DNA of 64,000 nucleotides from a virus (Duplodnaviria; Heunggongvirae; Uroviricota; Caudoviricetes), in IMG/VR virus record IMGVR_UViG_3300005613_000005, positions 91,213 through 155,212 of that record, one strand, 5' to 3'. Both the position numbers and the translations under genes were made by a program. A model generated the notes under the pieces. That model did not search any database, was not told where the DNA came from, and worked only from the letters and a program-made list of their open reading frames with translations. Each line of letters begins with the position of its first letter. Positions within the stretch are counted from its first letter, which is position 1. Shown piece after piece: positions 1-64,000 of the stretch.

Positions 1-1
1 A

Positions 2-148
2 GTTAAACTCTGGAAATACATCACGGCTAACCGAAACGACGAGAAACACATGAAAAACGCGGTGCAGATAATCAACGTGCTCCACAACAAGTACAGTTAT
101 CAGTATCCAACACCGACATCAAGGAGGAGAAGGAGACGTAGATGGTAA
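2..148 (+). CDS. Hypothetical protein, 5' end outside window
   Basis: Open frame VKLWKYITANRNDEKH...RRRRRRRW* ending in TAA at 146-148, overlapping the next start. Confidence 0.6.
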   Translation, partial: VKLWKYITANRNDEKHMKNAVQIINVLHNKYSYQYPTPTSRRRRRRRW

Positions 149-525
149 GAAAAGTAAAGGACGAAGACATCAAAAAGTACGAGCCGATGATCGAGATGTA
201 CCTCAAACGGTTCGTCCAAAAAAACTGGAACGAGGCTAAACTCAACCAGTATGAAGATGAAGTTCAACTGGGCAATTCAGGTTGGACCATGAGAGACTTC
301 AGACAGCACCTCAAGACCGAGGTTTGTGTCGCACTCCAAAAATACAACCCTAATTTCATAAGCGACAAAACTAAAAAACCAGTGAAAGAATCGACGTTCG
401 TGTACCAACACTTGTTCAACAGGACCGGACAGCTCATGAAAAAACTCACCAAGAAGAGGTACGGTTACGGTATATGGACCAACAATCTGGAAGAAGTTCT
501 TTGGGAACGAGATTCGGAGGAATGA
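142..525 (+). CDS. Sigma70 region-2-like protein (no region 4)
   Basis: RDFRQHLKTEVCVALQKYNP...KESTFVYQHLFNRTGQLMK resembles sigma 2.2-2.4 (DLxQE..xALxKFDP...FSTYxxxxIxNxI); strong AGGAG RBS. Confidence 0.55.
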   Translation: MVRKVKDEDIKKYEPMIEMYLKRFVQKNWNEAKLNQYEDEVQLGNSGWTMRDFRQHLKTEVCVALQKYNPNFISDKTKKPVKESTFVYQHLFNRTGQLMKKLTKKRYGYGIWTNNLEEVLWERDSEE

Positions 526-722
526 TGAGAGAAATTAAGATCAATGGTGGGATAGGTTTCGGCGGCATGCTGACCATCCTGTTTATCGGCTTAAAATTAA
601 CTAATCTAATAGATTGGTCATGGTTCTGGGTACTTTGTCCAGTAGTTTTTAGCACGATGTTGTCTATATTATTTGTCATAGCGTTGTTCATGATAGCCGC
701 GATCAACAGTCGACGGAGGTGA
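522..722 (+). CDS. Small membrane protein of common phage family (GGIGFxGxLTIxFIxLKL...WSWxWVLxP)
   Basis: ATGA overlap with previous stop, GGAGG RBS, two hydrophobic helices. Confidence 0.8.
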   Translation: MMREIKINGGIGFGGMLTILFIGLKLTNLIDWSWFWVLCPVVFSTMLSILFVIALFMIAAINSRRR

Positions 723-725
723 TCT

Positions 726-941
726 ATGCCATTGTGGCTTAAAGACTTATTATGTTTTGTGGCATATTGGATTGTAATAGAGTGCGTGATATTGTCGTTT
801 AATCTTGATAAAGTCACGACCATGTGTCTTTTTGGCATGTTTATGTACTTGTACGGATCATTGGTGCAACCTAAATTCCATGAAGCGAGAAAGAGAGGCA
901 AGCATGCCTTACATCAAAAGATCGAGACGAGTAGATTTTGA
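726..941 (+). CDS. Small membrane protein
   Basis: GGAGG RBS; two hydrophobic segments. Confidence 0.65.
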   Translation: MPLWLKDLLCFVAYWIVIECVILSFNLDKVTTMCLFGMFMYLYGSLVQPKFHEARKRGKHALHQKIETSRF

Positions 942-1164
942 AGCAGCGTTAGCTGATCTTGAACTGCGCCAGATCGAAAGTCCTGGCGAGTTGAACTATC
1001 TGGTCAGCATGCTGTGCAAGATGTACGGAAAGTTGAAGGACTTCAACTATCAGGCGATAAACGACATCATCGGTGCTCTAGAATGTGCCAAACATGAGTA
1101 CATAAGACGTAACGTCGATGGTTACGAAGATTGTGCAATACGACGCAATGGCGATTTAGATTAA
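904..1164 (+). CDS. Conserved phage protein (MPYIK...GELNY...INDIIGALECAKxEYxRR...YEDxxIxxNGD family)
   Basis: Recognisable widespread phage motif; start reassigned to ATG 904 after GAGAGG. Confidence 0.8.
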   Translation: MPYIKRSRRVDFEAALADLELRQIESPGELNYLVSMLCKMYGKLKDFNYQAINDIIGALECAKHEYIRRNVDGYEDCAIRRNGDLD

Positions 1165-1186
1165 ATATAGTATAACAGGAAATATA

Positions 1187-1762
1187 ATGACATATAAAAA
1201 ATGTTTATGGTGTAATAAACAATATACAGTGCATCCAAAAGCGCCACATAGAAAATATTGTAGTAATAGATGTAGAATTAATGCATGGAAAATACGTCAA
1301 CCTGGACGTCAAAAACAATTACAACAACAATGGAGAGTTAAACAAAAAGGACCATTATGTAAATTATGTGGACAAGAAATACCTAAAAATGAAAGAAAAC
1401 ATGGAGTTTCTTTTTGTTCTGAAAAATGTCGTAGAAAGAAACAAAGTATTAATACAATAAAAAGTCGAAAGAAAAAACATAAAAAATTTGTTGAATATAA
1501 AATTAAACGTGGTTGTGATATATGTGGCTATAATACTTTTGGCGGTTCATTAGATTTTCATCATATTGACCCACAAACAAAAACCATGCGAATTGAAGCA
1601 AAACATTTTGTTAGCAATTCTAAAAAAATTAAAAAAGAATTAGATAAATGTATATTAGTATGTAAAAATTGCCATTATGAATTACATAACTTATTATTGC
1701 ATAACATTAATGAATATAATACAATAATATCAACAATTAAAAAGAAGGCATATGATGTTTAA
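1187..1762 (+). CDS. HNH homing endonuclease with N-terminal Cys zinc-finger repeats
   Basis: CxxC/YCSxxC repeats, CDICG...LDFHHIDP...KCILVCKNCHYELH; AT-rich relative to neighbours. Confidence 0.85.
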   Translation: MTYKKCLWCNKQYTVHPKAPHRKYCSNRCRINAWKIRQPGRQKQLQQQWRVKQKGPLCKLCGQEIPKNERKHGVSFCSEKCRRKKQSINTIKSRKKKHKKFVEYKIKRGCDICGYNTFGGSLDFHHIDPQTKTMRIEAKHFVSNSKKIKKELDKCILVCKNCHYELHNLLLHNINEYNTIISTIKKKAYDV

Positions 1763-1856
1763 GTATTTATTGCTCGGGTTTATCTTATGGTTATGCTTGT
1801 TAGCGGGCGGTTTTCTCGGCATGATCGTATCACTCTACATGATCAACGGGGTTTAA
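1752..1856 (+). CDS. Small hydrophobic protein (34 aa)
   Basis: Read by eye: MMFKYLLLGFILWLCLLAGGFLGMIVSLYMINGV*; AAGG upstream. Confidence 0.5.
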   Translation: MMFKYLLLGFILWLCLLAGGFLGMIVSLYMINGV

Positions 1857-1857
1857 C

Positions 1858-2028
1858 GTGAGACGACCGTTCATAGGATTCTGGGGATGGTTCACGTTGT
1901 TCCTGATCAACGTTGGATTATACCATGTTCATCCCAGTAAGATATCATTGTTTACGGCTATATTTTGTATAGTGAATATGTGGCTGACAAAATACGCAGA
2001 AAATTTAACCGATAAACAGGAGAAATAA
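1858..2028 (+). CDS. Small membrane protein (56 aa, GTG start)
   Basis: Read by eye: MRRPFIGFWGWFTLFLINVGL...DKQEK*; fills the gap exactly. Confidence 0.5.
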   Translation: MRRPFIGFWGWFTLFLINVGLYHVHPSKISLFTAIFCIVNMWLTKYAENLTDKQEK

Positions 2029-2030
2029 TT

Positions 2031-2732
2031 ATGAAATTAATAATGTTAATAGTGTTTATGATCGGAACCGTACACGCCACTAACTGCAAGCGTCATCCTA
2101 TTTACTGTCAGATAATCAGTAATTATAAAAAGGCTATTAAGTTGAGATTGATGCATAAAATGCCCAGTAAAAAACGCGCCATGAAGATCTCAAACTATAT
2201 CTACAAGTACTCGCGCAAGTACAACGTCAACGCGAAGATATATACAGCTATAATAGCCCAAGAAAGTTTATATCAACTGCACGTTAAAAATTGTAAAACG
2301 GGCATGATAGAAAAATCAACTCACGAAATACAAAAAGAACGTAAACGTTGTTTTGATGTATATAGTAAATCAGTGAACGACTTCATAGATACTTCGCATT
2401 ATATCGATAAACAAGAATCAGATAAAAAAATGAAAGATTTTGAGAGAGCATGCGATGAATGCCTCAATAAAATCGATAAATATCGTCGCGAAAGGATATG
2501 TTTTGATTTTGGAATATCTGAGATTAATTTTAGAACTGCTCGTCGATACAACCTCGATATTCATCGACTCATGACTGACCTAGAATATTCTATAGAAAGC
2601 GGCCTTAGAATCCTAGCAGATTTTCAAAAGCGCTGGTTCAAGAAAGAACCTATCGATTGGTGGAGTCGATACAACTCACCAACGCGCGAGAATCGAGATA
2701 TATATGAAGAACAAGTTAAAAGGTGGTTGTAA
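2031..2732 (+). CDS. Secreted lytic transglycosylase (SLT family) with large insertion
   Basis: Signal peptide MKLIMLIVFMIGTVHA; AIIAQES catalytic Glu motif; DFGISEIN; SIESGLRIL; WSRYNS. Confidence 0.8.
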   Translation: MKLIMLIVFMIGTVHATNCKRHPIYCQIISNYKKAIKLRLMHKMPSKKRAMKISNYIYKYSRKYNVNAKIYTAIIAQESLYQLHVKNCKTGMIEKSTHEIQKERKRCFDVYSKSVNDFIDTSHYIDKQESDKKMKDFERACDECLNKIDKYRRERICFDFGISEINFRTARRYNLDIHRLMTDLEYSIESGLRILADFQKRWFKKEPIDWWSRYNSPTRENRDIYEEQVKRWL

Positions 2733-2733
2733 C

Positions 2734-3057
2734 ATGACTTTTATAAAAAAAATACAAAGATTGTGGCTGGGTGAAAAAATATTCAAGCAAAAATACTGTT
2801 CTCACGATTATGTGTTTGACAAACGGACAAAGTTTACACATTATTCATCCATATTACCAGGATATTCATACGTCATAACAACTTACGAGGGTGATTTATA
2901 CATGTGTTCACTTTGTGAACATAAAACACATAAAAACACTAAAATTATTAAAGATAGTTACAATAGATCTGTTGAAGGCCGACAGACCGGTAAGAACTAT
3001 ACGTTAACAGAAACTACAGACCATATCACGGGTACTAAGACAAAAACTTTCAGCTGA
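2734..3057 (+). CDS. Hypothetical protein with CxH/CxxC motifs
   Basis: ORF track, start moved to ATG 2734 after AGGTGG. Confidence 0.6.
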   Translation: MTFIKKIQRLWLGEKIFKQKYCSHDYVFDKRTKFTHYSSILPGYSYVITTYEGDLYMCSLCEHKTHKNTKIIKDSYNRSVEGRQTGKNYTLTETTDHITGTKTKTFS

Positions 3058-3070
3058 TCGGAGAAACGGT

Positions 3071-3253
3071 ATGAACAATCTCAAGGGCATTAAGAGTATC
3101 AGGACCATCAAAAAGATGAGAAGAATAACGGAAGAACAGATCAAGCGGGTCAAAGACGGGACACTACCCGATCACAAACACTTGGTAAAAGATATAGAGT
3201 ACCTGGAATTATTTTTAAAAGTAACCGATTTTGTAAACAATGAGATAAAATAA
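3071..3253 (+). CDS. Hypothetical protein
   Basis: GGAG RBS, ORF track. Confidence 0.6.
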   Translation: MNNLKGIKSIRTIKKMRRITEEQIKRVKDGTLPDHKHLVKDIEYLELFLKVTDFVNNEIK

Positions 3254-3262
3254 GGAGCAAGA

Positions 3263-4066
3263 ATGCACGTACACGAGACCATTCATGAAGCATATCTTGG
3301 AGCATTAGAAGACGTTTTTCTCAACTACGAATACAGAGCTGCACCTCGCGGTATGCCGGTACGAGAGATCACCGACTACTGCTTCCGCATTCTGAGGCCA
3401 AAACCAGAACATATCGTGACGTGCAACACGGTGCGAAACGACGTCATAAAAAGATATACGGAACAAGAAACAGCGCTGTATAATTCTGGCAGCAACTCCG
3501 TAGAAGATTTTGCAGCAGCTAGTAAGTTCTGGAAAAAGATAGCTAACCCTAACGGTACTATCAATTCAGCTTATGGACACCTCATCTGGAAAAAAGCTAG
3601 CTTAGGCAATCCTATATTTGAACAAGGAAATGTCTACAGGGATGATAAAGGATGCGCGCATCATCCTGTCCCAGCTGATATGCCAAAGAACGACGAGTTC
3701 ATGAGGACTCCCTGGGAATGGTGTGTTGAATCCCTGAGAAAAGATAAGGATACGAGACAAGCACTATTACGGTTTAGCTTACCAGAACATCATTGGCTCG
3801 GCAACAAGGATTTCGTGTGTACTATAAGCGGTAATTTCTTGATACGCAACAACAAACTTAACTTAAGCGTAGTAATGCGCAGCAACGATCTCATGCTTGG
3901 ACTAGTTTATGATCTCCCATGGTTCATCAGTCTGATGTACAAGATGGTAGACGAACTCAAAGACATTTATCCTGATTTAAAAGTTGGTCACTACACACAC
4001 TTAGCACACTCTATGCACATATACGAGCGCAACGAACAAGACGTACTCAAGATGTTAGGGAGATAA
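3263..4066 (+). CDS. Thymidylate-synthase-fold dCMP hydroxymethylase/methylase (T4 gp42-like)
   Basis: INSAYG, DTRQA, DFVCT (catalytic Cys), MRSND..G..YD with Asp at the pyrimidine-specificity site, HSMHIYER. Confidence 0.8.
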   Translation: MHVHETIHEAYLGALEDVFLNYEYRAAPRGMPVREITDYCFRILRPKPEHIVTCNTVRNDVIKRYTEQETALYNSGSNSVEDFAAASKFWKKIANPNGTINSAYGHLIWKKASLGNPIFEQGNVYRDDKGCAHHPVPADMPKNDEFMRTPWEWCVESLRKDKDTRQALLRFSLPEHHWLGNKDFVCTISGNFLIRNNKLNLSVVMRSNDLMLGLVYDLPWFISLMYKMVDELKDIYPDLKVGHYTHLAHSMHIYERNEQDVLKMLGR

Positions 4067-4067
4067 G

Positions 4068-4397
4068 ATGCCGCAACAACCACCGCAACTGTATACCGTA
4101 GACAAACAAAAAGCACTGAGATACTTCGTTGAACTACCAGAAAAGTTACGCGAGCATATAATAACATGCCTTGAGACAGAAAAATTCGTGAACGCCATGA
4201 ACGGTAATTGCGGAAACGGTGAAGACTGTTATTTTGAGATGTATTCGCCCGACAACGACTGGTCCGCTCACATAGAGCAGTACAAAACACACTATTTCAA
4301 AAACGCGGTAACGTTAGAGGATCTCAAGAACGCGCACGCGGACGCTATCTTAGAAAAAGAAGTGTTAAAACAAAAATCATACCACGATTATTCCTGA
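4068..4397 (+). CDS. Hypothetical protein
   Basis: ORF track, directly after previous stop. Confidence 0.65.
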   Translation: MPQQPPQLYTVDKQKALRYFVELPEKLREHIITCLETEKFVNAMNGNCGNGEDCYFEMYSPDNDWSAHIEQYKTHYFKNAVTLEDLKNAHADAILEKEVLKQKSYHDYS

Positions 4398-4453
4398 TAT
4401 AAAGTATTGTTTGAACCGATCCGATAGATATACAGATCAAAATACGGAGAAAA

Positions 4454-4900
4454 ATGATGAGTGATCTTCCAGTTATCAAAGACGAGAATTTTATCGGTGA
4501 GTTTGAAACGATGAACCTCGATAAAATAAAGGACAAAACTTTTATGGTGGCAGTAGCAACCGGCGATCCGGAAAAAGCTCAATACTTACCAGGAACTTTG
4601 CACGGACCCTACGACTACGGTGAGATGCTCGATGAGGTAGGGCAGATGTACGTCGAGTTCCAACACCATGCTAAAGTCCTGATATGTGAGAAAGACCGCA
4701 CAAAACGAATGGAGTTCTTAGACGGTAACACTATAGATTATATAGAAGCTAACTTTGAGAACTTGATAATGTCAGAGATAATGGACGGCGTAGTCCTGAA
4801 CCCAGAATACACTTGCCAAGCCGGCATAAACCAAGCTGACGACGAAGAGGACTTTCGTCAGGGTAAAACAGAGACAGTCGATGTGGTGGAAGAAGAGTAA
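4454..4900 (+). CDS. Hypothetical acidic protein
   Basis: GGAG RBS, ORF track. Confidence 0.7.
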   Translation: MMSDLPVIKDENFIGEFETMNLDKIKDKTFMVAVATGDPEKAQYLPGTLHGPYDYGEMLDEVGQMYVEFQHHAKVLICEKDRTKRMEFLDGNTIDYIEANFENLIMSEIMDGVVLNPEYTCQAGINQADDEEDFRQGKTETVDVVEEE

Positions 4901-5402
4901 AGAAATTAAACTAGATCCCGTACAACAGTACAAGTACGACGCGTTTAAAGAGTCCATCAAGTATATCAAACGTAATCTTGAAAAATTTGACATAACCGCT
5001 GGAAAAGAATTTCCTTTTAATACTAGTTATAATCGTAGTTATTTTGGCTTACGATTCGTGACAAAATGGATCGGTTCTTCATACAACATACAGGCTGTTA
5101 AATACATAGAGATAGAAAAGTACGATAAACAACATAAAATAGTTATAGAAAATCATTTAGATAAAAAATCATGCGTTAAGATAACCATAGAAAATTTTCC
5201 AGATCGCTTGATACGCGAGATGTTAGCAGAATTTAAAGCATTAGTTGAAATTAAAAATACCCTAAAAGATAAACACGATAAATACTGGCACGAGCAGTTC
5301 TTGATAAAACATCACGAACAGGAAGTGAAAGATTGCATCGATCTGATCAACAAGGTTTCTGATCCAGTACATGACATAATCTTAGGTGATGAAGATAAAT
5401 AA
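4881..5402 (+). CDS. Hypothetical protein
   Basis: ORF track, overlaps previous gene end. Confidence 0.6.
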   Translation: MWWKKSKEIKLDPVQQYKYDAFKESIKYIKRNLEKFDITAGKEFPFNTSYNRSYFGLRFVTKWIGSSYNIQAVKYIEIEKYDKQHKIVIENHLDKKSCVKITIENFPDRLIREMLAEFKALVEIKNTLKDKHDKYWHEQFLIKHHEQEVKDCIDLINKVSDPVHDIILGDEDK

Positions 5403-5409
5403 GTATAAT
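5401..5409 (+). promoter_or_regulatory. -10 promoter element AAGTATAAT
   Basis: TATAAT at 5404-5409 upstream of the ThyX-like gene. Confidence 0.5.
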
Positions 5410-5431
5410 AGTCATATGAAGAGGCTATTAT

Positions 5432-5992
5432 ATGTTAATAAATAAAATCAACGTGTTAGATCACGGCTACGTTGGTCTACTCTCCGTAAACCTGAGTCAG
5501 AAAAATTTCAAATCCGTATCCGATAATTATTTTAAAGCGCGCATAAATCGCGAACTCTTTAAAGTAGCAAACGCCACGTTCATTTTAAAAGTACCCCTGT
5601 TTGTACAAGTATTCCTATCACAATATGATCTGAAGATAATCAACTTACCACCTAAAAACGATAATGAGATATATATCCCCGACGTTTCCGAGATAAACAC
5701 AGGCAACGCCAACGATGACAAGAATATAAGTGAACACATAAAACAGACGCTAGACGCCCTCAACGTAAACGCCAAGGGATTTCAAATGGAAGGGTGTGAC
5801 AGGTTCACCTCACAGGTCACTACTCCTATAAGCAAATACAACGAGATCCTAATACATGGTAACTTACAAGCCTGGCTAGAGATAATCAAACGTAAAAATC
5901 TACCCCGACAGATAAAAGTATATAAAGATGCTATAGAAGAACTGTTAAAAACTGAATGGTTAGACCTGAACACGTATAAGGAAGCGAGATGA
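5432..5992 (+). CDS. Degenerate ThyX (FAD-dependent thymidylate synthase)-fold protein
   Basis: KINVLDHGYVGL, TFILKVPLFV, EIYIP, GNLQAWLEII and IKVYKDAIEELL align colinearly with ThyX, but the RHRxxSxxxxSxR motif is absent. Confidence 0.7.
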   Translation: MLINKINVLDHGYVGLLSVNLSQKNFKSVSDNYFKARINRELFKVANATFILKVPLFVQVFLSQYDLKIINLPPKNDNEIYIPDVSEINTGNANDDKNISEHIKQTLDALNVNAKGFQMEGCDRFTSQVTTPISKYNEILIHGNLQAWLEIIKRKNLPRQIKVYKDAIEELLKTEWLDLNTYKEAR

Positions 5993-6213
5993 GCAAGAAG
6001 AAAAAGAGAAACGTTGACGAGTGGATAGAATACGAGTATGAAAAAGAAGTTACGTTCGAGTGTCCTATTAGAGGTATCATTACTCAAAAAATAAAGGTTA
6101 AACGACTCAAAACTAGATTGGTAGAGAGTAAACCGATAATAAACATCGGCGACGACGATAAACCCATAATGGAACCGTATTCAGACGAGGTAAGATACGT
6201 CACAGACGATTGA
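5989..6213 (+). CDS. Hypothetical protein
   Basis: ATGA overlap, ORF track. Confidence 0.65.
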   Translation: MSKKKKRNVDEWIEYEYEKEVTFECPIRGIITQKIKVKRLKTRLVESKPIINIGDDDKPIMEPYSDEVRYVTDD

Positions 6214-6255
6214 TCATCACATTCATCCTCCATCAAACCAACATCGCGTGTGCGA

Positions 6256-6264
6256 ATGTATAAT
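6256..6264 (+). promoter_or_regulatory. -10 promoter element ATGTATAAT
   Basis: In intergenic gap ahead of GGAGGAG RBS and ATG 6282. Confidence 0.55.
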
Positions 6265-6281
6265 ATATGGGAGGAGAAATT

Positions 6282-6714
6282 ATGATCGATATCAAAAAGT
6301 TAAAGATCAGCGACGAACGGTTAAAACAGTTATCACGAAGTAAAAAACAAGTTAAGATAAGTTGGCATATATCACAGAACCTGGAGTACCAACGTTTCTT
6401 CAACGTGGGTGATGTGCTGTTGAAAGTAAATAAATCTACGAACAAACCGGTGATGACCGACGACATACCAGATCGGTATCTGGTAGCCCGCAACGACAGC
6501 GGGATAATATACTGTAGGCGAGTGACTAAAAGCGGTGACATATGAAAAAGACTGGCGCGGCAATGTATACGATCTATTAGAGTTCAATGAACCTTTAAGA
6601 TGGAGTAATTATACGTTGCGACCATCAGACATAACCGGTTCACTATACTATCACTTGTACCTTCAGAAACCGATGTCGTTTCAAGAAGCAGAGGAACTGA
6701 TATGTCAAAGATAA
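6282..6714 (+). pseudogene. Probably frameshifted paralogue of the 6702-7439 gene (ORFs 6282-6545 and 6535-6714)
   Basis: FNVGDVLLK...PDRYLV...GIIY matches FSVGDILIK...PRKYMV...GIPY of the next gene; a second frame stays open from 6535 to TAA 6714. Confidence 0.45.
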
Positions 6715-7439
6715 AGCCTACGCTTACAGCCGACGATAAGAAAAGTATAGCATACACGCAGAAGTGCAATCCCATATACAACTACCTGATCAAATATGAA
6801 GGTGTCGAGTTTAGCGTTGGTGATATACTAATTAAATGGACTACAGATTATAACGGCCACAAGACGATGGAACAAGTTGGTTCATACGCTACTACACCAA
6901 GAAAATACATGGTCGTACACGTAGATAAATTAGGCATACCGTACGTGAAAAAAATAAAGGCCGACGGCGAGCTCGGAATACAATTAAACTGTGTGGCAAA
7001 GTTCGGCGAAGACACGTTCCAGCACGATCCTGATTTTGTTGATTACTGCTTGCTGCGTGATGATGGTAAAGAATATGATCCCAATGAAGGCCTAGGAGAA
7101 CTACGAGAACGCAAGAAAAAGATACGCAAGAAAAACAAAAAATTACGTTTAAATATGAAAGATAGATCTCTTGCAAAACAACTGCTACAAAACATTAAAC
7201 AAGGAACTAGAGTGTGGAGAGTACCTAACTCACCCGACAAACCGCTGAAAGAATACGAGTACACTACTGGGAAATGGAAAAAAGGTATAGGTTCATGGGG
7301 AGACGACGGTTTAGAACTATATAAAAGAGGCAAGAAAACTAGTTACTGTATAGACGTCGATCAAATATCGCGAGATAGTTGGAGCTGGCATAATATATAC
7401 TTAAAACGCCCGATATGCGAGTTAGAAGGGGACATATGA
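6702..7439 (+). CDS. Hypothetical protein (SH3-like VGD..K..P.KY.V..D..GIPY module)
   Basis: GAGG RBS, ORF track. Confidence 0.75.
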   Translation: MSKIKPTLTADDKKSIAYTQKCNPIYNYLIKYEGVEFSVGDILIKWTTDYNGHKTMEQVGSYATTPRKYMVVHVDKLGIPYVKKIKADGELGIQLNCVAKFGEDTFQHDPDFVDYCLLRDDGKEYDPNEGLGELRERKKKIRKKNKKLRLNMKDRSLAKQLLQNIKQGTRVWRVPNSPDKPLKEYEYTTGKWKKGIGSWGDDGLELYKRGKKTSYCIDVDQISRDSWSWHNIYLKRPICELEGDI

Positions 7440-7762
7440 CAAAGTTAGATTTTTCTTTTCCCCATACGCAGAGTTCAATACACCACTATGGTTTCCCTAT
7501 CAACATAGGCGCATATAAAGTAAGTGCTATCGCACTAGCAGTAGTATCCCTAAAGATCTCATATGCTGTGATAGTCAGTGACGTCAAGAACGACATGCAC
7601 TTCAAACAGTACGTAGAGTTCATGCCATCGCTTAGTCACAAAGAATCATATGCGTTAGTTATAAACAAAAAATTAAACGATACCGCATACCTGCTGACGC
7701 TTAAAGTACTTTTATATAAGATGGGAGTAATAGATGAAAAAAGTGATGCTGGTCGGTTCTAA
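7436..7762 (+). CDS. Hypothetical protein
   Basis: ATGA overlap at 7436, GAAGGGG RBS. Confidence 0.6.
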   Translation: MTKLDFSFPHTQSSIHHYGFPINIGAYKVSAIALAVVSLKISYAVIVSDVKNDMHFKQYVEFMPSLSHKESYALVINKKLNDTAYLLTLKVLLYKMGVIDEKSDAGRF

Positions 7763-8147
7763 TCCCTCGCGGCGCAGTCCAGACAACAGCGTTTTTCACG
7801 CGTCCACGCGGTCCAGAATGACCGTAGACGCGTGGTTTCGCGATATAGAATGCCAGATATCCTTCACGAACGTATCGCGCGAGAAGACCGAGAACAACCG
7901 TCCTCTGACAGTTCGAGAGATAAGATCCAACCTTCCTCGTCTCAAAGAAGAGTTGAAAGGCTATGACAAGATAGTAGCCCTGGGAAACACGGCTCAGAAA
8001 GCACTGACACTGCTTTGTTTCGATTTCTTTGCAATGCCACATCCAAGTGGTCTTAATCGTTTACTTAATGACCCTATATACATTAAAAATAAAATTAAAG
8101 CGCTACATCGATATATTGAAAATAATAACCAAAGGAGTAAAATATGA
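7734..8147 (+). CDS. Uracil-DNA glycosylase-like protein (UDG superfamily, minimal)
   Basis: VGSNPS, FTNV, IVALGNTA, PHPSGLNR motifs. Confidence 0.75.
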   Translation: MKKVMLVGSNPSRRSPDNSVFHASTRSRMTVDAWFRDIECQISFTNVSREKTENNRPLTVREIRSNLPRLKEELKGYDKIVALGNTAQKALTLLCFDFFAMPHPSGLNRLLNDPIYIKNKIKALHRYIENNNQRSKI

Positions 8148-8470
8148 CCGCACAACAGTCACTTGAGATAATAAATTCGATAGACGCCAAGATATGGTTC
8201 TTGCTCTTGAAGTTCGGGTTCGCTGCATTCTTAGTTATATTAGTCAAAAACTTCGTAACCCACCTGTACCAGTACCTGTTCCTGAGATGGAGCAAAGGAT
8301 ACGGTATAAACACCAAGGTAGAATACGAGGGAGAGATATACTACATAGATGACCAGACGTTCACGAACATCGTCCTGATCAAGGGAAGCAAACGCGTGTT
8401 CATACCTATATCCAGGTTCATGACCATGCCCGTAAAAGTTATCCGAAACGGGAATCCAGATAAAAAATAA
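8144..8470 (+). CDS. Membrane protein resembling the MscS TM plus beta (Sm-like) domain
   Basis: One TM helix then GINTKVEYEGEIYYIDDQTFTNIVL...RVFIPISRF. Confidence 0.45.
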   Translation: MTAQQSLEIINSIDAKIWFLLLKFGFAAFLVILVKNFVTHLYQYLFLRWSKGYGINTKVEYEGEIYYIDDQTFTNIVLIKGSKRVFIPISRFMTMPVKVIRNGNPDKK

Positions 8471-8496
8471 AAAGGGCCGCTCAAAAGCGACCCTTT
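8471..8496 (-). terminator. Intrinsic terminator at the convergence of + and - blocks
   Basis: Minus strand AAAGGGTCGCT-TTTG-AGCGGCCCTTT followed by T-rich tract. Confidence 0.75.
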
Positions 8497-8520
8497 AAAA
8501 AATCAATCTACAGTACTAGC

Positions 8521-10152
8521 TTAGCTATAGAGTATAGCGTTGGTGAGTGTCCCAGTGCATGTTCCGAGTTGTTTATCGCGAAACTGTTCCTGGAGTTCTA
8601 CGATCATGTCGATGATGTCGTCTGCCAATGCAGCATGAGCTAATGAACTAGCAAGAGCTTTCTTAGCGTCAGTTGCAAAAGGAGAAGACTGAGCTGTAAC
8701 AGCAGTATCATCGATCTCAGCTTGGTCAACAGCTGTTGAACCATAGTCAGATATGGCGACCGTGAAACCAGATGTACCAGCACTCACGTTAGCGAAATAT
8801 TCTGTGTCGACGTGCTGTATGACCAGGTTACCAGCGTTATCGTTGGATCCAGCCTCAAACTTAGAGTCAGCGATGATCTTAGCATATAAAGCATCTCCGA
8901 CCTGAGCCTTAGTCATGGCGCTGGTTATGGTAGTAACTTCAACAGCTCTATCAGCACCATGTGCAGGAGCTGCAGTACCAGAATCGTCCACGTCTATCCA
9001 GAAAGCTACGGTACCGTTGGTATCTTCCAGGAGCATGTACTTGCCGTCGAGAGCACTGTCAACGCCCGCTGTGTTCTCACCGATGGTAAAACCGGTATCA
9101 CCGTCAGCCGCGTTAGTTCTAGCTCCATAAGTAGCACATTGAACAGTTAAGTTTCCAGAAAGGTCATCAGAACCAGCTTCAAAATCGGCATCACCAACTA
9201 GCACGTTGTAAACAGCAGTTCCGACCGCGCCAACAGCGTCACCACTGTTGATAGCCGTCACCTCTAAACTCCTGTCAGCCCCGTGAGCAGGTTCAGCTGT
9301 TCCTGAGTCGTCAACGTCTATCCAGACAGCAACAGAACCAGCGTCGTCGTGGATGATAAAATATTTACCATCAAGGACACTGTCAACCCCTGGTGTGTTT
9401 TCACCGACGGTGAAACCAGAAGTTCCAGCAGTTCCATCACTTCTAACGCCATAAGTAGCACACTGAATAGTTAAATTACCGTTGTTATCATTGGATCCAG
9501 CTTCAAAGTCTGCATCGCCTGTAACAGCCGCATAAACTTTGTCACCAACTGTTCCTTTACTGTCGTCTGTGACGATCGTTGTGATCTCAACAGAACGATC
9601 AGCCCCGTGAGCTGGTTCTGCCGTTCCTGAATCGTCTACGTCTATCCAGAAAGCTACTGATCCAGCATCGTCATAAAGGATGAAATAGGTTCCGTCAAGA
9701 GAATCTGCAACGTCGGCAACTGTTTCGATGTCGGTGATCTCTTTTACAGATCCTTCAGCGATACAAGCGATATCAGATATCTCTTTTACAGATCCGTCAG
9801 CGATCGTGACTACCGAAGTACTCTGTTTATCAGATACTTCTGCGTAATCCTGAAGTTCTACCAAGATGTTCAGGATGTTATCGGCGAGTGACCTGTTGTT
9901 TAGAGCTGAGCGAAAAGCCTTGCGGTACGAAGAGAGACTCTCAGCACCGAACTTCCTTGTAGCAGAAAGTTCATACGGCGTCTCGTTGCTAACAGTGATG
10001 TCAGCGCTCAGGATGTTGGATGCTATGGTACCACCGTTGGCCGCAGCAAACACCTGCAGGTCGTAGATGGCGTTCAGTATAGCATCAGCTAGTTTTTTGT
10101 TTCGAAGAGCAGATCTAAGGCTCTTCCTGTAAGAAATTGAATGTTGTGACAT
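8521..10152 (-). CDS. Virion fibre/decoration protein with three ~100-aa DVDDSG/HGAD repeats
   Basis: Repeats LDGxYFxxxDxxGxVAxWIDVDDSGTAxPAHGADR; flanking SYRKxxRSALxNxxLADxI helical repeats; Gly/Ala/Thr/Asp-rich. Confidence 0.7.
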   Translation of the reverse strand: MSQHSISYRKSLRSALRNKKLADAILNAIYDLQVFAAANGGTIASNILSADITVSNETPYELSATRKFGAESLSSYRKAFRSALNNRSLADNILNILVELQDYAEVSDKQSTSVVTIADGSVKEISDIACIAEGSVKEITDIETVADVADSLDGTYFILYDDAGSVAFWIDVDDSGTAEPAHGADRSVEITTIVTDDSKGTVGDKVYAAVTGDADFEAGSNDNNGNLTIQCATYGVRSDGTAGTSGFTVGENTPGVDSVLDGKYFIIHDDAGSVAVWIDVDDSGTAEPAHGADRSLEVTAINSGDAVGAVGTAVYNVLVGDADFEAGSDDLSGNLTVQCATYGARTNAADGDTGFTIGENTAGVDSALDGKYMLLEDTNGTVAFWIDVDDSGTAAPAHGADRAVEVTTITSAMTKAQVGDALYAKIIADSKFEAGSNDNAGNLVIQHVDTEYFANVSAGTSGFTVAISDYGSTAVDQAEIDDTAVTAQSSPFATDAKKALASSLAHAALADDIIDMIVELQEQFRDKQLGTCTGTLTNAILYS

Positions 10153-10227
10153 AACGTCTCCTTCCGAGTGTTAGGCACGGTATCAAATCCGTGACACATA
10201 CATCAAATTATTTAGTTGTTTCCTTAT

Positions 10228-10554
10228 TTATACTAAAAACTCTAGTACCCCAAAGGCAATCGCAGCTAGAACCCCGATTATACTTATGAGATAAAAAGTT
10301 TTGATAAGGCCTTTTTTTATAAGCTCCTTGTTGGCCTTTCTCTTGATCGATTCTATATGAAGAGGTTCAACGATCGCCTCGATGGCGTTCGTACGCTCTA
10401 TGTGGTGATCAAGAGAATCAGCCTGACGAATAAGCGTCTCGTTCATGCGCTTTTGTTCGTCGGTTAGTTTCTCTATCTTTTCATCAAACTTCTGGTCTAC
10501 TTCCTTCAACTTGTCTAATATCAGGTCCAAGATCTTGTCGTTCTCTTTACTCAC
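10228..10554 (-). CDS. Coiled-coil protein with C-terminal TM helix (XhlA/holin-like)
   Basis: HIERTNAIE coiled coil and hydrophobic C-terminus; GTG start. Confidence 0.55.
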   Translation of the reverse strand: MSKENDKILDLILDKLKEVDQKFDEKIEKLTDEQKRMNETLIRQADSLDHHIERTNAIEAIVEPLHIESIKRKANKELIKKGLIKTFYLISIIGVLAAIAFGVLEFLV

Positions 10555-10628
10555 TTATCCACCCATAACCTACTAAGTTGCAACTTATACTATCATACCA
10601 TAAAACAAGCTTAAAAAATCGCTTTACT

Positions 10629-10637
10629 CAGTATAAT
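10629..10637 (+). promoter_or_regulatory. -10 promoter element CAGTATAAT
   Basis: Upstream of GGAGGA RBS and ATG 10656. Confidence 0.5.
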
Positions 10638-10655
10638 TCTGGTAGGAGGACGACC

Positions 10656-10862
10656 ATGGATCCGATCAAGAAAATGCAAGAAAAGATTGAAGAACTCGGA
10701 AACGAAGCTGCACAGATAGTCAAACAACGCGATAAACTGTTCGCACAGATAGATAACTTGAACATACGGTTGACGCAAGTCACGGGAGCCATAAGCGAGT
10801 TGGATAAACTAATCAAGGAATGTGAGTCAGAAGATGGAAAAAAAGATCAAGCAGAGAGTTAA
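10656..10862 (+). CDS. Small coiled-coil protein (paralogue A)
   Basis: GGAGGA RBS; LNxRxxxxxGAxxEL motif shared with next gene. Confidence 0.7.
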   Translation: MDPIKKMQEKIEELGNEAAQIVKQRDKLFAQIDNLNIRLTQVTGAISELDKLIKECESEDGKKDQAES

Positions 10863-11022
10863 AGAACTGAACACCGAACTCCAGTTCACGTACAAGCAGA
10901 TAGACGGGTTAAACGTCAGTCTCAAAAAATTGAACACTCGTGCCGTTGAAATTGCCGGAGCTTTAAAAGAACTAGAAAATCTATTACTGACTAATAAAAA
11001 AGACGATAAAAAAACTAAATGA
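10834..11022 (+). CDS. Small coiled-coil protein (paralogue B)
   Basis: LNTRAVEIAGALKELE similar to LNIRLTQVTGAISELD. Confidence 0.65.
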   Translation: MEKKIKQRVKELNTELQFTYKQIDGLNVSLKKLNTRAVEIAGALKELENLLLTNKKDDKKTK

Positions 11023-11233
11023 TCTCGTCTTTTCCCTCATCTTCTTCGATTGCATCTTTGCAGTGACCAGTATCTAATTTGTTAAGAAACCAACAGAGCA
11101 CGTTAGCCCACATCGTTTTCCCCTGTTGTTTACCAGCTCTACTAGAGATCGTTTCATCAGGGTCGCCGCCCAATATAGCGTTGGCTAACTGATCGATCGC
11201 TATCAATATGTTCCAGATATATTTACCCAACAT
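11015..11233 (-). CDS. Conserved phage protein (IAIDQLxN...GDPDETISSRA...HC family) found near tail fibres
   Basis: Family motif recognised; start at ATG 11233. Confidence 0.8.
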   Translation of the reverse strand: MLGKYIWNILIAIDQLANAILGGDPDETISSRAGKQQGKTMWANVLCWFLNKLDTGHCKDAIEEDEGKDEII

Positions 11234-11234
11234 C

Positions 11235-11489
11235 TTACGCCTCTGGTATATAAGTAAACGCCAACGTTCTGTCATCTTCTGTTATCTTTTCATCGGCAAC
11301 TAACTTATCGATCCTAGCACGAGCTAAAGCATAATTTCCATTATCCAACGCTACTATTAAAGTAGCAGATGTATCAAGCGCGTCCATCAATCTTTCTAAT
11401 TGTTCCTGCGATGAAGCGTTGTTCAAAATTTTATTTAAGATTACCGTGCGTTTATGTGCAACGTTAGTTGTTACTCGTTTTAATCCCAT
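11235..11489 (-). CDS. Small protein after tail fibre (possible fibre chaperone)
   Basis: Start overlaps fibre gene end; position only. Confidence 0.55.
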   Translation of the reverse strand: MGLKRVTTNVAHKRTVILNKILNNASSQEQLERLMDALDTSATLIVALDNGNYALARARIDKLVADEKITEDDRTLAFTYIPEA

Positions 11490-14400
11490 GTTAATCCCGT
11501 CCCGTGAATTTTCATATTTTTATAGTTATGCGTAGTTATCTTATACTTCATTGAAGTACCAGACGGTTGTCCAGATATATCCACAGTTCCAGATAAGATA
11601 CGCTGAGAACCTGTATAATTTCCTTCATCAGCTAAAGTAACTTGACTCCACGTCGTACCACCATCTCTCGAAACCCATCCTTTTATATCTGTATTAACTG
11701 TTACACTATCAACATCCTCCTCAAACACTATTAAACGAGAATTATCAGGTTGCGTCTCTGCCGTTGTCGCATTAGAGATAAGTGTCATATTATATAACTC
11801 TGTTTTCCAATCATCGATATAGATCGTGTTTTCTGAATCAGCGTTTGTTATCTTTAAACTAAGTTCATCAATATCATCTTTGTTAGCAGAGGATACACCT
11901 GAAATATCCCACTCAACTAGTTGCCACGTATCGGCAGATGATATATTAACCGCTTTTGTGGTAGTGGTGCCTCCAGAATCATGTATCTGCAATTGAAAAT
12001 TTGTTCCAGTTCTACTTGCTCTTGCGTAGAAATAAAGCGTATCATAGGACGATAAATCAATTTTGTTTTCTTCTTCAAGTGTTTTCGTTATTGTTTGGTT
12101 CAAACTATCAGTTTCTGCAGCGGTAACTTTCAACGAATAACTACCTTGTTGCTTTATTGTTGACTCTGATTGTGGATAAGGAATAGGGTCGCTTTCTACC
12201 ATCATCTCTAAGTTACCGACCTGCATATAATCATAGCTCCAGGTCGTATCCATCCACAGCCTATAATAATTATAAGAAGTATCGTTGTCTAACAAAGCCC
12301 ATCCCATCGATACATATCCACTACCTATCTCAAAGTTATTTCCCGTTTTTGTTAAACCACCACCAGCACTTGAACAATTTATCTTACTCCAACTCGATCC
12401 ATTATTACTAGCTTCAATCCAACATAACTTAGGATTATTGCCTGCCCAATTTGAAGAGTTGAAAGTTATCTTTTTGATAGTTTGAGGAGATGAAAACTGC
12501 ACCCTTATCCATTGGTCTTCAAAAGCCTCCCAATCTCCCTGCCAAAACGTAGATGAATATTGATCATCGAACGCATAATCAACGTTAGATCCAGAGGAAG
12601 CTAAATAAGATTGTCCAGGTGTAGCGTCCACAAAGCCTGAAAGAGAAGATTCATAAGCGGCTTGCGCAGCCTCATCAGTTGGATACTCCATATAATCTAC
12701 TTCACATCCCGGTGCTACTGAATAAAGATCATTAGCAGAATCATATACTTCATTCGTTGAACTACCGGTATCTACTCCAGTTTCATCCTCATATTCGTCC
12801 ATAACACCGTCTATCATGTTCAATTTACTTAGAGCACCGTTAACGGCGATTCTAAAAGCGTTCAACATGATGTTGAGCTCAACTCGTGATGCAAGTTGTA
12901 ACTTAGAATCAACATACTTAATCGTAAAATCATCCATGTTAGAATAAAAAATATCAACGGTACTCGTTGCTGGAGCGTACAAACATTTTTCAGGCGAACT
13001 TTGACTTTCAGTCTCTTTTGAGCTACTTCCAATCTTATCTTTTGTAGGCAAACTTGCCACACGTATCAACGACGCAACATCCCCATCTATGTAACAATCA
13101 TCTCTATCAGTCATTTGAAGACTTTCTATAGAAGTTAAACTATTGCAATAAATAGAAGCTGTAGCGGTTGACTCAATGCCACTGCCATCCCTAATATCAA
13201 TGGAGGATGCATGGGCTGTACCTTGAAAAATTATTTGAGATCCTCTTCCTGCTTCTCCAGATCCAGAATTTCCACCACTGCAATCCATTGCTCCAAATGC
13301 ACACGTACCAACAAAAGTTTGATCGCCGCCATCGCCTCCAGCAGCACCAGAACTGTCTCCCCCATAGAAGTTCCAACTTCTTGAATGTGCGTGCGTTACC
13401 GTTCCATATGCGGTTAACGATGCACCGTTGCCACCGTTGCCAACACCGTTGCCACCAAAAGCTTGCACGTGACTTCTGATTGTTACAGCGTCATAGAATA
13501 TTATAGTCGCTGCATTTCCACCTGTATTTGAACCACTTGAACCAGTACCACCATTGGCTATAAAACCATCTTTCATGGTAGTAGGACCATAGAGCGTTAA
13601 ATTCCCTGCATTACCGCCATTTCCACTATTACCATTTCCACCATTTACACGTAAAGGTCCATCACATTCAGCACGACCAAAAATCGTTATATCTCCACCA
13701 GCACCACCATTCCCTGTTCCCAAAAAGAAAACTTGTGCTCCACTAGCTGCTATCTCATCACCGCAATAATCTCCATTTATCGTTACAGTGCCTCCAGCAC
13801 CACCGTCACCGGTACCATTGCTCATACCACCATTAACATTGATAGAAGTAAATACTTCACCATAAAAACCGCCCAGATCAACGTTTCCACCATCTCCTCC
13901 ACCAGAAGAATCAGCTCCGCCTTGACTATATACAGCAGCATAATATACTGATCCTTTAACAGTAATATCACCACCATCAGCACCTGCTCCACCACTACAG
14001 TTGATAGAATCAGAAAAAGCAGTTCCCCAAAAATCGCCTCCTACAGAAAGGTTGTTACCATCAATTCCTGAAGCATTTCCAGAAGCGTTGAAAGAATCAC
14101 AACGCATATCACCCAACACCGTGAACGTAGCAGGAGTAGAACCTGCTTCAGATCTATAAGTAACTAATCCTTTACAGTGAAAATCACCTTCGATAGTAAT
14201 ATTGGCCAGATCACCACCTGAATTTGCTGCGGTAAAAGTACTTCCCAATTTAAAATTGCCGTTGATCGTTAAGGCAGCACCACCCGTACTAGAGAAGCTG
14301 CCGGTACTCATAATATCACCTTTTACAGTAATGTTATGAGAAGCTGTTATGTTGCCTATGACCGTTAGATTACCATGTACTTCAAAATTAGCAGATGTAC

Positions 14401-14701
14401 CTGTAATGTTACCGTTCACAAAAACATCACCGTGATAAGTACCTCCGACCGTAGTATCTGTACAAAATCTCGCTTCGCAACTCAGACTCTTAACCCACGA
14501 AAGGCCTAATGGTATCGCTAGGTCTTGGGTACCATCATTGACCACCACGTCACCACTACTGATTAAAGTATGGATAGTAGTATCCTCTGCTAGATTCAAC
14601 CACTTATCCGGTGGTACATCAAACTGCGATTCATATGCTACTTGTACACCCAATAATGTTAAAGTATCACCGCTTTGATTTTTTAAAATTTTTGTCATCA
14701 T
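11480..14701 (-). CDS. Tail fibre / receptor-binding protein
   Basis: Gly-rich GGxGGxxG beta-helix repeats, F5/8 type C (discoidin)-like segment (AFDD...QWIRVQFSSP...IEASNNG..W...YYRL), further beta-sandwich domains; 1073 aa. Confidence 0.8.
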   Translation of the reverse strand: MMTKILKNQSGDTLTLLGVQVAYESQFDVPPDKWLNLAEDTTIHTLISSGDVVVNDGTQDLAIPLGLSWVKSLSCEARFCTDTTVGGTYHGDVFVNGNITGTSANFEVHGNLTVIGNITASHNITVKGDIMSTGSFSSTGGAALTINGNFKLGSTFTAANSGGDLANITIEGDFHCKGLVTYRSEAGSTPATFTVLGDMRCDSFNASGNASGIDGNNLSVGGDFWGTAFSDSINCSGGAGADGGDITVKGSVYYAAVYSQGGADSSGGGDGGNVDLGGFYGEVFTSINVNGGMSNGTGDGGAGGTVTINGDYCGDEIAASGAQVFFLGTGNGGAGGDITIFGRAECDGPLRVNGGNGNSGNGGNAGNLTLYGPTTMKDGFIANGGTGSSGSNTGGNAATIIFYDAVTIRSHVQAFGGNGVGNGGNGASLTAYGTVTHAHSRSWNFYGGDSSGAAGGDGGDQTFVGTCAFGAMDCSGGNSGSGEAGRGSQIIFQGTAHASSIDIRDGSGIESTATASIYCNSLTSIESLQMTDRDDCYIDGDVASLIRVASLPTKDKIGSSSKETESQSSPEKCLYAPATSTVDIFYSNMDDFTIKYVDSKLQLASRVELNIMLNAFRIAVNGALSKLNMIDGVMDEYEDETGVDTGSSTNEVYDSANDLYSVAPGCEVDYMEYPTDEAAQAAYESSLSGFVDATPGQSYLASSGSNVDYAFDDQYSSTFWQGDWEAFEDQWIRVQFSSPQTIKKITFNSSNWAGNNPKLCWIEASNNGSSWSKINCSSAGGGLTKTGNNFEIGSGYVSMGWALLDNDTSYNYYRLWMDTTWSYDYMQVGNLEMMVESDPIPYPQSESTIKQQGSYSLKVTAAETDSLNQTITKTLEEENKIDLSSYDTLYFYARASRTGTNFQLQIHDSGGTTTTKAVNISSADTWQLVEWDISGVSSANKDDIDELSLKITNADSENTIYIDDWKTELYNMTLISNATTAETQPDNSRLIVFEEDVDSVTVNTDIKGWVSRDGGTTWSQVTLADEGNYTGSQRILSGTVDISGQPSGTSMKYKITTHNYKNMKIHGTGLTWD

Positions 14702-14704
14702 ATA

Positions 14705-15196
14705 TTAACTCGCCACCGCAAAAATAACACATACTAGATCTTTACAGTTCGTGCCTTGATCCTTATATTTTATCCTTATCCAATCGCCAGCAGTAAAATC
14801 ATCATCCCATCCAGAATAATAACCGTGTCCGTCAGCATCATTCACCACGTTGACCGTCCTATATTTGTCACCAGGATCAGCGATGCCATTCTTGTAAAAT
14901 TCAAGGTCAAAACTAACATCAGTGTTCTTATTGGCCCACGTAAACTCCTTCACAGTACAATCTATAGGAAATAATATTACCAGATCAGGAGTAAGGTCTG
15001 AGTACGCCACCCATTGATTGTTGCTGATCGTACCGTTGTTCACCAGCGTAAGCGTGAACCTAGGTTTGCCTTCTGCAGTCTCTTTCGCTTCTTCTATCGC
15101 ACTCTGTACTTCATCAGCCGTAAAACCGTTCGTCGAGTTGTCAAAAGGAGTATCTATGGCATCTTGAGTACGCGAACTAGGTGGGATCTTAGGCAT
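14705..15196 (-). CDS. Virion structural protein (beta-rich)
   Basis: PFDNSTNGFTADEVQSAIEE motif typical of phage fibre-associated proteins; context. Confidence 0.6.
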   Translation of the reverse strand: MPKIPPSSRTQDAIDTPFDNSTNGFTADEVQSAIEEAKETAEGKPRFTLTLVNNGTISNNQWVAYSDLTPDLVILFPIDCTVKEFTWANKNTDVSFDLEFYKNGIADPGDKYRTVNVVNDADGHGYYSGWDDDFTAGDWIRIKYKDQGTNCKDLVCVIFAVAS

Positions 15197-15197
15197 G

Positions 15198-15527
15198 TTA
15201 ACTCCACACTATAACTTCATACTTCGTACCATCGTTGTTTGTGTCGATCTTCAGCGTCGTGAAAACACCAGGAATGTAAATATACTCTCCTCTTGAGATA
15301 GTAGTGTAGTTAACAGTTCCGTCTATGTTTATGTACAGCACGTCGTTCGGATCATTGGCGTTCACGCCTTTGTTGGGATTCTTGATGTACGCGAGTTGAA
15401 TCGGTTTGGCACTAGTAGGTGTTATACTGTTTGGAACACCTGCGACCGCAACGTTGCTGTTAAAATGTTCCGGATCAGAGTCCCGCTCGTCCTGTATCTC
15501 AACATCAAAATCATCAAATTCAGACAT
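15198..15527 (-). CDS. Probable virion structural protein
   Basis: Beta-rich, context. Confidence 0.6.
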   Translation of the reverse strand: MSEFDDFDVEIQDERDSDPEHFNSNVAVAGVPNSITPTSAKPIQLAYIKNPNKGVNANDPNDVLYINIDGTVNYTTISRGEYIYIPGVFTTLKIDTNNDGTKYEVIVWS

Positions 15528-15530
15528 ATC

Positions 15531-15908
15531 TTAATCCCATGTTACTTTCTGTGCTGTAGGAGCTTCTATAACTTTAGCGATCTTTTTGATCCTGTTTAGC
15601 ACTGAATCATCTATGAGTACCTCAACAGACGCTCCCCAGTTACATAATTTTTTAGATACTGCGCCTTTCGGCGGTTTTTTACCATCTAACGTCATGTTTT
15701 TTAACGTTTCTTCAACAGCCATATGCATGTCAGGACGAACTTTAACTTTTATAATCTTCTCTTCGTCCTCGTATTTTCCTATATAAAAATAATCAGTTAC
15801 ATCTTGGTTTAATTTTCGCGGAACACGAAGCCAATCTAACGTGTTAAAAATTTTCTTAAAATTAGTCATGTTTAGTTTTTGATCTTTTATCAACTGCATA
15901 GTGCTCAT
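15531..15908 (-). CDS. Hypothetical protein, probably leaderless (MSTMQLIK...)
   Basis: TATAAT 6 nt upstream of ATG 15908; no SD. Confidence 0.65.
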   Translation of the reverse strand: MSTMQLIKDQKLNMTNFKKIFNTLDWLRVPRKLNQDVTDYFYIGKYEDEEKIIKVKVRPDMHMAVEETLKNMTLDGKKPPKGAVSKKLCNWGASVEVLIDDSVLNRIKKIAKVIEAPTAQKVTWD

Positions 15909-15914
15909 AATTCT

Positions 15915-15923
15915 ATTATACAA
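15915..15923 (-). promoter_or_regulatory. -10 promoter TTGTATAAT for a leaderless gene
   Basis: Exactly 6 nt between hexamer and ATG. Confidence 0.6.
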
Positions 15924-15941
15924 CCTTAATGGTTATCAAGT

Positions 15942-15971
15942 AAAAAAAGGGGGATGACTTAAGTCATCCCC
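15942..15971 (-). terminator. Intrinsic terminator
   Basis: Perfect palindrome GGGGATGACTTAAGTCATCCCC (15950-15971) followed by T tract on minus strand. Confidence 0.8.
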
Positions 15972-15998
15972 TCAATAATCTCGATTATCTACCTACGC

Positions 15999-17315
15999 TT
16001 AGAACGTACGTATATGCATAGATCCTGTGCCGTTAGCATTTCCACCACTAGAATGTCTTTTCTTGATCTGAAGTTTGATTGCTAAATTCTCAGCACCAGC
16101 TATCTCGATACGACCAGATTCACTGAACTGTTCGCTGGTTCCAGGATTAGCAGAGCTGTTGATGTCAGTTTTATAAACTTTGATATCAACAGTATCATCT
16201 GTCACGATCCTCATCTGTGCGTTCTGATCACAGGCCCACTGATATCCATAGAGATAAGCGGTAGTACCAGCACCTACAGATATAGTAGCTGCTGTAACCC
16301 AAGGTGTAGCAGCAGCTGTGATAGTCTCAAGACCATCACCGGCAGCAGCGAGAGCGTCAGTAACTGTGTACTGTTCAGAACCAGGAGCAGACATTACGGC
16401 TGCTGTTCTTAAACGACCGTATGCGTCAAGTTGTAACCAACCATAATCGTATTCAGCGTCGACCAAACTGCCTTCTGAATCGTGTCTTACTGCGAAGATA
16501 GGAATACCGGCTTCACCAGTACTTGCGGCAGCGTCTTCTGCCTTAGTCCAAGAATCAACGTCACTTTCGATATTGTCGATACTTGTCTCGATGTTGTCTA
16601 AAGTAGTGCCCTGATCTGCTAATTCTGCGTCAATGCTAGTTAACAGAACTTCGATAGCCGCTAAGTCAACGACCATCGCTGCGGTATCTGCGTCTATGCT
16701 AGTTAACAGAACTTCGATAGCTGCTAGATCAACAACCATCGCAGCAGTATCTGCGTCTATGCTAGTTAACAAAACTTCGATAGCTGCTAAGTCAACTACC
16801 ATCGCTTGAGTATCAATGTAGATGTTGTCCAATACAGTATCGATCTCTGTAAGTTTAGTTAAAGCATCTGTGTCTTTAACATAAAGTTCGCCGTTTGCGT
16901 TAACGAAAAACGACGCATAATCGCCGTCAGCACTGGTGTTCGTGTTCGTTGGTCTACTATCAGACCTAACACTCAACACATAACTACCAATGTCAGCACT
17001 CTGATGTGCTGAATCTTCAGCTTTTTCATGACCATTAGCAACTTCAATATCAGCAACAACTTTTAATCTACCGTTTTCGTCGACCTGCAAAGGAGCGTAA
17101 TCGCCATCAGCACCGACCATAGATGTATCAGCGTCGTGTCGAACAGCCAGCATGAATATACCAGCATCTCCGTCACCATGCGCGGCGTCTTCTAAGTACC
17201 TACCAGAAATGATCAAACGACCTGACGAATCGAGCTGGAGCTCGCTCATCTGTTGATCACTTAGTGTAGGTAATGCACTTAGATATTGACCGACTAATAA
17301 CCCAAAATCGTCCAT
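15999..17315 (-). CDS. Virion fibre-like protein with AEDxAH/AVRxD repeats and coiled-coil stalk
   Basis: Three EDxAxxxGxxG...AVR modules and 21-aa tandem repeats. Confidence 0.7.
   Translation of the reverse strand: MDDFGLLVGQYLSALPTLSDQQMSELQLDSSGRLIISGRYLEDAAHGDGDAGIFMLAVRHDADTSMVGADGDYAPLQVDENGRLKVVADIEVANGHEKAEDSAHQSADIGSYVLSVRSDSRPTNTNTSADGDYASFFVNANGELYVKDTDALTKLTEIDTVLDNIYIDTQAMVVDLAAIEVLLTSIDADTAAMVVDLAAIEVLLTSIDADTAAMVVDLAAIEVLLTSIDAELADQGTTLDNIETSIDNIESDVDSWTKAEDAAASTGEAGIPIFAVRHDSEGSLVDAEYDYGWLQLDAYGRLRTAAVMSAPGSEQYTVTDALAAAGDGLETITAAATPWVTAATISVGAGTTAYLYGYQWACDQNAQMRIVTDDTVDIKVYKTDINSSANPGTSEQFSESGRIEIAGAENLAIKLQIKKRHSSGGNANGTGSMHIRTF
16624..16806 (-). repeat. Three coding 63-nt tandem repeats (AMVVDLAAIEVLLTSIDADTA)
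   Basis: tctgcgtc recurs at 16624, 16687 and 16750; variation is mostly synonymous. Confidence 0.9.
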
Positions 17316-17335
17316 CTAAAAACCCCTTTCAAAAA

Positions 17336-17674
17336 TTATTTTTTAATAAATTCCTCAAATTTAGGACAAATCTTAATGTTCTTAGATTTGATCCTCTCGT
17401 TGATCTTAGCAAGATTCTTGCCAAAATCTCCCTTCAAAAACAATTGCCATTGTTCGGCCTTATCTTTGTCAGCGCCTAAAATAGCTGCCACTTCACTTGG
17501 AGTTTTCTTTTCCCCTATTATTTCAACGATCTTATCGCTTATCAACTTTCTCAACTCATCAACGTCTCTTGAAATCGCCTTAATTTCTTTATCGGGTTTG
17601 TACTCTTCTAAAACTCCTACTTTTACATCTAAAGTCAATGTTTTTGCATTTAAAATCAATAAAGCCATTTTCAC
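17336..17674 (-). CDS. Hypothetical protein
   Basis: AAGGAG RBS, ORF track. Confidence 0.7.
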   Translation of the reverse strand: MKMALLILNAKTLTLDVKVGVLEEYKPDKEIKAISRDVDELRKLISDKIVEIIGEKKTPSEVAAILGADKDKAEQWQLFLKGDFGKNLAKINERIKSKNIKICPKFEEFIKK

Positions 17675-17703
17675 TCCTTATAGTATCATATTTGCAGGTT
17701 AAA

Positions 17704-18660
17704 TTAACTTACATAACCTTCTAATCGTACAAAAGTTGAAGCAGATCCGCCTAAAAAAGCACTTCGATATCGTTCCGCTTGAAAACTAACCGTTACTTTA
17801 TCACCTATATTTGATAGTATCTCAGGTTCAGTAAATTTAATCTCAGTGTTGCGACTCGTCGGTGAGGTACGCGTAACAGCTGCTAGATTGGACGGATTTA
17901 TAGACGCACCGCGATAGATGCGCCATATACCAAAAGTTTCAGCATCGCCCAACAACACAGCGATCTTTTCGTTCAACGACGTTGACGTGTACGTTGCTAC
18001 TATCGTTTCATTGGTATTAGTAAACGAACCACTGTTAGTATAAATGATAGGATTAACATTGCCCGGTAACCAATGAACGTTGATACTACCGTCAGCGTTG
18101 ATCTCTAATAAATCAGTGCCGTCACCGACCCTGACTGAATCATGTACATCACCAACATCAGGATAATCGTCGATGTGAGATAATTGAACTTCCAGTTCAG
18201 CATTGACCGTTCCAATTTCTATGGAACCGTCTGACAGTTGCACCGGAAGAGGATTATCGATCGTATAATAATTACCGAGCCAATCAACTAAAACATTCCT
18301 GTGAGCCAACGTTGGTTCTTCTTCGTATATTATCCTAGTTATCTCTTGTTCAGGGATTACAGGTCTCTGTTGCTCGTTAAGAAAAACAGCGGCACTGGCA
18401 GCGGTCGTGTACGCAGATATGTCATGTACATCCTGTATTTTACTACCTATCGGACCTACTACAAACTGAGTGTCTGATAGGACCTGCTGGATCTGTAACT
18501 CGATGTTACTTTGACCAGAAGCGGTTAATATAACTTTTTGTTTGACCTTAAAATTTATAGTATTAGCTATAGTCACAACACCGTGAACAGTACCGTCGAC
18601 TGTAAAGGTTTGCGATGAAACAGCGCGATAGCGCCTTTCAGTAATCCTATTATTAGGCAT
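17704..18660 (-). CDS. Virion structural protein
   Basis: NPLPVQLSDG / DSVRVGDGTDLLEINADGSINV motifs typical of phage fibre-base proteins; GGAG RBS. Confidence 0.65.
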   Translation of the reverse strand: MPNNRITERRYRAVSSQTFTVDGTVHGVVTIANTINFKVKQKVILTASGQSNIELQIQQVLSDTQFVVGPIGSKIQDVHDISAYTTAASAAVFLNEQQRPVIPEQEITRIIYEEEPTLAHRNVLVDWLGNYYTIDNPLPVQLSDGSIEIGTVNAELEVQLSHIDDYPDVGDVHDSVRVGDGTDLLEINADGSINVHWLPGNVNPIIYTNSGSFTNTNETIVATYTSTSLNEKIAVLLGDAETFGIWRIYRGASINPSNLAAVTRTSPTSRNTEIKFTEPEILSNIGDKVTVSFQAERYRSAFLGGSASTFVRLEGYVS

Positions 18661-18728
18661 AATTTATCTCCATCCAATCCTAAACCAAAAACCTTTTCCA
18701 AACCAGGATTGGCTATAAATTACTATAA

Positions 18729-19049
18729 TTATCCCATATCACTCAAAGTTGTAAACTCTGCTTCCGTTTGGTCTGGGATATATTTTTCCCAAACGTAAGT
18801 CTCACCATCGTAAGTAAATTCAAATTTATAATACGATGGGTTCACCATGTTCTCGTTGTCCAACAGATTAACTTCCCAGTAACCGTTAGAATCTGTCGTT
18901 ATCGATACAGAAGAAGGAAATAGTATCTTGGTGACATCATCGCCAGAGTCATAATATTGGTTGCGTATAGTAAGCGATACTGATACCCCTGCACCAGAGA
19001 TCGCGTTACCTTGTATGTCACTCAAAGTTCCATATACTCTACATGCCAT
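18729..19049 (-). CDS. Prealbumin/carboxypeptidase-regulatory-like structural protein
   Basis: VYGTLSDIQG..ISGA.V...TTDSNGYWEVNL pattern. Confidence 0.55.
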   Translation of the reverse strand: MACRVYGTLSDIQGNAISGAGVSVSLTIRNQYYDSGDDVTKILFPSSVSITTDSNGYWEVNLLDNENMVNPSYYKFEFTYDGETYVWEKYIPDQTEAEFTTLSDMG

Positions 19050-19050
19050 G

Positions 19051-19494
19051 TTACTCACCTTCTACGTGCATGTTTCGTTCTGCACGTTCTTCTTCAGTCA
19101 ACTCCATCTGTTCCTCATACGATTTACCATTACCCCAATCATCATCATTAACGGTTGGACCATCGCCTACAGGAGCTTGGGCAGCCTTATAAAAATCAGC
19201 TATTTTGTTTTTATATTCTTCTTCTATCTTCTTCAAATCTTCTTCACTGACCACAAGACGTCCAAATAACTCTTCATCGGTGGCTTGACGAAACGTCTTG
19301 TTAGAATGCGCGTTCCTAATAATGTCAATAGCTTCTTTTAAAAGTTGTTCTCGGATAACGCGTTCACCACCTTTTTGTGACACATCACCGTCCTGTAACT
19401 GCAATGATTTTAACAGCTGTTCGCGCGCGTTTACGGTTTCAACTTTACCTTTTTTAAGAAACTCTGACCAGTCGGGCCACTTTTTTTCTGACAT
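19051..19494 (-). CDS. Putative head (prohead core) protein
   Basis: QLLKS-type motif, charged; context. Confidence 0.55.
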   Translation of the reverse strand: MSEKKWPDWSEFLKKGKVETVNAREQLLKSLQLQDGDVSQKGGERVIREQLLKEAIDIIRNAHSNKTFRQATDEELFGRLVVSEEDLKKIEEEYKNKIADFYKAAQAPVGDGPTVNDDDWGNGKSYEEQMELTEEERAERNMHVEGE

Positions 19495-19991
19495 TATTTA
19501 CCTTTCTTCTTGGGTCTCATACCTTTCATCTTCTTATCTTTAGCCGCTGCGCGTTGAAATTTTTTCTTACCGTATTTCTTACGGCCTATGTACGCGGCTA
19601 GACCAGCAGGATCATAGACGCCCTTCTTACCGCCAAGACGTCTTCTGACCCTAGAAAATCCCATGTACTTCTTCTCTAATTTTTCCATCTCATCGTCATC
19701 ATCGTACGCTTTAGTAAGATCGTCAACGAAATCCTGAGCTCCCTTGTCCATCTCATTCCAGTTCTGTAAGTTCAATGCTGATTTACGAAGTCCAACTTCA
19801 TCTAATGCTTTTACAAGCTCTATCTTTTCAGTTACTGACTCGAAACAATCATCTTCAGATTTCTTCCACTTCTCAGGTTCAATACCAGCTGCAACGCAAA
19901 CGGCATGCGGATTCCCAACATCAGGATTACTTTCTAAAACACCTTCAACACACCTGTCATGCTTTGATTTTCCACCTTTACTACCCGGCAT
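19494..19991 (-). CDS. Putative head protein with GVYDPAGLAAYIGRKKYG motif
   Basis: Start reassigned to ATG 19991 after GAGGAGG; several xxK-S/A motifs. Confidence 0.65.
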   Translation of the reverse strand: MPGSKGGKSKHDRCVEGVLESNPDVGNPHAVCVAAGIEPEKWKKSEDDCFESVTEKIELVKALDEVGLRKSALNLQNWNEMDKGAQDFVDDLTKAYDDDDEMEKLEKKYMGFSRVRRRLGGKKGVYDPAGLAAYIGRKKYGKKKFQRAAAKDKKMKGMRPKKKGK

Positions 19992-19992
19992 A

Positions 19993-21558
19993 TTATTCCT
20001 CCTCGTTTTTAGAATACCCGTAATGGGGTAGATCACTTTGCGGCGTAGAAACATCAGGACGTTCGACTGATACCGCAACATCATCTTCTTCATCTTTTTC
20101 TTTTTTGTTTGCTATAATCAAGTTACGTCTTAGATCTTTCATATGCCCAGCTGCGCCAGTTATAGCCTTGTCTTTTCCAATATGCGTAGATATTATTCTA
20201 CCGTTGTGCTTAACTTGATACATCCCTTTATCCTGTTGAATAGCTATGGAACCATGTTCAGGATGATTAAAATTTCCTGTAGCCTCGTTATATTTCCAAT
20301 CACTTTTGCTCATGTTAGTTTTATCATCAAGATCTCTTTCATCCAACAGTTCTTTTAACTCTAAAAAATGTTCTTTCTCTTCGTCTATTATATGCTGCAG
20401 GACATTCTTTAATTTTTTATTGTCAGTGGCTTTTAAATGCGCTTCGTACAAGTTGATCGCGTCTAATTCAGCCATCATATCTTGGCGTAACGCGGCCAAT
20501 ATCTCTTCTTCTGTTAACTTATCAGGAGTAGCATACTGCGATGGATTCGATTCTGCTTTTTTAAGATTGCTCGGTTTTTTGGTAGTTCTGGCATCGCTGT
20601 CCTGCGCCGCCTTCTTACGGTTATCAAGTTTTAATTCAAGTTCTTTTTTCTTATATTCTACTTCGAGATCTTTAAGTTTATTAGCTTTATCATACTCCAG
20701 ATCAAGCATTCGTTTCTTGTGATCGTTGTCTATCTGACTAACCTGAGATTTTATCTTGGCACTGTCGTATTCTAAGTCGTTCATACGCTGTTGATGCTGT
20801 GCATTAGATTCTGCCTCTTTATCTTTAACGGCGGCATCTCGTTCTGCAGCCGCTTTATCAACTTCCATCTTGGCGTTGTTCATGTCTATCTTGGACTGAT
20901 CAACGGGGTCGACCTGCGGTTCAGCATGACCGTGTACTACATGAGCTATCTCCTCATCGCTAAGACCCTCATCGCGTAGTATCTGTATAAGTTGCTCCTC
21001 AGAATTTCCTTGATCTTCAGCTTCTTCAAGAGATAGTTCTTGTTCTCCGTTTTCCTCAAGCGGCAGTTCCTGTCCTTGAGAATTGCCTTCTGGCGGTGCT
21101 GCACCTACTTTCCCATCCGCGTTTTCATCATCTTTAACTTCTTCTATTTCTTGTGCTTCTTCTAGGTCCATTATGGCTTCTTCACTACTTAGCTTTTTCT
21201 TAAGCTCTTCCCAACGTTCCACGATGCTTTTTCCTACACATTCTTTCTCGCCTTCACCAGGTCCCATACCTCTACCGTGTGGACCAGTCTCATCACGAAC
21301 ATGTCCTCCTGGCCCTATCTTTTTGTCTTTCTTAGATTTCTTTTTATCATCTTCATCTTTTTCTTTTTTTTCGGCGACGCGCGTATCTGCATCATGCGAA
21401 CCACCGTTGGCCATGTGTCGTTTTCCTTCACTCTCTTCATCTTGGTTCAAGTGTTTGACAGACAGTGCGGGTTGTTTTTCGAGCTCTTCATTACCATAGT
21501 CATACTCTTGTTTGCCATCGGCTTCACGATCAATTCGTTTTTTATCTTGTTTTTTCAT
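19993..21558 (-). CDS. Acidic multidomain head protein with an encapsulin-type ferritin-like (EncFtn/Flp) domain
   Basis: LRQDMMAELDAINLYEAH...VLQHIIDEEKEHFLEL at ~20310-20553; rest is low-complexity or coiled coil. Confidence 0.75.
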   Translation of the reverse strand: MKKQDKKRIDREADGKQEYDYGNEELEKQPALSVKHLNQDEESEGKRHMANGGSHDADTRVAEKKEKDEDDKKKSKKDKKIGPGGHVRDETGPHGRGMGPGEGEKECVGKSIVERWEELKKKLSSEEAIMDLEEAQEIEEVKDDENADGKVGAAPPEGNSQGQELPLEENGEQELSLEEAEDQGNSEEQLIQILRDEGLSDEEIAHVVHGHAEPQVDPVDQSKIDMNNAKMEVDKAAAERDAAVKDKEAESNAQHQQRMNDLEYDSAKIKSQVSQIDNDHKKRMLDLEYDKANKLKDLEVEYKKKELELKLDNRKKAAQDSDARTTKKPSNLKKAESNPSQYATPDKLTEEEILAALRQDMMAELDAINLYEAHLKATDNKKLKNVLQHIIDEEKEHFLELKELLDERDLDDKTNMSKSDWKYNEATGNFNHPEHGSIAIQQDKGMYQVKHNGRIISTHIGKDKAITGAAGHMKDLRRNLIIANKKEKDEEDDVAVSVERPDVSTPQSDLPHYGYSKNEEE

Positions 21559-22175
21559 TACTTAATTCCTTTGCTCAAGTTATCTTTGGCCCATAAAGGC
21601 TGCAAATTACTGTAATGACAAGCTTTTTTGAGCTGTTCTCTGTCATTGAGGTCAAACTTGCTTAAAGGTTTAACGTGGTCTATGTGCCAACCGTTTCTAG
21701 TCCAGTTGTCCCAAGACATGCCCGGTTTAAATTTGGACTCCAGATGCTTCTTAAGTTCTTCTATAGTACAGCCTAGGTCTCTAACGGCGGAGCCCCGTTT
21801 TGAGTTATTTTTGAGGGCACGATTTAATCTAGAACGCAAACAGGATGACAATTTACGTTGAATATCATTATGATATTTATCTATAAAATATTGCTTGTGC
21901 TTATCTCTACGTAATAAACGACTATGTTTATCACAGCATATCCTAGTACAAAATTGTTTATCTTTCCTTGTTTTATTGAACATAGATCCACAATATTTGC
22001 ATTTAATAGGTAAATATGATACTTTTTTATATTTACTGATAAGTTTCCATTTTTTATTTTTATAATTACTGGAAATACATTGTTTACAGATAGATTTACG
22101 TCCATATCTTGCTGTTCCTAGATGAAAATCATCCAAAAACATGTTTCGTTTACATTGGTTACATTTCTTCTTCAT
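21558..22175 (-). CDS. HNH homing endonuclease (prasinovirus endonuclease VII-like family)
   Basis: LGCTIEELKKHLESKF..GMSWDN...WHIDHVKPLS.F...CHYSNLQPLWAKDNLSKG; AT-rich. Confidence 0.9.
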   Translation of the reverse strand: MKKKCNQCKRNMFLDDFHLGTARYGRKSICKQCISSNYKNKKWKLISKYKKVSYLPIKCKYCGSMFNKTRKDKQFCTRICCDKHSRLLRRDKHKQYFIDKYHNDIQRKLSSCLRSRLNRALKNNSKRGSAVRDLGCTIEELKKHLESKFKPGMSWDNWTRNGWHIDHVKPLSKFDLNDREQLKKACHYSNLQPLWAKDNLSKGIK

Positions 22176-22191
22176 AGTACTACTTTACCTC

Positions 22192-23022
22192 TTAAAACCA
22201 GTCCACCAAGAATGATCGTTGATAGTAAGTTTTAGCTGCTTCAGTTTGCGTAGCGCGCTGTTTCTCTAAATCAGCTAATCTATTTTGAAAAAATGCTGGA
22301 CCTAAGGTACTTACGCTTTGTGATGTACCATCGATTCCAATACTTGTAGAATTTTGTGGAAAAAGAATAGGTCCCAACATAGAAAGTGTTTTTATCCCTG
22401 CGATAGTTTCTATAAGTGCAGTAAGCACGGCCGGACATTGACCATCAGGAAAACCAGCCTCATAGGTAATTCTGATACCGCCGGGAAAATTGGTTATGCC
22501 GATAGCTCTCAACGCGTGAAACTGAGTTCCTGAAAATGCCGACAACAAAAAACCACTTAAAGATGTCCCAAACGCCGGCACCAGTTGTATTACTCCCTCT
22601 TGTGGCATCAAGTGCACGTGCTCTAGTGGAAAATCTACGAACGGTGTGTTTTCTATATCGTTGGTAAAAGACAACTGCACGGATAGTATAGAATACACGT
22701 TCGGATGATTTAACTTCAAATAGTTGTAGTTCCACGTAAAGTTATGACGTAAGTAATCGTGTTTTTCTTTAAATTTAACCGGTGTTATATATAAGTCTAA
22801 TAAGTGTTCAACTTCTGATATCGCTTCATTGATATAACGTTGAAGTTGCTCATCTGTTACCGAATCGTTCGTGAACGCTGACTGCATTGGTATACCAAAC
22901 AAAGCTCCTTGTCGTAAAGTAGTCGGTGTTGGAAGTGGATTAAACCTATCAACTTTAGGAGTTAGTTCCTCTTCTGACCAAGCAGGATTTAGAGTTATAT
23001 CTGGTGTTCTATCGATAGACAT
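22192..23022 (-). CDS. Head-tail adaptor / neck protein
   Basis: YINEAISEVEHLL, ITYEAGF..P, SIGIDG.SQS pattern of myovirus neck proteins. Confidence 0.7.
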   Translation of the reverse strand: MSIDRTPDITLNPAWSEEELTPKVDRFNPLPTPTTLRQGALFGIPMQSAFTNDSVTDEQLQRYINEAISEVEHLLDLYITPVKFKEKHDYLRHNFTWNYNYLKLNHPNVYSILSVQLSFTNDIENTPFVDFPLEHVHLMPQEGVIQLVPAFGTSLSGFLLSAFSGTQFHALRAIGITNFPGGIRITYEAGFPDGQCPAVLTALIETIAGIKTLSMLGPILFPQNSTSIGIDGTSQSVSTLGPAFFQNRLADLEKQRATQTEAAKTYYQRSFLVDWF

Positions 23023-24521
23023 TATTCTTCTCCTTCAGGCTTTTTAGGTTGCGCAACAGCTGCTTCAGTCGCACGTATATTAGCGGCGCGCCTCATAGCT
23101 TCTTTCGGCACTTCACCCGCAGCCACAACGTGGTCTCCCATCTTGCCAGCGATTCTACGCCCTGCATAAGTACTAAACTTAGTACCCATACCAGGTTTAT
23201 ATCTAGACAAGGCGTCCATTAGACCGTGAAAACCCGCCATGTGCAGATCATCAGATTCTACTCCTTCATGAACTTTACCAGCACCTTGTAATTTCTTACT
23301 GTGCAGATTGATCAACGGAGCATGTTCTGTTACAAACTGGTTTAATAATTTTTGATTAGCTGGATCTTTCAACAATCCAGACGCAGGAGTTTCTACTTTT
23401 TCTTTAACGGGTTGAGCACTAATGCCTTGTGAAGTTCTAGCAGCCATAACACGTTTATATCGATCTTGCTGTTCAGGTGATGCTCTCTGTATCGCTTCAC
23501 GAAGTTTGGGATTAGCTTCAGCAAACGCGGCCAACGGATCTTTCTTGATAGTAGTCTGCAATTGACCACCTTCTCCCTTAGTACCACCGGCTTGCTGAAC
23601 AGCTTCGGCCATCGTTGTCTCGACGGGCATACCAACGCCACCTCTCATTATATGCTGCATCTTCTCATGCAGGTCAGCATTAGCAGCCTCTTTTATATCT
23701 TTCGCAGAGCCATGCGCTTCTTTTATAGCTTGACGACCTTCAGCATGCTCTGGATTTTGTGCCTCATAATCTTTATGAAATTTCCTGATCGCACGTACTT
23801 TATCTATACCCTTTAAATCTTTTATAGATTCCATGAACTTCTGACGAGCATCATGAAAAGGAATAGCATAATTTTGAACAGCACTCAAGATCTTACCACG
23901 AACATGTTTTTCAGGACTTTTACTTGGATCAGCGGTCAGATAATCATGCTTGCGCGCGTTCTCTACCCATTCTTGCGCTAAGGGTTGCAATCTCTCTAAC
24001 ATCTTTGGTGACATCTCACTGGGATGTACGGTATGTAATAATGCTTCTTGAAGAGTTTTAGGACCTCCATGAGCTCCCGCAAGATATTCAGCTTCACGAT
24101 GAGTATAGCCTTCTTTCAGATATTTATCCATGGCCTCCTGATGCTCTGGAGAATACTTTTCTTGCGGTTGCCATTCTTTATATAAAGATCTCACAGGTTT
24201 TTTAGTCGGTTCTTTTTGTTTTGCTTCTTGTTCTTGAATAAAACGAGCAGCCTCATCTTCTTCATCGAGTTTCTCAGGATCAATGATCTGCATCCCTTCA
24301 AGATCTTCTTCACTAATATCGTCTTCATTAACCTTACTAAGCTGATCACGAAATTTCTGTAGCGTATCAAGTACGATGTCGGTCTTTTTCATTTTCTGAT
24401 ATATACTATTGACCAACGCCCAGTATCTATCACCGTCACCTTCGTTCAATGTTTTGTTGGCAGCTTGCTTAGCTTTCTGCCACCTTTTTTCATCAGCAGG
24501 AGTTTTAATAAAAACCGGCAT
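23022..24521 (-). CDS. Head-region protein: N-terminal ChaB-like helix hairpin and C-terminal sigma70 region 2 (FliA/WhiG-like)
   Basis: DEKRWQKAKQAA...YWALVNSIYQKM at N-terminus; DDLHMAGFHGLMDALSRYKPGMGTKFSTYAGRRIAGKMGDH at C-terminus. Confidence 0.75.
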   Translation of the reverse strand: MPVFIKTPADEKRWQKAKQAANKTLNEGDGDRYWALVNSIYQKMKKTDIVLDTLQKFRDQLSKVNEDDISEEDLEGMQIIDPEKLDEEDEAARFIQEQEAKQKEPTKKPVRSLYKEWQPQEKYSPEHQEAMDKYLKEGYTHREAEYLAGAHGGPKTLQEALLHTVHPSEMSPKMLERLQPLAQEWVENARKHDYLTADPSKSPEKHVRGKILSAVQNYAIPFHDARQKFMESIKDLKGIDKVRAIRKFHKDYEAQNPEHAEGRQAIKEAHGSAKDIKEAANADLHEKMQHIMRGGVGMPVETTMAEAVQQAGGTKGEGGQLQTTIKKDPLAAFAEANPKLREAIQRASPEQQDRYKRVMAARTSQGISAQPVKEKVETPASGLLKDPANQKLLNQFVTEHAPLINLHSKKLQGAGKVHEGVESDDLHMAGFHGLMDALSRYKPGMGTKFSTYAGRRIAGKMGDHVVAAGEVPKEAMRRAANIRATEAAVAQPKKPEGEE

Positions 24522-25459
24522 TACTTGCCCCCTTTAACTGGTGAACCTATGTTAAGCGGTTTAAAATCAGGCTTATCATGTATATGTTTAAAAGGATGCT
24601 GTTCACTTTTAACACCGCTGGTTTTTAACTTATATTGTTCGGGGTTTTCTTGCTCTAGTTTTTCTTGACGCGCAAACCAATTTTCAGCGTGCGGCTGATT
24701 GTAATAAGCATCTAGAGCTTCATGGTACCCTTTTATATCATGTGATTTACCATGTTTCATTATCGGATGATAGTCAAATTCATGGTGTTGAAAAGTTCCA
24801 GGAGATTTGAGCCCTTGATTTATATGAACGTATTTACCATTAACACTTGTTTCATGTGCCGGCCATGTTTTGTTGTGGCCATGCTTAGAGACTTCTTTCA
24901 TGTACGCAGGATCTTTTTCACTGGGAGCCTTAAACAACCAACTTACATCTTTCGTGCCATGAACTCGCGACAATCCCTTAGTTTTAGTTGTAAAATCACC
25001 GGACTTATATCGTCCACTTTGAACATGCGGATGATCAACTTCATATTGTTTCTCATATTTAGAACGTTCCCATGGTTTTATATCGACGTAGTTTAACGCA
25101 AGACCTCCCATAGAATGTTTCTGCGCTTGTTGCGCAACATGCATTATCTTAAGTGCCTGATGCATATGTTGATTAGCTAAACTTTCATTGCCAGCACGGT
25201 GTGCCGCAGCAGCGTGAGAAAAATGATGTCCCAGTGCTCCGCGAATCATCTCAGGATGATGTGGCATCATCTTCGTGGCGAACTCCGCCATAACAGGGGA
25301 CGGATTTCTGCCGACCGCTTCGTTGATGGCCATCTTCTCCAACGACTCTACCACCATCCCGGCGATTACATCGTCAGCCGCGCATTTTATCAAAGTTTGT
25401 AGTATTGGATCGTCTTCTACTTTACGAAGCAGAAGCGCCTTAAAACTCTCAAGTTTCAT
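24521..25459 (-). CDS. His-rich putative internal head protein
   Basis: 27 His in 312 aa by hand count; ESLEKMA motif; context. Confidence 0.6.
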   Translation of the reverse strand: MKLESFKALLLRKVEDDPILQTLIKCAADDVIAGMVVESLEKMAINEAVGRNPSPVMAEFATKMMPHHPEMIRGALGHHFSHAAAAHRAGNESLANQHMHQALKIMHVAQQAQKHSMGGLALNYVDIKPWERSKYEKQYEVDHPHVQSGRYKSGDFTTKTKGLSRVHGTKDVSWLFKAPSEKDPAYMKEVSKHGHNKTWPAHETSVNGKYVHINQGLKSPGTFQHHEFDYHPIMKHGKSHDIKGYHEALDAYYNQPHAENWFARQEKLEQENPEQYKLKTSGVKSEQHPFKHIHDKPDFKPLNIGSPVKGGK

Positions 25460-25472
25460 AGGTTACTCCCGC

Positions 25473-26135
25473 TTATACGTTTATAATTTCAAAGATACAT
25501 GCCTGATCGGTGTACACGTAATCATCAGATGTATACACGTAGTACATGTGGTTAGGCGGAAATTTAATAGTTTCGGCCATCTTGTCGAAGGTAAACGTGA
25601 AACCAGATGTACCAGCAGAAACTTGTTCCATGGTGCTGAAACCATCGTGCGCTACTACTATATTTCCCGCTAGATCATCAGAACCGGCTGAAAACTTAGC
25701 GTCAGCGATTATTTTAGTGTAAACTGCAGTGCCCACTTGTGCCGCTGTCATGCCAGTAGTAACCGTCGTGATCTCTACGCTCCTGTCTGCTCCATGTGCT
25801 GGTTCTGCCGTTCCTGAATCGTCTACGTCTATCCAGAAAGCTACTGATCCAGCATCGTCCTCTAATATAAAATACGTGCCGTCTAAAGAACCTGCAACGT
25901 CAGCTACACATGCGATAGCAGTAGATCCTATATCTGAATCGCCAAAAGCCATTGAAGTGGCGCTAGCACCGGTTATAACACGACAGAATTTTTGATATCC
26001 AATTGAAGTAGGAGTAATTGCAGACACAGAAACTCTCCTACCAGGAATGTGAATTCCGTGTACCGTTTGTCCTATATCTGTAAAATTCTTAGAACGAATT
26101 GGTCCAAAATTATCTTGATTAGGTCGTCTAGCCAT
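25473..26135 (-). CDS. Structural protein with one copy of the DVDDSG/HGAD module
   Basis: Module shared with the 8521-10152 gene; AAGGAG RBS and TGGTATAAT promoter at 26168-26176. Confidence 0.75.
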   Translation of the reverse strand: MARRPNQDNFGPIRSKNFTDIGQTVHGIHIPGRRVSVSAITPTSIGYQKFCRVITGASATSMAFGDSDIGSTAIACVADVAGSLDGTYFILEDDAGSVAFWIDVDDSGTAEPAHGADRSVEITTVTTGMTAAQVGTAVYTKIIADAKFSAGSDDLAGNIVVAHDGFSTMEQVSAGTSGFTFTFDKMAETIKFPPNHMYYVYTSDDYVYTDQACIFEIINV

Positions 26136-26209
26136 GGTATCTCCTTTATAAACCTCGTTATAAAGATATTATACCATAACCGACTATAGAAAAATCGGTT
26201 AAAAACTAG

Positions 26210-26854
26210 TTATTTAACTTCTTTAAAGTAACGGGTCGTCTCCCACAGATCGCGTACTTTTTCAAAATCTCCTTCTTCGATCTCCACGTCTCGCGTTATT
26301 GGTGATTCGATCAAGAATATCTGGTTCACGTTTGTATTCTCAGACACGTCCTTGATGTTGTCCAGATTGTCGTCCATGAACCCCTGGATATTGTATTGTT
26401 TGGATAAGTTTCTGATTTTCTTAGCTTTATCTTTCTCAAATATCAGTTCATGATAGGGTAAATCATTAGAGAATATCCACAAACGAGTTTGCTCCTTATA
26501 CTGTTCATCGCGAGCTGTCATCAAGATTATATGGTAACCTAACTTATCAAAAGCGACTAAAGCTTCTCTAGCGTGAGGTAAGAGTGGCATTATAGCGTAT
26601 ATACCGTGTGGCTCCCACTCTTTAAACGTGGCGAACAACTCTTCACCGGTAACACTGTTGCCCCTGACATCAGTAACGTTTAGATCGACAAAGTTGTAGG
26701 TTTTAATGTCGTTATGCGATACTGAAGTTCCTTTAAGTTTATTCTGAAGCCAAGTAAGCGTGTATAAAAAATCACCTATAACACCGTCCATGTCGATGAC
26801 GATAGCTTTTGGTTTAGTAACACGCTTTTTTCTTTTAGGGGCTTCACTGACCAT
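26210..26854 (-). CDS. HAD-family 5'(3')-deoxyribonucleotidase-like phosphatase
   Basis: IVIDMDGV (motif I), ILMTAR (motif II), K (motif III), FMDDNLDN (motif IV). Confidence 0.85.
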   Translation of the reverse strand: MVSEAPKRKKRVTKPKAIVIDMDGVIGDFLYTLTWLQNKLKGTSVSHNDIKTYNFVDLNVTDVRGNSVTGEELFATFKEWEPHGIYAIMPLLPHAREALVAFDKLGYHIILMTARDEQYKEQTRLWIFSNDLPYHELIFEKDKAKKIRNLSKQYNIQGFMDDNLDNIKDVSENTNVNQIFLIESPITRDVEIEEGDFEKVRDLWETTRYFKEVK

Positions 26855-28578
26855 TATTTAATTCTCCATTTACCTTTTATCACGTTAATTAACTGACGAG
26901 AACCATTAGGATAAACGATGCAAGAAGTATGCGCCCACGATGAAGGCCCCTGATTGTAGGATAATTTAAGTCTAGTAGACGTACCGACGACCCAAGCTCC
27001 TCTAAGTATCTCTGGTGAATGAGTATGGGCTGTAACAGATTGACCGTATGCGTTCTCCATACCGCGTGTGCTTCCTCTAGCACCATTAGCACCCTTATCG
27101 CCGTGGGCTCCTAACTGTATGCGAGCGATAACATAATCGTCATCTCGTCTCAACCACCTGATCTTCTCACCTCTTTTTAACCCTAACTGCTCACAACCAA
27201 ACTTTATAGGATCATGTCCGTCTAGAAATGCCCTGGCGAGATCTAGACTAAACCTGTGGTTGTACGCATCGTTCGCATATTTGCACTCACACAGGTACGA
27301 TTCTAAAAACTCATCGTGGTTCGATTTCACGACCACTATCTCCTCAGAGTTCCATTTAGTAAGATCATTGAGGTCTTTAACCATATTCACGAACTCATCG
27401 CGCAGGTTCAGATGTCCTTTTTGTGCTCTCTGTGATCTAAGGATGATGTTATGTTCTTCATGATGGTTGATCGACAAACCGTCAAAAAGATCGTGAAGTA
27501 TCAATCGTTTAGGTTTCAATAATTTAGTCATCTCTTTCCAACACTGAACGACCGTATCGTTGGTGGACCCTGAATGCCAATCACCAAGGACAAACGCTGC
27601 CGGTTCTATGTCAGCGACCGCTTCACTAGAATATTCTTTTCCAATATCAATAAAGTTACCATCTTTATCGGCCTGTATCTGTCTAAAATGATATATCTTA
27701 TCGTCCTCGATCTCAACTATTATAGCTCCCATGATATGATCGTGTTCTGCTATGACTGCGGTTCGGTCACTCATATAACGTTCTGAAACGTAGTTCGGTA
27801 GCGTGATAGCACCAGTAGTCATCACGGCGTGAGTTGACCTATTGTTACCGGTAGCAACAAACTTCAAACGCTGTTTAGGAGAAGCATATATGAACGTGCC
27901 ATCACGTTGTCCTATCCTGGTCAACGAAGTGATCGGATCGATATGTTTAGCACTCAGTTTGATCGTATTGATATGTATGTTACTGTTTAAACTGACGTTC
28001 GCGACCACTATGTTCTCTATAGGAATTTTAGGATCTACGAAACCAAATTTGTTAACGCTAGCAGCAGGATCAGAAGCTACCAACACCAGAAGTTCAGCGT
28101 TATGAATTTTGCTATAGTTCTGAATGCTAGCTAAAAAATTAGCGTCAACCGAACAACCACTAACAGCAGTAGTAACTATAAAACGCTTAGCATCTTTGAT
28201 CTTCGTTCTAAGACGCTGTATAGCTTTAGGGTTAAATATCGAATCGTCCAATATACTTTTAAAATTCTTAGGAAATTTCTTGCGTGCGGCAACCTTCAAT
28301 CTACCCAACGACCCATGATGGTGAGAAACCATATCCTTAGTATATACCGACATGTCCGTGAACTCGTTCATTGTAGGATATCGTTTTAATTTAGCACATA
28401 CATCAGCGTATTTTTTGACCATCTGTTCTTTTTTGCTGATTTTCTTGTTGTGTTTTTTCTTGGTTGGTTTTTTCTTGATTGATTTTTTCTTTTCTGCGAT
28501 CTCGTTAATTATCTTTTTAATTTTTTCTCTGGGCACTGTTGGTTTTCTCTCAGTTGTTTTTATTGTTCTTTTAGCCAT
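26854..28578 (-). CDS. Calcineurin-like metallophosphoesterase with N-terminal basic/HTH region
   Basis: GDWH, HDLFDG, SNHD, HGD, AHTH motifs; KLKRYPTMNEF...HGSL HTH-like repeat. Confidence 0.8.
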   Translation of the reverse strand: MAKRTIKTTERKPTVPREKIKKIINEIAEKKKSIKKKPTKKKHNKKISKKEQMVKKYADVCAKLKRYPTMNEFTDMSVYTKDMVSHHHGSLGRLKVAARKKFPKNFKSILDDSIFNPKAIQRLRTKIKDAKRFIVTTAVSGCSVDANFLASIQNYSKIHNAELLVLVASDPAASVNKFGFVDPKIPIENIVVANVSLNSNIHINTIKLSAKHIDPITSLTRIGQRDGTFIYASPKQRLKFVATGNNRSTHAVMTTGAITLPNYVSERYMSDRTAVIAEHDHIMGAIIVEIEDDKIYHFRQIQADKDGNFIDIGKEYSSEAVADIEPAAFVLGDWHSGSTNDTVVQCWKEMTKLLKPKRLILHDLFDGLSINHHEEHNIILRSQRAQKGHLNLRDEFVNMVKDLNDLTKWNSEEIVVVKSNHDEFLESYLCECKYANDAYNHRFSLDLARAFLDGHDPIKFGCEQLGLKRGEKIRWLRRDDDYVIARIQLGAHGDKGANGARGSTRGMENAYGQSVTAHTHSPEILRGAWVVGTSTRLKLSYNQGPSSWAHTSCIVYPNGSRQLINVIKGKWRIK

Positions 28579-28651
28579 AGATACCTCTCAAACGATTCAA
28601 TTCTATTATACAAAATTCAAACAACACGAGAGCCTACGTAGGACTTTCATG

Positions 28652-29089
28652 TCATAACGTATCATTAATATTAGTCTTTTTAGGTTTATGAGGAATTAAA
28701 CGATATCCTTGCCCTTCCAAACGTTGAACACTGCCATATTTTTCATTGACGTCACGGAGGGTAACTGGTTTATCTGTTAAACGTTGACCTTTCTCATGTA
28801 TGTGATATAGATCTTCAGAACCTGACTGTTCAGCTTTTTTAATGTTCCACTGGCCGTTTTGATCATACGTGATCTCTTCACTGCGCCAAAAACTGGTTAT
28901 GCCACGATTGGCCGAAATTATCCTTTTATGACGAACAGCACCTCTTCTAGCAATACGCGCTCGACGAGGTAACTGGGGTGTTATAGGTCTACGTCCAGGA
29001 TTTCTGGTTCCCCAACGAGCTTTTTCTAATATTTCTCTTATTGTTTTCAAAGATTTTTCTAAGATATTTAAACGATTGCTTTCACCCAT
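28652..29089 (-). CDS. Putative head protein (ILEKS/ILEKA, NGQW motif)
   Basis: Start reassigned to ATG 29089 after AAGGGG; promoter TGGTATAAT at 29124-29132. Confidence 0.6.
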   Translation of the reverse strand: MGESNRLNILEKSLKTIREILEKARWGTRNPGRRPITPQLPRRARIARRGAVRHKRIISANRGITSFWRSEEITYDQNGQWNIKKAEQSGSEDLYHIHEKGQRLTDKPVTLRDVNEKYGSVQRLEGQGYRLIPHKPKKTNINDTL

Positions 29090-29143
29090 AAAGCACCCCT
29101 TTTTCAACGATTTTGATACTATAATTATACCATAGGGACAATT

Positions 29144-29171
29144 AAAAAACCCGGTACCATCTGGTACCGGG
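29144..29171 (-). terminator. Intrinsic terminator
   Basis: CCCGGTACCA-GA-TGGTACCGGG followed by TTTTTT on minus strand. Confidence 0.75.
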
Positions 29172-29213
29172 CGATATTTAATCGCCACTAGCTGAGGAAG
29201 CTTAGTGTGGGCG

Positions 29214-29504
29214 CTAAGTTTTAATTATACCAAGTTTGTAAGTTAAACATTTTTGACAGCTCTTATCGTACATCAAACGCCTGACATGATCAACCATATA
29301 CCATAAAGACCGTACCTCTGGTGCTTTATACACATCGAGTTGTTCGAGCAACAACAAGAATTGTTTGACGTCTCTTTCATATATGTAATGCAACGAATAT
29401 TCCCACAGATAATCAGGGCCAAGATCATCAACTGGGTCGCATTGATAGTTGTTGTCGTCTATCAACTGTCTAGTAGTAAGCTTATTCTTTGATGCGCGGT
29501 TCAT
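29214..29504 (-). CDS. Hypothetical protein
   Basis: ORF track. Confidence 0.6.
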   Translation of the reverse strand: MNRASKNKLTTRQLIDDNNYQCDPVDDLGPDYLWEYSLHYIYERDVKQFLLLLEQLDVYKAPEVRSLWYMVDHVRRLMYDKSCQKCLTYKLGIIKT

Positions 29505-29895
29505 CCCATCTCTCCCTTATAGCGTCCCACAAGTGAAACAAGTTCAACTTGACCGGCAACATCTGATCTTTGTGTATGATCCCCAGTTTAAAGTAAACGT
29601 ACAGTATATCTTCTATGACATCCGTGCTGTAATCGTAACGATGCTGCCAATACCATCTCCACCAATATAGACCAAATGAATAATGAGGGCCATCGTACCA
29701 GGTATATCTGAAACCGATCAAACGAGTTTCAGTACCGGTATGCATCATCGACCATTTACCGCCGCGAAGCATGGTATCAGTATGAAATCTCCAACCGCCG
29801 CGCTCTGTCAATATGCATATAATACTTCCTAACGAAGTCTTCCACCAGAACCACTCTTGTATCTTACTTATTAATGTTCGGATCTTCTGAATCAT
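29482..29895 (-). CDS. Trp/Tyr-rich hypothetical protein
   Basis: ORF track. Confidence 0.6.
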   Translation of the reverse strand: MIQKIRTLISKIQEWFWWKTSLGSIICILTERGGWRFHTDTMLRGGKWSMMHTGTETRLIGFRYTWYDGPHYSFGLYWWRWYWQHRYDYSTDVIEDILYVYFKLGIIHKDQMLPVKLNLFHLWDAIRERWDEPRIKE

Positions 29896-30076
29896 CAGAC
29901 TGCTTCTTCAACTCTTTTAAAACGTGAGTATTGACCATAGTTTGAAGTTTGTTGGTCTTCTTATCTTTACGTATCATTATCATGGTCCTATATTGAAAAT
30001 AGCATGCTATGCAGAACGTCACGCACGATATGAACGACAACACCAGCATCGATATGTGGATCGTGTAAATACTCAT
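29864..30076 (-). CDS. Small membrane protein, probably leaderless
   Basis: TGGTATAAT at 30083-30091, 6 nt before ATG; one TM helix. Confidence 0.65.
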   Translation of the reverse strand: MSIYTIHISMLVLSFISCVTFCIACYFQYRTMIMIRKDKKTNKLQTMVNTHVLKELKKQSDDSEDPNINK

Positions 30077-30129
30077 GCTATCATTATACCAAAGATTTCA
30101 AGATATTAAGTATTAGAGTCCTATAGTTT

Positions 30130-30298
30130 TAAAACCCTTTAATCCGACCTGCAATCAGCTCACAGACCATCGGTCAAGCCAGGATCATCTAATACGGTCG
30201 CCAACATCTCCGTCGTGTATCAGACCTTTGCTTTGGGTTCCCATCGACACGTACCTCGCTGTGACGGTTCGGGTACATAGCTCCCGGGTGCTCAATAT
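30130..30298. ncRNA. Candidate structured ncRNA (~170 nt), strand uncertain
   Basis: GC-rich intergenic island with several stems and -10 elements on both flanks. Confidence 0.4.
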
Positions 30299-30316
30299 AC
30301 TTATATTATACCTAAT

Positions 30317-30508
30317 TTACTCGTCTGACAATAGTTTATCCACTGGATCATCAAGCAAAGACATGATCTTGTTGTATCTTTTGATTTGCTTTTCATTGTC
30401 TAGGATAGTATTGATCTGTTTGGCGAGATGTCTTATATCACTAATGTATTGACCCCATAACTTATCGCCGATATCTTTCCTTAGTATGACGATGTCCTCT
30501 GCAATCAC
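30317..30508 (-). CDS. Hypothetical protein
   Basis: ORF track. Confidence 0.55.
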   Translation of the reverse strand: MIAEDIVILRKDIGDKLWGQYISDIRHLAKQINTILDNEKQIKRYNKIMSLLDDPVDKLLSDE

Positions 30509-30783
30509 ACTGCCGTCAGCAGCCTTGTCAAAAAAGATACCTGTATCCCGTCTTCTAAATTGGAGGTTATCTCAATCTTTTTGTTACCTACATCAGCACG
30601 AACTATGCATCGCGCGCGCGATGAATAATGGTCGGTAGAAAAACTCACGTCATCGGTCTCGTTGCGCAGATATTTTTCAGCTAGTTCAGTTATATGAACG
30701 ATCGCGGCCGTGATTACGTCATGGACTTCCACAGGTTTCACTGTGAACTTATGCTTATTGAAACTCAACCATCTCATAATCAT
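30505..30783 (-). CDS. Hypothetical protein
   Basis: ORF track, overlaps rtcB stop. Confidence 0.6.
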   Translation of the reverse strand: MIMRWLSFNKHKFTVKPVEVHDVITAAIVHITELAEKYLRNETDDVSFSTDHYSSRARCIVRADVGNKKIEITSNLEDGIQVSFLTRLLTAV

Positions 30784-32078
30784 CCTTTTATTACCGCTAA
30801 TGGCGACAGTTCGATAACTATATCAACCAGATCTTTCTGCTCATCCATCACTGTACTTATATCTTTATAAGCACCGCTTGCCTCATCCAGATCTTTGGTT
30901 CCCCTGATAGAATGCAATATACCTTGCTCATCTAATTTCTTCTGTTCATTTTTAAAATCAAGTTCTCGCTGCGCGCGTTTCCGACTCATCCTGCGTCCAG
31001 CTCCATGACTGCAGCTCATGAATGATTGTTCACTCCCTTTTCCTTTAACTATGTACGAACACGTACCTTGAGATCCAGGAATGATGCCTAACTCGCCTTC
31101 TTTAGCAGACGTAGCACCTTTTCTGTGAACCCAAACGTTCTTGCCAAAATGATGCTCGATGGACGCGTAGTTATGGTGTATGTTTATGTAATCGGTAAAT
31201 TCAACGTCTTCATGAACGGGTCTTATACCAGTCCCGCCGCACGCGTCACACTTGTTACCTCTCTTACCACCGTTTCCACCACAACGTTCGCACGTGTGTT
31301 GTACGAACGCCTCCTTGATCCTCTCAATCATCAGATCACGATTAGCTTTAGCAAATTCTAAGCAAAACTGCATCTCTCTCAGATAACTCTGACCTTCAGC
31401 GGTTTTAATCGGTAGGAAAGCTAGTCCGCCTTCTCCCTTATATTCTGGTATATTAGAGTACCAAGTCTCGCACAATCCCTGTGCCAGATCGTTGTAGAAT
31501 TTAGCGACTTTATAACCTAAATTTCTTGATCCAGAATGAACCATGAACCAAATATAACCATCAGATCCTCTCTGAATCTCTATGAAATGATTACCGCCGC
31601 CTAAAGTACCGATCTGCTTCAAAGCACTACTATATTCTCCCCATACTACAGGATACGAGTCGTAGGTTATGGCATCCTCGTGGTTAATCTCTGCTACGAG
31701 ATCGTATTTTGGAGCTGGCATCAACGCCGCGTCTTGAGATTTAGAATGATGACTGAAACCCAGAGGTATCTTCTTTCTTATCAAGGTCATTATCTCTTTC
31801 AACCGTTCCTGCGATATATCCTTTAAATTAGTCTTGACGGCTGCCATACCACAACCGATATCAACACCAACAGCGTTAGGTATCACCACGTCCTCACAAG
31901 CTATAACCCCACCTATTGGCATGCCATATCCTTGATGGGTGTCCGGCATCAGTGCAACGTGCCTGAACACGAACGGGAGTTTAGCCAAGTCTTTAGCCTG
32001 TTCAATAGCTCCTTCCTCAGGGTTCTCGCACCAGTTAAAGATAGGGACTCGGGTATTCTCATATTTAACCGCTTTCAT
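30780..32078 (-). CDS. rtcB: RtcB RNA ligase with a DnaJ-type zinc-finger insertion
   Basis: MPDTHQGYGMPIGG, VGVDIGCG, LGGGNHFIE, HSGSR, HHNY, HRKGAT, IPGSQG, SCSHGAGR, LDEASGAYK. Confidence 0.97.
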   Translation of the reverse strand: MKAVKYENTRVPIFNWCENPEEGAIEQAKDLAKLPFVFRHVALMPDTHQGYGMPIGGVIACEDVVIPNAVGVDIGCGMAAVKTNLKDISQERLKEIMTLIRKKIPLGFSHHSKSQDAALMPAPKYDLVAEINHEDAITYDSYPVVWGEYSSALKQIGTLGGGNHFIEIQRGSDGYIWFMVHSGSRNLGYKVAKFYNDLAQGLCETWYSNIPEYKGEGGLAFLPIKTAEGQSYLREMQFCLEFAKANRDLMIERIKEAFVQHTCERCGGNGGKRGNKCDACGGTGIRPVHEDVEFTDYINIHHNYASIEHHFGKNVWVHRKGATSAKEGELGIIPGSQGTCSYIVKGKGSEQSFMSCSHGAGRRMSRKRAQRELDFKNEQKKLDEQGILHSIRGTKDLDEASGAYKDISTVMDEQKDLVDIVIELSPLAVIKG

Positions 32079-32380
32079 TCATCCTCCAACAAAAACGCTT
32101 TTTCAAAATCATCATCGATCAGTTTTTTAAAAATCTCTAGTGTCTCTTTATCTTCGTGTTTGATCGCTTCTTTTTCATATTGCTCGTGGTTATCGCAATA
32201 AAACTTTTTAGCTATCATAAATTTACTATATATCATATGATTATATCGTTTGGTTTCAAACTCTATATCTTTAGAATGGTGCGGGTTCAAACGTCTTCGC
32301 ATGTGAAAACATCTGTCAAGGGTAACTATACTATTGCATAGAGCAATCCATTCTTTCAACGACATCTTGTCTTCATGCAT
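32075..32380 (-). CDS. Hypothetical protein
   Basis: ORF track. Confidence 0.6.
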   Translation of the reverse strand: MHEDKMSLKEWIALCNSIVTLDRCFHMRRRLNPHHSKDIEFETKRYNHMIYSKFMIAKKFYCDNHEQYEKEAIKHEDKETLEIFKKLIDDDFEKAFLLEDE

Positions 32381-32565
32381 TTGATCGCGTCCGTCTTGTT
32401 TTTAATCTTTACGTTCCAAACATTACCCATGCAACATTTCTCGATTATATGACGATATACTTTCTCCTGATGCTACAGCATGTCTCTGCAACGTTTCTCA
32501 GCGATGTTCTTACCACCAAAGAAGCCACCGATCGTTAGAACAACTATTATTATAAATTCAAACAT
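32356..32565 (-). pseudogene. Small membrane protein gene interrupted by an in-frame TAG (32473-32475)
   Basis: AGGAG RBS; MFEFIIIVVLTIGGFFGGKNIAEKRCRDML*HQEKVYRHIIEKCCMG...TRCR*. Confidence 0.5.
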
Positions 32566-32717
32566 TTACATACTCCTAATTTTTCTAACAATTCTATCAA
32601 TCCCAAAGATCCAGGGTACTTATAGTGGAAAACCACCCTCGCCCACGTTTTTGGACTAAGAGTTATGTATCGCATCGCGTCAAAAAGGTCTTCGTGAACG
32701 ATATTATTATCACTCAC
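32550..32717 (-). CDS. Small hypothetical protein (55 aa, GTG start)
   Basis: Read by eye; fills the gap after GAGG. Confidence 0.45.
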   Translation of the reverse strand: MSDNNIVHEDLFDAMRYITLSPKTWARVVFHYKYPGSLGLIELLEKLGVCKCLNL

Positions 32718-32721
32718 GTTA

Positions 32722-32985
32722 TCATGCCTCTGGCGTGCGCTTTATCAACTCATGAAATAGCGCCATCAAGAAAATCTTGTCCATGCATTCAGTATCCACT
32801 TTGAATTGACCGTCGCTTTTATCTGTGTAGAACGTTACTTCGCCAAAACCTATGCCTTTAGCACTCCACCGTATAACGAAACCGCTGAATCTTTCGTTTA
32901 TAAAAGGTTCAACTTCAAGGTGAGTAAACTCATATCCTGTAGCAGGACGCTCACCAAATACTTTTTCAAATATATCTTTTGCCAT
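32722..32985 (-). CDS. Hypothetical protein, probably leaderless
   Basis: TAGAAT 6 nt upstream of ATG; no SD. Confidence 0.65.
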   Translation of the reverse strand: MAKDIFEKVFGERPATGYEFTHLEVEPFINERFSGFVIRWSAKGIGFGEVTFYTDKSDGQFKVDTECMDKIFLMALFHELIKRTPEA

Positions 32986-33020
32986 GATGATATTCTACTG
33001 TTTTGAGATATTATATAGAT

Positions 33021-33875
33021 CTATTGGTCGAATATTATGTAATCAGCTATAGCACCATAAGTAGGATGCAAGATCGTAAAATTTGCTGACCGATTACACG
33101 TAGCCTGTACTATGGTCGCTATTTTTTTGTCAGGAGATCGATTGTTCAGACGCGCCGTTAATCCCAGTTTATATTCGGCATGAAAGTTACCGACTATGAT
33201 AAAAAACTTATTTCGACTGATATCTATTAAAGAATGATAGGCCATCGTATCGTCCCACACTGAATGCGCCGCAAAAAAATTCTTTGTCGCACCGTCAAGC
33301 ATATCGTGCTTCATGTATTTCATGGTACTTTTGAAGCGCTTGTAGTACAAGTCACCACCGACACTAAAGTCTTCTGGCAATAATTTCTTTTCCTGCTCGC
33401 TCAACGTGCATAAACCCTGCATGGCAATCTTATGCACTAACGCGTTGGGAGCATTGATGCCATACACGCGTCCACCAGAAGTTACCGCAATCTCTATCAG
33501 CGGTTCATAATACGCGAACGACGTTTTTCCCCATTGCATCGCTTTTAAAAAATCCGCCTCGTTCTTACCACCGTTCAAAAATAAATCTAAAGTTCCTTGA
33601 TCTATCCAGGATACGAATTCTAGGCCGACGTCGATCGATCCATGTTTGGCTACTTCGCTGATTACATCCAGTTGATTTTTGTGATGGACAGCGCTGTCAT
33701 GCTTCTCACCAAAAACTATGATATCATAGTTTAACAGGTCCTTTACGAGAGTCTGTCTATCAATAAATTCACCACGATCTGTCGAGAAAATATTACGCAT
33801 GCTATTACGATCCGCCTCAGTAATCAAACATAAAAGCATCACTAAAATAGAATATCGCAAGATGCTTACCCACAT
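33021..33875 (-). CDS. chaN: ChaN-family haem-binding/uptake protein (EreA/Tiki superfamily) with signal peptide
   Basis: DIIVFGEKHD, VGLEF, FL..MQW...YYEPLIE, VYGINAP, WDDTMA, VGNFHAEY; N-terminal hydrophobic leader containing Cys. Confidence 0.85.
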   Translation of the reverse strand: MWVSILRYSILVMLLCLITEADRNSMRNIFSTDRGEFIDRQTLVKDLLNYDIIVFGEKHDSAVHHKNQLDVISEVAKHGSIDVGLEFVSWIDQGTLDLFLNGGKNEADFLKAMQWGKTSFAYYEPLIEIAVTSGGRVYGINAPNALVHKIAMQGLCTLSEQEKKLLPEDFSVGGDLYYKRFKSTMKYMKHDMLDGATKNFFAAHSVWDDTMAYHSLIDISRNKFFIIVGNFHAEYKLGLTARLNNRSPDKKIATIVQATCNRSANFTILHPTYGAIADYIIFDQ

Positions 33876-33881
33876 TAATAT

Positions 33882-33890
33882 ATTATACTA
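33882..33890 (-). promoter_or_regulatory. -10 promoter TAGTATAAT for leaderless chaN
   Basis: 6 nt before ATG 33875, immediately after the capsid terminator. Confidence 0.6.
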
Positions 33891-33893
33891 GAT

Positions 33894-33932
33894 AAAAAAA
33901 AGGACGGCTGTTAACCGTCCTTTATTTTTTTT
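33894..33932. terminator. Bidirectional intrinsic terminator after the major capsid gene
   Basis: AAGGACGG-CTGTTAA-CCGTCCTT flanked by A and T tracts. Confidence 0.85.
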
Positions 33933-33954
33933 CAGAGTATTTTAAGTCTATGAC

Positions 33955-35421
33955 TTATTTTCCAACGTTCTTTAAGAAACAGTTGAATCTTGGTGTGTAA
34001 ACAAACAGAGCTCCATAAAGTACGATGGCGAATTCAAGAGCGGTTGACACGATAGCAAAATTGATTTTGCTAAGAGGTGCTAACTGTTTGAACTTCATGC
34101 ATTCTGCACTCATGTCGAGTAAGAAAGCTTCACCAAGGCCAGGAGATTTCTGTCCTGAGTCCACGAGAGTAAGATCAGCAGGATCATATTTGAAATTTCC
34201 TACGAACTTCTCTGTTCCAACAGCTCCGCCAGAAGCAGAACGGTAAACTTTAAAGTACTTGGTGTTAGCAGGTACGTTAGCTACTGTCAGGATCAGAGAT
34301 CCGTTAGCATCTGGGTTACCGTTTACGGTTGACTGAATAGGAGCACTTTCACCAAAGTCATTGACTGCAGTGATTTTGTACTGGTAAACACCACCGGAAG
34401 TAAGCTGACCAACAGGACTGACAGCGCCACCAGTGTTGTGTCCACAAGCAAAAGTGCCAAGCGCAGGAGCGTTAGCGTTAACGGCCTGTGTCCTATACTG
34501 AGCTCTAGGACGTAAGAAAAGGTTAGGTTTAAGATCTACAGTACCAGCAGTAGTTGTGATCTTAGATACATCGTAGCCAACTGCTTGACCAGCGAGACCC
34601 GGAGCACTTCTAAACTGTGGATAGAACTGTTTTACGAACGCACTGATAACAACTGGTTCAGCGTGTAATTGATTTGGAGCACCGAAGTTTTCCAGAGCAA
34701 TAACAGCCAGTCTTTCAATGTCGTCCTGCTGCATAACAGCACCAGCGAGATCCTGTCCGATTGATGACCAATCGCCAAAACCTTCAAAGTCTTTAGATTT
34801 GTGCTGAGCGTCATCGTCGCCTTTTAACAGCTGCTGAAGCAGACCGTTCATCTTGATAGAATTGGCTGGAATATCACTAACAGCACCGTTCATAGCACCA
34901 GAAGCAATGTTCATGTAGTGAGCATGTCCCCAATAAAGTTCTCTTTCGATATGCTTTAAGAGATGCATTGTTCCTTCTTTTGCTTGCTGAGCTACGATAT
35001 CGCCAACAGTTGTTCTTACTAGTGTCATCTGATGAGATACTTTTCTGCGTGTTCCAAAGAAAACGATTCTTTGTCCATCACGAATGTAAGTGCTGTCTTC
35101 CTGTTGAGGAGCACCACCTTCACCCATGTATGGGGAAGCGTCAGAACCATAACCAATCAAACGATTGTACTGTTCAAACAGATTGTAAGCTTTATCAATG
35201 CTTACTGCTGGCCAGAATTTTAAGTTTTTCATGTCAAAAGTCACGGACTTGAGTGTTGACTCAAGAGATTCGGCTTGAAGCACACCACCATAAGTTAGGT
35301 CAGTGGGTTTCCCAGCTCCACCGTAACCGGCTGTGATAGCCTTGTTAAGAGCTTCAATGTCTTCAGGAGTAACGAGTCCGTTTTCAATTCCCTGTAGGAT
35401 TTGATTCATTTGTTCGTTCAT
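33955..35421 (-). CDS. Major capsid protein (K/A511/SPO1/phiYS40-type) with Ig-like insertion
   Basis: K-AITAGYG...LQAESLE, FEQYNRL..YG, LYWG, YQYKITAVN..GESAP, KFKQLAPLSK. Confidence 0.92.
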   Translation of the reverse strand: MNEQMNQILQGIENGLVTPEDIEALNKAITAGYGGAGKPTDLTYGGVLQAESLESTLKSVTFDMKNLKFWPAVSIDKAYNLFEQYNRLIGYGSDASPYMGEGGAPQQEDSTYIRDGQRIVFFGTRRKVSHQMTLVRTTVGDIVAQQAKEGTMHLLKHIERELYWGHAHYMNIASGAMNGAVSDIPANSIKMNGLLQQLLKGDDDAQHKSKDFEGFGDWSSIGQDLAGAVMQQDDIERLAVIALENFGAPNQLHAEPVVISAFVKQFYPQFRSAPGLAGQAVGYDVSKITTTAGTVDLKPNLFLRPRAQYRTQAVNANAPALGTFACGHNTGGAVSPVGQLTSGGVYQYKITAVNDFGESAPIQSTVNGNPDANGSLILTVANVPANTKYFKVYRSASGGAVGTEKFVGNFKYDPADLTLVDSGQKSPGLGEAFLLDMSAECMKFKQLAPLSKINFAIVSTALEFAIVLYGALFVYTPRFNCFLKNVGK

Positions 35422-36182
35422 TACTTATCTCCTTTTAAGTTATACTTTTCAATAATTGCCTGAAGATCTCCGCCTGTCTCTGCAGTGCTTATATCTAAGG
35501 TGTCTACTTCTTTTCCGGACTTCTTCAACTCAAATAATTTACTGGCGACTTCACTTTTGCTCAACGGTTCAACTTCTTCGCTCTTTTTAAGTGGAACGAT
35601 TCCGTCTATACCTTTTTTAGCAACAGGTTGGTCGGCCATTTTCTCAACAACTTCCATTAATCCAGCGATCTTCTTTTCTAAACCGCTGATGGCGTCGTTA
35701 AACTGTGATTTTAAAAGTTCATCTCTCTCGTCAAGAGATTTCTTTAAATCTTCAGCTTCATCTTCAGATTTTTTACAAGCTTTCTCAGCTTCTTCTTTTT
35801 CAGCTTCTTCTTTTGCAGCTTCTTCTTTTTCAGTTTCTTCTTTTTCAGTTTCTTCTTTTTCAGTTTCTTCTTTTGCAGCCTCTTCCGATTTTGCAGCTTC
35901 TTCATTGATACCTTTTTCCATATCAGCTTTCTCAGCTTCGTCGAGCACGCCTTTTTCAACTTCCTCTTTTTTAGCTTCGTCGTCATCATCGTCGTCATCG
36001 TCGTCGTCTTTGTCTTTTTCTTCTTTGCCGATACTGCCGTTGGAAGGTTGACCCGCAAGGCCATCACCAGGACCTTCAATCTTAACTTCAGAAGCAGCGA
36101 AACGAGATTTCTTCAGATCTTCGATCTCAGAAATTGTTTCGTCGATGAGGCTAGTAAGACTCTTAATTAATTTTTCGTCCAT
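35421..36182 (-). CDS. Prohead scaffolding protein
   Basis: Very acidic, between protease and MCP, repeated LKKS motifs; start at ATG 36182 after AAGGAG. Confidence 0.75.
   Translation of the reverse strand: MDEKLIKSLTSLIDETISEIEDLKKSRFAASEVKIEGPGDGLAGQPSNGSIGKEEKDKDDDDDDDDDDEAKKEEVEKGVLDEAEKADMEKGINEEAAKSEEAAKEETEKEETEKEETEKEEAAKEEAEKEEAEKACKKSEDEAEDLKKSLDERDELLKSQFNDAISGLEKKIAGLMEVVEKMADQPVAKKGIDGIVPLKKSEEVEPLSKSEVASKLFELKKSGKEVDTLDISTAETGGDLQAIIEKYNLKGDK
35791..35880 (-). repeat. Six coding 15-nt tandem repeats (xxKEE)
   Basis: tcttctttttcag(c/t)t units. Confidence 0.85.
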
Positions 36183-36207
36183 ACTATTCTCCTTAATAGT
36201 TGTAAGA

Positions 36208-36621
36208 TTACTGTCCAAGTCCAACCAGGTCATTCATCCCTTTAACTCTAACGAGTTCAGCAGAAGTACCAATTCCTTCATTTCCATCCTGAACAGAAAC
36301 GTCATTAGCAAAACCACAACAGATAGAGAACATCTTTACAGCAACAGCTGTATCGAATACATCTGCGATTGCGTCGTTACCAGCAGCATTCTTACTGAAA
36401 ACGATGTAACCAGGATTTGCAACTCCGATTCCTAGGTATGGAGAACTAGCGTCAGAAACCCCGCCCATGGGTTCTTGGATACTTGCAGCCTGATACTTGA
36501 TCAGAATGTCGTCGCCACCGTCGTCAACGATAACTTGATCTGCTGTATGTGAATTTACAGTGAGACCTTCTAGTTCAGCTGCACGGGCAATTTTGTCTAA
36601 AATTTGTACTGAATTTGCCAT
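36208..36621 (-). CDS. Putative minor capsid/decoration protein
   Basis: Gly/Ala/Val-rich, in capsid operon, AAGGAG RBS. Confidence 0.55.
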   Translation of the reverse strand: MANSVQILDKIARAAELEGLTVNSHTADQVIVDDGGDDILIKYQAASIQEPMGGVSDASSPYLGIGVANPGYIVFSKNAAGNDAIADVFDTAVAVKMFSICCGFANDVSVQDGNEGIGTSAELVRVKGMNDLVGLGQ

Positions 36622-36745
36622 TCGTTTCTCCTTGTATTTTTGTTATAGAATACAATTATAATCAACTTATAGTATACCATATTACTTACTTAATTGTTTA
36701 AACCAGTAACCATGTTAAGCGATAACTAGTGTATAATAAGGTTGT

Positions 36746-37525
36746 ATGTTAGAACAATGGAATCTAAAAAAATGCCCCCACTGTGGTCTCATTAAACCTC
36801 TTGATAGCTTTCACAATAACAAAAGTCGACGCGATGGAAAAAATAATTGGTGCAAAACATGTATGAAACCAGCACTAAAAAAACAACGTCAACGCAAAAA
36901 TCACCAAAAACAGCAACAACGGGTCCAAAATAGTATCAAACATTGGAATAACTTACCAGGAGAAATATGGAAAGATATAAAAGGATACGAAGGATCATAT
37001 CAGATATCCAATAAAGCTAGAATAAAATCAACAGCTAAAGGATTAGGGATCTGGAAACTAAAGAAGACGCCTGTCAATAAAACAACAGGGTATCCATATG
37101 TAGGATTGTCAATAAAGGGTCGTAATAAAACCTATTATTTACATGTTTTAATGGCCACAGCTTTTATTGACAATCCAAACAATTATAAAGTAGTAAACCA
37201 CATAAACGGTAATAAAACCGATTGTTCATTAGATAACTTACAGTGGTGCTCTCAAAATCAAAACGTGGCCCACGCGATTCACACGTTGCACAAACATAAT
37301 TCGCTATACCGGCAAAGAACTCCCAAAAATTTAAGTTCTAGTCACCGCAAAGCAATTAAGCAGATATACAACAAGGCGCGCCAAAAAACAAAAGAAACAG
37401 GTATCAAATACTCCGTCGACCATATTCATCCTTTATATGGTAAAACAAGTTGGGGATTACACGTGCCCTGGAATTTACAAATTATTTTACTTAAAGATAA
37501 CCAAAGAAAAAATAATAAAAATTAA
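36746..37525 (+). CDS. Homing endonuclease: Zn finger, NUMOD4, HNH and a second HNH
   Basis: EIWKDIKGYEGSYQISNKAR (NUMOD4); VNHINGNKTD..LDNLQWCS..QN; VDHIHPL....GLHVPWNLQII...N..K; antisense to the head operon. Confidence 0.9.
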   Translation: MLEQWNLKKCPHCGLIKPLDSFHNNKSRRDGKNNWCKTCMKPALKKQRQRKNHQKQQQRVQNSIKHWNNLPGEIWKDIKGYEGSYQISNKARIKSTAKGLGIWKLKKTPVNKTTGYPYVGLSIKGRNKTYYLHVLMATAFIDNPNNYKVVNHINGNKTDCSLDNLQWCSQNQNVAHAIHTLHKHNSLYRQRTPKNLSSSHRKAIKQIYNKARQKTKETGIKYSVDHIHPLYGKTSWGLHVPWNLQIILLKDNQRKNNKN

Positions 37526-37526
37526 A

Positions 37527-38495
37527 CTATATTAACTCGAAAATTTTAGCGAACGGAAAGGATTTATTGCAGTGACGACACTTGACCTGATTGCTCATGT
37601 ATACCTGTTCTTTACCACAACTAGGACATGTTATATACTTGAAATCGTCTTCTAACGCTTCACGTTGGAGTACCGTACCGCCAGTACGATTGGTGGGTGC
37701 ACTAACTCCGCCATAACCAGCGCATAATGCTTTAACTAATTTATTGATTTTATTTATATTTTTATCAATCTTATGTTCTAGTGCTTTCTCAACGATATCT
37801 TTAGGATCAATGTTTGGAAAGCATTTTTCGATGCCAAGATCGTTTACTATCTTTTGAATTTTTTCGACGTTGGTTTTTATCTTGTTCGCACTCGCGTTCC
37901 TCGTTATGTGTCGAAACGACGGTACATCTGTCTTTGCCAAGTGCATCACCGATCGTATGAGTTCCATGTCAGCTTTCTCTTGATCCGGATTAGCATTTTT
38001 TTGCAGGTTGATAGGCTCTGCTAAGGTCGCCTGGTTGGCCGGCGTAAAAGTAAGCGCGACAGAATGGATCTTGGTTCGAGCCAGTAATGAAGGATCTTTG
38101 ATACCGCGCTGTATAACTCCCCCTTCAACTGAAGTTTTTAACTTAAGTGGAGAATCTTCCTTATGAATGTTCCTTAATATAGCAGCGGCGGCTTTCGCGT
38201 TCTGATGATCATCGTTGTATAAATATCCCTTACAATAGATATAAGGTGTCTTAACTTTCTCCCAATAATACCTATGCCTATCATTCTCGCAATCTTCTTC
38301 CTTAAATATCTTCTTAGCTTCTGTTATACGACCTATAGAATTAAAAAATCCTTTACCATGGTTATCATTCCAACGACCTTTTCCAACTTCTAATTCACTT
38401 ATATCGGCACCTTCGATCGACAGCATCTCGCCTTGCGAATCTCTCAATTGTGAGCCCGCTATACAGTCCAACCACATTTTATCATTTTTAGGCAT
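37527..38495 (-). CDS. Prohead protease with C-terminal capsid-like arm and zinc ribbon
   Basis: WNDNH (His), LKTSVEGG (Ser), ALTFTPANQAT; position upstream of scaffold/MCP; start at ATG 38495 after GGAG. Confidence 0.85.
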   Translation of the reverse strand: MPKNDKMWLDCIAGSQLRDSQGEMLSIEGADISELEVGKGRWNDNHGKGFFNSIGRITEAKKIFKEEDCENDRHRYYWEKVKTPYIYCKGYLYNDDHQNAKAAAAILRNIHKEDSPLKLKTSVEGGVIQRGIKDPSLLARTKIHSVALTFTPANQATLAEPINLQKNANPDQEKADMELIRSVMHLAKTDVPSFRHITRNASANKIKTNVEKIQKIVNDLGIEKCFPNIDPKDIVEKALEHKIDKNINKINKLVKALCAGYGGVSAPTNRTGGTVLQREALEDDFKYITCPSCGKEQVYMSNQVKCRHCNKSFPFAKIFELI

Positions 38496-38514
38496 AATAA
38501 GACTCCTAAAAGTC

Positions 38515-38523
38515 ATTATACCA
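38515..38523 (-). promoter_or_regulatory. Extended -10 promoter TGGTATAAT of the head operon
   Basis: Matches TGnTATAAT; no clear -35. Confidence 0.55.
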
Positions 38524-38578
38524 GATTATAACTCTAATTTTACATTGGTTTAACGTATATGAATATGTTATCTAAAAT

Positions 38579-38938
38579 CTAACTATCTAATATAGAAGAT
38601 CCTTTATGCCCATCGATAAGTTCACGAAATACGTCAGTGTTACGGATCTTTTCAATGGCATTTTTTTCAATTTTGCGCACCGTATCCATCGATATGTTCA
38701 TGAAATGAGCTATCTCCATCTCAGATGGTGCTTTATCAGGAAGAAAGTCTTGTAAATACTTAAAAAAACAATAGTTAGCAAGCTGATGGTTGATGGCCCA
38801 CGGACATCCCGGAAGCTTTGCCTCATCTTCTTCTGAAAGTTCTTCACTCGCATTTCTAAGAGCTTTTAATCTGAGTACAGCAAGTGGACAAAAACAATCT
38901 GGTAACTCGCACAACTTCCTAGGGCATCGAGGATCCAT
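38579..38938 (-). CDS. Sigma70 region-4-only protein with Cys-rich N-terminus
   Basis: SEMEIAHFMNISMDTVRKIEKNAIEKIR matches sigma 4.2 (TLxEIG...VSRERVRQIExxALxKLR). Confidence 0.75.
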   Translation of the reverse strand: MDPRCPRKLCELPDCFCPLAVLRLKALRNASEELSEEDEAKLPGCPWAINHQLANYCFFKYLQDFLPDKAPSEMEIAHFMNISMDTVRKIEKNAIEKIRNTDVFRELIDGHKGSSILDS

Positions 38939-38940
38939 GA

Positions 38941-39345
38941 TTATTTATCGTCTTTCTTGATCTTGCTGACATATGAGATAAGTTTTTGATAATATTTACT
39001 GTTCTTGATAAAAAACTTCACGTCGCGCACGCGTCGCATGATACTGGCAAACTCAGTTATCACCAGCTCATTAAAACCAACAGCGCCTATCTTCTCTTTA
39101 ACGTACCCGTATATCTCTTGGTCGATGTGGGTGATACCCGTCATGAGATCAGTAGTATTCATGGTTATAAGCGTACCATACTGTTTGTCCGATAGAAGAT
39201 CGTGAACCAACAGCGTACAACGTAACTTCATGTCAACTTGAGGTAACTTACAATATTTAACGACGACGTGTTTACCACGCAGTAAATAATATCTACGAAC
39301 TAGCTTTTTATACAGTTCATTCAACTTTTTCTTGTTTATTTTCAC
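38941..39345 (-). CDS. Hypothetical protein
   Basis: ORF track; GTG start after GGAGAGG chosen. Confidence 0.55.
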   Translation of the reverse strand: MKINKKKLNELYKKLVRRYYLLRGKHVVVKYCKLPQVDMKLRCTLLVHDLLSDKQYGTLITMNTTDLMTGITHIDQEIYGYVKEKIGAVGFNELVITEFASIMRRVRDVKFFIKNSKYYQKLISYVSKIKKDDK

Positions 39346-40006
39346 AGCAACCCTCTCCTTTGTTACATTTACTATCGCAACCTTCACACTTTGATTTTAA
39401 ATCTTCTGGAAGACCGTCCTTCAGAACATCAACTTCTTCAACGGCTGGAACTTTACGAATACCTAAAATCTCAATAACATGTTTCTTATCGTTGATAGTA
39501 AAATCGAACTTATCACCTACTTTTTTACCAGGAAATTCTTTGATGGCGTTGGCGTTTGAGCTTTCGTCTAACTTAAACTTAGAACGGAAAATGGACGCAT
39601 CAGGATCTTCTTCACACGTTGATGCGATGATCACGACGCTGTCTTTCTCAATAGTGTCGACTATCTCATATTTTTTTTCTGCGTCTTCTTTATCAGAAGC
39701 ATCATTGAAATCCTTAAGCTTCATGTCGGCTGCTATCTTCTCTAATTTATCCTTGTCCATGTTGGTTATCTTCATCATGGCCAATGTCCTGTACTGAAGA
39801 TCGTTCAGCACTCCCATGGAACTGCTGATGTCTTTTTCCATCAACTGGAGACTGTTACCAAACTGCTGCATCCCCATCTGTAATACCCTAAGTGCCATCT
39901 GTATGTTAGCGAACATCTTCTCTAACTCTTCGATCCTTTGAGTTTTATTGGGTTTGGGAGCGTTCCTAAATCCTTTTTTAGGGGCTATTGGTTTCTTGTT
40001 ACTCAT
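39317..40006 (-). CDS. Coiled-coil plus GreA/GreB C-terminal-like domain protein
   Basis: DSVVII...AIKEFPGKKVGDKFDFTINDKKHVIEILGIR resembles the Gre C-terminal fold. Confidence 0.5.
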   Translation of the reverse strand: MSNKKPIAPKKGFRNAPKPNKTQRIEELEKMFANIQMALRVLQMGMQQFGNSLQLMEKDISSSMGVLNDLQYRTLAMMKITNMDKDKLEKIAADMKLKDFNDASDKEDAEKKYEIVDTIEKDSVVIIASTCEEDPDASIFRSKFKLDESSNANAIKEFPGKKVGDKFDFTINDKKHVIEILGIRKVPAVEEVDVLKDGLPEDLKSKCEGCDSKCNKGEGCCENKQEKVE

Positions 40007-40791
40007 CTCGTTTCCTCCGTCTTGTTAAACATTCTTTGACAGAAAAGTTTAAGAGTTTCAACCTCACGTTCAGTAAAATTTTTATCTGACGATGAGCCAA
40101 ATAAAGCACCTAACTTTTCCTGTAAAAATTCTCTTATACTATTTTCCAACGCGTCGTATGCTTCACCTTTTCTCTTTATTATGCGAGCACTCAGAAGCGT
40201 GTTTATGGCATTAGCTTGTTCTAACTTTAATTGCTGCGCAGATTTAGAGGGTTTTAAAGATACAACCGGTTCATCTATCTTTTCTTTGGTAGTCTTCTTA
40301 GATACGATCTTTTTACTCTTTATAAAATCCTTCATCTGGCGCTTTTTAAAACCGTATTTTATCGCCATCTTGTCATACAATGCTACAGCCTGTACAAACT
40401 GACTTCTCTTAAGATTTTCTTTGTTGGCGACGCATCTTTTCCAATGGGCATCCACGTTTGAATCGTACATCAATATATATCTGGTAGCATTTTTACTTTC
40501 AAACTCGCGCAAAACTTCTATCTCTTCATCGGTCAACTTAGGATTGCGTCCAAAAACATATGGCCATATGCATTCTCCATAAGGAGATCTGTCAAATATC
40601 ACGTCCTCCCCATCGTACTTCATGTAAACGTCGAGTAACTCATCGCAATATGACGGTCCAGTATATCCAGGATTAAAGTATTTCTTGTCAGGCGCGGACA
40701 TATGATGAACAATGTATCCACGTTTTTTATAATGCTCAGCAACAGTCGATTTGCCCGAACGGTCAAGTCCTTCAAGTATAATAAATCCCAT
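40003..40791 (-). CDS. tmk: Thymidylate/dNMP kinase
   Basis: IILEGLDRSGKST P-loop, VIFDRS motif. Confidence 0.85.
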   Translation of the reverse strand: MGFIILEGLDRSGKSTVAEHYKKRGYIVHHMSAPDKKYFNPGYTGPSYCDELLDVYMKYDGEDVIFDRSPYGECIWPYVFGRNPKLTDEEIEVLREFESKNATRYILMYDSNVDAHWKRCVANKENLKRSQFVQAVALYDKMAIKYGFKKRQMKDFIKSKKIVSKKTTKEKIDEPVVSLKPSKSAQQLKLEQANAINTLLSARIIKRKGEAYDALENSIREFLQEKLGALFGSSSDKNFTEREVETLKLFCQRMFNKTEETR

Positions 40792-40817
40792 ATAATCTCC
40801 TATAAATTATATTTTAC

Positions 40818-41312
40818 CTATCCCTCATAATTATTAGATTTTTTAAGGTTTTTAATTGCCTCTTTAGGCTGTAAATTCTTTAATGACCAGCATTCTTTAA
40901 ATTCAGGATCATGTACAGAACTATAATTAAACCAACTATCAGGCTTCACGTGATCTATATTCCAAGTTCTCTTATCTTTTACATAAATTCCATAATTCTC
41001 CCAATTCATCCAAGATTCCCATAATGACTCTATGTGCTTTTTAAGATCGTCCACCGTATATCCTAGCAAGTCAAAAGTAGATTTTTTATTTTTGTTTATT
41101 AATCTTTGCTTTAATCTAGCTGACAAATTTGCTTTCATGGACGAACGAATCTTTTTATGTTCTGCACTATAAAATCTTTGTAATTGATTTTGACAGTTAA
41201 CGCACGTTCTATTTGCATCACAATTGCGTCTATAACCGACATCAATCTTACAGCGTGGACAAATTTGCCGATACAGTATATTTTTGCCTCCATTTTTAGT
41301 TGCTTTAATCAT
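40818..41312 (-). CDS. HNH homing endonuclease (same family as 21558-22175)
   Basis: LGYTVDDLKKHIES.W..WMNWENYG...WNIDHVKP...CWSLKNLQP..A..N.KK. Confidence 0.85.
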   Translation of the reverse strand: MIKATKNGGKNILYRQICPRCKIDVGYRRNCDANRTCVNCQNQLQRFYSAEHKKIRSSMKANLSARLKQRLINKNKKSTFDLLGYTVDDLKKHIESLWESWMNWENYGIYVKDKRTWNIDHVKPDSWFNYSSVHDPEFKECWSLKNLQPKEAIKNLKKSNNYEG

Positions 41313-41327
41313 ATTTTATACAAAATA

Positions 41328-42401
41328 TTAATTCATTTCGATTCGTATCCCATAATTCCTTAAAAAATCAATAACATATTTGACTAACTTCTTATTTTTA
41401 CCAATAATTTCAGGTACATGAACTCCATGTGCTTTAAATTTTTTCTTAGCTATTAACTTAACCATCGCTACAGCTGGCAACCCGGTCACGCGAGCCATAG
41501 AATGGTTAGTTCCATCATGCTCATCGTACACGATCGTCTTTATCTTTTTGTTCTCGTTCTTAGATATAATCTCTAATACGCTCATGTCACGATACGCACT
41601 CGTCATTTTCCATTCATTTGTCAACATCTTGACCGTTTTCTCTAAATTATTAGGAGAAAAATATTCGTTTTCTTTGAGCATACGTATGTAATTAAAATGT
41701 TTATCGTATCGCAGTGTTATCTCATACATGTTTTTAATCGGTAGAGTAACCAACAAGGAACGTAAACCATCAGAAACAAAACCACTGGTCTTTAAATTGA
41801 GTTTATCGTTGTGATATAAATAATTCAACATGAACGGTTCCTCAACTACTTCTTCACCGTTTCTGATAACGCGAGCTGGACGCGTATATTCTTCGACGAT
41901 ATCGACCGGTGAAAAAACGGCCTTGTAATCAGCGCTTTTATCTAACGGTAACCCACCGACCCATATACTACACGTATCAATGTCTTTATTGAATTCATGA
42001 TGATAATGATATCCAGCAAACAAGTGCGATAATCCCGGAGCGAAACCAAAATCTGCAACAACACACACGTTATTCTTTTTTGCAAGTATATCTAACTCTA
42101 AAAAATCTTCTGGCATAAACGAAAAATCAACTACGGTTAATTTATGTTCTATACACATCTTAAGTATACGATATCCCATAAAACCAGGCATAGCATTGAC
42201 AATTATGTCTTCGTTGCGCAGTACACTGTTTAATACATCATCGTCGTTTAGGTCTGCCTTATATCTATGTTGGGTTTTACATTTTTTAAGATTATCGTCG
42301 TTAACGTCGACGACCGCGACCTCTAGCGTTTTATCTTTTTGTAGTTCGTTCGTAACAAAAGAGCCAATTAATCCGGCCCCTAAAACCATAACTCTTCGCA
42401 T
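41328..42401 (-). CDS. Saccharopine dehydrogenase / lysine 6-dehydrogenase family oxidoreductase
   Basis: VLGAGLIG Rossmann motif, GFAPGLS, VGGLP, FSP.DIVEEYTRPAR, DGLRSLL, TLRY..H, MARVTG. Confidence 0.9.
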   Translation of the reverse strand: MRRVMVLGAGLIGSFVTNELQKDKTLEVAVVDVNDDNLKKCKTQHRYKADLNDDDVLNSVLRNEDIIVNAMPGFMGYRILKMCIEHKLTVVDFSFMPEDFLELDILAKKNNVCVVADFGFAPGLSHLFAGYHYHHEFNKDIDTCSIWVGGLPLDKSADYKAVFSPVDIVEEYTRPARVIRNGEEVVEEPFMLNYLYHNDKLNLKTSGFVSDGLRSLLVTLPIKNMYEITLRYDKHFNYIRMLKENEYFSPNNLEKTVKMLTNEWKMTSAYRDMSVLEIISKNENKKIKTIVYDEHDGTNHSMARVTGLPAVAMVKLIAKKKFKAHGVHVPEIIGKNKKLVKYVIDFLRNYGIRIEMN

Positions 42402-42444
42402 ACACACCCCTTAAAATATTATACAGATGTGTAGTAACGTATAG

Positions 42445-44355
42445 TTATTTATCGTTTTTCTTATTCAAGGGATTAGCTACTGGCTTATCACCTATCTTAA
42501 GCGGTTTAGATGCTGCACCAACACTCTTTGCAGTTTCCTGTAATCCTTTTTTCCCACCAACAACACTGTGAGCTGCAGCGTTTGCCTTATCATTCATCAT
42601 GGTATCATGAACTTCTTGTTCACGTTTATGACTACCTTCAGCATGCTCCATCTGTTGTTCCAACATCTTCTGTTGCTGCTCCATCTGACCTTCAACCTGT
42701 ACATCTTGTTTTTTCTGTCGATCGATAGTTAACAATAACTGTTGCCAACCAAGAAACGCAGGATCAGAGGGTATATATTGAAGTTCACGTTTTTTAGAGG
42801 CACCTTTGTCACCAAAGAAATGCTCGCGTATCTCACCGCGCGTCATATTCTTCTCAATCAACATCCAGAATGCCTGATTTAATGGTAGATCACATCCAGG
42901 AATCTTTATCGGTTTCTTCTGTGCTGCGGTAAGAAGATCGTTCAACGAACTGTGAACAGTCATCTCAGCTTGAAGCTGTTGGACTAACGTTTGAGGTGTT
43001 TCTTCTTCATATCCTATGAACTCAAACTTATATTTTTTAGCAAGTTCTACATCCAACGAAGGAATTATATCGCAATTGATAAGATCTTCAAAAAACATCA
43101 ACAACGGATATAGTCCGCGTTCACGAGAATACTCGATCTTGTAAGCATTATTCGCCTGTTGCATCGGAGCTCTTCCTGTCAACGAGGTAAGAAAATCGAG
43201 GCCTAATTCTATAGGATCTATCTGGAACTGGGTACATATCGCGCGCATGATGTGACTGTTGAAGTTGATATATTCCATGTCTTTAGCAGAACCTGCCATC
43301 GGAACCCAGTTTATATCTTCTAGTCCAGCGATGATCGGTGTTTTCCACGCGTGCTGAGCACCGTTTATAGTGTTGTAGAACTGCCTGCGAAATGCTGTCA
43401 GTTGACTCTGAGTTACTGTACCTTTAAGATGTAGTATACCACGGGCAGCTTGACCGTGCGTAAAGAAATTAGCGTTGTAATTTTCAGCATTTAAGTGATT
43501 AGTCACGTTGACGATAGCCAATTCTAACGGAGAATAACAATATCCCATAGAATCAATAAAATTCTGTGGATTATACAACTTAAATACCATATCCTCATCA
43601 CCAAAAATCGCTAATATGGTCTGATCAAGCGATACCTGAACATATTTGTAATATTCTAAGTCTTCTTCATTTATAACCTGATTTTCTGCAGGATCATTGT
43701 TGCTACCGATCCGATATTTACTATGACCTGCCTTTAAAGAACTCTCAATTACTTCTTTAGAGCTTTTCTTATTGACTAAGTATACAGATTCAGCCGGTAA
43801 AGGACGAAAACGATGTAAGCCACCACTGCGAGTCTTAACTTTCTCAATAGCCACATGACCGAACGTGAGTGCGTCACGAGTGCATTTCTTTAAAAAAGTA
43901 CCGAACAGCATCTTATCATCCGGTGGCGTATCCTTCATGCGTCCACATCGATATATGAAATTTTCTAACTTCTTGATTTCCTCTAGTTCCTCATCCACTA
44001 TCTCTTCTTTTTGATCGCGTTTGACAAACCTAAAACCCATCTTGAAACGATCGTGTTCAGGGCGAGAAAGTCTCAGTAAAGTATCAGTTCTAGCTTGAAT
44101 AATCGCAGATACTAACCAATCCCTTATTGACACATCTTTTAGCGTCTTGTTAGACAACCTTGAAGCACGATGCTTGTATATAACGCTCTGAGAAATTTGA
44201 TCAAAATACGGATCAGAAAGCATAGCTTTCTGACCGATCTGCTTGCTAGCATCATGATCGTTCTCAGGTTTATCAGGTAAAGAATCAACATCTGTTTTTA
44301 GCATATCATCAATCTGTGCTTGCTGAGTCTTTCTTAGCCAATCAAAAATTCCCAT
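42445..44355 (-). CDS. Portal protein
   Basis: RDALTFGHVAIE, GYCYSPLE, NANFFTHG...GIL, FRRQFY..INGAQHAWKTPI, FQIDPIELG. Confidence 0.92.
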   Translation of the reverse strand: MGIFDWLRKTQQAQIDDMLKTDVDSLPDKPENDHDASKQIGQKAMLSDPYFDQISQSVIYKHRASRLSNKTLKDVSIRDWLVSAIIQARTDTLLRLSRPEHDRFKMGFRFVKRDQKEEIVDEELEEIKKLENFIYRCGRMKDTPPDDKMLFGTFLKKCTRDALTFGHVAIEKVKTRSGGLHRFRPLPAESVYLVNKKSSKEVIESSLKAGHSKYRIGSNNDPAENQVINEEDLEYYKYVQVSLDQTILAIFGDEDMVFKLYNPQNFIDSMGYCYSPLELAIVNVTNHLNAENYNANFFTHGQAARGILHLKGTVTQSQLTAFRRQFYNTINGAQHAWKTPIIAGLEDINWVPMAGSAKDMEYINFNSHIMRAICTQFQIDPIELGLDFLTSLTGRAPMQQANNAYKIEYSRERGLYPLLMFFEDLINCDIIPSLDVELAKKYKFEFIGYEEETPQTLVQQLQAEMTVHSSLNDLLTAAQKKPIKIPGCDLPLNQAFWMLIEKNMTRGEIREHFFGDKGASKKRELQYIPSDPAFLGWQQLLLTIDRQKKQDVQVEGQMEQQQKMLEQQMEHAEGSHKREQEVHDTMMNDKANAAAHSVVGGKKGLQETAKSVGAASKPLKIGDKPVANPLNKKNDK

Positions 44356-44386
44356 ACTTCCTGCCTTTTTATATTATATACTATCA

Positions 44387-44395
44387 ATTATACCA
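44387..44395 (-). promoter_or_regulatory. Extended -10 promoter TGGTATAAT upstream of portal
   Basis: Matches TGnTATAAT. Confidence 0.5.
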
Positions 44396-44404
44396 AAATT
44401 TACT

Positions 44405-47400
44405 TCAAACAGACCAGAGAAATCCCCCATCACCACCTATCTCATCCTCTTCATCTTCTTCACTGTCTAATTCATTTGCAGTACCAATTTTGCCGACTTT
44501 GGACGTATCAACTTCTTCACTGAACGGTATACCCATACTTTCTGCAAATTCACCGGCCGACGGTGTACGATAAAACTGATTGTTAGCATACACACCAACA
44601 CGATGATCAGATTCTGCTGCTAGCGCTGTAAGCATAGTTGAGTGCCCTAAAAGCATGTTAAGCGGATATCGTATAGCATCAAGCCAATGATTAAAAGCAT
44701 CTTCAGGTTGATCGGTAACTTCACCAGCCGTATTTAATTTAAAGTGATACAAGCTAAACTCTTCTATCAACGACTGACATGTCTCTTTAGCCACGTGAAA
44801 TTTAGTATCTTCAGTACCAGGAACTCGTAATAACCGTTTTATTATCTGCACGCCTGTCATAATCTCAGGCTTAACGTAGTTCGCCACCGGTAATCCTATC
44901 TTCTTCATCTCTTCCATAGAACCAGGAACAGCGGCGTCTGGAAAGTATAGTTGACATTTGTAAGCGTGATGATACTTAGTTTTAACATAATTTGCCCAAG
45001 TAGGATCACTTACATAACACATACCATCTGCGCGAACAGCGTATACGTTCTCTCTCTTGTCCAAGAAAAAGTACACCACCGTACTCGGTGCTGACCATCC
45101 CCAGTCGATCCCCGCGTAGCACGGCAACTTCAACTGGTGGCATTTCTTAACGAATATATCGTGAGTACATTCACCGGGATATTCTACACCAGTCAACTTC
45201 TTCCACATCTCGTTCCACGTGTTAACGTGTACTCTCTCATCAAATTCCCTGTATATGATACCTTCTACTGAGGGTTTAAGATTCATGAGCTGAGCCAATG
45301 CCCAATCTGGACCTTTTCTAACCTTATTCATTATGTCTTGTATCGGCTTCAACATCGGTGATTTTGAAGTTTGTTTTTTAGCGTCTCCCAAGCATATAGC
45401 AGCTGCTGGACATTTCCTACACTTAGATCCCGGAAACGTATATCGCATGAACTCTTTCTGTTTTTGCTTACTTTTTAACTTGTATTCTTCTTCTGTTAAT
45501 ACTATGAAATCTTCTTGAAGTACCCATAGATCAGTCTCATCAGTACCTGATCTATCATCAGGACATCTTTCAGAAAACTCCCAGGCTGTCCATTTTCTTA
45601 CCGTACGCCCTTCAGTATCAGCGTTTTCCATCTGCTGATTCATCAGTCCATATCGTGACTTGCGCGTAGATATACCAACACGAAGCGCGTGTTTAGTTCC
45701 TTTTGAATCCAGCATACCAGAAATTTCACCAAAGGCCTTAACTCCTTCGCCTGATACTGTATCTATCTCGTCGACCACTACCATGGGAACGTGAGGACCA
45801 TTACATTGTAAACTATTAATACCATTAACTAAAAACGAATGATCAGAGCGATTATTTCCTTCAACTTCAATGTCTATTAAGCGCTGTTTACCTAAAAATT
45901 CAATATTTACTACAGATAAACTATCTTTACTCCATTTTCTAAACCATTGTTTCCACTGTTTATTACTAAATTGTCCATCGGTCACTTCTTTCAATAAAAC
46001 GCTACAACCCGTCTTACTAATATCAATTTCATCTCCCATATCAAATGAATATAATTTCTCAGGAACAATATCTGTTGATATTTTATAGTACATGGTTGGA
46101 TGAACGTAACGCTGTACAATGTCACGCATAGTTCGTGTATCACTGCTGTTAAAACGAATTACGTTATATTTATGCGAATTACGAACATGAGCTGATTTTA
46201 AATTAAATTTACTGTGAAACATATTCAACAGTTTATTACATTCTTTATCAGTTAAAGAACAAGTCGATAACTCTAATTGTTGACCAGCAATACCATCATC
46301 TTGAATCCAAAAAGCCAATGCAATCTCATCTATGTAATCAACCAATTGATCAGTAATTATTTTTTTATTTATTCGTTGATCGGTAAAAAGTTCAACTAAA
46401 AATTGCAACTCTTCAGTTGATTCTGTAATTAATTCTTTGATATTGCTTCCATAACCAGATTTTTTATCTCTAATTTGATTAACTTTAATATGTTGCTCAA
46501 TAATTTCGCGGCAATAATTAAAGTACTCATGCTGCTTGATCGAATGTCCTTTATATAATCTGGCATTGCCAATTTGCTTACGATCTTTTATTTTAATACT
46601 TAAATGAGCATCTCCCAACATCATACCGATTAAAGCAGAACGCCACTGTTGCTGATTAAAATTAGGTTTATTCCAACGATATTTAGTTTTGCTACTATTC
46701 TTCTTAAACTGCGGAGCGCGTACAATTTTCGTATTGTAATTAATATCGCATAGTCGTTGCCAACCAAAACGCGTCAATATTTTATTGTCATAACCACCAG
46801 TACTTTCTAAACCATCTTCTAATGTAATCTTATAAGTATCAGAATATTTAGTCCATTTGTCGATAACTTTTCGATATGTGCTTTGTGGAAATTCACCTCG
46901 CATATAATCCCAAGATGCTATATAATCGCCAATTCTTACAGAATCAATGGAATGATATCCTCCACGTTTTGTTTTTACTATTGATTGTGGGTCAACACAA
47001 GCTTTCAGCGTACAAGGAAGTACCTCTAACGATACAGTCTGACCATTAACATTAAACAACGACTTACTCATGTTAGCTTTATTTAATATTCGCTTGTCTT
47101 CTGCAAGGTTAGAAGGGGTAACAAGCGTTTTCAAACGCCGATTGTACAAGAAATTTTTAATATAATCATAACAGCGAGTTGCCTGCGCCATAACTGCGCC
47201 AACGTGAACAATATCCCGTTGATCATGCAAGACGATCATCATCTCAACTATGGCCATCCCTAAAGTTTTTCCCGAACCTCTTCCAGCAACCAATAACAAC
47301 TCGTTGATCATCTCCGGATTCTTGTTTAAAACCGCAATCTGATATATCTCCCATATAGCATTGAAAGGGTTAGTATCTGCATACCTAGAAACCGTACAGT

Positions 47401-47524
47401 CAGGAAGATGAATGTCTAGATGAAACTTGATCCATTTCTTGAATTCTGCTTTAGTTTTGCAGGGTTTTAATAATAATTTCTTACGTTGTTCGTAAGTTAA
47501 GTTCTGAACTTTCTTCTTTGCCAT
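44405..47524 (-). CDS. terL: Terminase large subunit interrupted by an intein
   Basis: Walker A GRGSGKT, Walker B VVVDEID, nuclease GIDWG and HWLDAIRY. Confidence 0.93.
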   Translation of the reverse strand: MAKKKVQNLTYEQRKKLLLKPCKTKAEFKKWIKFHLDIHLPDCTVSRYADTNPFNAIWEIYQIAVLNKNPEMINELLLVAGRGSGKTLGMAIVEMMIVLHDQRDIVHVGAVMAQATRCYDYIKNFLYNRRLKTLVTPSNLAEDKRILNKANMSKSLFNVNGQTVSLEVLPCTLKACVDPQSIVKTKRGGYHSIDSVRIGDYIASWDYMRGEFPQSTYRKVIDKWTKYSDTYKITLEDGLESTGGYDNKILTRFGWQRLCDINYNTKIVRAPQFKKNSSKTKYRWNKPNFNQQQWRSALIGMMLGDAHLSIKIKDRKQIGNARLYKGHSIKQHEYFNYCREIIEQHIKVNQIRDKKSGYGSNIKELITESTEELQFLVELFTDQRINKKIITDQLVDYIDEIALAFWIQDDGIAGQQLELSTCSLTDKECNKLLNMFHSKFNLKSAHVRNSHKYNVIRFNSSDTRTMRDIVQRYVHPTMYYKISTDIVPEKLYSFDMGDEIDISKTGCSVLLKEVTDGQFSNKQWKQWFRKWSKDSLSVVNIEFLGKQRLIDIEVEGNNRSDHSFLVNGINSLQCNGPHVPMVVVDEIDTVSGEGVKAFGEISGMLDSKGTKHALRVGISTRKSRYGLMNQQMENADTEGRTVRKWTAWEFSERCPDDRSGTDETDLWVLQEDFIVLTEEEYKLKSKQKQKEFMRYTFPGSKCRKCPAAAICLGDAKKQTSKSPMLKPIQDIMNKVRKGPDWALAQLMNLKPSVEGIIYREFDERVHVNTWNEMWKKLTGVEYPGECTHDIFVKKCHQLKLPCYAGIDWGWSAPSTVVYFFLDKRENVYAVRADGMCYVSDPTWANYVKTKYHHAYKCQLYFPDAAVPGSMEEMKKIGLPVANYVKPEIMTGVQIIKRLLRVPGTEDTKFHVAKETCQSLIEEFSLYHFKLNTAGEVTDQPEDAFNHWLDAIRYPLNMLLGHSTMLTALAAESDHRVGVYANNQFYRTPSAGEFAESMGIPFSEEVDTSKVGKIGTANELDSEEDEEDEIGGDGGFLWSV
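45806..46999 (-). mobile_element. 398-aa intein with LAGLIDADG endonuclease, terminal Gln
   Basis: TLKA|CVDPQSIV...LIDIEVEG...SFLVNGINSLQ|CNGP; GMMLGDAH and FWIQDDG motifs; AT-rich. Confidence 0.9.
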
Positions 47525-48129
47525 TACTCATCGTACTCAATATCGTCCAACGATATCTCTTTAATATCATGTTGTTCTAAAGATTGTTTTTTGTCAGATG
47601 GCGCTAGTGCGTTGAAAAGCGGTGAACTCTTTGCCCTAGAGTTAGGAGTAGCGCCAGAAACTATCTTATATAGTGTCTCGATAACTTCTTTATATTCCTT
47701 GATTGTTTCTATTGTTAAATCAGGTTTCACATTGTTATCAGGATCAGCGACATATTTGCGCATAGCACTCATTCGCTGTGCATTGTTTACAGATAATAAA
47801 GTAGTTAAAAAGTCAACTTGCTCAATGACTGACTTAACAACTTTAGCTTGTACTCTATCGCGCAAACTATGCTGCATCTTATCTCTGTCATGACACCATC
47901 CAGCTAGAGCGGCCGTCAATATTATCTTTCCCATCTCATATTGCGGAAATTGTTGGTGTATTTCTACAAACGTATGGCCTATCAAAAACATCTCTAATAA
48001 CTTTAAAGATTCCGGTTCCTTGATTCGACCTGCTGTCTTATGTTTTCTCAGATATTTTTCCGCTAATTTAATCTCTTGTTGCGTTAAGCTATAACGCTCA
48101 TGTTCCGTTAAGTTTCTTTTTAGAGCCAT
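47524..48129 (-). CDS. Probable terminase small subunit
   Basis: HTH-like N-terminus, immediately upstream of terL. Confidence 0.55.
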   Translation of the reverse strand: MALKRNLTEHERYSLTQQEIKLAEKYLRKHKTAGRIKEPESLKLLEMFLIGHTFVEIHQQFPQYEMGKIILTAALAGWCHDRDKMQHSLRDRVQAKVVKSVIEQVDFLTTLLSVNNAQRMSAMRKYVADPDNNVKPDLTIETIKEYKEVIETLYKIVSGATPNSRAKSSPLFNALAPSDKKQSLEQHDIKEISLDDIEYDE

Positions 48130-48523
48130 TGACCTTTTCCCTTAATTGTTCCCACGCCGGATTATCACGGATGACGTTAATAGTCTGCATTATTCTAATC
48201 TTACTAATACCTTTATACTTAGCTATTTCAGGTACTGTAAAGTTTATGACCATTAGATATATGATAGATCGTTCAAACTCAGTAAAGTTCAACAAAAATT
48301 CATGTATATCGTAACCATCTTTTATATAATCGCGCAAGAATTGCTTGCTATTTTTATGTTCTTTGGAATGTAAACGCAAATACTCTAAGAAGTCGTCAAA
48401 GGATAAAGTAGAATTATTCTCAAGATAATAGACCCAAAGATCCTGTCGATAATCTTCATTGCTGGTCAAATTATTTATCGTTTGAATTATCGATGTCGAT
48501 GCCTTTTTCATCTCCAAAACCAT
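48098..48523 (-). CDS. Compact ECF-sigma-like / sigma4-HTH transcription regulator
   Basis: EDYRQDLWVYYL (region-2-like) and FTEFERSIIYL..FTVPEIAKYKGIS (region-4 HTH); start uncertain. Confidence 0.55.
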   Translation of the reverse strand: MVLEMKKASTSIIQTINNLTSNEDYRQDLWVYYLENNSTLSFDDFLEYLRLHSKEHKNSKQFLRDYIKDGYDIHEFLLNFTEFERSIIYLMVINFTVPEIAKYKGISKIRIMQTINVIRDNPAWEQLREKVNGSKKKLNGT

Positions 48524-48908
48524 TCTTATAGTGTCTATAATCTACAACGTCCACGTCTACTGACCACTTCGGTCCACAAAAACTTTTAACAAACTGGTTA
48601 AGAAGATGGTTAAAATTTAAGTTACCTTCCTTAGCTAAGTACCTTTTGAATCTCCATAGTCCCAACAAGCTTTTCGCGTAGGAGAGTTTACGATATTTGT
48701 TAGACTTTTTAAGTAACTTTTTAGTAACATATACTTGATAATAGACTTTTTTATTGTCCATATCCAACTTTAGTTCAACAGCCTGCACATCTTGATGCAC
48801 GATAGAACCATAGAAAAATAGCTGATTTTTGATATTATCAGTTACAAGACCGTGGTTCATCATAAATCGACAGTGATCTATATACTCCATCAATTTAGCA
48901 TCATCCAT
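48471..48908 (-). CDS. Hypothetical protein
   Basis: GGAG RBS and TGGTATAAT at 48935-48943. Confidence 0.7.
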   Translation of the reverse strand: MDDAKLMEYIDHCRFMMNHGLVTDNIKNQLFFYGSIVHQDVQAVELKLDMDNKKVYYQVYVTKKLLKKSNKYRKLSYAKSLLGLWRFKRYLAKEGNLNFNHLLNQFVKSFCGPKWSVDVDVVDYRHYKNGFGDEKGIDIDNSNDK

Positions 48909-48997
48909 GTTCAATCTCCATTTCGCTTAACTCTATTATACCAGATGAGAACAGAGTTTTAAACGATATGTAACTATATGATAACTTCTATCAATTC

Positions 48998-50095
48998 CTA
49001 ATGAAAATCGGTATTACCTTTTCTTAATAAGTATTCATCACTTACAAATTTAAGTATTTTTCTCCCGATATAAGATCTTTGTTCATAGATTGGCTTAATT
49101 ACAACGCCTTCTCGTATCGTCTGTAACGGAAACAATACTGAATCGCCTTTTGTAAGTTCTCGTACTTTTTCAACATTAAAAGGTCCTCTATATAACTCAG
49201 GAACGATATCGAGATTTTTATTTTTACAGTAATTTATAAGTGAATCGTGGCCAATATACAGGCCGTTCCACATCAGGTCAAAGATCACGAGTTTATGCTC
49301 GTTGGGTCCACAACCGTACTTATAGTTTTTCTGGATCCCGTCGCCGTATATCTCGCCATATACTATCTCATTGTAACCTATCTTGTTTTTTAAGTCATAT
49401 TGCTTAACAATCTTAGTGTACACATTTTTCTCATAAAAATCTTTACATTGCGTTTCTTGTCCCTGTAATTGAACGTTATGACTACCGAACACAAATTGGT
49501 ATCCTTTATTACCCATAATATAACTCTTAAACTTATCCCATCTTCTTACAGCTGGCACCCAACCACAACGAAAATTAGTGCCATGTATCTTTTCAGTTAT
49601 GATGACCGTTTCACTGTCTTGAAAAATCTCAGGATAATTTTTGATGTTCTCAATTTCCGTATATTTTTTAAAATGCTCGTTGTTCTTATGTTTTCTAACC
49701 TTAAAACCACCGGTCAAATTACGATTAGGCACAACGGGTTCATATTTTTTAACACCGAAACGATCAGTAAGATCGACGCCCAATACACAATCCGATGCGA
49801 TACCTAGAGTAGGTAGATCAACCAATAATCCCTGTGATACAGCGCCGCGTAGTTTTATAGTCTTAACCCGACTCTTATGCAACTTGACCTTAGAATTAGG
49901 GCCAAATATGGCACACTCTATTTTAGGTGGTAAGATGCTGTCGATAGGAAAATATATTGCTTTGTCGCCGATCTTATACTCACCCTTACGAACAACGCAA
50001 TTCCATCCCTTAACCAACGCTATCTCTAAACGATCTGCGTTAGGATGTGGTTGGATATCTTTAATTTCTACAACTTCAACTTTTAAGATGCCCAT
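48998..50095 (-). CDS. ATP-dependent RNA ligase (DRB0094 family) with N-terminal OB/tRNA-binding domain
   Basis: IQPHPNADRLE, ITEKIHGTN adenylation motif, YGEIYG, FDL, REGVVIK. Confidence 0.92.
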   Translation of the reverse strand: MGILKVEVVEIKDIQPHPNADRLEIALVKGWNCVVRKGEYKIGDKAIYFPIDSILPPKIECAIFGPNSKVKLHKSRVKTIKLRGAVSQGLLVDLPTLGIASDCVLGVDLTDRFGVKKYEPVVPNRNLTGGFKVRKHKNNEHFKKYTEIENIKNYPEIFQDSETVIITEKIHGTNFRCGWVPAVRRWDKFKSYIMGNKGYQFVFGSHNVQLQGQETQCKDFYEKNVYTKIVKQYDLKNKIGYNEIVYGEIYGDGIQKNYKYGCGPNEHKLVIFDLMWNGLYIGHDSLINYCKNKNLDIVPELYRGPFNVEKVRELTKGDSVLFPLQTIREGVVIKPIYEQRSYIGRKILKFVSDEYLLRKGNTDFH

Positions 50096-51098
50096 GTTCG
50101 GCCCTCATTTCTTTCAAAATTTGTAGTGCATTGTCGGCAACTTTTGTTTTATCTATACTACCGTTATACACCTTATTAACACATTCCTCAATTATTTGTT
50201 CCATCGACACTGCTTTGATTTCGACTCTCTTTTTTTCTTTGTCGATAAACTTAGGTTTTATACGAATGTCCACATCTTTCTGCAGTTGACCATAACGTTC
50301 ACTAGCTATATACGCTGTTATCTCTGCACGTGGTCCAGAAATCTCAACTATCCAATGATCCTGTTTAGTGACGCTCTTAACCAAATCACTGTGTAAATCT
50401 TCTATAGAAAAACCAGGACCAAGTTCATATTTGATACCAGACCATTTAGGTAATGGAATCTCGATAAAACGTTGTTGATAGGTCTCCGTATCAAACATCA
50501 TAACACCCTTAATTTGGTTAATGTCATTAACAGATTGAGCATATGGTGTCCCCGGATAATAACATTTACCGAACGATTGTCTGATGTGAACGTGTCCTGA
50601 GATAATAATCTCAGCTCGTACCTTATCAGCATCGACACCAACTTCGGGTCTAGTATAGCCATAATCTGCTCCTACAAAGGTTTGATGCGCGACACATATC
50701 GATTGAGTATCTAAAGGAAATTTAGTGTGATCAGGAATATAAGGAACCATAGTTATGTTATCAACGTCTAACCGTTTATCGACTACGGTAAAATTATCAT
50801 ACAAGCCAATCATGCTCTGAAACGCATGATACTTATCATCTTTTGGCCTATACATATCATGGTTACCTAAAATATAATACGTCGGTATCCCTAACTGTCT
50901 TACGTAATCTATATGTTTCCTGAACTCAGACATCAACTCTGAACGAAGTACAGCATGAGAGTCCATGTCGTCACCAAGACACACATACATGTCTGGCATC
51001 TCTTCTTTGATCATGGTATTCAACAATGCTAAAAATTGTTTTGCTAGATCAAATCTAGTTATTTTAAGGTGTTTATCGCCGCAAAACAATATCTTCAT
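50076..51098 (-). CDS. sbcD: SbcD/Mre11 (gp47-like) nuclease
   Basis: GDKH, LGDDMD, LGNHD, VAHQT, SGHVH, YPGTP. Confidence 0.9.
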   Translation of the reverse strand: MKILFCGDKHLKITRFDLAKQFLALLNTMIKEEMPDMYVCLGDDMDSHAVLRSELMSEFRKHIDYVRQLGIPTYYILGNHDMYRPKDDKYHAFQSMIGLYDNFTVVDKRLDVDNITMVPYIPDHTKFPLDTQSICVAHQTFVGADYGYTRPEVGVDADKVRAEIIISGHVHIRQSFGKCYYPGTPYAQSVNDINQIKGVMMFDTETYQQRFIEIPLPKWSGIKYELGPGFSIEDLHSDLVKSVTKQDHWIVEISGPRAEITAYIASERYGQLQKDVDIRIKPKFIDKEKKRVEIKAVSMEQIIEECVNKVYNGSIDKTKVADNALQILKEMRAEHGHLKS

Positions 51099-51409
51099 AA
51101 CAGCACCGCTTTTTCAAACTCTTCGTCCAGCCATCTTTGATACTCATCTGGATTCATCGGTAAAGTGTCACGCGGAAGATCATAAGAAATTTTAACTCCC
51201 ACATATCCATTGCGTGTTCTAAGATTGATCTCGAAAAGTGAATGATTGTGGTTTGGCGTATATCGCATTGTTCCCTCTACCATCTGTATCCACGACCTAA
51301 CAGTCACGTAAACATGTGATGGTAATTTACCGTGTACATCAAAATATTCTTCCGCACAATCTATAGCTCGTGCTGTATGATCATCATATATCTGTTGGGT
51401 CAATGTCAA
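51095..51409 (-). CDS. Hypothetical protein
   Basis: ORF track. Confidence 0.6.
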   Translation of the reverse strand: MTLTQQIYDDHTARAIDCAEEYFDVHGKLPSHVYVTVRSWIQMVEGTMRYTPNHNHSLFEINLRTRNGYVGVKISYDLPRDTLPMNPDEYQRWLDEEFEKAVLL

Positions 51410-52493
51410 TGTCCCCCACTGATATTTCTTTATTTCTAGCTGTTGCTACTTCTTCATCAACTTCACAACAAGCTTGAAAAATTTCTTCTTGTATATCCTT
51501 ATCGCCCAACACCCATGTTCTCATATTAGCTTCACCACGGATAGGATCGTGTTCAGCAAACTGCCACATCTGATTGTTGACTTTTCCAGTCTCTTCATTA
51601 AGAGGATGCTTGATGATATTCAAACTGATCGCAAGATCAACCAACTCGTTTGCTATGTTTATGATACCTTCTGTATAACTCAACGCAAGCTGAGCAGTAC
51701 GATACGGTGCAGCACATCTGTTTTTCTTAGCTTTAACTCTTATGAGATGCCCAATCTGTTGTGCACCACCGTATATGTTCTTGCCTTCTTCGATACGGCC
51801 TTGTTTGTTTTCAATTTTTTCTACCTGTAGCATGTAATCGCAAAAATGCTTCAATGCTCGACCATCAGGAACTATCCATGGATTGTTCATTTTCTTGTAC
51901 TGATCCATCTCCTCATATACTTGCTGTACTAAAAGCGTAGTGACGTTAAACTCACGAATAACCGGTAATACACCTTTCAACGCTGATCCTAGATAAGAAG
52001 CTCCACCGCCGCCCATGGTTTGATCAGTAGTTTTATTCTTAACATCTTTTGGATAACGAATAGATTTAACAGAATCTATGCCGATAGCCTTTATCGGGGC
52101 ACCATCTTGCAACATCTGATGTAATTCTCCACCGACACTTATTTTATCAAAGATCTGAAGAGGATCGTTAGTCTGTTTAACCATGAGACGTTTTAAATCA
52201 CCGCCTAGTTGCTGAAACCAATTCTTGTTAAAAGAAAACTCAGCGTCAAACAAAATACATATCGCATCTGGATCATCTTTCTGTATCTGAATCATCACAA
52301 GCTGCATCAGCAAACTCTTACCGCCTGATTCTGGACCAAAAAAACATATAGATTTACCTTCTACAAGACCACCGTTTCCAACTGCCCAATTTAAAGATGG
52401 CGATGGCATCTTGATAACATGATCTTGAGGCGCGGGCATGGCATCCGCCAACATACCAAAATCTTTTGTAAGTTTGCTCATCCAATTAGACAT
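51384..52493 (-). CDS. recA: RecA/UvsX recombinase
   Basis: FGPESGGKS, DAEFS, IDSV, PDGRALKH, KKNR. Confidence 0.95.
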   Translation of the reverse strand: MSNWMSKLTKDFGMLADAMPAPQDHVIKMPSPSLNWAVGNGGLVEGKSICFFGPESGGKSLLMQLVMIQIQKDDPDAICILFDAEFSFNKNWFQQLGGDLKRLMVKQTNDPLQIFDKISVGGELHQMLQDGAPIKAIGIDSVKSIRYPKDVKNKTTDQTMGGGGASYLGSALKGVLPVIREFNVTTLLVQQVYEEMDQYKKMNNPWIVPDGRALKHFCDYMLQVEKIENKQGRIEEGKNIYGGAQQIGHLIRVKAKKNRCAAPYRTAQLALSYTEGIINIANELVDLAISLNIIKHPLNEETGKVNNQMWQFAEHDPIRGEANMRTWVLGDKDIQEEIFQACCEVDEEVATARNKEISVGDIDIDPTDI

Positions 52494-52496
52494 ATA

Positions 52497-52691
52497 TTAC
52501 TCCTTAAATTTTATAAACTGTAACTCAGGATCAAGATTGTATTTCTTACATACTTCCTTGGAAACTACATAATATATATATTTCTCGTTTTCAACACTGT
52601 TATATATCTGCAAATTTCCATCCTTATCTATTTTGTTGAGCGTCTTCATCGCTTTATAAATCAACACGAAAGTTCTTATTAAATTAATCAT
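52497..52691 (-). CDS. Small hypothetical protein
   Basis: ORF track. Confidence 0.55.
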   Translation of the reverse strand: MINLIRTFVLIYKAMKTLNKIDKDGNLQIYNSVENEKYIYYVVSKEVCKKYNLDPELQFIKFKE

Positions 52692-53161
52692 GACATCCCC
52701 TCATCTGGTGATTGATATTGATCAGAATATACCATTTTCTTGACATCGTCGTGAGCTTGTCGAAAAGCCTGATGTTTGTTTTTTAAAAAAGTCACCAACG
52801 CCGCTGTTTTAGCCTTCAACTGGTGTGCCGCTTTAACATCGGCGTCTAGTTCAACGTAACGCTTACGAGCTTCAGCAGAATCTTTTATTCCTTTAGATTT
52901 TAGATAATCACCGGCTTTATCTAAATACGCTATCGCTTTAGCAGTTTCTAACGCATTAGCAGCTTCAAGATCGTATCTAACAGCGTGTGATAACAAAGTG
53001 CTAGTGTGATCTTGAGCTATGATAAAATCGCGTAAATATTGTGGGGCCATCATGTTGTTGAGGCCCCCAATTCTTTCTATTTTTTTGGTATATTCAATTA
53101 ACCGTGTAACGTCTAACCTAAGAAGTTTCTTCTCAAGTACGACCAACGCGTTATTCGACAT
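52688..53161 (-). CDS. UvsY-like recombination mediator
   Basis: Helical, ARKRYVELDADV...LKNKHQAFRQ pattern, located between SSB and RecA. Confidence 0.55.
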   Translation of the reverse strand: MSNNALVVLEKKLLRLDVTRLIEYTKKIERIGGLNNMMAPQYLRDFIIAQDHTSTLLSHAVRYDLEAANALETAKAIAYLDKAGDYLKSKGIKDSAEARKRYVELDADVKAAHQLKAKTAALVTFLKNKHQAFRQAHDDVKKMVYSDQYQSPDEGMS

Positions 53162-53170
53162 ATATCCTCC

Positions 53171-54178
53171 TTAATCTTTGAGGATACTGTCTGCCATAGC
53201 TAAAAATGGATCATCATCAGTTTTTGTCTGTTTATCAGCTGCTGACATGTTTGGTCTAGTTTCCGCAATATTAACATGTGCAGGTTCATCATCCTCATCG
53301 TTGAGCTTGATATTAACTTTACCAGTATTAATCGCAGGTATTGCAACAGTTGCTGGTGTAACAACTGGTACGGCTGCATTAGGGATAAAACCCTCGATAG
53401 CTGCATCCGGACACTCATTTATGATAGCAGGCATATTAGCCATTAATATCTCACGCAGTTCGTCGTACGTTTTCTTCTGATAAATTGATCCTAAATCATA
53501 AGCTAATTCTTTCCAATTTACACGAATATTCTCAGGTAACGCTGATCTATCATCGATAAACACTAATTGTCCATCAACTCTCTGTTGTTTCTGAAGTTTT
53601 TTAGCACTATACTCAGTATCAAAACCTTCACCTTCTCTAGTGATGTTAAACCATACACCAGAATCATCACGTTCACAGTTCACTGAAGTAGGATCTTGGT
53701 TGTAGTCCGAGATATACTGATTCATCTGTTTTTTCAATGCTTTATGCGCTGTCGCTTTGAGTTCTAAAATTCCTACCTGACCCGATTGATCAACCGCGTT
53801 CCATGCGTAAACTGTTTTCAAACGATAGTCAGAAATCACTTTGTTTAAAGGTTTTAACATTTCTTTGATAGTTTTTTCATCGTAACCCGCAGTTTTAAGT
53901 TCACTTTTCTTAGCTTCTGCTTTCTTTTGTAAAAGTCCAACCCATTCAAAAATCGGACATCTCTGTTCAGTTGTAAGTGAACTTGCATAAGGACGCATTC
54001 TTTGTGTCTGTGGATCGATAAGTCCCCATACGATCATCCATTTACGATAAGGATAACCATTGCTTGCTTCGCCAAACGGAGGTAAGAAACGATAGAAGTT
54101 ACTACCTTCTTTAATCTTATGGCGTTTCCATTCTTTTCTTTCTGCTAATGCTTTGGGATTAATAGAGATCTTTGACAT
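53171..54178 (-). CDS. Single-stranded DNA-binding protein (gp32-like)
   Basis: YRFLPP, CPI, GVWFNITREGEG..TEY, acidic C-terminal tail; TGGTATAAT at 54238-54246. Confidence 0.8.
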   Translation of the reverse strand: MSKISINPKALAERKEWKRHKIKEGSNFYRFLPPFGEASNGYPYRKWMIVWGLIDPQTQRMRPYASSLTTEQRCPIFEWVGLLQKKAEAKKSELKTAGYDEKTIKEMLKPLNKVISDYRLKTVYAWNAVDQSGQVGILELKATAHKALKKQMNQYISDYNQDPTSVNCERDDSGVWFNITREGEGFDTEYSAKKLQKQQRVDGQLVFIDDRSALPENIRVNWKELAYDLGSIYQKKTYDELREILMANMPAIINECPDAAIEGFIPNAAVPVVTPATVAIPAINTGKVNIKLNDEDDEPAHVNIAETRPNMSAADKQTKTDDDPFLAMADSILKD

Positions 54179-54253
54179 AATTTTTCCTTTCTACCTTAAC
54201 AGGCATAGTAATTACTACCGCAATACGGCATAACTCTATTATACCATAAAATA

Positions 54254-54715
54254 TTATTTTTTATCTTCTTTTTTTGTAAATTTAGTGATACCATTTTGCA
54301 TAAACGCTTTAGTATCAATATCATCACCAACAAAATATATCAATGAAACTTTAGGATCACGGCCTTTGATCTTAGCATCAATGTAATTGTAAAAAATCGA
54401 TGGACAATCATTCCTTAACATCGGAACGACGATCTTTTTACTAAGATCAACAACATCATCGTATGCAACACCATCATATACAATCGTCTTACAAGCAGTC
54501 ATAGGATTGAAGTCCAACGATCCGTAGTTAAGACCGATCTTTTCCACGATCTTGCGAAGATAATTAGATGTAGCGATTTTGGTACCATCACGTAGTTTAG
54601 CAGTAGGTGGTGCTGGACACTCATTGATCTCTTCTATGAAATCAGGTGTTTTGATGACCATCTCATCATTTTTTAACGACTTTGGTATTTCTTTAACAAT
54701 CTTAAATTTAGCCAT
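54254..54715 (-). CDS. Hypothetical protein
   Basis: AAGGAG RBS, ATG 54715. Confidence 0.65.
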   Translation of the reverse strand: MAKFKIVKEIPKSLKNDEMVIKTPDFIEEINECPAPPTAKLRDGTKIATSNYLRKIVEKIGLNYGSLDFNPMTACKTIVYDGVAYDDVVDLSKKIVVPMLRNDCPSIFYNYIDAKIKGRDPKVSLIYFVGDDIDTKAFMQNGITKFTKKEDKK

Positions 54716-54728
54716 ATAATCTCCTTTA

Positions 54729-54944
54729 TTATTTCTTAGTACCTGCTTCCAACGTTGTCCCATCTTTTAAAACTTTCTTCTGATAGACATTAGCACCAGC
54801 ATAAACAGCCACTAAAAATCCCATACCATAAATAAAACCTTCACTGGCTACTTTTCCAAAATACGTCAAGACCGATAAGACAATAAAAGCTTCTTGAGCG
54901 AAGAAAAATTTCTTACCACCAAAAAATTCATATATCTTGTTCAT
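54729..54944 (-). CDS. Holin-like two-TM protein
   Basis: GGKKFF...TM...AVYAGANVYQK pattern. Confidence 0.6.
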   Translation of the reverse strand: MNKIYEFFGGKKFFFAQEAFIVLSVLTYFGKVASEGFIYGMGFLVAVYAGANVYQKKVLKDGTTLEAGTKK

Positions 54945-54954
54945 GTTAGACTCC

Positions 54955-55128
54955 TTATTCATCCTTTGTTAAAACATGATATCTAAAAAACGAATACGCG
55001 ATAGCTAATAATCCAGCGAATATCGTTGGACCCGTTTTACCATAAAAATATAGATTATATAGTTCATTTACAACTAAAATAACACCGACAATGAAAAATA
55101 TACTTGATACCATAAAGCGTTTACTCAT
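54955..55128 (-). CDS. Small two-TM membrane protein
   Basis: Hydrophobic helices. Confidence 0.55.
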   Translation of the reverse strand: MSKRFMVSSIFFIVGVILVVNELYNLYFYGKTGPTIFAGLLAIAYSFFRYHVLTKDE

Positions 55129-58100
55129 CTTCAATCCTTTCGATCTCAGATATCTCAATGGAAACTGGCGTTTTCCATCCTTCTTTCAATGTACCTCGTA
55201 CATAAACCAATGAGTCTTTTGGCCATTTCAATGCTTTTTTTATGTTCCATGAAGACGCTTCGATCGTTGAATAGCCGTCAGATAACTTAACCACGCATAA
55301 ATTCCACGGTTTACCAGTACGTTTAGAAATTCCACTCTTAATCTGCGAACTTTCATATAATAATATGAGTCCAACATTATCTCCTTGATCGTGTTCTAAC
55401 ACCCCAGCAGCGACCTTTATATTACACAATACAGGAACATTGCCCATGATAAATGGGACAGCCTGACGTCCAGTTTTCTTCAACGCCGGCCACTTTTTAT
55501 CGATAAAATCGATGATCTCTTCGTTAGACAAGAGATACTTATTAAAGGCTTTGTTGGTATCTCGTTCTTGCAAAAATATAGTTAGAGGATCAAAGTCGCG
55601 CATCTCGTCGTTGAACTGACTGGTCCTCGAACTTTTCATGGATATATAATCTTCCATGAATTTTTTACGAGCCTCTACATACGGTAAATTTTTATCCATA
55701 AAAGCATCGGCAGCGCGTCCCTTTATCAACGCTGAAACTGCTCCAATATTACATTTGGTATGATTGATCTTATTCATGAAATCAGATAGGTCATCGTACG
55801 GACCAGTTTCTACCAAATGAGCGATAACTTTTGGACCGATACCTTTCATGACGCCTATAGGTGCGATAATCTTATCATCATGCACAGCAAACCGCTCCAA
55901 CGGATTCTTCAGTGACGGAGGCTGTATAAGATCACCCAACAAAGTTATATAATGTCTGAGTTTCGACTCAGTTCTTTCTGAGTTAAGGACTGCACACCAC
56001 CATTCAGTTCGATGATAGTGCTTAAGATACATGGTTATGTAACCTAATTCTCCGTACGCGTGCGAATGAGAACGGTTAAACGAATATTTAGAAAACGCAA
56101 CGATCTGATTACAGACAGCATCAGCTTGCTGTAAACTCCAACCACGCTTCATAGTTGACTTGCGAATAGTATCGAACGTCTTGATTATGATGTCTTCTTT
56201 TTTCTTAGCTATAGCATTACGAATTTGATCGGCTTCTTCCCAGGTATGACCGCCTATCTCTACTATAAACTTCATGACTTCTTCTTGGTAAACAAATACG
56301 CCGTTCGTCGTGTAATTAGCAAGATCAGGATGAAGGTAGCTGAGTCTACGATCGTTGTTTCTGACGTCTATGTAATATTGAGCAGCTGATATACCATCGT
56401 CCAAGCTGATCTCATCGTTCATGAATGGAGCGTCCAATGCACCAGGTCGACAAAGTGCTGTAAGTTCATACAGGTGGTTTCTCTGAACCGGATTAAATCT
56501 CTGTATGTATCCTTTGATTAAACTAGTGTTAAACTGAAACGAAGAATCAGTCTTCTTGTTGTAAAAATCACGATATACTCCAATATCTTCAGGTAAGCGA
56601 TATATCTTAGCAATACCGAACTCATCTTCTTCAAGATAGTCTATACCAGTACGTTCTTTAACGGACATAACGCAGTCTGACAGTGCAGTCAAGGTCTTTA
56701 ATCCTAATATATCAGCTTTTACGAGACCACACTTCTCAACGAGGGTCGCGTCATACTGCGTTACCGTTATGGTTCCCAAAGTCTTATCAGTCATGGTCAT
56801 CGTCGGCACTCGCGAACTCGACAGATCAAGGGTAGATATAACGAACGCTGAAGCGTGTCTGCTCCATCCACGAGGCATTCCTAGCAATCGCTTGACCATA
56901 TTTTCAACTTCCTGATGACTCTCAAAAAAATTTGCTAAAAGTTTATTGCGCTCAACTTCACCTTCATTATAGTTACCTTCGTTATCAGTATATCCATACA
57001 AAAAATCATGCTCATCAATGCCCTGCGATGAATCAGGAATAGTATCGCAGACGCTTTTAACTTCTGGATCATTCCTGTTCTTACCGTATATAGCGAACAT
57101 AGAATCTTTTATCGCGTTTTTGGTCTTCATCTTATTAAACGTCGCGATCTGCGCGAAACCTAGCCCATATTTTTCCTGCAAATAGTTCATGATCAGCGGG
57201 CGAGCACGATCGCCGATATCGATGTCTATGTCCGGAAACGACCCCGCACGAATTCTCGCATGAGATAAGAAACGCTCAAAAGGTAGATGGGCTTTTATCG
57301 GATCGATGTGTATTATCTTCAGATAATAACTGATCAACGATCCACCAGCAGATCCACGACCGAGGTTCTGCAATATGTTCTGACTTCTAACAAACTTAGA
57401 TATATCCTCGTACATCAAAAAATACGGTATGAAGTTAAGGGTATCGTTGTTCATTATCACGTCGATCTCACTCTTGAACCTGGTAATATACTCAGGATCA
57501 TCTCTCCATCTACCGTGTTCTTCAATCTTCTTCATTAATAATAGGTACAGTCGTTTGTTCGGATCATCGGTGCGCTTAGCTATGTTATCCGGAATCGATA
57601 TCTGAGGTAAATGATAATCGAAATTTACCTCTATGTTTCTGGCGGCGTTCATTATCTCGTACGTATTCTCTATCCATTGTTCAAATTTTTCTTCGGTCAA
57701 CCATTCACCCAAATGTGTTTTCAACATCGTAAAAATTTCATCAGCTCTATGTTGATGATATGATTCATAAAAATACCAACCATTATCGTTGCCGTTCTTC
57801 AACAAACAATCTTGAATCACCTTATCTTCAGGCGATATAAAATGAGCGTCGGTAGCAGGTATCGGTTTGCCACCGTGTTTATCGACCATCTCCGCTAAAA
57901 ACTTGTTGTACGCTTTCTGTTGGTTGCCGTCTGGCGCCAGTAACGTCGCTGGTATAGGATCAAAACCACCGGTCTTCTTGTTGAAGTTGTGCGTTAGATC
58001 GGTAGGATGAAACTCAACGTAAAGATCATCGCCAAATAACTTAACGTATTCTTTATAAACGTCTTCCGCGTCTGAATAACTACCGTTCATGATGCATCGA

Positions 58101-58573
58101 CCAAGAGGACTAGCAATACACGCAGTTCCAAATTTTAGTCCCTCACGATACTGATCAAGTTGATCAAACGTAACCCTACCTTTTTTAACACCGTAATAAA
58201 CAACTGTGTCATTGTAGGCCAACGAAGCTAATTTCATTAGGTTACGGTAACCAACGTTGTTAACGGCCCACACGTTTATGTGATAATGACCGCGATCTTT
58301 AGCGTTTAACTTTACGTACAGTTCAACACCGGGAACTCCGACGACCTTGTCCAACGAATAGTTCGTTCCATGTTTCTCGTTGTATTTTTTTATCAGCTCT
58401 GGAAATCTAGTCGCATAATATAACGATATCGCCGTACCATGATCGGTAATAGAAAATCCAGGAGTATCGTTCTCCAAGCACCACGCTACCCATTCTTCAG
58501 CAGAAGGAACAGCATCGAGGAGTGAGTACATGCTGTGGTTGTGCAGTTGACAGGGTTCTTTAAAACGCGACAT
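55121..58573 (-). CDS. dnaE: DNA polymerase III alpha subunit (family C)
   Basis: PHP LHNHSMYSLLDA, ITDHG, GRGSAGGS, FPDIDID, KADILGL, VYQEEVM, FNRSH. Confidence 0.97.
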   Translation of the reverse strand: MSRFKEPCQLHNHSMYSLLDAVPSAEEWVAWCLENDTPGFSITDHGTAISLYYATRFPELIKKYNEKHGTNYSLDKVVGVPGVELYVKLNAKDRGHYHINVWAVNNVGYRNLMKLASLAYNDTVVYYGVKKGRVTFDQLDQYREGLKFGTACIASPLGRCIMNGSYSDAEDVYKEYVKLFGDDLYVEFHPTDLTHNFNKKTGGFDPIPATLLAPDGNQQKAYNKFLAEMVDKHGGKPIPATDAHFISPEDKVIQDCLLKNGNDNGWYFYESYHQHRADEIFTMLKTHLGEWLTEEKFEQWIENTYEIMNAARNIEVNFDYHLPQISIPDNIAKRTDDPNKRLYLLLMKKIEEHGRWRDDPEYITRFKSEIDVIMNNDTLNFIPYFLMYEDISKFVRSQNILQNLGRGSAGGSLISYYLKIIHIDPIKAHLPFERFLSHARIRAGSFPDIDIDIGDRARPLIMNYLQEKYGLGFAQIATFNKMKTKNAIKDSMFAIYGKNRNDPEVKSVCDTIPDSSQGIDEHDFLYGYTDNEGNYNEGEVERNKLLANFFESHQEVENMVKRLLGMPRGWSRHASAFVISTLDLSSSRVPTMTMTDKTLGTITVTQYDATLVEKCGLVKADILGLKTLTALSDCVMSVKERTGIDYLEEDEFGIAKIYRLPEDIGVYRDFYNKKTDSSFQFNTSLIKGYIQRFNPVQRNHLYELTALCRPGALDAPFMNDEISLDDGISAAQYYIDVRNNDRRLSYLHPDLANYTTNGVFVYQEEVMKFIVEIGGHTWEEADQIRNAIAKKKEDIIIKTFDTIRKSTMKRGWSLQQADAVCNQIVAFSKYSFNRSHSHAYGELGYITMYLKHYHRTEWWCAVLNSERTESKLRHYITLLGDLIQPPSLKNPLERFAVHDDKIIAPIGVMKGIGPKVIAHLVETGPYDDLSDFMNKINHTKCNIGAVSALIKGRAADAFMDKNLPYVEARKKFMEDYISMKSSRTSQFNDEMRDFDPLTIFLQERDTNKAFNKYLLSNEEIIDFIDKKWPALKKTGRQAVPFIMGNVPVLCNIKVAAGVLEHDQGDNVGLILLYESSQIKSGISKRTGKPWNLCVVKLSDGYSTIEASSWNIKKALKWPKDSLVYVRGTLKEGWKTPVSIEISEIERIEDE

Positions 58574-58636
58574 ATATCTCCCTTAAATTAAAGGTCCTGG
58601 AAATATTGTACATTCCAGGACACAAAATAGGTATCG

Positions 58637-58822
58637 TTAAGAGAGCAACGTTATTTTTTGGATTGTTTTCTGGTTTTCCACCAGTTCTCGGCATACCTCA
58701 ACCCATAAAACACCAATACGAGTTTTATAATGTCGAAGAATTGAGTGCAAACTGCTACTTTTATAACATCCCAGTTTGTCATCTTTAATGCCCTTTTTCG
58801 GTTCAGAAGGATCGTCGTCCAT
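58637..58822 (-). CDS. Small hypothetical protein
   Basis: ORF track, GAGG upstream. Confidence 0.4.
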   Translation of the reverse strand: MDDDPSEPKKGIKDDKLGCYKSSSLHSILRHYKTRIGVLWVEVCRELVENQKTIQKITLLS

Positions 58823-58838
58823 TTATATGAGACACCTC

Positions 58839-59168
58839 TTAGAACGTAAACGTTATGGTTACCGCATTAGTAGTAGCATCTACCGCAGCGATAGAAAAAG
58901 ATAGTTCACTTGTCATAATGTCTTCACTAGCTAGATATTGGTATAAACCACTCTTAAAAGCGTTCCATATGGTACCTTGCAATATCATGCCAGCGGGGTT
59001 ATGGGTCGCGTTGGCACTGTACGTAACAGTCGATTGTCCAAGGCCAGAAGCTGTTGTCAAAGCCGTGTTTATAGCGGCGTTATTTGTAGTTCCCCACGCA
59101 CTACCGGCTGCTATAGCCGCGTTGATGGCAGTATCTAAGGCACCTGTATATGTAGTTCTGAGACTCAT
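58839..59168 (-). CDS. Ala/Thr-rich probable virion protein
   Basis: AAGGAG RBS, TGATATAAT at 59197-59205. Confidence 0.65.
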   Translation of the reverse strand: MSLRTTYTGALDTAINAAIAAGSAWGTTNNAAINTALTTASGLGQSTVTYSANATHNPAGMILQGTIWNAFKSGLYQYLASEDIMTSELSFSIAAVDATTNAVTITFTF

Positions 59169-59209
59169 GTTTTACTCCTTGTTATCTTATATACTAATTA
59201 TATCATGGC

Positions 59210-59500
59210 TTAGATATTAGAGTCATCATCGTCTTCTTTTAATTCTCTGCGTTTATCCAACAAAAACGCTACTTTAGCATGTTCGTAGGATATGGCAGAA
59301 TTATAACCTGACTCTAGATCTTTTTTGACCTGCTTTGCGGCCTGAAGTTGAGAATCGTTGTCTTTCTCTTCCTCAAGATCCTTGATCTTTTGCATGGCAG
59401 TAGCGATCCTGGCGTTGATCTCGTCTTCACCGAGCTCTGAATTGTTGTCGACAAAAGATTGACTTAAAATTTTCTTTGCTTTACTTACATCAATACCCAT
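59210..59500 (-). CDS. Hypothetical coiled-coil protein
   Basis: AGGAG RBS. Confidence 0.65.
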   Translation of the reverse strand: MGIDVSKAKKILSQSFVDNNSELGEDEINARIATAMQKIKDLEEEKDNDSQLQAAKQVKKDLESGYNSAISYEHAKVAFLLDKRRELKEDDDDSNI

Positions 59501-59509
59501 ATCATGCTC

Positions 59510-60142
59510 CTATTCGTAAACATACATCGTTTTAGTAACTTTATTGAATTTTACATCTTCAGGAATCGGTTTGGTGACCGTAAAGTTGTGTATGTTCTTA
59601 TAGATAGCGAGATAAAAGATACCCATAGCTACCGCGTCCACGATGTCGTTCTTGAACTTTACGGGCTTGTTGGTCTTCAACGACGTGGAATGGTTCGGAA
59701 ACCTTATTTTCCATCTTTTCCAAAGCGCATCCTGAGTCATCAGTTTTTTAGCAGGTTCTTTACCCCATTGTTTAATTTGTACTTTAGTGGGACGAGATTT
59801 ACCAAAGTTGATGAATTTCTTCCACAAAGTAATGTTCAAGACAGTATATGGTATGTTGTTGCGAGCGCACAAGAGTTGTATCATGGCTCTATAAGCACAA
59901 TTTAAGTTAGCACCTTGAGATGCAAACTTACTGAAAAAATAATCCTCGTGTGCTACTTCTTCTATATCATGGAAGTCAATCAAGGCCTGTATCTTATTGA
60001 TAAAATCTTGATATTGCTTACCCATATGTTCATCATCATCAACATCAATAAAACCGTAGTCGTATATATCTGCGAAACCATCTTCGACATGGATAATACA
60101 ATAGCCGCTAATGCATCCTGGATCAATTATAAGTATCTTCAT
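59510..60142 (-). CDS. ruvC: RuvC-like Holliday junction resolvase
   Basis: ILIIDPG, VAHEDYFF, DIVDAVAMG. Confidence 0.85.
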   Translation of the reverse strand: MKILIIDPGCISGYCIIHVEDGFADIYDYGFIDVDDDEHMGKQYQDFINKIQALIDFHDIEEVAHEDYFFSKFASQGANLNCAYRAMIQLLCARNNIPYTVLNITLWKKFINFGKSRPTKVQIKQWGKEPAKKLMTQDALWKRWKIRFPNHSTSLKTNKPVKFKNDIVDAVAMGIFYLAIYKNIHNFTVTKPIPEDVKFNKVTKTMYVYE

Positions 60143-60143
60143 T

Positions 60144-60863
60144 TTACTCCTTATATTTTAATATATACCCTTTAGTATGAGTATTTTGACCATTTAAAAC
60201 TTTTCGCATATTAGACGGTTGTAATCCTAATTGTTTTGCACATTTTGTTTTATTAATCCATGTTCCTACATATTTTTTATCAATTGTATATACGTCAAAA
60301 GGTTTAGAACCGCGCTTCATCGCAGCAATTTTACGTTTATTGTCATCCGCCCAATATTTTCTTTGATACTTTGATATTTTACCATTGCGAACCGGATTTG
60401 TCATAGCTCGTCTATGATTAGTCCTCATTTTTAGTTTATCAATTGGTGACATATTAGCAAAACTTTGTTTAACTCGTTGTGCATTAATCTCTCGATTTTT
60501 AGGATCTTTATTGAATTCTTTTAATGTTTTAGAAATTTTAGCTCTCGTTTCTGCCCCAATAAACCAACCTGGCGTTCCTTCTCCACCATCAGTCATATTA
60601 TATCCATTAGGATATTTCGTGTTATATAGTTTAATATAGTACGATTCTAATTTCATCGCTTCTTCAGCAGTTTTTATATTCGTATGTAAAATTTTCCACT
60701 CTGCTATCAATTGATTTTTTCTTAATTCTTCATGAAATATAAATTTTGTTCTTTGAGTTCGAGCATCGTTAATATACTGCTTTTGTCTAACTTTAAAAGA
60801 TTGGCCCGTAACACCAATATATGCTTTATTGGCAATAATAGCACAATATATAACAAATTTCAC
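60144..60863 (-). CDS. GIY-YIG homing endonuclease with NUMOD3/NUMOD1-like repeats, probably leaderless
   Basis: VIY...AYIG.T, LESYYIK...GYNMTDGG; TAGTATAAT 6 nt before GTG. Confidence 0.9.
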   Translation of the reverse strand: MKFVIYCAIIANKAYIGVTGQSFKVRQKQYINDARTQRTKFIFHEELRKNQLIAEWKILHTNIKTAEEAMKLESYYIKLYNTKYPNGYNMTDGGEGTPGWFIGAETRAKISKTLKEFNKDPKNREINAQRVKQSFANMSPIDKLKMRTNHRRAMTNPVRNGKISKYQRKYWADDNKRKIAAMKRGSKPFDVYTIDKKYVGTWINKTKCAKQLGLQPSNMRKVLNGQNTHTKGYILKYKE

Positions 60864-60908
60864 ACTAATATTATACTATGATATCTAGTAAAATTAGCTA
60901 ATTGTTTA

Positions 60909-61229
60909 CTATTTTTTATCTGGTTGGCGTGAGAATAACTTAAGATATTCTTCCTCTTCTCGTTTTCCAAGTGACCACTGACCATTCTTTGCTATCTTTA
61001 ACTTTGATTGCCATTGACCCGCATCCTTTATCTTAGCGGCTTTTAGATCGGCTTTGATGTTAGGATCCTGATTCTGTTTTTGCTCAGCAACCTTGATGGG
61101 ATTCTTGATGGAAGGTGGTTTTATCCCAGGCATCTTAGGAACTGAAGGAATACGAGGAGCCTTGATTGCGTTTTTAAACTGTGTAAGTATTTTAACTAAT
61201 TGATCTAACTTATCGCCGCGTAAACTCAT
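60909..61229 (-). CDS. Pro/Lys-rich putative head protein (NGQWSL motif), probably leaderless
   Basis: TGATATAAT at 61236-61244, 6 nt before ATG. Confidence 0.65.
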   Translation of the reverse strand: MSLRGDKLDQLVKILTQFKNAIKAPRIPSVPKMPGIKPPSIKNPIKVAEQKQNQDPNIKADLKAAKIKDAGQWQSKLKIAKNGQWSLGKREEEEYLKLFSRQPDKK

Positions 61230-61236
61230 AGTCTAA

Positions 61237-62970
61237 TTATATCACATCAGAGACTATAACCGATATACCTTTTTTCTTCTCTACCCGTATTATCTGAGTA
61301 AACATGGCTTTTGCTTCCGAAGCATGGTCGATAACCCAAATCTGATGTTTTACAGCTAGTTTTTCAAGTAGTCCAATAACCGTCTCTCTACCGGACACGT
61401 CCAATCCTTCAAACGGCTCATCAAGAATTATAGGGTTGAGCGTCATACCAAACTGCTTTCCCAATATATCGATAATCGCGAAATCTATAGCTAGGGATAG
61501 TGCTCTATACTCACCACCCGACAGACTACCGATCGAACATTTATGGTCGTTGTTTATAAAAGTCTCTGAAAATTTTGCGACGACATCACCCTTCTTATTT
61601 TCCTTATAAGATTTAAGTTGATAACTGGCGTTAGGCCATATCAACATCACATATTCAGATACCATATCGTTGAACGACTCGACCGTCGAATCTAAGATAT
61701 AAGCTGGTGCTCCCGTTGGTGCATATATGGTCGCTACGGCTTGTAAAATTTCAACTTGTTCTTTTTTCTGTTGAATCTGTAATAAAAAGCGATTTTTGAA
61801 ACCAGACAATTCTTTAATCTTATTTTGAATTTCATCAGCACGTTTAACATCTGCTTCCCACATTTTGTAATTATTGTCTATAACTTTATTATGTGACGAT
61901 AATTCCTGTATTCTCATTTGAGCATCATTATAATCATAAGATTCTTGAGCTTTCTTTTCTTTTATCTGTTGCATCAAAGAGCGAACTTGCTGTTCTTTCT
62001 CAAGTTTTTTATCTAGTTCTTTGATTTCTTTACCAATCGCCATCATCGTGTCTTTTATCTTATGTTGATTTTCTTTGTGTTTCTTTTTAGCTTCTTCATT
62101 GTCCAACGGTGCTCCACAGTTAAAACAATTCTCAGCTCCGTCAAATGACTTTATCTGATCGTTGAACCGTTTAAATTCATGATACCGTTGATCCCGCAAT
62201 GCTCTGTATCTGATTAATTTATTTAGTTTATCTTGAGTTTTTAACTGTAACTCGTCATACCGGCTTAAATCAGGTTTAGGAACTAGTTGGAGTTCTTTAA
62301 TCTGTCGATTGATCTGCTGCTGTTCGCCGAACGAGTTTACCATCTTTTTTTTAAGTGAATCAATATCTGTATACGTAGTTTCATAGACTCCTATCTGCGA
62401 CTTAACTTTCTCCAGTTCTATAGTAAGATCGTTAAGTTCGCTCTGCAACCGTTTGATGTGTTGATCCGTCTTTTTCTTGCATGCAGTAAATTCGTTCAAG
62501 TTCATCAATTGTAGTAAGAAATCTTTCTTAGCGGTATCGTTGAGGTCTATGAACTTGTTGCTGGCTCTCTGAACCGTGTACATCGATATCAAGAACTGAT
62601 CGTACGTTAATCCCAACAAAGATTCCCATTCTTCTTGGGTGATATCTAAATCCTTACCACTTTTCTTGAACTTAACGTTCTTTGGACGTTCACGAATTAC
62701 CTCGTATATCCGATTCTTGATCTTGATTTTTACGTGTACAAAACCACTCTTTGACTTACGACGCTTTATCTCCGTCGCGCTGATCTTACGCGGTACTTTA
62801 TCGTACAATCCAAACGCAAGTGCGTTGAAGATAGCGGTCTTTCCAGCACCATTGGCCTTGTTATCGTCGAAGTTCCATCCGTCAACTAATACTAAACCAC
62901 TATTATCAAACTTAAGTTCAGCATCTTTTATGCTAAGGATATTGTGAATTTTCAACAATACTATCTGCAT
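61237..62970 (-). CDS. sbcC: SbcC/Rad50 (gp46-like) ATPase, probably leaderless
   Basis: NGAGKT, CFNCG zinc hook, LSGGE, LDEPF, IDH; GGTACAAT 6 nt before ATG. Confidence 0.95.
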   Translation of the reverse strand: MQIVLLKIHNILSIKDAELKFDNSGLVLVDGWNFDDNKANGAGKTAIFNALAFGLYDKVPRKISATEIKRRKSKSGFVHVKIKIKNRIYEVIRERPKNVKFKKSGKDLDITQEEWESLLGLTYDQFLISMYTVQRASNKFIDLNDTAKKDFLLQLMNLNEFTACKKKTDQHIKRLQSELNDLTIELEKVKSQIGVYETTYTDIDSLKKKMVNSFGEQQQINRQIKELQLVPKPDLSRYDELQLKTQDKLNKLIRYRALRDQRYHEFKRFNDQIKSFDGAENCFNCGAPLDNEEAKKKHKENQHKIKDTMMAIGKEIKELDKKLEKEQQVRSLMQQIKEKKAQESYDYNDAQMRIQELSSHNKVIDNNYKMWEADVKRADEIQNKIKELSGFKNRFLLQIQQKKEQVEILQAVATIYAPTGAPAYILDSTVESFNDMVSEYVMLIWPNASYQLKSYKENKKGDVVAKFSETFINNDHKCSIGSLSGGEYRALSLAIDFAIIDILGKQFGMTLNPIILDEPFEGLDVSGRETVIGLLEKLAVKHQIWVIDHASEAKAMFTQIIRVEKKKGISVIVSDVI

Positions 62971-62985
62971 GATAGTATTGTACCG

Positions 62986-63342
62986 TCAGCGTTCATGCGG
63001 AGGTTTAGTATAGATGTGCATCTGCATATTATCGTCAAACCATACCCATCCTTTTTCAATCATAGTTTCTATAGAATACTTACCAGAATTTACCATCTTA
63101 GGGACTTCAACTCCCCAATAATATTTTTGACTCCTAGCCTTTATAATCTCGTCTTGGTTATCGATGTGCCGTGTATTAACTACGGGATCAACAAGTTCAC
63201 GTTTCTGTGATGGACCGTTGAGTACAGGGAGTTCGCGCTTCATCTCTGATTTACACTTCTTACATCTTAAGGTAAGTTTATCACGAGGAGCATACTTAAC
63301 TACGGAATTACCACACTCACACGTATACTTATATTTTGGCAT
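62986..63342 (-). CDS. FmdB-type zinc-ribbon protein
   Basis: MPKYKYTCECG...CKKCKSEMKR. Confidence 0.75.
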   Translation of the reverse strand: MPKYKYTCECGNSVVKYAPRDKLTLRCKKCKSEMKRELPVLNGPSQKRELVDPVVNTRHIDNQDEIIKARSQKYYWGVEVPKMVNSGKYSIETMIEKGWVWFDDNMQMHIYTKPPHER

Positions 63343-63554
63343 TACATCACCTTTATAGAATCCTCATCGATGACAACTATGTCCAGACGACCGTTTAAAG
63401 TATTAATAGCTATCAACTCTTCATATTGATTTTCAAGATCAGTGATCGGAAAAAACTGTTTTTTAAACAGATCGTATATTCTTTTGCCCATGATCACCTT
63501 AGACGGTTTTTGAATGTGAACAGCAAGTTCATTAATAAGATCTATTAACTCCAT
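63342..63554 (-). CDS. Hypothetical protein
   Basis: TAATG overlaps on both sides. Confidence 0.6.
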   Translation of the reverse strand: MELIDLINELAVHIQKPSKVIMGKRIYDLFKKQFFPITDLENQYEELIAINTLNGRLDIVVIDEDSIKVM

Positions 63555-64000
63555 TAAAACCTCACTCCCAAACCACCACCTACAGCAAACGAACTGTTAA
63601 AATTAGATTCAGTATGCAGATCTAAGAATATGGGACCAAAGATATCATAAGATACGTTACCGTAATAGTTCTTGTTAGACAGATATCCAATACCTAGACC
63701 AAACGACTTAGGATTTATGATCGTTATTTTTTCTTTCTCTAGTTTTTCTATGCGGGTTTTGTACTCTTGTTCTCGTTTGTCAAAATCTTTCTTCAATATC
63801 TCAACTCGCTTCTTATGTATGTCCTGCCACTTGTAAGCGATAGATTTTATCTTTGTATCGAACTCTTCCCTAATCTTAGTTACAATCTGAGTAGTTTCAC
63901 TCAGTTCAGATTCTTTGTATTGTCTTATTTCGATCGTACCATCTGGTTTAACGATCTTGTAGAACGTCTCTTTCTTCTTGGCGTTGAGCTCTTTAACTTG
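63554..64000 (-). CDS. Partial coiled-coil protein with C-terminal amphipathic beta-strands ending in Phe
   Basis: Frame is open from 64000 (QVKELNAKKK...) to GGGLGVRF*; the start lies outside the window. Confidence 0.7.
   Translation of the reverse strand, partial: QVKELNAKKKETFYKIVKPDGTIEIRQYKESELSETTQIVTKIREEFDTKIKSIAYKWQDIHKKRVEILKKDFDKREQEYKTRIEKLEKEKITIINPKSFGLGIGYLSNKNYYGNVSYDIFGPIFLDLHTESNFNSSFAVGGGLGVRF

Follow-up and report, generated by a model that had tools for sequence, protein, structure and literature searches.

The 521-aa protein P0001 of an uncultured 176-kb tailed phage contains, at aa 336–418, an EncFtn-type two-helix half-ferritin. The gene occupies positions 19993–21558 of the window, i.e., of the whole 64,000-nt stretch of DNA that was analysed; all features described below lie on the minus strand. 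Comparison with homologous proteins indicates that, within a conserved gene family, this phage alone has acquired the module as an insertion. We tentatively propose, with a probability of about 40% for the proposal as a whole, that P0001 is packaged and that the ferroxidase module is freed from it by the prohead protease.

The module (20305–20553; 9.7 kDa, pI 4.6) was modelled by AF2 as a helical hairpin formed by residues 350–378 and 380–416 (pLDDT of 64–86 for the block). The Pfam profile PF22277 (EncFtn-like; cut-off, 27 bits) scored 29.4 bits against whole P0001, 34.5 bits against aa 330–420, and 33.4 bits in a six-frame search of the phage genome. Among PDB chains searched with phmmer, P0001 was matched by Myxococcus xanthus EncC (7s8t; E 4.8e-17), Pyrococcus furiosus EncFtn (5n5e; 1.4e-8), EncB (7s5c; 1.6e-6), Nitrosomonas europaea NE0167 (3k6c; 2.5e-5), and the Rhodospirillum rubrum protein (5da5; 1e-3). 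An exhaustive search of 1.84 billion representatives returned 506 relatives at E ≤ 1e-3. At the sequence level, the match to EncFtn exceeds chance by far. P0001 has no second ferritin hairpin, and the region is the single ferritin-like one in the whole genome. The preliminary description had reported an EncFtn/Flp domain in a phage head-cluster protein at 20310–20553 (aa 336–416) and had named a profile search of about this segment as a check; the identification is borne out, the peptide that it quoted was found at aa 347–405, and the term “head-cluster protein” is correct by gene position, as the gene sits in the head/neck module.

The metal ligands were mapped by a gap-free alignment to 5n5e, the numbering of which coincides with that of R. 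rubrum EncFtn. The ferroxidase ligands E32, Y39, E62, and H65, whose roles are described in He 2016, correspond to E364 (codon 20467–20469), Y371 (20446–20448), E394 (20377–20379), and H397 (20368–20370) of P0001; they lie in register within the AE, NLY, and DEEKEH motifs, as previously assigned. The same alignment places H389/E393/E396 at the positions of the outer metal site, H57/E61/E64 (H389 codon, 20392–20394), and the codons of all seven ligands span 20368–20469. Thirteen close relatives of the domain (~50–60% identity) retain every ligand of both the ferroxidase centre and the outer site, Y39 included. The R. rubrum entry-site residues E31 and E34 are replaced by A363 and D366.

The module was predicted to form the EncFtn ferroxidase dimer. 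Structure prediction with two copies and two Fe gave an ipSAE of 0.81, compared with 0.02 for the best of three controls; of 30 proteins solved as one-chain pairs, 20 reach the mark applied, as does 1 of 23 single-chain structures, and, since similar complexes have already been solved, the pass shows a likeness to, or possibly a memory of, the solved EncFtn dimers. Contacts agreed between runs by at least 97%, the partner pLDDT was at least 79, and the predicted interface takes in residues 31, 32, 35, 39, 58, 61, and 65. EncFtn proteins assemble further into an annular decamer (D5), and the E32A and E62A ligand mutants of R. rubrum EncFtn reportedly still oligomerise.

The rest of P0001 is a modular, highly charged head-module protein (59 kDa and pI 5.0 for the full length). 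Its gene is preceded by an AGGA ribosome-binding site, the start codon abuts the stop of an HNH homing-endonuclease gene, and 2 nt separate its stop from the start of the following gene. The N-terminal 110 residues are disordered and include a conserved motif at aa 8–28 (21475–21537), R-I-D-x-E-x-D-G-K-Q-E-x-D-Y-G-x-E-E-L-E-K, which is present in 7 of the 10 family members. It possibly serves as a signal for targeting or binding; a search for it in the other proteins of this genome, where it might act as a common head-targeting tag, found no second copy. The conserved backbone core (20581–21009) consists of a small helical unit, which carries the block E-I-A-H-V-V-H-G-H / V-D-P-V-D-Q-S-K (aa 184–217), and one long helix (aa 218–326, pLDDT ~90 in the AF2 model) with H-K-K-R-M-x-D-L-E-Y repeats. 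A conserved C-terminal domain (aa 419–495; 20074–20304) of five strands and a helix bears the motif W..N...H-P-E-H-G...H-N-G. The backbone is that of a conserved but very variable coiled-coil family in SPO1/Mx1-related myophages of ~150–180 kb. No match to P0001 was obtained by tblastn against 50,697 phage records, and a PHROGs search left P0001 without a hit and assigned one homologue to one unannotated family. A Foldseek search of the whole model against the PDB returned nothing at E ≤ 0.001. For the C-terminal domain, the best values of the fold search were Z 5.3 (pdb_via_wide) and E 0.03 (BFVD), and the Atlas gave only look-alikes of the DUF2188/DUF2969/DUF7468 type. These failed fold searches are no evidence of a new fold; the backbone has no recognisable family or fold, so it is the gene position that points to a role in the head.

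The EncFtn domain is absent from 9 homologues of P0001 and from the copies of the backbone gene in all 37 related IMG/VR viral contigs, in 36 of which that gene directly follows the head-tail adaptor gene. Thus, a survey of related phage genomes for the same fusion, which the preliminary description had suggested, found none, and the fusion gene is known from one contig only. This single occurrence would also be expected of an assembly chimera or of a decaying, functionless acquisition, and, among sequencing runs, no RNA run was listed, while two DNA runs of one study, which contain only small shares, yielded two near-identical 200-nt contigs at 20080–20279 and 21025–21233 and nothing that spans the insert junctions. 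We regard an artefact or dead insert as highly improbable, however: the reading frame runs through the insert, which has homologous backbone on either side, its GC content is 0.365 against 0.41 for the P0001 gene and 0.39 for the window, every ligand is intact, and the phage record is rated complete by CheckV.

The close relatives of the domain form a phage-borne group wherever their context was readable, and some of them sit in phage contigs outside recognisable head modules. A tree of 180 half-ferritin domains (75 columns) was poorly resolved and rooted on a long branch, so it was used only for the grouping of the sequences bearing S-[ND]-P-S-Q-Y, which cluster together and separately from a second clade, in which IMG/VR sequences abound, and no donor was inferred from it. 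Other phages carry EncFtn-like domains directly after the portal gene (L005), 1.3 kb downstream of the portal gene with two small ORFs between (L023), and in a NUDIX fusion 2.5 kb upstream of the major capsid protein (MCP) gene (L035). A further one, P0017 (L006), occupies the same adaptor/endonuclease locus as P0001 and has five protease-motif sites, all within its N-terminal extension (p = 0.02). Fission of the gene in L006 was considered and rejected, as the 520-aa protein before P0017 has no homology to P0001. A literature search found no description of a phage-encoded EncFtn, which is not proof of absence.

Small helical modules are swapped among members of the P0001 family, and homologues carry, instead of EncFtn, DUF5661, on which the literature search found no paper (again not proof of absence). 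The exchange of such modules at other positions raises the question of a structural role, in which EncFtn would act as a metal-dependent oligomerisation module (dimer or decamer) that bundles the coiled-coil backbone within a scaffold, core, or neck assembly, with iron oxidation being irrelevant. The assembly of EncFtn is metal-dependent and requires H65 for oligomerisation (He 2016), the predicted homodimer is strong, and the backbone forms one 109-residue helix of a kind typical of assembly proteins. Against this, the 37 relatives manage without the module, the invariance of the catalytic and outer-site ligands, including Y39, exceeds what pairing needs, and the flanking sites, if cut, would detach the module from the very backbone that it is supposed to bundle. 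We therefore consider a purely structural clamp to be quite unlikely.

The genes around P0001 are those of a head module. P0001 is separated from the gene of a head-tail adaptor (22192–23022; homologue of SPO1 gp6.3 and Mx1 WNM70332) by the HNH gene (phrog_1035; 21558–22175). The MCP (33955–35421) is SPO1 gp6.1-like (~32% identity), and directly upstream of its gene, in the scaffold position, lies the gene of an acidic 270-aa scaffold-like protein (35421–36233). The prohead protease (phrog_1028; 37527–38516) was matched with phmmer by the proteases of Mx1 (1.7e-29) and SPO1 (6e-7), and the portal protein is encoded at 42445–44355. A ChaN/Tiki-type protein (PF04187, “haem-binding uptake”) adjoins the MCP gene; its membership of an “iron module” was considered and left aside. 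By its Pfam name, PF04187 falls within the Tiki/TraB superfamily.

A motif for the capsid protease was derived independently of P0001. It is anchored in the start of a deposited chain: the full-length MCP of phi812 has the sequence VVK24↓S25, and S25 is the first residue of the mature chain deposited as 9row_B (arrows mark the putative cut). The MCPs of this phage, SPO1, Mx1, and a Twort-like phage all bear the same motif, hydrophobic-x-K↓[A/S], at their N-termini; it reads LNK↓A in this phage and SPO1 and LRK↓A in Mx1. In this phage, the N-terminus is A-L-N-K27↓A28-I-T-A-G-Y-G-G, and the C-terminus of the prohead protease after K-L-V-K263↓A264 copies this MCP N-arm. The scaffold of SPO1 has 11 motif sites, and in the 270-aa scaffold-like protein L-x-K-S occurs seven times where 0.68 occurrences are expected (Poisson 7e-6), which is the highest rank among 265 ORFs. 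No statement on the cleavage specificity of the Herelleviridae prohead protease was found in a literature search.

The flanks of the EncFtn module read NLKK335↓A336 and NMSK418↓S419, and, compared as sequences, both fit this motif. The first putative site, L-K-K335↓A336 (20551–20562), lies in a linker with pLDDT below 50 and has a counterpart in the closest homologue, P0002 (DLKK↓S), where three motif sites fall within 15 residues at the position of the P0001 insert. The second, M-S-K418↓S419 (20302–20313), is conserved in the family; the four homologues that possess the C-terminal domain show LEK↓A, LEK↓S, LEK↓S, and LQK↓A at the aligned position, which assigns this site to the backbone rather than to the insert. 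A third candidate, V-G-K111↓S112 (21223–21234), marks the end of the disordered N-terminal part, and in 6 of 10 family members a site lies no more than about six residues before a conserved W-x-x-L-K helix. The P0001 sites fall at borders of disordered and folded parts in the AF2 model, and two of them are conserved in the family. With a fourth match at VDK235↓A, P0001 has four hydrophobic-x-K↓[A/S/T] sites against 1.9 expected, which is no enrichment. Of the earlier claim that the domain is bracketed by maturation sites, the agreement of K↓A and K↓S with the capsid-protease motif stands, and cleavage in the prohead is putative.

The unremarkable motif count would be natural if P0001 were a late auxiliary protein that stays in the cell, unpackaged and unprocessed, where its EncFtn domain would detoxify or buffer Fe(II) during replication and lysis, the position in the head module reflecting late timing. 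P0001 lacks a targeting peptide, some phage contigs that encode close relatives of the domain show no head genes nearby, and the ChaN/Tiki-type protein beside the MCP gene could be a second iron-related auxiliary gene. Cytoplasmic iron handling nevertheless leaves unexplained why the domain was inserted into a conserved coiled-coil protein that is adaptor-adjacent in nearly all relatives, why the insert is flanked on both sides by protease-type sites at domain borders, and why other phage half-ferritins are portal-adjacent or form NUDIX-polyvalent-like fusions near the MCP gene. We consider this explanation rather unlikely, if clearly worth keeping in view.

In the reading that we prefer, packaging followed by release, an EncFtn half-ferritin from the phage-borne group has been inserted into a P0001 linker already bearing protease motifs. 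P0001 would be made late and would join the prohead, whether as a core protein, a scaffold-like one, or one destined for ejection; its gene context suggests that it enters the capsid. The prohead protease would then cut P0001 at K111↓S112, K335↓A336, and K418↓S419 and free an 83-residue, 9.7-kDa ferritin module. Two such modules would pair, their E364, E394, and H397 residues together building a di-iron ferroxidase centre close to Y371, and would oxidise Fe(II) in the head or just after ejection, so that less Fenton damage would be done to the genome. We infer the packaging, the cleavage, the iron chemistry, and the benefit to the phage.

Such a fate would have parallels among phage internal head proteins. 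The internal proteins of phage T4 are cleaved by its prohead protease at a short motif, and cutting of P0001 would parallel this processing of T4 Alt and the IPs. P0001 also resembles polyvalent proteins, a class predicted to be packaged in capsids (Iyer et al. 2017), in being modular, in being encoded among head genes, and in having swappable enzyme modules. At the same locus, after the adaptor gene, Mx1 encodes the GNAT/ART-PolyVal/NUDIX polyvalent protein WNM70333, which has no homology to P0001. While the position in the head module fits the polyvalent class, P0001 has one recognisable enzyme-type domain, it differs from the class in having neither a MuF nor a portal domain, and the signature domains ART-PolyVal and MuF were not found in it. 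The words “ferritin,” “rubrerythrin,” and “iron” each occur 0 times in Iyer et al. (2017), which places a ferritin-type module outside the domains catalogued there.

Comparison with cellular systems shows what the module shares with encapsulin cargo and where it departs from it. Like the encapsulated ferritins (PF22277), it has the half-ferritin fold, the ligands, the outer site, and a predicted symmetric dimer with ligands at the interface, and it is ~50% identical to EncC; unlike them, it is phage-encoded, is embedded in a 521-aa protein, and has A and D at residues 31 and 34. [quoted passage not shown] The s-FLP proteins (NE0167, 3k6c) are likewise half-ferritins without a known loading peptide, but they are free-standing cellular proteins of ~95 aa, while the P0001 module is embedded and closer to EncC.

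Encapsulin targeting peptides are C-terminal and of the LTVGSL / SLGIGSLK type (PMC11202242); P0001 contains no G-S-L and no [LIV]x[LIV]GS[LIV]. A Linocin_M18 shell gene (PF04454) gave no match at E ≤ 0.01 in the 176-kb genome, in a search in which the controls matched. The SPO1-like MCP gene is the only HK97-fold gene found in the phage genome, and the available HK97-fold shell is the phage's own T4/SPO1-class capsid only. The suggestion that the virion works like an encapsulin as an iron store was not supported, since neither a targeting peptide nor an encapsulin shell gene was found and since iron is stored by the encapsulin lumen and not by EncFtn itself (He 2016). There is probably little free lumen in a DNA-filled head. 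The role proposed here for the module is Fenton protection rather than encapsulin-like iron storage. The claim that the HK97-fold capsid of the phage itself receives a catalytically competent ferroxidase of the encapsulin type, to be freed there by the capsid protease, is doubtful.

Encapsulins are regarded as descendants of HK97-type phage capsids, and their cargo has been treated as a cellular addition. Were that claim to hold, enzyme cargo would not be an invention of encapsulins but would exist in true viruses, the phage would be an extant intermediate in the two-way evolution that has been proposed to link procapsids with encapsulins, and its virion would bring iron chemistry into the host. 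Presence of the module in the virion would demonstrate that a real virus capsid can carry enzyme cargo and would open the question of what a phage gains from iron oxidation, e.g., genome protection or early host manipulation. The largest encapsulin census discarded phage genomes as false positives (PMC8346489), phages are unmentioned in a 2024 structural review of encapsulated ferritins, and the available part of a 2026 paper (PMC13669383) speculates, without giving a case there, that viral procapsids might co-assemble cargo-like proteins. The P0001 locus offers a concrete test object, namely an intact-ligand EncFtn in a head-module protein with capsid-protease-motif flanks.

The hydrophobic-x-K↓A/S rule could also help to predict processed head proteins in SPO1/Twort/Mx1-type phages. 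The gene that follows P0001 (19494–19991) encodes, from an ATG at 19991, a protein of 165 aa with a very basic C-terminal tail, in which three L-x-K↓[AST] sites were counted against 0.29 expected, the second rank among the 265 ORFs; this product is a candidate internal head protein.

The preliminary description had placed an encapsulin-type ferritin (EncFtn) domain at aa 336-416 of P0001, a 521-aa protein of the head module (19993..21558, minus strand), between NLKK335|A336 and NMSK418|S419. The quoted peptide was present (aa 347-405), both flanks were as claimed, and an HMM search confirmed the identity of the domain: against PF22277 (curated cut-off 27 bits), the full-length protein scored 29.4 bits and the excised part 34.5 bits. 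The PDB sequence search returned EncC of M. xanthus as the best match (7s8t, E 4.8e-17), followed in order by P. furiosus EncFtn (5n5e, 2e0z), EncB, NE0167, and R. rubrum EncFtn. Gap-free alignment to 5n5e, a chain numbered as R. rubrum, placed the proposed ferroxidase ligands in register (E32=E364, Y39=Y371, E62=E394, H65=H397) and assigned the outer-site residues H57, E61, and E64 to H389, E393, and E396. In EncFtn, the di-iron is held by Glu32, Glu62, and His65 from two chains, with Tyr39 nearby; E31 and E34 form the entry site, and H57, E61, and E64 the outer site (He et al. 2016). P0001 differs from R. rubrum EncFtn at the entry site, having A and D at positions 31 and 34.

In the AlphaFold model, aa 350-416 formed a helical hairpin. 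Two copies modeled with two Fe(II) gave an ipSAE of 0.81, versus 0.02 for the best of three controls; of proteins with solved structures, 20 of 30 pairs of one chain and 1 of 23 single chains reached the ipSAE mark. Contact agreement between runs was at least 97%, partner pLDDT was at least 79, and the modeled interface passed through residues 31, 32, 35, 39, 58, 61, and 65. Since EncFtn dimers have already been solved, this prediction shows likeness to EncFtn, not binding. Sequence, fold, and ligands together place the domain in the EncFtn family.

The rest of P0001, here called the backbone, belongs to a conserved phage protein family. Nine homologues shared several blocks with it: an N-terminal motif, E-I-A-H-V-V-H-G-H...V-D-P-V-D-Q-S-K, H-K-K-R-M-x-D-L-E-Y repeats on a single long helix and, in some members, a strand-rich C-terminal domain. 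The ferritin segment could be a metal-dependent oligomerisation clamp for this coiled-coil backbone, which we regard as unlikely. None of the nine homologues has the segment. Scanning IMG/VR added 38 backbone loci, and in 36 of the 37 with a readable ORF the gene directly followed the adaptor gene, the adaptors being 45-65% identical to that of this phage. These loci also carried a sigma-region-2 protein and a 312-aa protein upstream and a 318-aa protein downstream; family genes encode 229-513 aa. A survey for the same fusion in related phages, as proposed earlier, returned none among the nine homologues and the IMG/VR relative loci. The ferritin-domain HMM had no match within 4 kb of the backbone gene in any of these loci, and the insert is therefore unique to this phage within the backbone family. 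Its GC content (0.365, versus 0.41 for the gene and 0.39 for the window) is not an outlier, and CheckV rates the source record, a 176,243-bp IMG/VR virus genome, as complete; an artefact or a dead insert is highly improbable.

Seven of the nine homologues have DUF5661 close to the N-terminus, in a region that is of low complexity in P0001. DUF5661 (PF18905) spans 65 residues, forms two helices with E-x-E-H-T and D-H conserved, and could be a metal-binding hairpin; none of the papers searched mentions it. It stands in place of, or beside, the half-ferritin in P0002, P0003, P0006-P0010, and P0021, a relative of the ferritin domain that carries both.

The cleavage rule for this head type, hydrophobic-x-K|[A/S/T], is well founded on several lines of evidence. 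The N-terminus of the major capsid protein (MCP) reads A-L-N-K27|A-I-T-A-G-Y-G-G in this phage, A-L-N-K|A-L-E-A-G-H in SPO1, E-L-R-K|A-M-E-A-G in Mx1, and A-I-K|A-F-T-T-G-Y-G in a Twort-like phage. The full-length phi812 MCP in the PDB (5lii_P, 463 aa) contains V-V-K24-S25-F-Q-T-G-Y-G, and the deposited mature chain 9row_B (439 residues) begins at S25, just past the aligned lysine. Scaffold-type proteins are rich in [LMIV]-x-K-S sites, with 11 in the annotated SPO1 scaffold and five in the Mx1 protein preceding the MCP; the 270-aa pre-MCP protein of this phage has seven L-x-K-S sites versus 0.68 expected by composition (Poisson 7e-6) and is more enriched than any other of the 265 ORFs. A further line is the site K-L-V-K263|A in the protease (37527-38516), which is followed by A-L-C-A-G-Y-G-G-V-S-A-P-T-N-R-T-G-G-T-V-L-Q-R-E-A-L-E. 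This C-terminus is a near copy of the arm after L-N-K27|A in the MCP (33955-35421), as is also the case in a Twort-like phage locus, which suggests that the protease may be tethered in the shell as a capsid subunit would be.

The second-highest enrichment was found in the gene directly after P0001 (three sites versus 0.29 expected). Its 165-aa product (19494-19991, minus strand) carries three L-x-K|[AST] sites together with a tail rich in lysine and arginine, and the gene is translationally coupled to P0001, with its ATG 2 nt past the stop codon and GGAGG within the P0001 3' end. These features fit a candidate internal DNA-binding head protein.

The K|A and K|S sites bracketing the ferritin module do match the motif derived from this head type, but the motif is not enriched in P0001, which has four sites versus 1.9 expected. 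Three of the four lie at borders of disordered and folded parts in the AlphaFold model: the first 110 residues, which are disordered, end at K111|S112, K335|A336 falls in a low-confidence linker past the long helix, and K418|S419 precedes the C-terminal domain. Each of the four homologues with that domain has a counterpart of the last site (LEK|A, LEK|S, LEK|S, LQK|A); in six of ten family members a site lies just ahead of the conserved W-helix, and in P0002, the homologue closest to P0001, a 15-residue stretch at the position of the insert holds three sites. The simplest reading is that the module was inserted into a linker already sensitive to the protease.

An exhaustive search found 506 relatives of the domain. 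In the nearest (47-63% identity), the first helix is preceded by an S-[ND]-P-S-Q-Y-x-T-P block that is absent from the other matches, and all those with readable context lie in phage-like contigs. P0021, with DUF5661 and EncFtn, directly follows a portal gene; P0017 occupies the same locus type as P0001 (adaptor, homing endonuclease, 520-aa protein, P0017), on a contig that also encodes RtcB and a Phi812-type tail tube; P0013 is near an intein-bearing 1072-aa gene; the contigs of P0162 and P0163 are phage-like but have no recognisable head genes. Remoter half-ferritins occurred in 30 IMG/VR contigs. In one (L035:8174-10243), a 689-aa protein combining NUDIX, DUF6496, and a C-terminal half-ferritin is encoded 2.5 kb upstream of an MCP homologue, from which a homing endonuclease gene separates it; in another (L023), two small ORFs separate the half-ferritin from a 1452-aa portal gene 1.3 kb upstream of it. 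The resolution of the domain tree was too poor to identify a donor.

Head location is the weak link of the case, and we put packaging of P0001 in this uncultured phage at about one in two, with release at the named sites somewhat less probable. Packaging is favored by the fixed gene place beside the adaptor, by the build of P0001 with its acidic, disordered N-terminus, its helix of 109 residues, and a small domain at the end, by conservation of the motif sites, and by the motif-rich basic neighbor. A 1479-aa GNAT/ART-PolyVal/NUDIX polyvalent protein of Mx1, encoded with a kinase between the adaptor and the gp6.4 homologue, points the same way; this class is predicted to be capsid-packaged and injected (Iyer et al.). 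Against packaging, family and fold searches assigned neither family nor fold to the backbone, and some domain relatives (P0162, P0163) lie outside head modules. P0001 might instead be a late cytoplasmic protein buffering iron, a doubtful reading, though less so than the clamp. The best reading, to which we give a probability of roughly 40% as a whole, is inferred in every functional step: P0001, a late head-module protein, would enter the prohead and be cleaved there at h-x-K|[A/S]; maturation cleavage would free the ferritin module as a 9.7-kDa piece, and the half-ferritin would dimerise about di-iron centres and oxidise Fe(II) within the head or at ejection.

The earlier proposal that the virion acts as an encapsulin was not followed. 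In encapsulins the mineral sits in the shell lumen, EncFtn being only the oxidase (He et al. 2016); neither of the two features that define such a cargo system, a targeting peptide and a gene for the shell, is present here, and a packed head would probably leave little space. The whole genome contained no second ferritin-like region, DUF5661, or encapsulin shell gene. [quoted passage not shown] Phages go unmentioned in a 2024 review that sorts encapsulated ferritin-like proteins into four classes (PMC11202242), the 2021 encapsulin census dropped phage genomes (PMC8346489), and in the part of a 2026 paper that bears on this (PMC13669383) cargo-like proteins in procapsids are speculation only. 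The clear interest of P0001 is that it opens the link between procapsids and encapsulins to testing.

The head and neck module occupies about 11-48 kb of the minus strand, in the order intein-bearing large terminase, portal, saccharopine-dehydrogenase-like gene, prohead protease, acidic 270-aa protein, SPO1-like MCP (~32% identity), ChaN, RtcB, several unknowns, 499-aa sigma-70 region 2 protein, SPO1 gp6.3-type adaptor, HNH endonuclease, and P0001. The terminase (44405-47524, minus strand; 1039 aa) contains a LAGLIDADG homing-endonuclease/intein insert; comparable terminases occur in L005, a contig with a half-ferritin gene, and next to P0013. Between portal and head genes, the saccharopine-dehydrogenase-family gene (41328-42407, minus strand; PF16653 and PF03435) may be an auxiliary gene of polyamine synthesis, of carboxyspermidine or homospermidine type. 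The gene directly after that of the MCP encodes a ChaN/Tiki-superfamily protein (33021-33875, minus strand; PF04187, E 7.7e-42, "haem-binding uptake"), which may be another product related to iron or haem, or else a Tiki-type protease. A 574-aa protein (26854-28578, minus strand) matched phrog_1745 ("DNA transfer protein," E 1.9e-97) and has, by eye only, a metallophosphoesterase-like H-D/G-D-x-H pattern; its counterpart in the relative L001 is 48% identical. The 499-aa protein (23022-24521, minus strand), two genes upstream of P0001 and kept in relatives, carries C-terminal sigma-70 region 2 (PF04542, 26.7 bits) and a single M-K-K|T site at aa 44-47. Finally, a 438-aa protein (15999-17315, minus strand) with three exact tandem copies of the 21-residue unit D-T-A-A-M-V-V-D-L-A-A-I-E-V-L-L-T-S-I-D-A is likely a coiled-coil fibre.

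Follow-up and report, generated by a model that had tools for sequence, protein, structure and literature searches.

A FliA/WhiG-type sigma-2 domain fused to a morphogenesis-operon protein of a tailed phage, and a promoter class that it may read

The sigma factors described from phages are free products of early or middle genes. In the 64,000-nucleotide stretch of tailed-phage DNA analysed here (the "window"), a sigma-like domain forms the C-terminus of w499, a 499-aa protein that is encoded upstream of a head-tail adaptor gene, and the question that this locus raises is what such a domain does there. Our best reading, to which we assign a probability of about one half, is that the domain would serve as a specificity module made of sigma region 2 only ("sigma-2") for promoters of the type aCCGATCCGAt, fused in this phage to a protein of the morphogenesis operon. 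The features on which the analysis draws are collected in Table 1.

Table 1. Positions of w499, its parts, its neighbours and the promoter elements in the window
Feature	Position	Strand	Remarks
w499	23022..24521	-	intact ORF; N-module, acidic linker, conserved helical core, linker and sigma-2 module
N-terminal module (N-module), aa 1-47	24381..24521	-	two basic helices, conserved M-x-K-[S/T/A] at end; no ChaB match
Acidic disordered linker, aa 48-110	24192..24380	-	pI 4.2
Conserved helical core, aa 111-362	23436..24191	-	invariant QxxGGxKxExG...DP motif
FliA/WhiG-type sigma-2 domain, aa 385-470	23112..23369	-	Pfam, phmmer, AF2 model
Region 3.0-like helix and C-terminal tail, aa 471-499	23025..23111	-	
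w312, His-rich partner of w499	24521..25459	-	translationally coupled to w499 (TAATG)
Head-tail adaptor, SPO1 gp6.3-like	22192..23022	-	translationally coupled to w499; phrog_772, phrog_442
TGGTATAAT extended -10 promoter	26168..26176	-	3' of hairpin; heads w220-w312-w499-adaptor operon
CCGATCCGAT box, in-window member of the class	4416..4425	+	upstream of gene 4454-4900; proposed sigma-2 target
Variant box CCGATAAAC	2009..2017	+	upstream of SLT-like gene 2031-2732
Stand-alone sigma-4-like HTH protein, 119 aa	38579..38938	-	conserved beside protease gene

The initial annotation had placed w499 beside a neck gene, and its downstream neighbour is indeed a head-tail adaptor, with a phrog_772 match of 2.9e-24, a further match to phrog_442 and a tblastn match to SPO1 gp6.3. 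The two genes are tightly joined: the final codons of w499 also supply the adaptor gene with its Shine-Dalgarno sequence, GAAGGAG, and a TAATG overlap follows. Upstream, where the initial annotation saw other head proteins, w312 and w220 have no match to any known family. The structure model of w312 is confident (pLDDT 79.8), and a fold search with it found no known fold (best Z 4.5), its sole relative being an uncharacterised protein of an uncultured phage.

The sigma-2 domain and its residues

The last ~115 aa of w499 are a genuine FliA/WhiG-type sigma-2 domain followed by the start of region 3.0. Several lines of evidence agree on this. The Pfam model PF04542 (Sigma70_r2), which has a curated gathering cut-off of 24 bits, scores 26.7 bits on aa 417-465, 29.8 bits when aa 380-499 are searched alone and 30.4 bits for w499 in a scan of the genome, whose only FliA-type sigma-2 this is. 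A phmmer search of PDB sequences matched aa 391-483 to FliA 9wsm (E 2.5e-10), FliA 6pmi (5.7e-9) and WhiG 6pfj (2.3e-8). The AF2 model has pLDDT values of 83-96 for aa 385-470 and aligns with the N-terminal domain of SigE over 79 aa (Z 9.8, rmsd 2.4 A) and with sigma-28 in an initiation complex (6pmj_F) over 85 aa (Z 8.7, rmsd 2.8 A, 32% identity), and Foldseek gives a probability of 1.00 to WhiG. The body of region 3 and region 4 are absent from w499, in which 29 residues follow the domain and Pfam finds neither an r3 nor an r4 match. The initial annotation's description of a C-terminal region 2 of this type, with no region 4, is thus upheld.

The residues that contact promoter DNA in Pa sigma-28 were located in w499. 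Those of Pa sigma-28 are Y76, stacked on -11A, R80, the reader of -12G (the R80A mutant is left with 15% activity), and D87, in contact with -13C/-12G (PMC12784957). All three are retained, as Y452, R456 and D463; in the other clade of fused proteins the equivalent of Y452 is H. The likeness to FliA/sigma-28 (PDB 9WSM, 9WSF, 6PMI; WhiG 6PFJ) thus takes in the fold and sequence of sigma-2 as well as these positions, and w499 also has an R in place of the W434 tryptophan, as do group 3 sigmas. Unlike FliA, w499 has no region 3 body, no 3.2 finger and no region 4 HTH to read a -35 element, and so falls short of a complete group 3 sigma; its module stands behind a 380-aa unrelated protein, and the promoters proposed as its targets are devoid of a -35 TAAA. 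The sigma-3 contacts are missing too, H100 and R104 being not conserved and R148 falling past the end of the protein, and R82 and D93 are also absent. Sigma-3 contacts stabilise the sigma-28 open complex (PMC12784957), and because they are absent here a lone sigma-2 may need co-factors, as does T4 gp55.

The genome's only region-4-like match is the stand-alone 119-aa ORF, which scores 22.9-23.5 bits against a cut-off of 24.1 and may be the second half of a split sigma. Two other ORFs were considered as sigma candidates and rejected: window ORF 142-525 reached just 11-12 bits across 29 aa and matched no sigma in Pfam or PDB, and ORF 48098-48523 had no sigma match whatsoever. No beta-like RNA polymerase (RNAP) subunit was detected in the phage, and there was no match to a T7-like RNAP in a search whose control was uninformative. 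A complex prediction for the sigma-2 module with residues 235-335 of E. coli beta' (as a stand-in host, and run with no controls) scored 0.30, the mark being 0.32.

Promoters without a -35 box

Promoters of the form aCCGATCCGAt number about 12 in this genome. The heptamer CCGATCC is the most enriched 7-mer in upstream regions, where it occurs in 8 regions against 0.41 expected (1 antisense), and 12 of its 13 copies in the genome lie on the plus strand. The boxes are found 18-38 nt upstream of the Shine-Dalgarno sequence, and a conserved -35 element accompanies none of them. The 3' half of the box, TCCGATAA, matches the sigma-28 -10 box GCCGATAA, and the box contains CCGAT(A/T)(A/T), which resembles that element. 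If the host possesses a FliA, this protein might in principle read CGAT boxes too. The boxes precede about 12 non-structural genes, on the strand opposite to w499, that look early; an operon with structural genes is an odd site for a factor that drives such genes.

In G001-G005, the exact box CCGATCCGAT occurs at background level only, and a scan of viral contigs with a 14-mer motif gave single chance matches only. In the complete genome G003, which has a fused module, no statistically enriched second promoter class was found. What does recur is a correspondence between box and protein: in a comparison of about 15 genomes, whether the base at -12 is G or T co-varies with whether the residue at the D87 position is D or T/Q. 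Where this residue is D (G000, G006, G007, the G008 group and G010) the boxes have a second CGA, whereas T or Q (G001-G005, G015, G022, G025 and G026) goes with boxes in ...CTATA, ...TTATA or ...GTATA; the exception is G020, with K at this position and a CGA box. Because the co-variation largely tracks two clades, it represents few independent events.

The initial annotation had proposed a sigma-2-only factor for promoters that lack a -35 box and had named TGnTATAAT promoters as its targets. The first part is supported by the phage's own aCCGATCCGAt class, by the retained residues and by the co-variation, but the second is unlikely: relatives with a homolog that has no sigma-2 keep the TGnTATAAT promoters unchanged and in place, and the TGGTATAAT element is present in these relatives as well. 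Since they are kept there, and since free sigma-2 genes are themselves TATAAT-driven (see below), promoters of the TGnTATAAT type are most likely read by a host sigma.

Through region 2.2, in which w499 has the conserved motif D-L-H-M-A-G-F-H-G-L-M, the module would bind the core of the host RNA polymerase. Residue retention and co-variation suggest that it would also recognise, and help to melt, the -10-like aCCGATCCGAt box, and that the genes behind the boxes would be driven in this way. The fusion to w499 may bring some gain of its own.

A sigma-2-only factor of this kind would resemble T4 gp55, which acts with gp33 and the gp45 clamp: gp55 is a single sigma-2-like domain that directs host RNAP to promoters without a -35 box, as the module here is predicted to do. 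Yet w499 shows no sequence relationship to gp55 (its PHROG match is the generic sigma family phrog_351), and gp55 is free-standing and clamp-dependent. The phage also resembles SPO1, with its gp28 and gp33/gp34 cascade, in having SPO1-type head and adaptor genes and its own, here predicted, sigma-like factor for reprogramming the host RNAP. In SPO1, however, the factors come from separate early or middle genes and still have a part resembling region 4, unlike the module of w499, which is sigma-2 only and is carried by a morphogenesis-operon protein.

Free and fused modules in the w499 family

The core of w499 defines an uncharacterised family of ~199 clusters, in which sigma-2 is an accessory found on 40% of the members. 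The block of w312, core and adaptor is fixed, being invariant across about 20 relatives, with TAATG overlaps that couple the genes on both sides; the core and its partner are always directly upstream of the head-tail adaptor gene. In six other clusters w312 is fused in frame with the core, and in a Pfam analysis of the long family members w312 was the only informative fusion. No known fold was found for the core with Foldseek on PDB and BFVD, with VIA-align wide or in the atlas, all of which returned only sigma factors (via sigma-2) or generic helical hairpins (Z<=7.8); the core was modelled as part of w499, and a new fold is not claimed.

In relatives with a sigma-2-less core the same module is a free-standing gene of 114-164 aa with its own TATAAT-type promoter. 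G006-G008, for example, have a core without sigma-2 and, elsewhere, a separate sigma-2-only gene of 123-159 aa behind its own TAGTATAAT or TGGTATAAT promoter. These free genes sit in non-structural cassettes of closely related phages. Three free forms share 48-56% identity with the module of the window and fall into one group with it (split support 97/97), and sigma-2 appears to have been joined to the w499 core at least twice. What sister phages encode as a free protein of ~120-160 aa, behind a host-type TATAAT promoter, is attached here to the C-terminus of the core. Since relatives express the free module from a promoter of host type and away from the structural genes, the module would need no virion to work.

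Other possible roles of the fusion

The initial annotation had cast w499 as a candidate virion-packaged, injected sigma factor with a ChaB-like N-terminus ending in a K-T site. The ChaB (PF06150) identity is not supported, as Pfam has no match to aa 1-60 at E<=10 and no ChaB is among the PDB sequence matches at E<=10. The K-T site is borne out: the N-module ends in ...YQKMKK/TD (the slash marks its boundary), and M-x-K-[S/T/A] is kept at the boundary in 15 of 15 module-bearing homologs from the first homolog search. A search for paralogs of the N-module within the genome found none, one for short proteins sharing it gave only one fragment, and its look-alikes in the atlas are small viral proteins scoring <0.9, which are leads only.

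Packaging itself is a tentative proposal of fairly low probability, and one that adds a delivery route to the promoter-reading role and replaces nothing in it. The fusion protein would be loaded into the prohead, its N-module cut by the prohead protease between K46 and T47, and the remainder ejected with the DNA, so that already in the first seconds of an infection sigma-2 could act on the RNAP of the host. The scaffold has 7 sites of the motif [LM]-x-K/[SA], an enrichment with P about 1e-7, and the motif also marks the boundaries of the MCP and the protease. The N-module, with its conserved end, tends to occur together with fused sigma-2 (odds ratio 7); w499, however, lacks the protease motif in its strict form, and its two loose matches are what chance would give. 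The invariance of the block with the adaptor gene argues for packaging, as does the fast evolution of w499, w312 and w521 (26-40% identity, beside a 70%-identical MCP), which is often seen in internal and ejection proteins. Against this, the core and w312 are unlike any known virion protein, and no cultured relative exists, the best MCP match being 33%. The interval between MCP and adaptor also admits clearly non-structural genes, here RtcB, an A1-like protein and a HAD phosphatase; such genes lie in the same interval of Myxococcus phage Mx1, where the adaptor is present and a w499 homolog is absent. The early look of the genes behind the boxes, and the apparent joining of sigma-2 to the core more than once, would fit delivery with the DNA, but the free modules would work unpackaged. 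Moreover, the TGGTATAAT promoter of the operon is of the same host type as the promoters of non-structural genes, and early synthesis of w499 is therefore possible.

A fuller version of the delivery proposal is doubtful. It would make the fusion a device by which a packed and ejected sigma-2 pre-loads the next host, with the N-module as a cleavable targeting or pro-sequence, and would have the 119-aa protein read the 16-mer CTGACACTGCTACGCC, which is found group-wide and in at least 40 contigs. The associated suggestions, that a second lineage pre-loads its host independently and that the 119-aa sigma-4-like protein is the other half of a split sigma, are equally doubtful. Were packaging true, the phage would be comparable to N4, phiKZ and AR9, whose vRNAPs are transcription machinery delivered with the DNA; those, however, are whole polymerases established by proteomics and biochemistry, whereas w499 carries only a sigma domain.

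It is improbable that the module is instead a decoy or anchor that binds the RNAP core, either displacing the host sigma at the beta' clamp helices, as a form of shut-off, or tethering RNAP, or transcribed DNA, to the machinery of head assembly and packaging. Across clades no stretch of the module is better conserved than region 2.2 (LH-x-AG-x-HGL), with 2.3 and 2.4 variable, and the location of the gene in a morphogenesis operon recalls T4, where gp55 has a physical link to morphogenesis through the terminase gp17, which it helps to load: packaging is about 100-fold poorer in gp55-deficient extracts (PMC3012670). Such a role leaves unexplained why the DNA-reading Y, R and D are kept and co-vary with the box, and why the free forms stand in non-structural cassettes with promoters of their own.

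Very little probability attaches to the idea that a host FliA reads the CGAT boxes and that the module has an indirect effect, such as competition with FliA or titration of the anti-sigma factor FlgM. The core of the box is that of a sigma-28 -10 box and the structure-based alignment with FliA shows 32% identity, but no TAAA -35 stands at any fixed spacing from the boxes, and the sigma-28 holoenzyme normally needs one at fixed spacing (PMC12784957). Sister clades also keep the module though their TAT-type boxes would be unreadable by a host FliA. Four related contigs were binned with MAGs of non-flagellated Bacteroidota; the 47% Shine-Dalgarno usage and the TATAAT promoters argue against a Bacteroidota host, and no tRNAs were found within the window. 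Least credible of all is exaptation of the sigma-2 fold for generic helical interactions that have nothing to do with RNAP. Although Pfam misses the module in most relatives and some of its core-binding positions deviate from the sigma-70 consensus, FliA is still matched (2.5e-8) by a profile built on 11 modules of the other clade, and the functional residues are kept and co-vary with the promoter box.

If the promoter-reading role is correct, the module would be a minimal sigma-2-only factor with an identifiable, co-varying box that lacks a -35 element, and one that occurs now as a free gene, now fused to the C-terminus of a conserved protein. It would offer a small natural system in which to ask what minimum of a sigma factor suffices for promoter recognition, with a testable specificity code in which D or T at the D87 equivalent is set against G or T at -12. 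If delivery should prove true, the fusion would be the first virion-borne sigma subunit and a new form of phage takeover of transcription. The sigma-2 module also provides a first functional clue to ~199 uncharacterised clusters of phage proteins and to their partner w312.

Sigma-2 domain of w499 and its genomic setting

The C-terminus of w499, the 499-aa protein encoded next to the head-tail adaptor gene, is a genuine sigma region 2 (sigma-2) domain. Pfam Sigma70_r2 scored above its gathering cut-off, FliA and WhiG structures matched residues 391-483 (E = 2.5e-10 to 2.3e-8) across regions 2.1-2.4 and the first helix of region 3.0, and a confident AF2 model of w499 superposed on sigma-2 domains with Z scores of 8.7-9.8. 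Nothing similar to the region 3 body or region 4 was found after the domain. The initial annotation had described just such a domain lacking region 4, and on both counts it was correct. It had also called the N-terminus ChaB-like; that label was dropped, as ChaB is not detectable in residues 1-47. These form a basic two-helix module (the N-module), of which no paralog was found in the genome.

The source virus record is complete (176,243 bp), with the window as one part of it, and its head genes are of SPO1 type: its MCP shares 32-33% identity with those of the SPO1 group, and alongside a gp6.3-like adaptor it encodes portal, protease and terminase. The w499 start codon overlaps the stop codon of its upstream neighbour w312, and its own stop codon overlaps the adaptor start, each as TAATG. 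The adaptor's Shine-Dalgarno sequence (GAAGGAG) is encoded in the last codons of w499; the conservation of the family's C-terminal tail over these codons may be at the DNA level. At the head of the operon, a hairpin followed by TGGTATAAT lies upstream of w220, another upstream neighbour. In about 20 related loci the gene order is sigma-4-like gene, protease, scaffold, MCP, a variable stretch, w312, w499, adaptor and w521, a 521-aa protein. The MAG bins of related contigs (L028-L031; MCP 68-72% identical) are four Bacteroidota MAGs. A Bacteroidota host fits poorly with Shine-Dalgarno use and TATAAT promoters, and these contigs may be mis-binned.

Features in the window (positions are those of the window unless stated otherwise) and in related sequences
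Position	Strand	Feature	Observation
142-525	+	127-aa ORF	11-12 bits over 29 residues against region 2.1 of the family's sigma-2 module; sigma matches absent from Pfam and PDB; may be a very divergent sigma-2-like protein
19993-21558	-	w521, low-complexity protein downstream of adaptor	EncFtn-like ferritin domain, aa 355-405 (Pfam 29.4 bits, cut-off 27)
22192-23022		adaptor	SPO1 gp6.3-like
23022-23045	-	conserved family tail, PEGG or PEGE	coding of the adaptor Shine-Dalgarno GAAGGAG
23022-24521	-	w499	499 aa
24521-25459	-	w312	His-rich; invariant HH..H, W-E, PH and H-x-F-D-x-HP positions
26854-28578	-	T5 A1-like 'DNA transfer protein' with metallophosphoesterase	phrog_1745, 1.9e-97; variable MCP-adaptor interval; only some relatives
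29864-30076; 33021-33875		genes	extended -10 promoter exactly 6 nt before ATG
33955-35421	-	MCP	segment after variable N-arm: ALNK|AITAGYGG...
37527-38516	-	prohead protease	C-terminus copies that MCP segment: KLVK|ALCAGYGG...
38579-38938	-	stand-alone sigma-4-like HTH protein, 119 aa	Pfam r4 22.9 bits, cut-off 24.1; 49-62% identical across relatives; always directly precedes the prohead protease gene
44405-47524	-	large terminase, 1039 aa	LAGLIDADG homing-endonuclease-like insert, aa 295-484
41219, 41886, 42514, 57631 (same genome, outside the window)		16-mer copies	phage-group hallmark (loci L160-L226)
9773-16079 (Myxococcus phage Mx1, L027, OR576727)		adaptor homolog, then 1479-aa 'NUDIX hydrolase' and 619-aa 'kinase'	large enzymes within structural region

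Free and fused forms of the sigma-2 module

Among 23 metagenomic homologs of w499 the layout is N-module (in 15 of the 23), acidic linker, conserved helical core, optional sigma-2 module and short tail; the core carries an invariant Q-x-x-G-G-x-K-x-E-x-G...D-P motif. Related loci are about 70% identical in MCP and about 50% in the adaptor, but only 26-37% in w499. With only the core as query, an exhaustive profile search yielded 199 clusters, 169 of which were inspected: sigma-2 was present in 67, the N-module in 47, both in 34 and neither in 89, an association with an odds ratio of 7, uncorrected for phylogeny. Six clusters carry an in-frame fusion with w312 in front of the core.

Relatives for comparing free and fused forms were reached through a shared 16-mer, CTGACACTGCTACGCC. 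Three complete relatives (G006-G008) have an intact w312-core-adaptor block but no sigma-2 on the core; they encode the module as a gene of its own (123-159 aa), which lies at a distance of 40-125 kb within a conserved non-structural cassette and has its own promoter, TAGTATAAT or TGGTATAAT, upstream. Small ORFs of four further records also hold the module (156-164 aa in G020, G023 and G031; a 231-aa frame in G025), and three further records have fused forms. In the fused genomes G000, the source of the window, and G003, the module is carried by the w499 homolog and nowhere else.

The window's module shares 48-56% identity with the free forms of G006, G007 and G010 and no more than 20-30% with the other fused clade, which the tree places apart from the free forms and the window's clade (97/97 support). 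The junctions differ as well: sigma-2 follows a SPEQ..R-x-K-R-V motif in the window's protein and precedes it in the other fused clade. Because the two fused clades differ in identity, tree position and junction, the comparison indicates that sigma-2 and core have come together or parted on at least two occasions. This is Rosetta-stone evidence that the two work together. The alternation also shows that the sigma-2 module is a functional unit by itself.

Promoter classes and the residues proposed to read them

A de novo screen of upstream regions returned two promoter classes. The first, TGnTATAAT, has 10 sites, against about 0.5 in shuffles. Extended -10 promoters of the form TGGTATAAT or TAGTATAAT occur genome-wide, many exactly 6 nt before ATG, a spacing that implies predicted leaderless mRNAs; about 47% of genes have a Shine-Dalgarno sequence. 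Since relatives with a sigma-2-less homolog have this class at matching positions, and since it also drives free sigma-2 genes, its reader is most likely a host sigma.

The second class is aCCGATCCGAt. CCGATCC is the top-enriched 7-mer upstream of genes, present in 8 regions where 0.41 were expected and in 1 antisense, and the + strand carries 12 of its 13 copies in the genome. Variants included, the class comprises about 12 sites, which precede a Shine-Dalgarno sequence by 18-38 nt; none has a conserved -35. The genes below these boxes include orphan ORFs, a nucleotidyltransferase-like protein, a subtilase, a MoxR ATPase and an SLT-like protein. In G003, no second class was statistically enriched.

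The 16-mer occurs at 67 loci on about 40 contigs across the phage group. A box lies 13-17 or 24-26 nt after it, two spacings that differ by roughly one helical turn, and starts CCGA and ends ...CGAT(A/T) or ...CTATA/TTATA. The 119-aa sigma-4-like protein may read the 16-mer, which would make a split sigma.

In the Pseudomonas sigma-28 open complex, Y76 stacks on the flipped -11A, R80 (the W434 equivalent) contacts -12G and leaves 15% activity when changed to alanine, D87 contacts -13C/-12G, and the template strand is contacted by R82, D93 and, in sigma-3, H100, R101, R104 and R148 (PMC12784957). Residues were transferred by HMMER alignment (chain numbering is paper numbering + 5, checked on 14 residues). 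By this alignment w499 keeps Y452, R456, D463 and R477, whereas the equivalents of R82, D93, H100 and R104 are lost and R148 falls beyond its end. Aspartate at the D87 position (G000, G006, G007, the G008 group, G010) accompanies CGA-type boxes, and T or Q (G001-G005, G015, G022, G025, G026) accompanies TAT-type boxes, with G020 as the exception. The box changes exactly at the base read by D87 and R80. These states largely follow two clades, implying few independent events, so the co-variation is only suggestive of a link between module and promoter class.

Readings of the fusion

The best-supported reading is that the module acts as a sigma-2-only factor for CCGA-box promoters without a -35 box. 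The sigma-2-only role proposed by the initial annotation has gained support; its proposed target, TGnTATAAT, gives way to the CCGA boxes. As a less probable alternative, for which T4 gp55 and the terminase gp17 offer a precedent (PMC3012670), the module might hold RNAP at the machinery for assembly or packaging.

Delivery in the virion, with w499 packaged, processed and injected with the DNA, is less likely than the sigma-2-only role. It would suit a gene that always lies next to the adaptor and evolves fast, the repeated fusion of sigma-2 to this particular core, and box-driven genes that look early. It would also suit the protease-type M-x-K|S/T boundary after the N-module, which is enriched in fused forms; however, the cleavage motif [LM]-x-K|[S/A], supported by scaffold, MCP and protease (scaffold n = 7 sites, P about 1e-7), is not enriched in w499. 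Nor does a structural homolog favor delivery: the core had no specific match in fold searches, and w312 has a confident fold model yet resembles no known structure. The MCP-adaptor interval tolerates non-structural genes, and in sister phages a host-type promoter drives synthesis of this module, with no need for packaging.

Read as a sigma-2-only factor, the module would be a minimal phage sigma that exists as a free protein or as a fusion with a protein of the morphogenesis operon, and whose promoter box co-varies with it.
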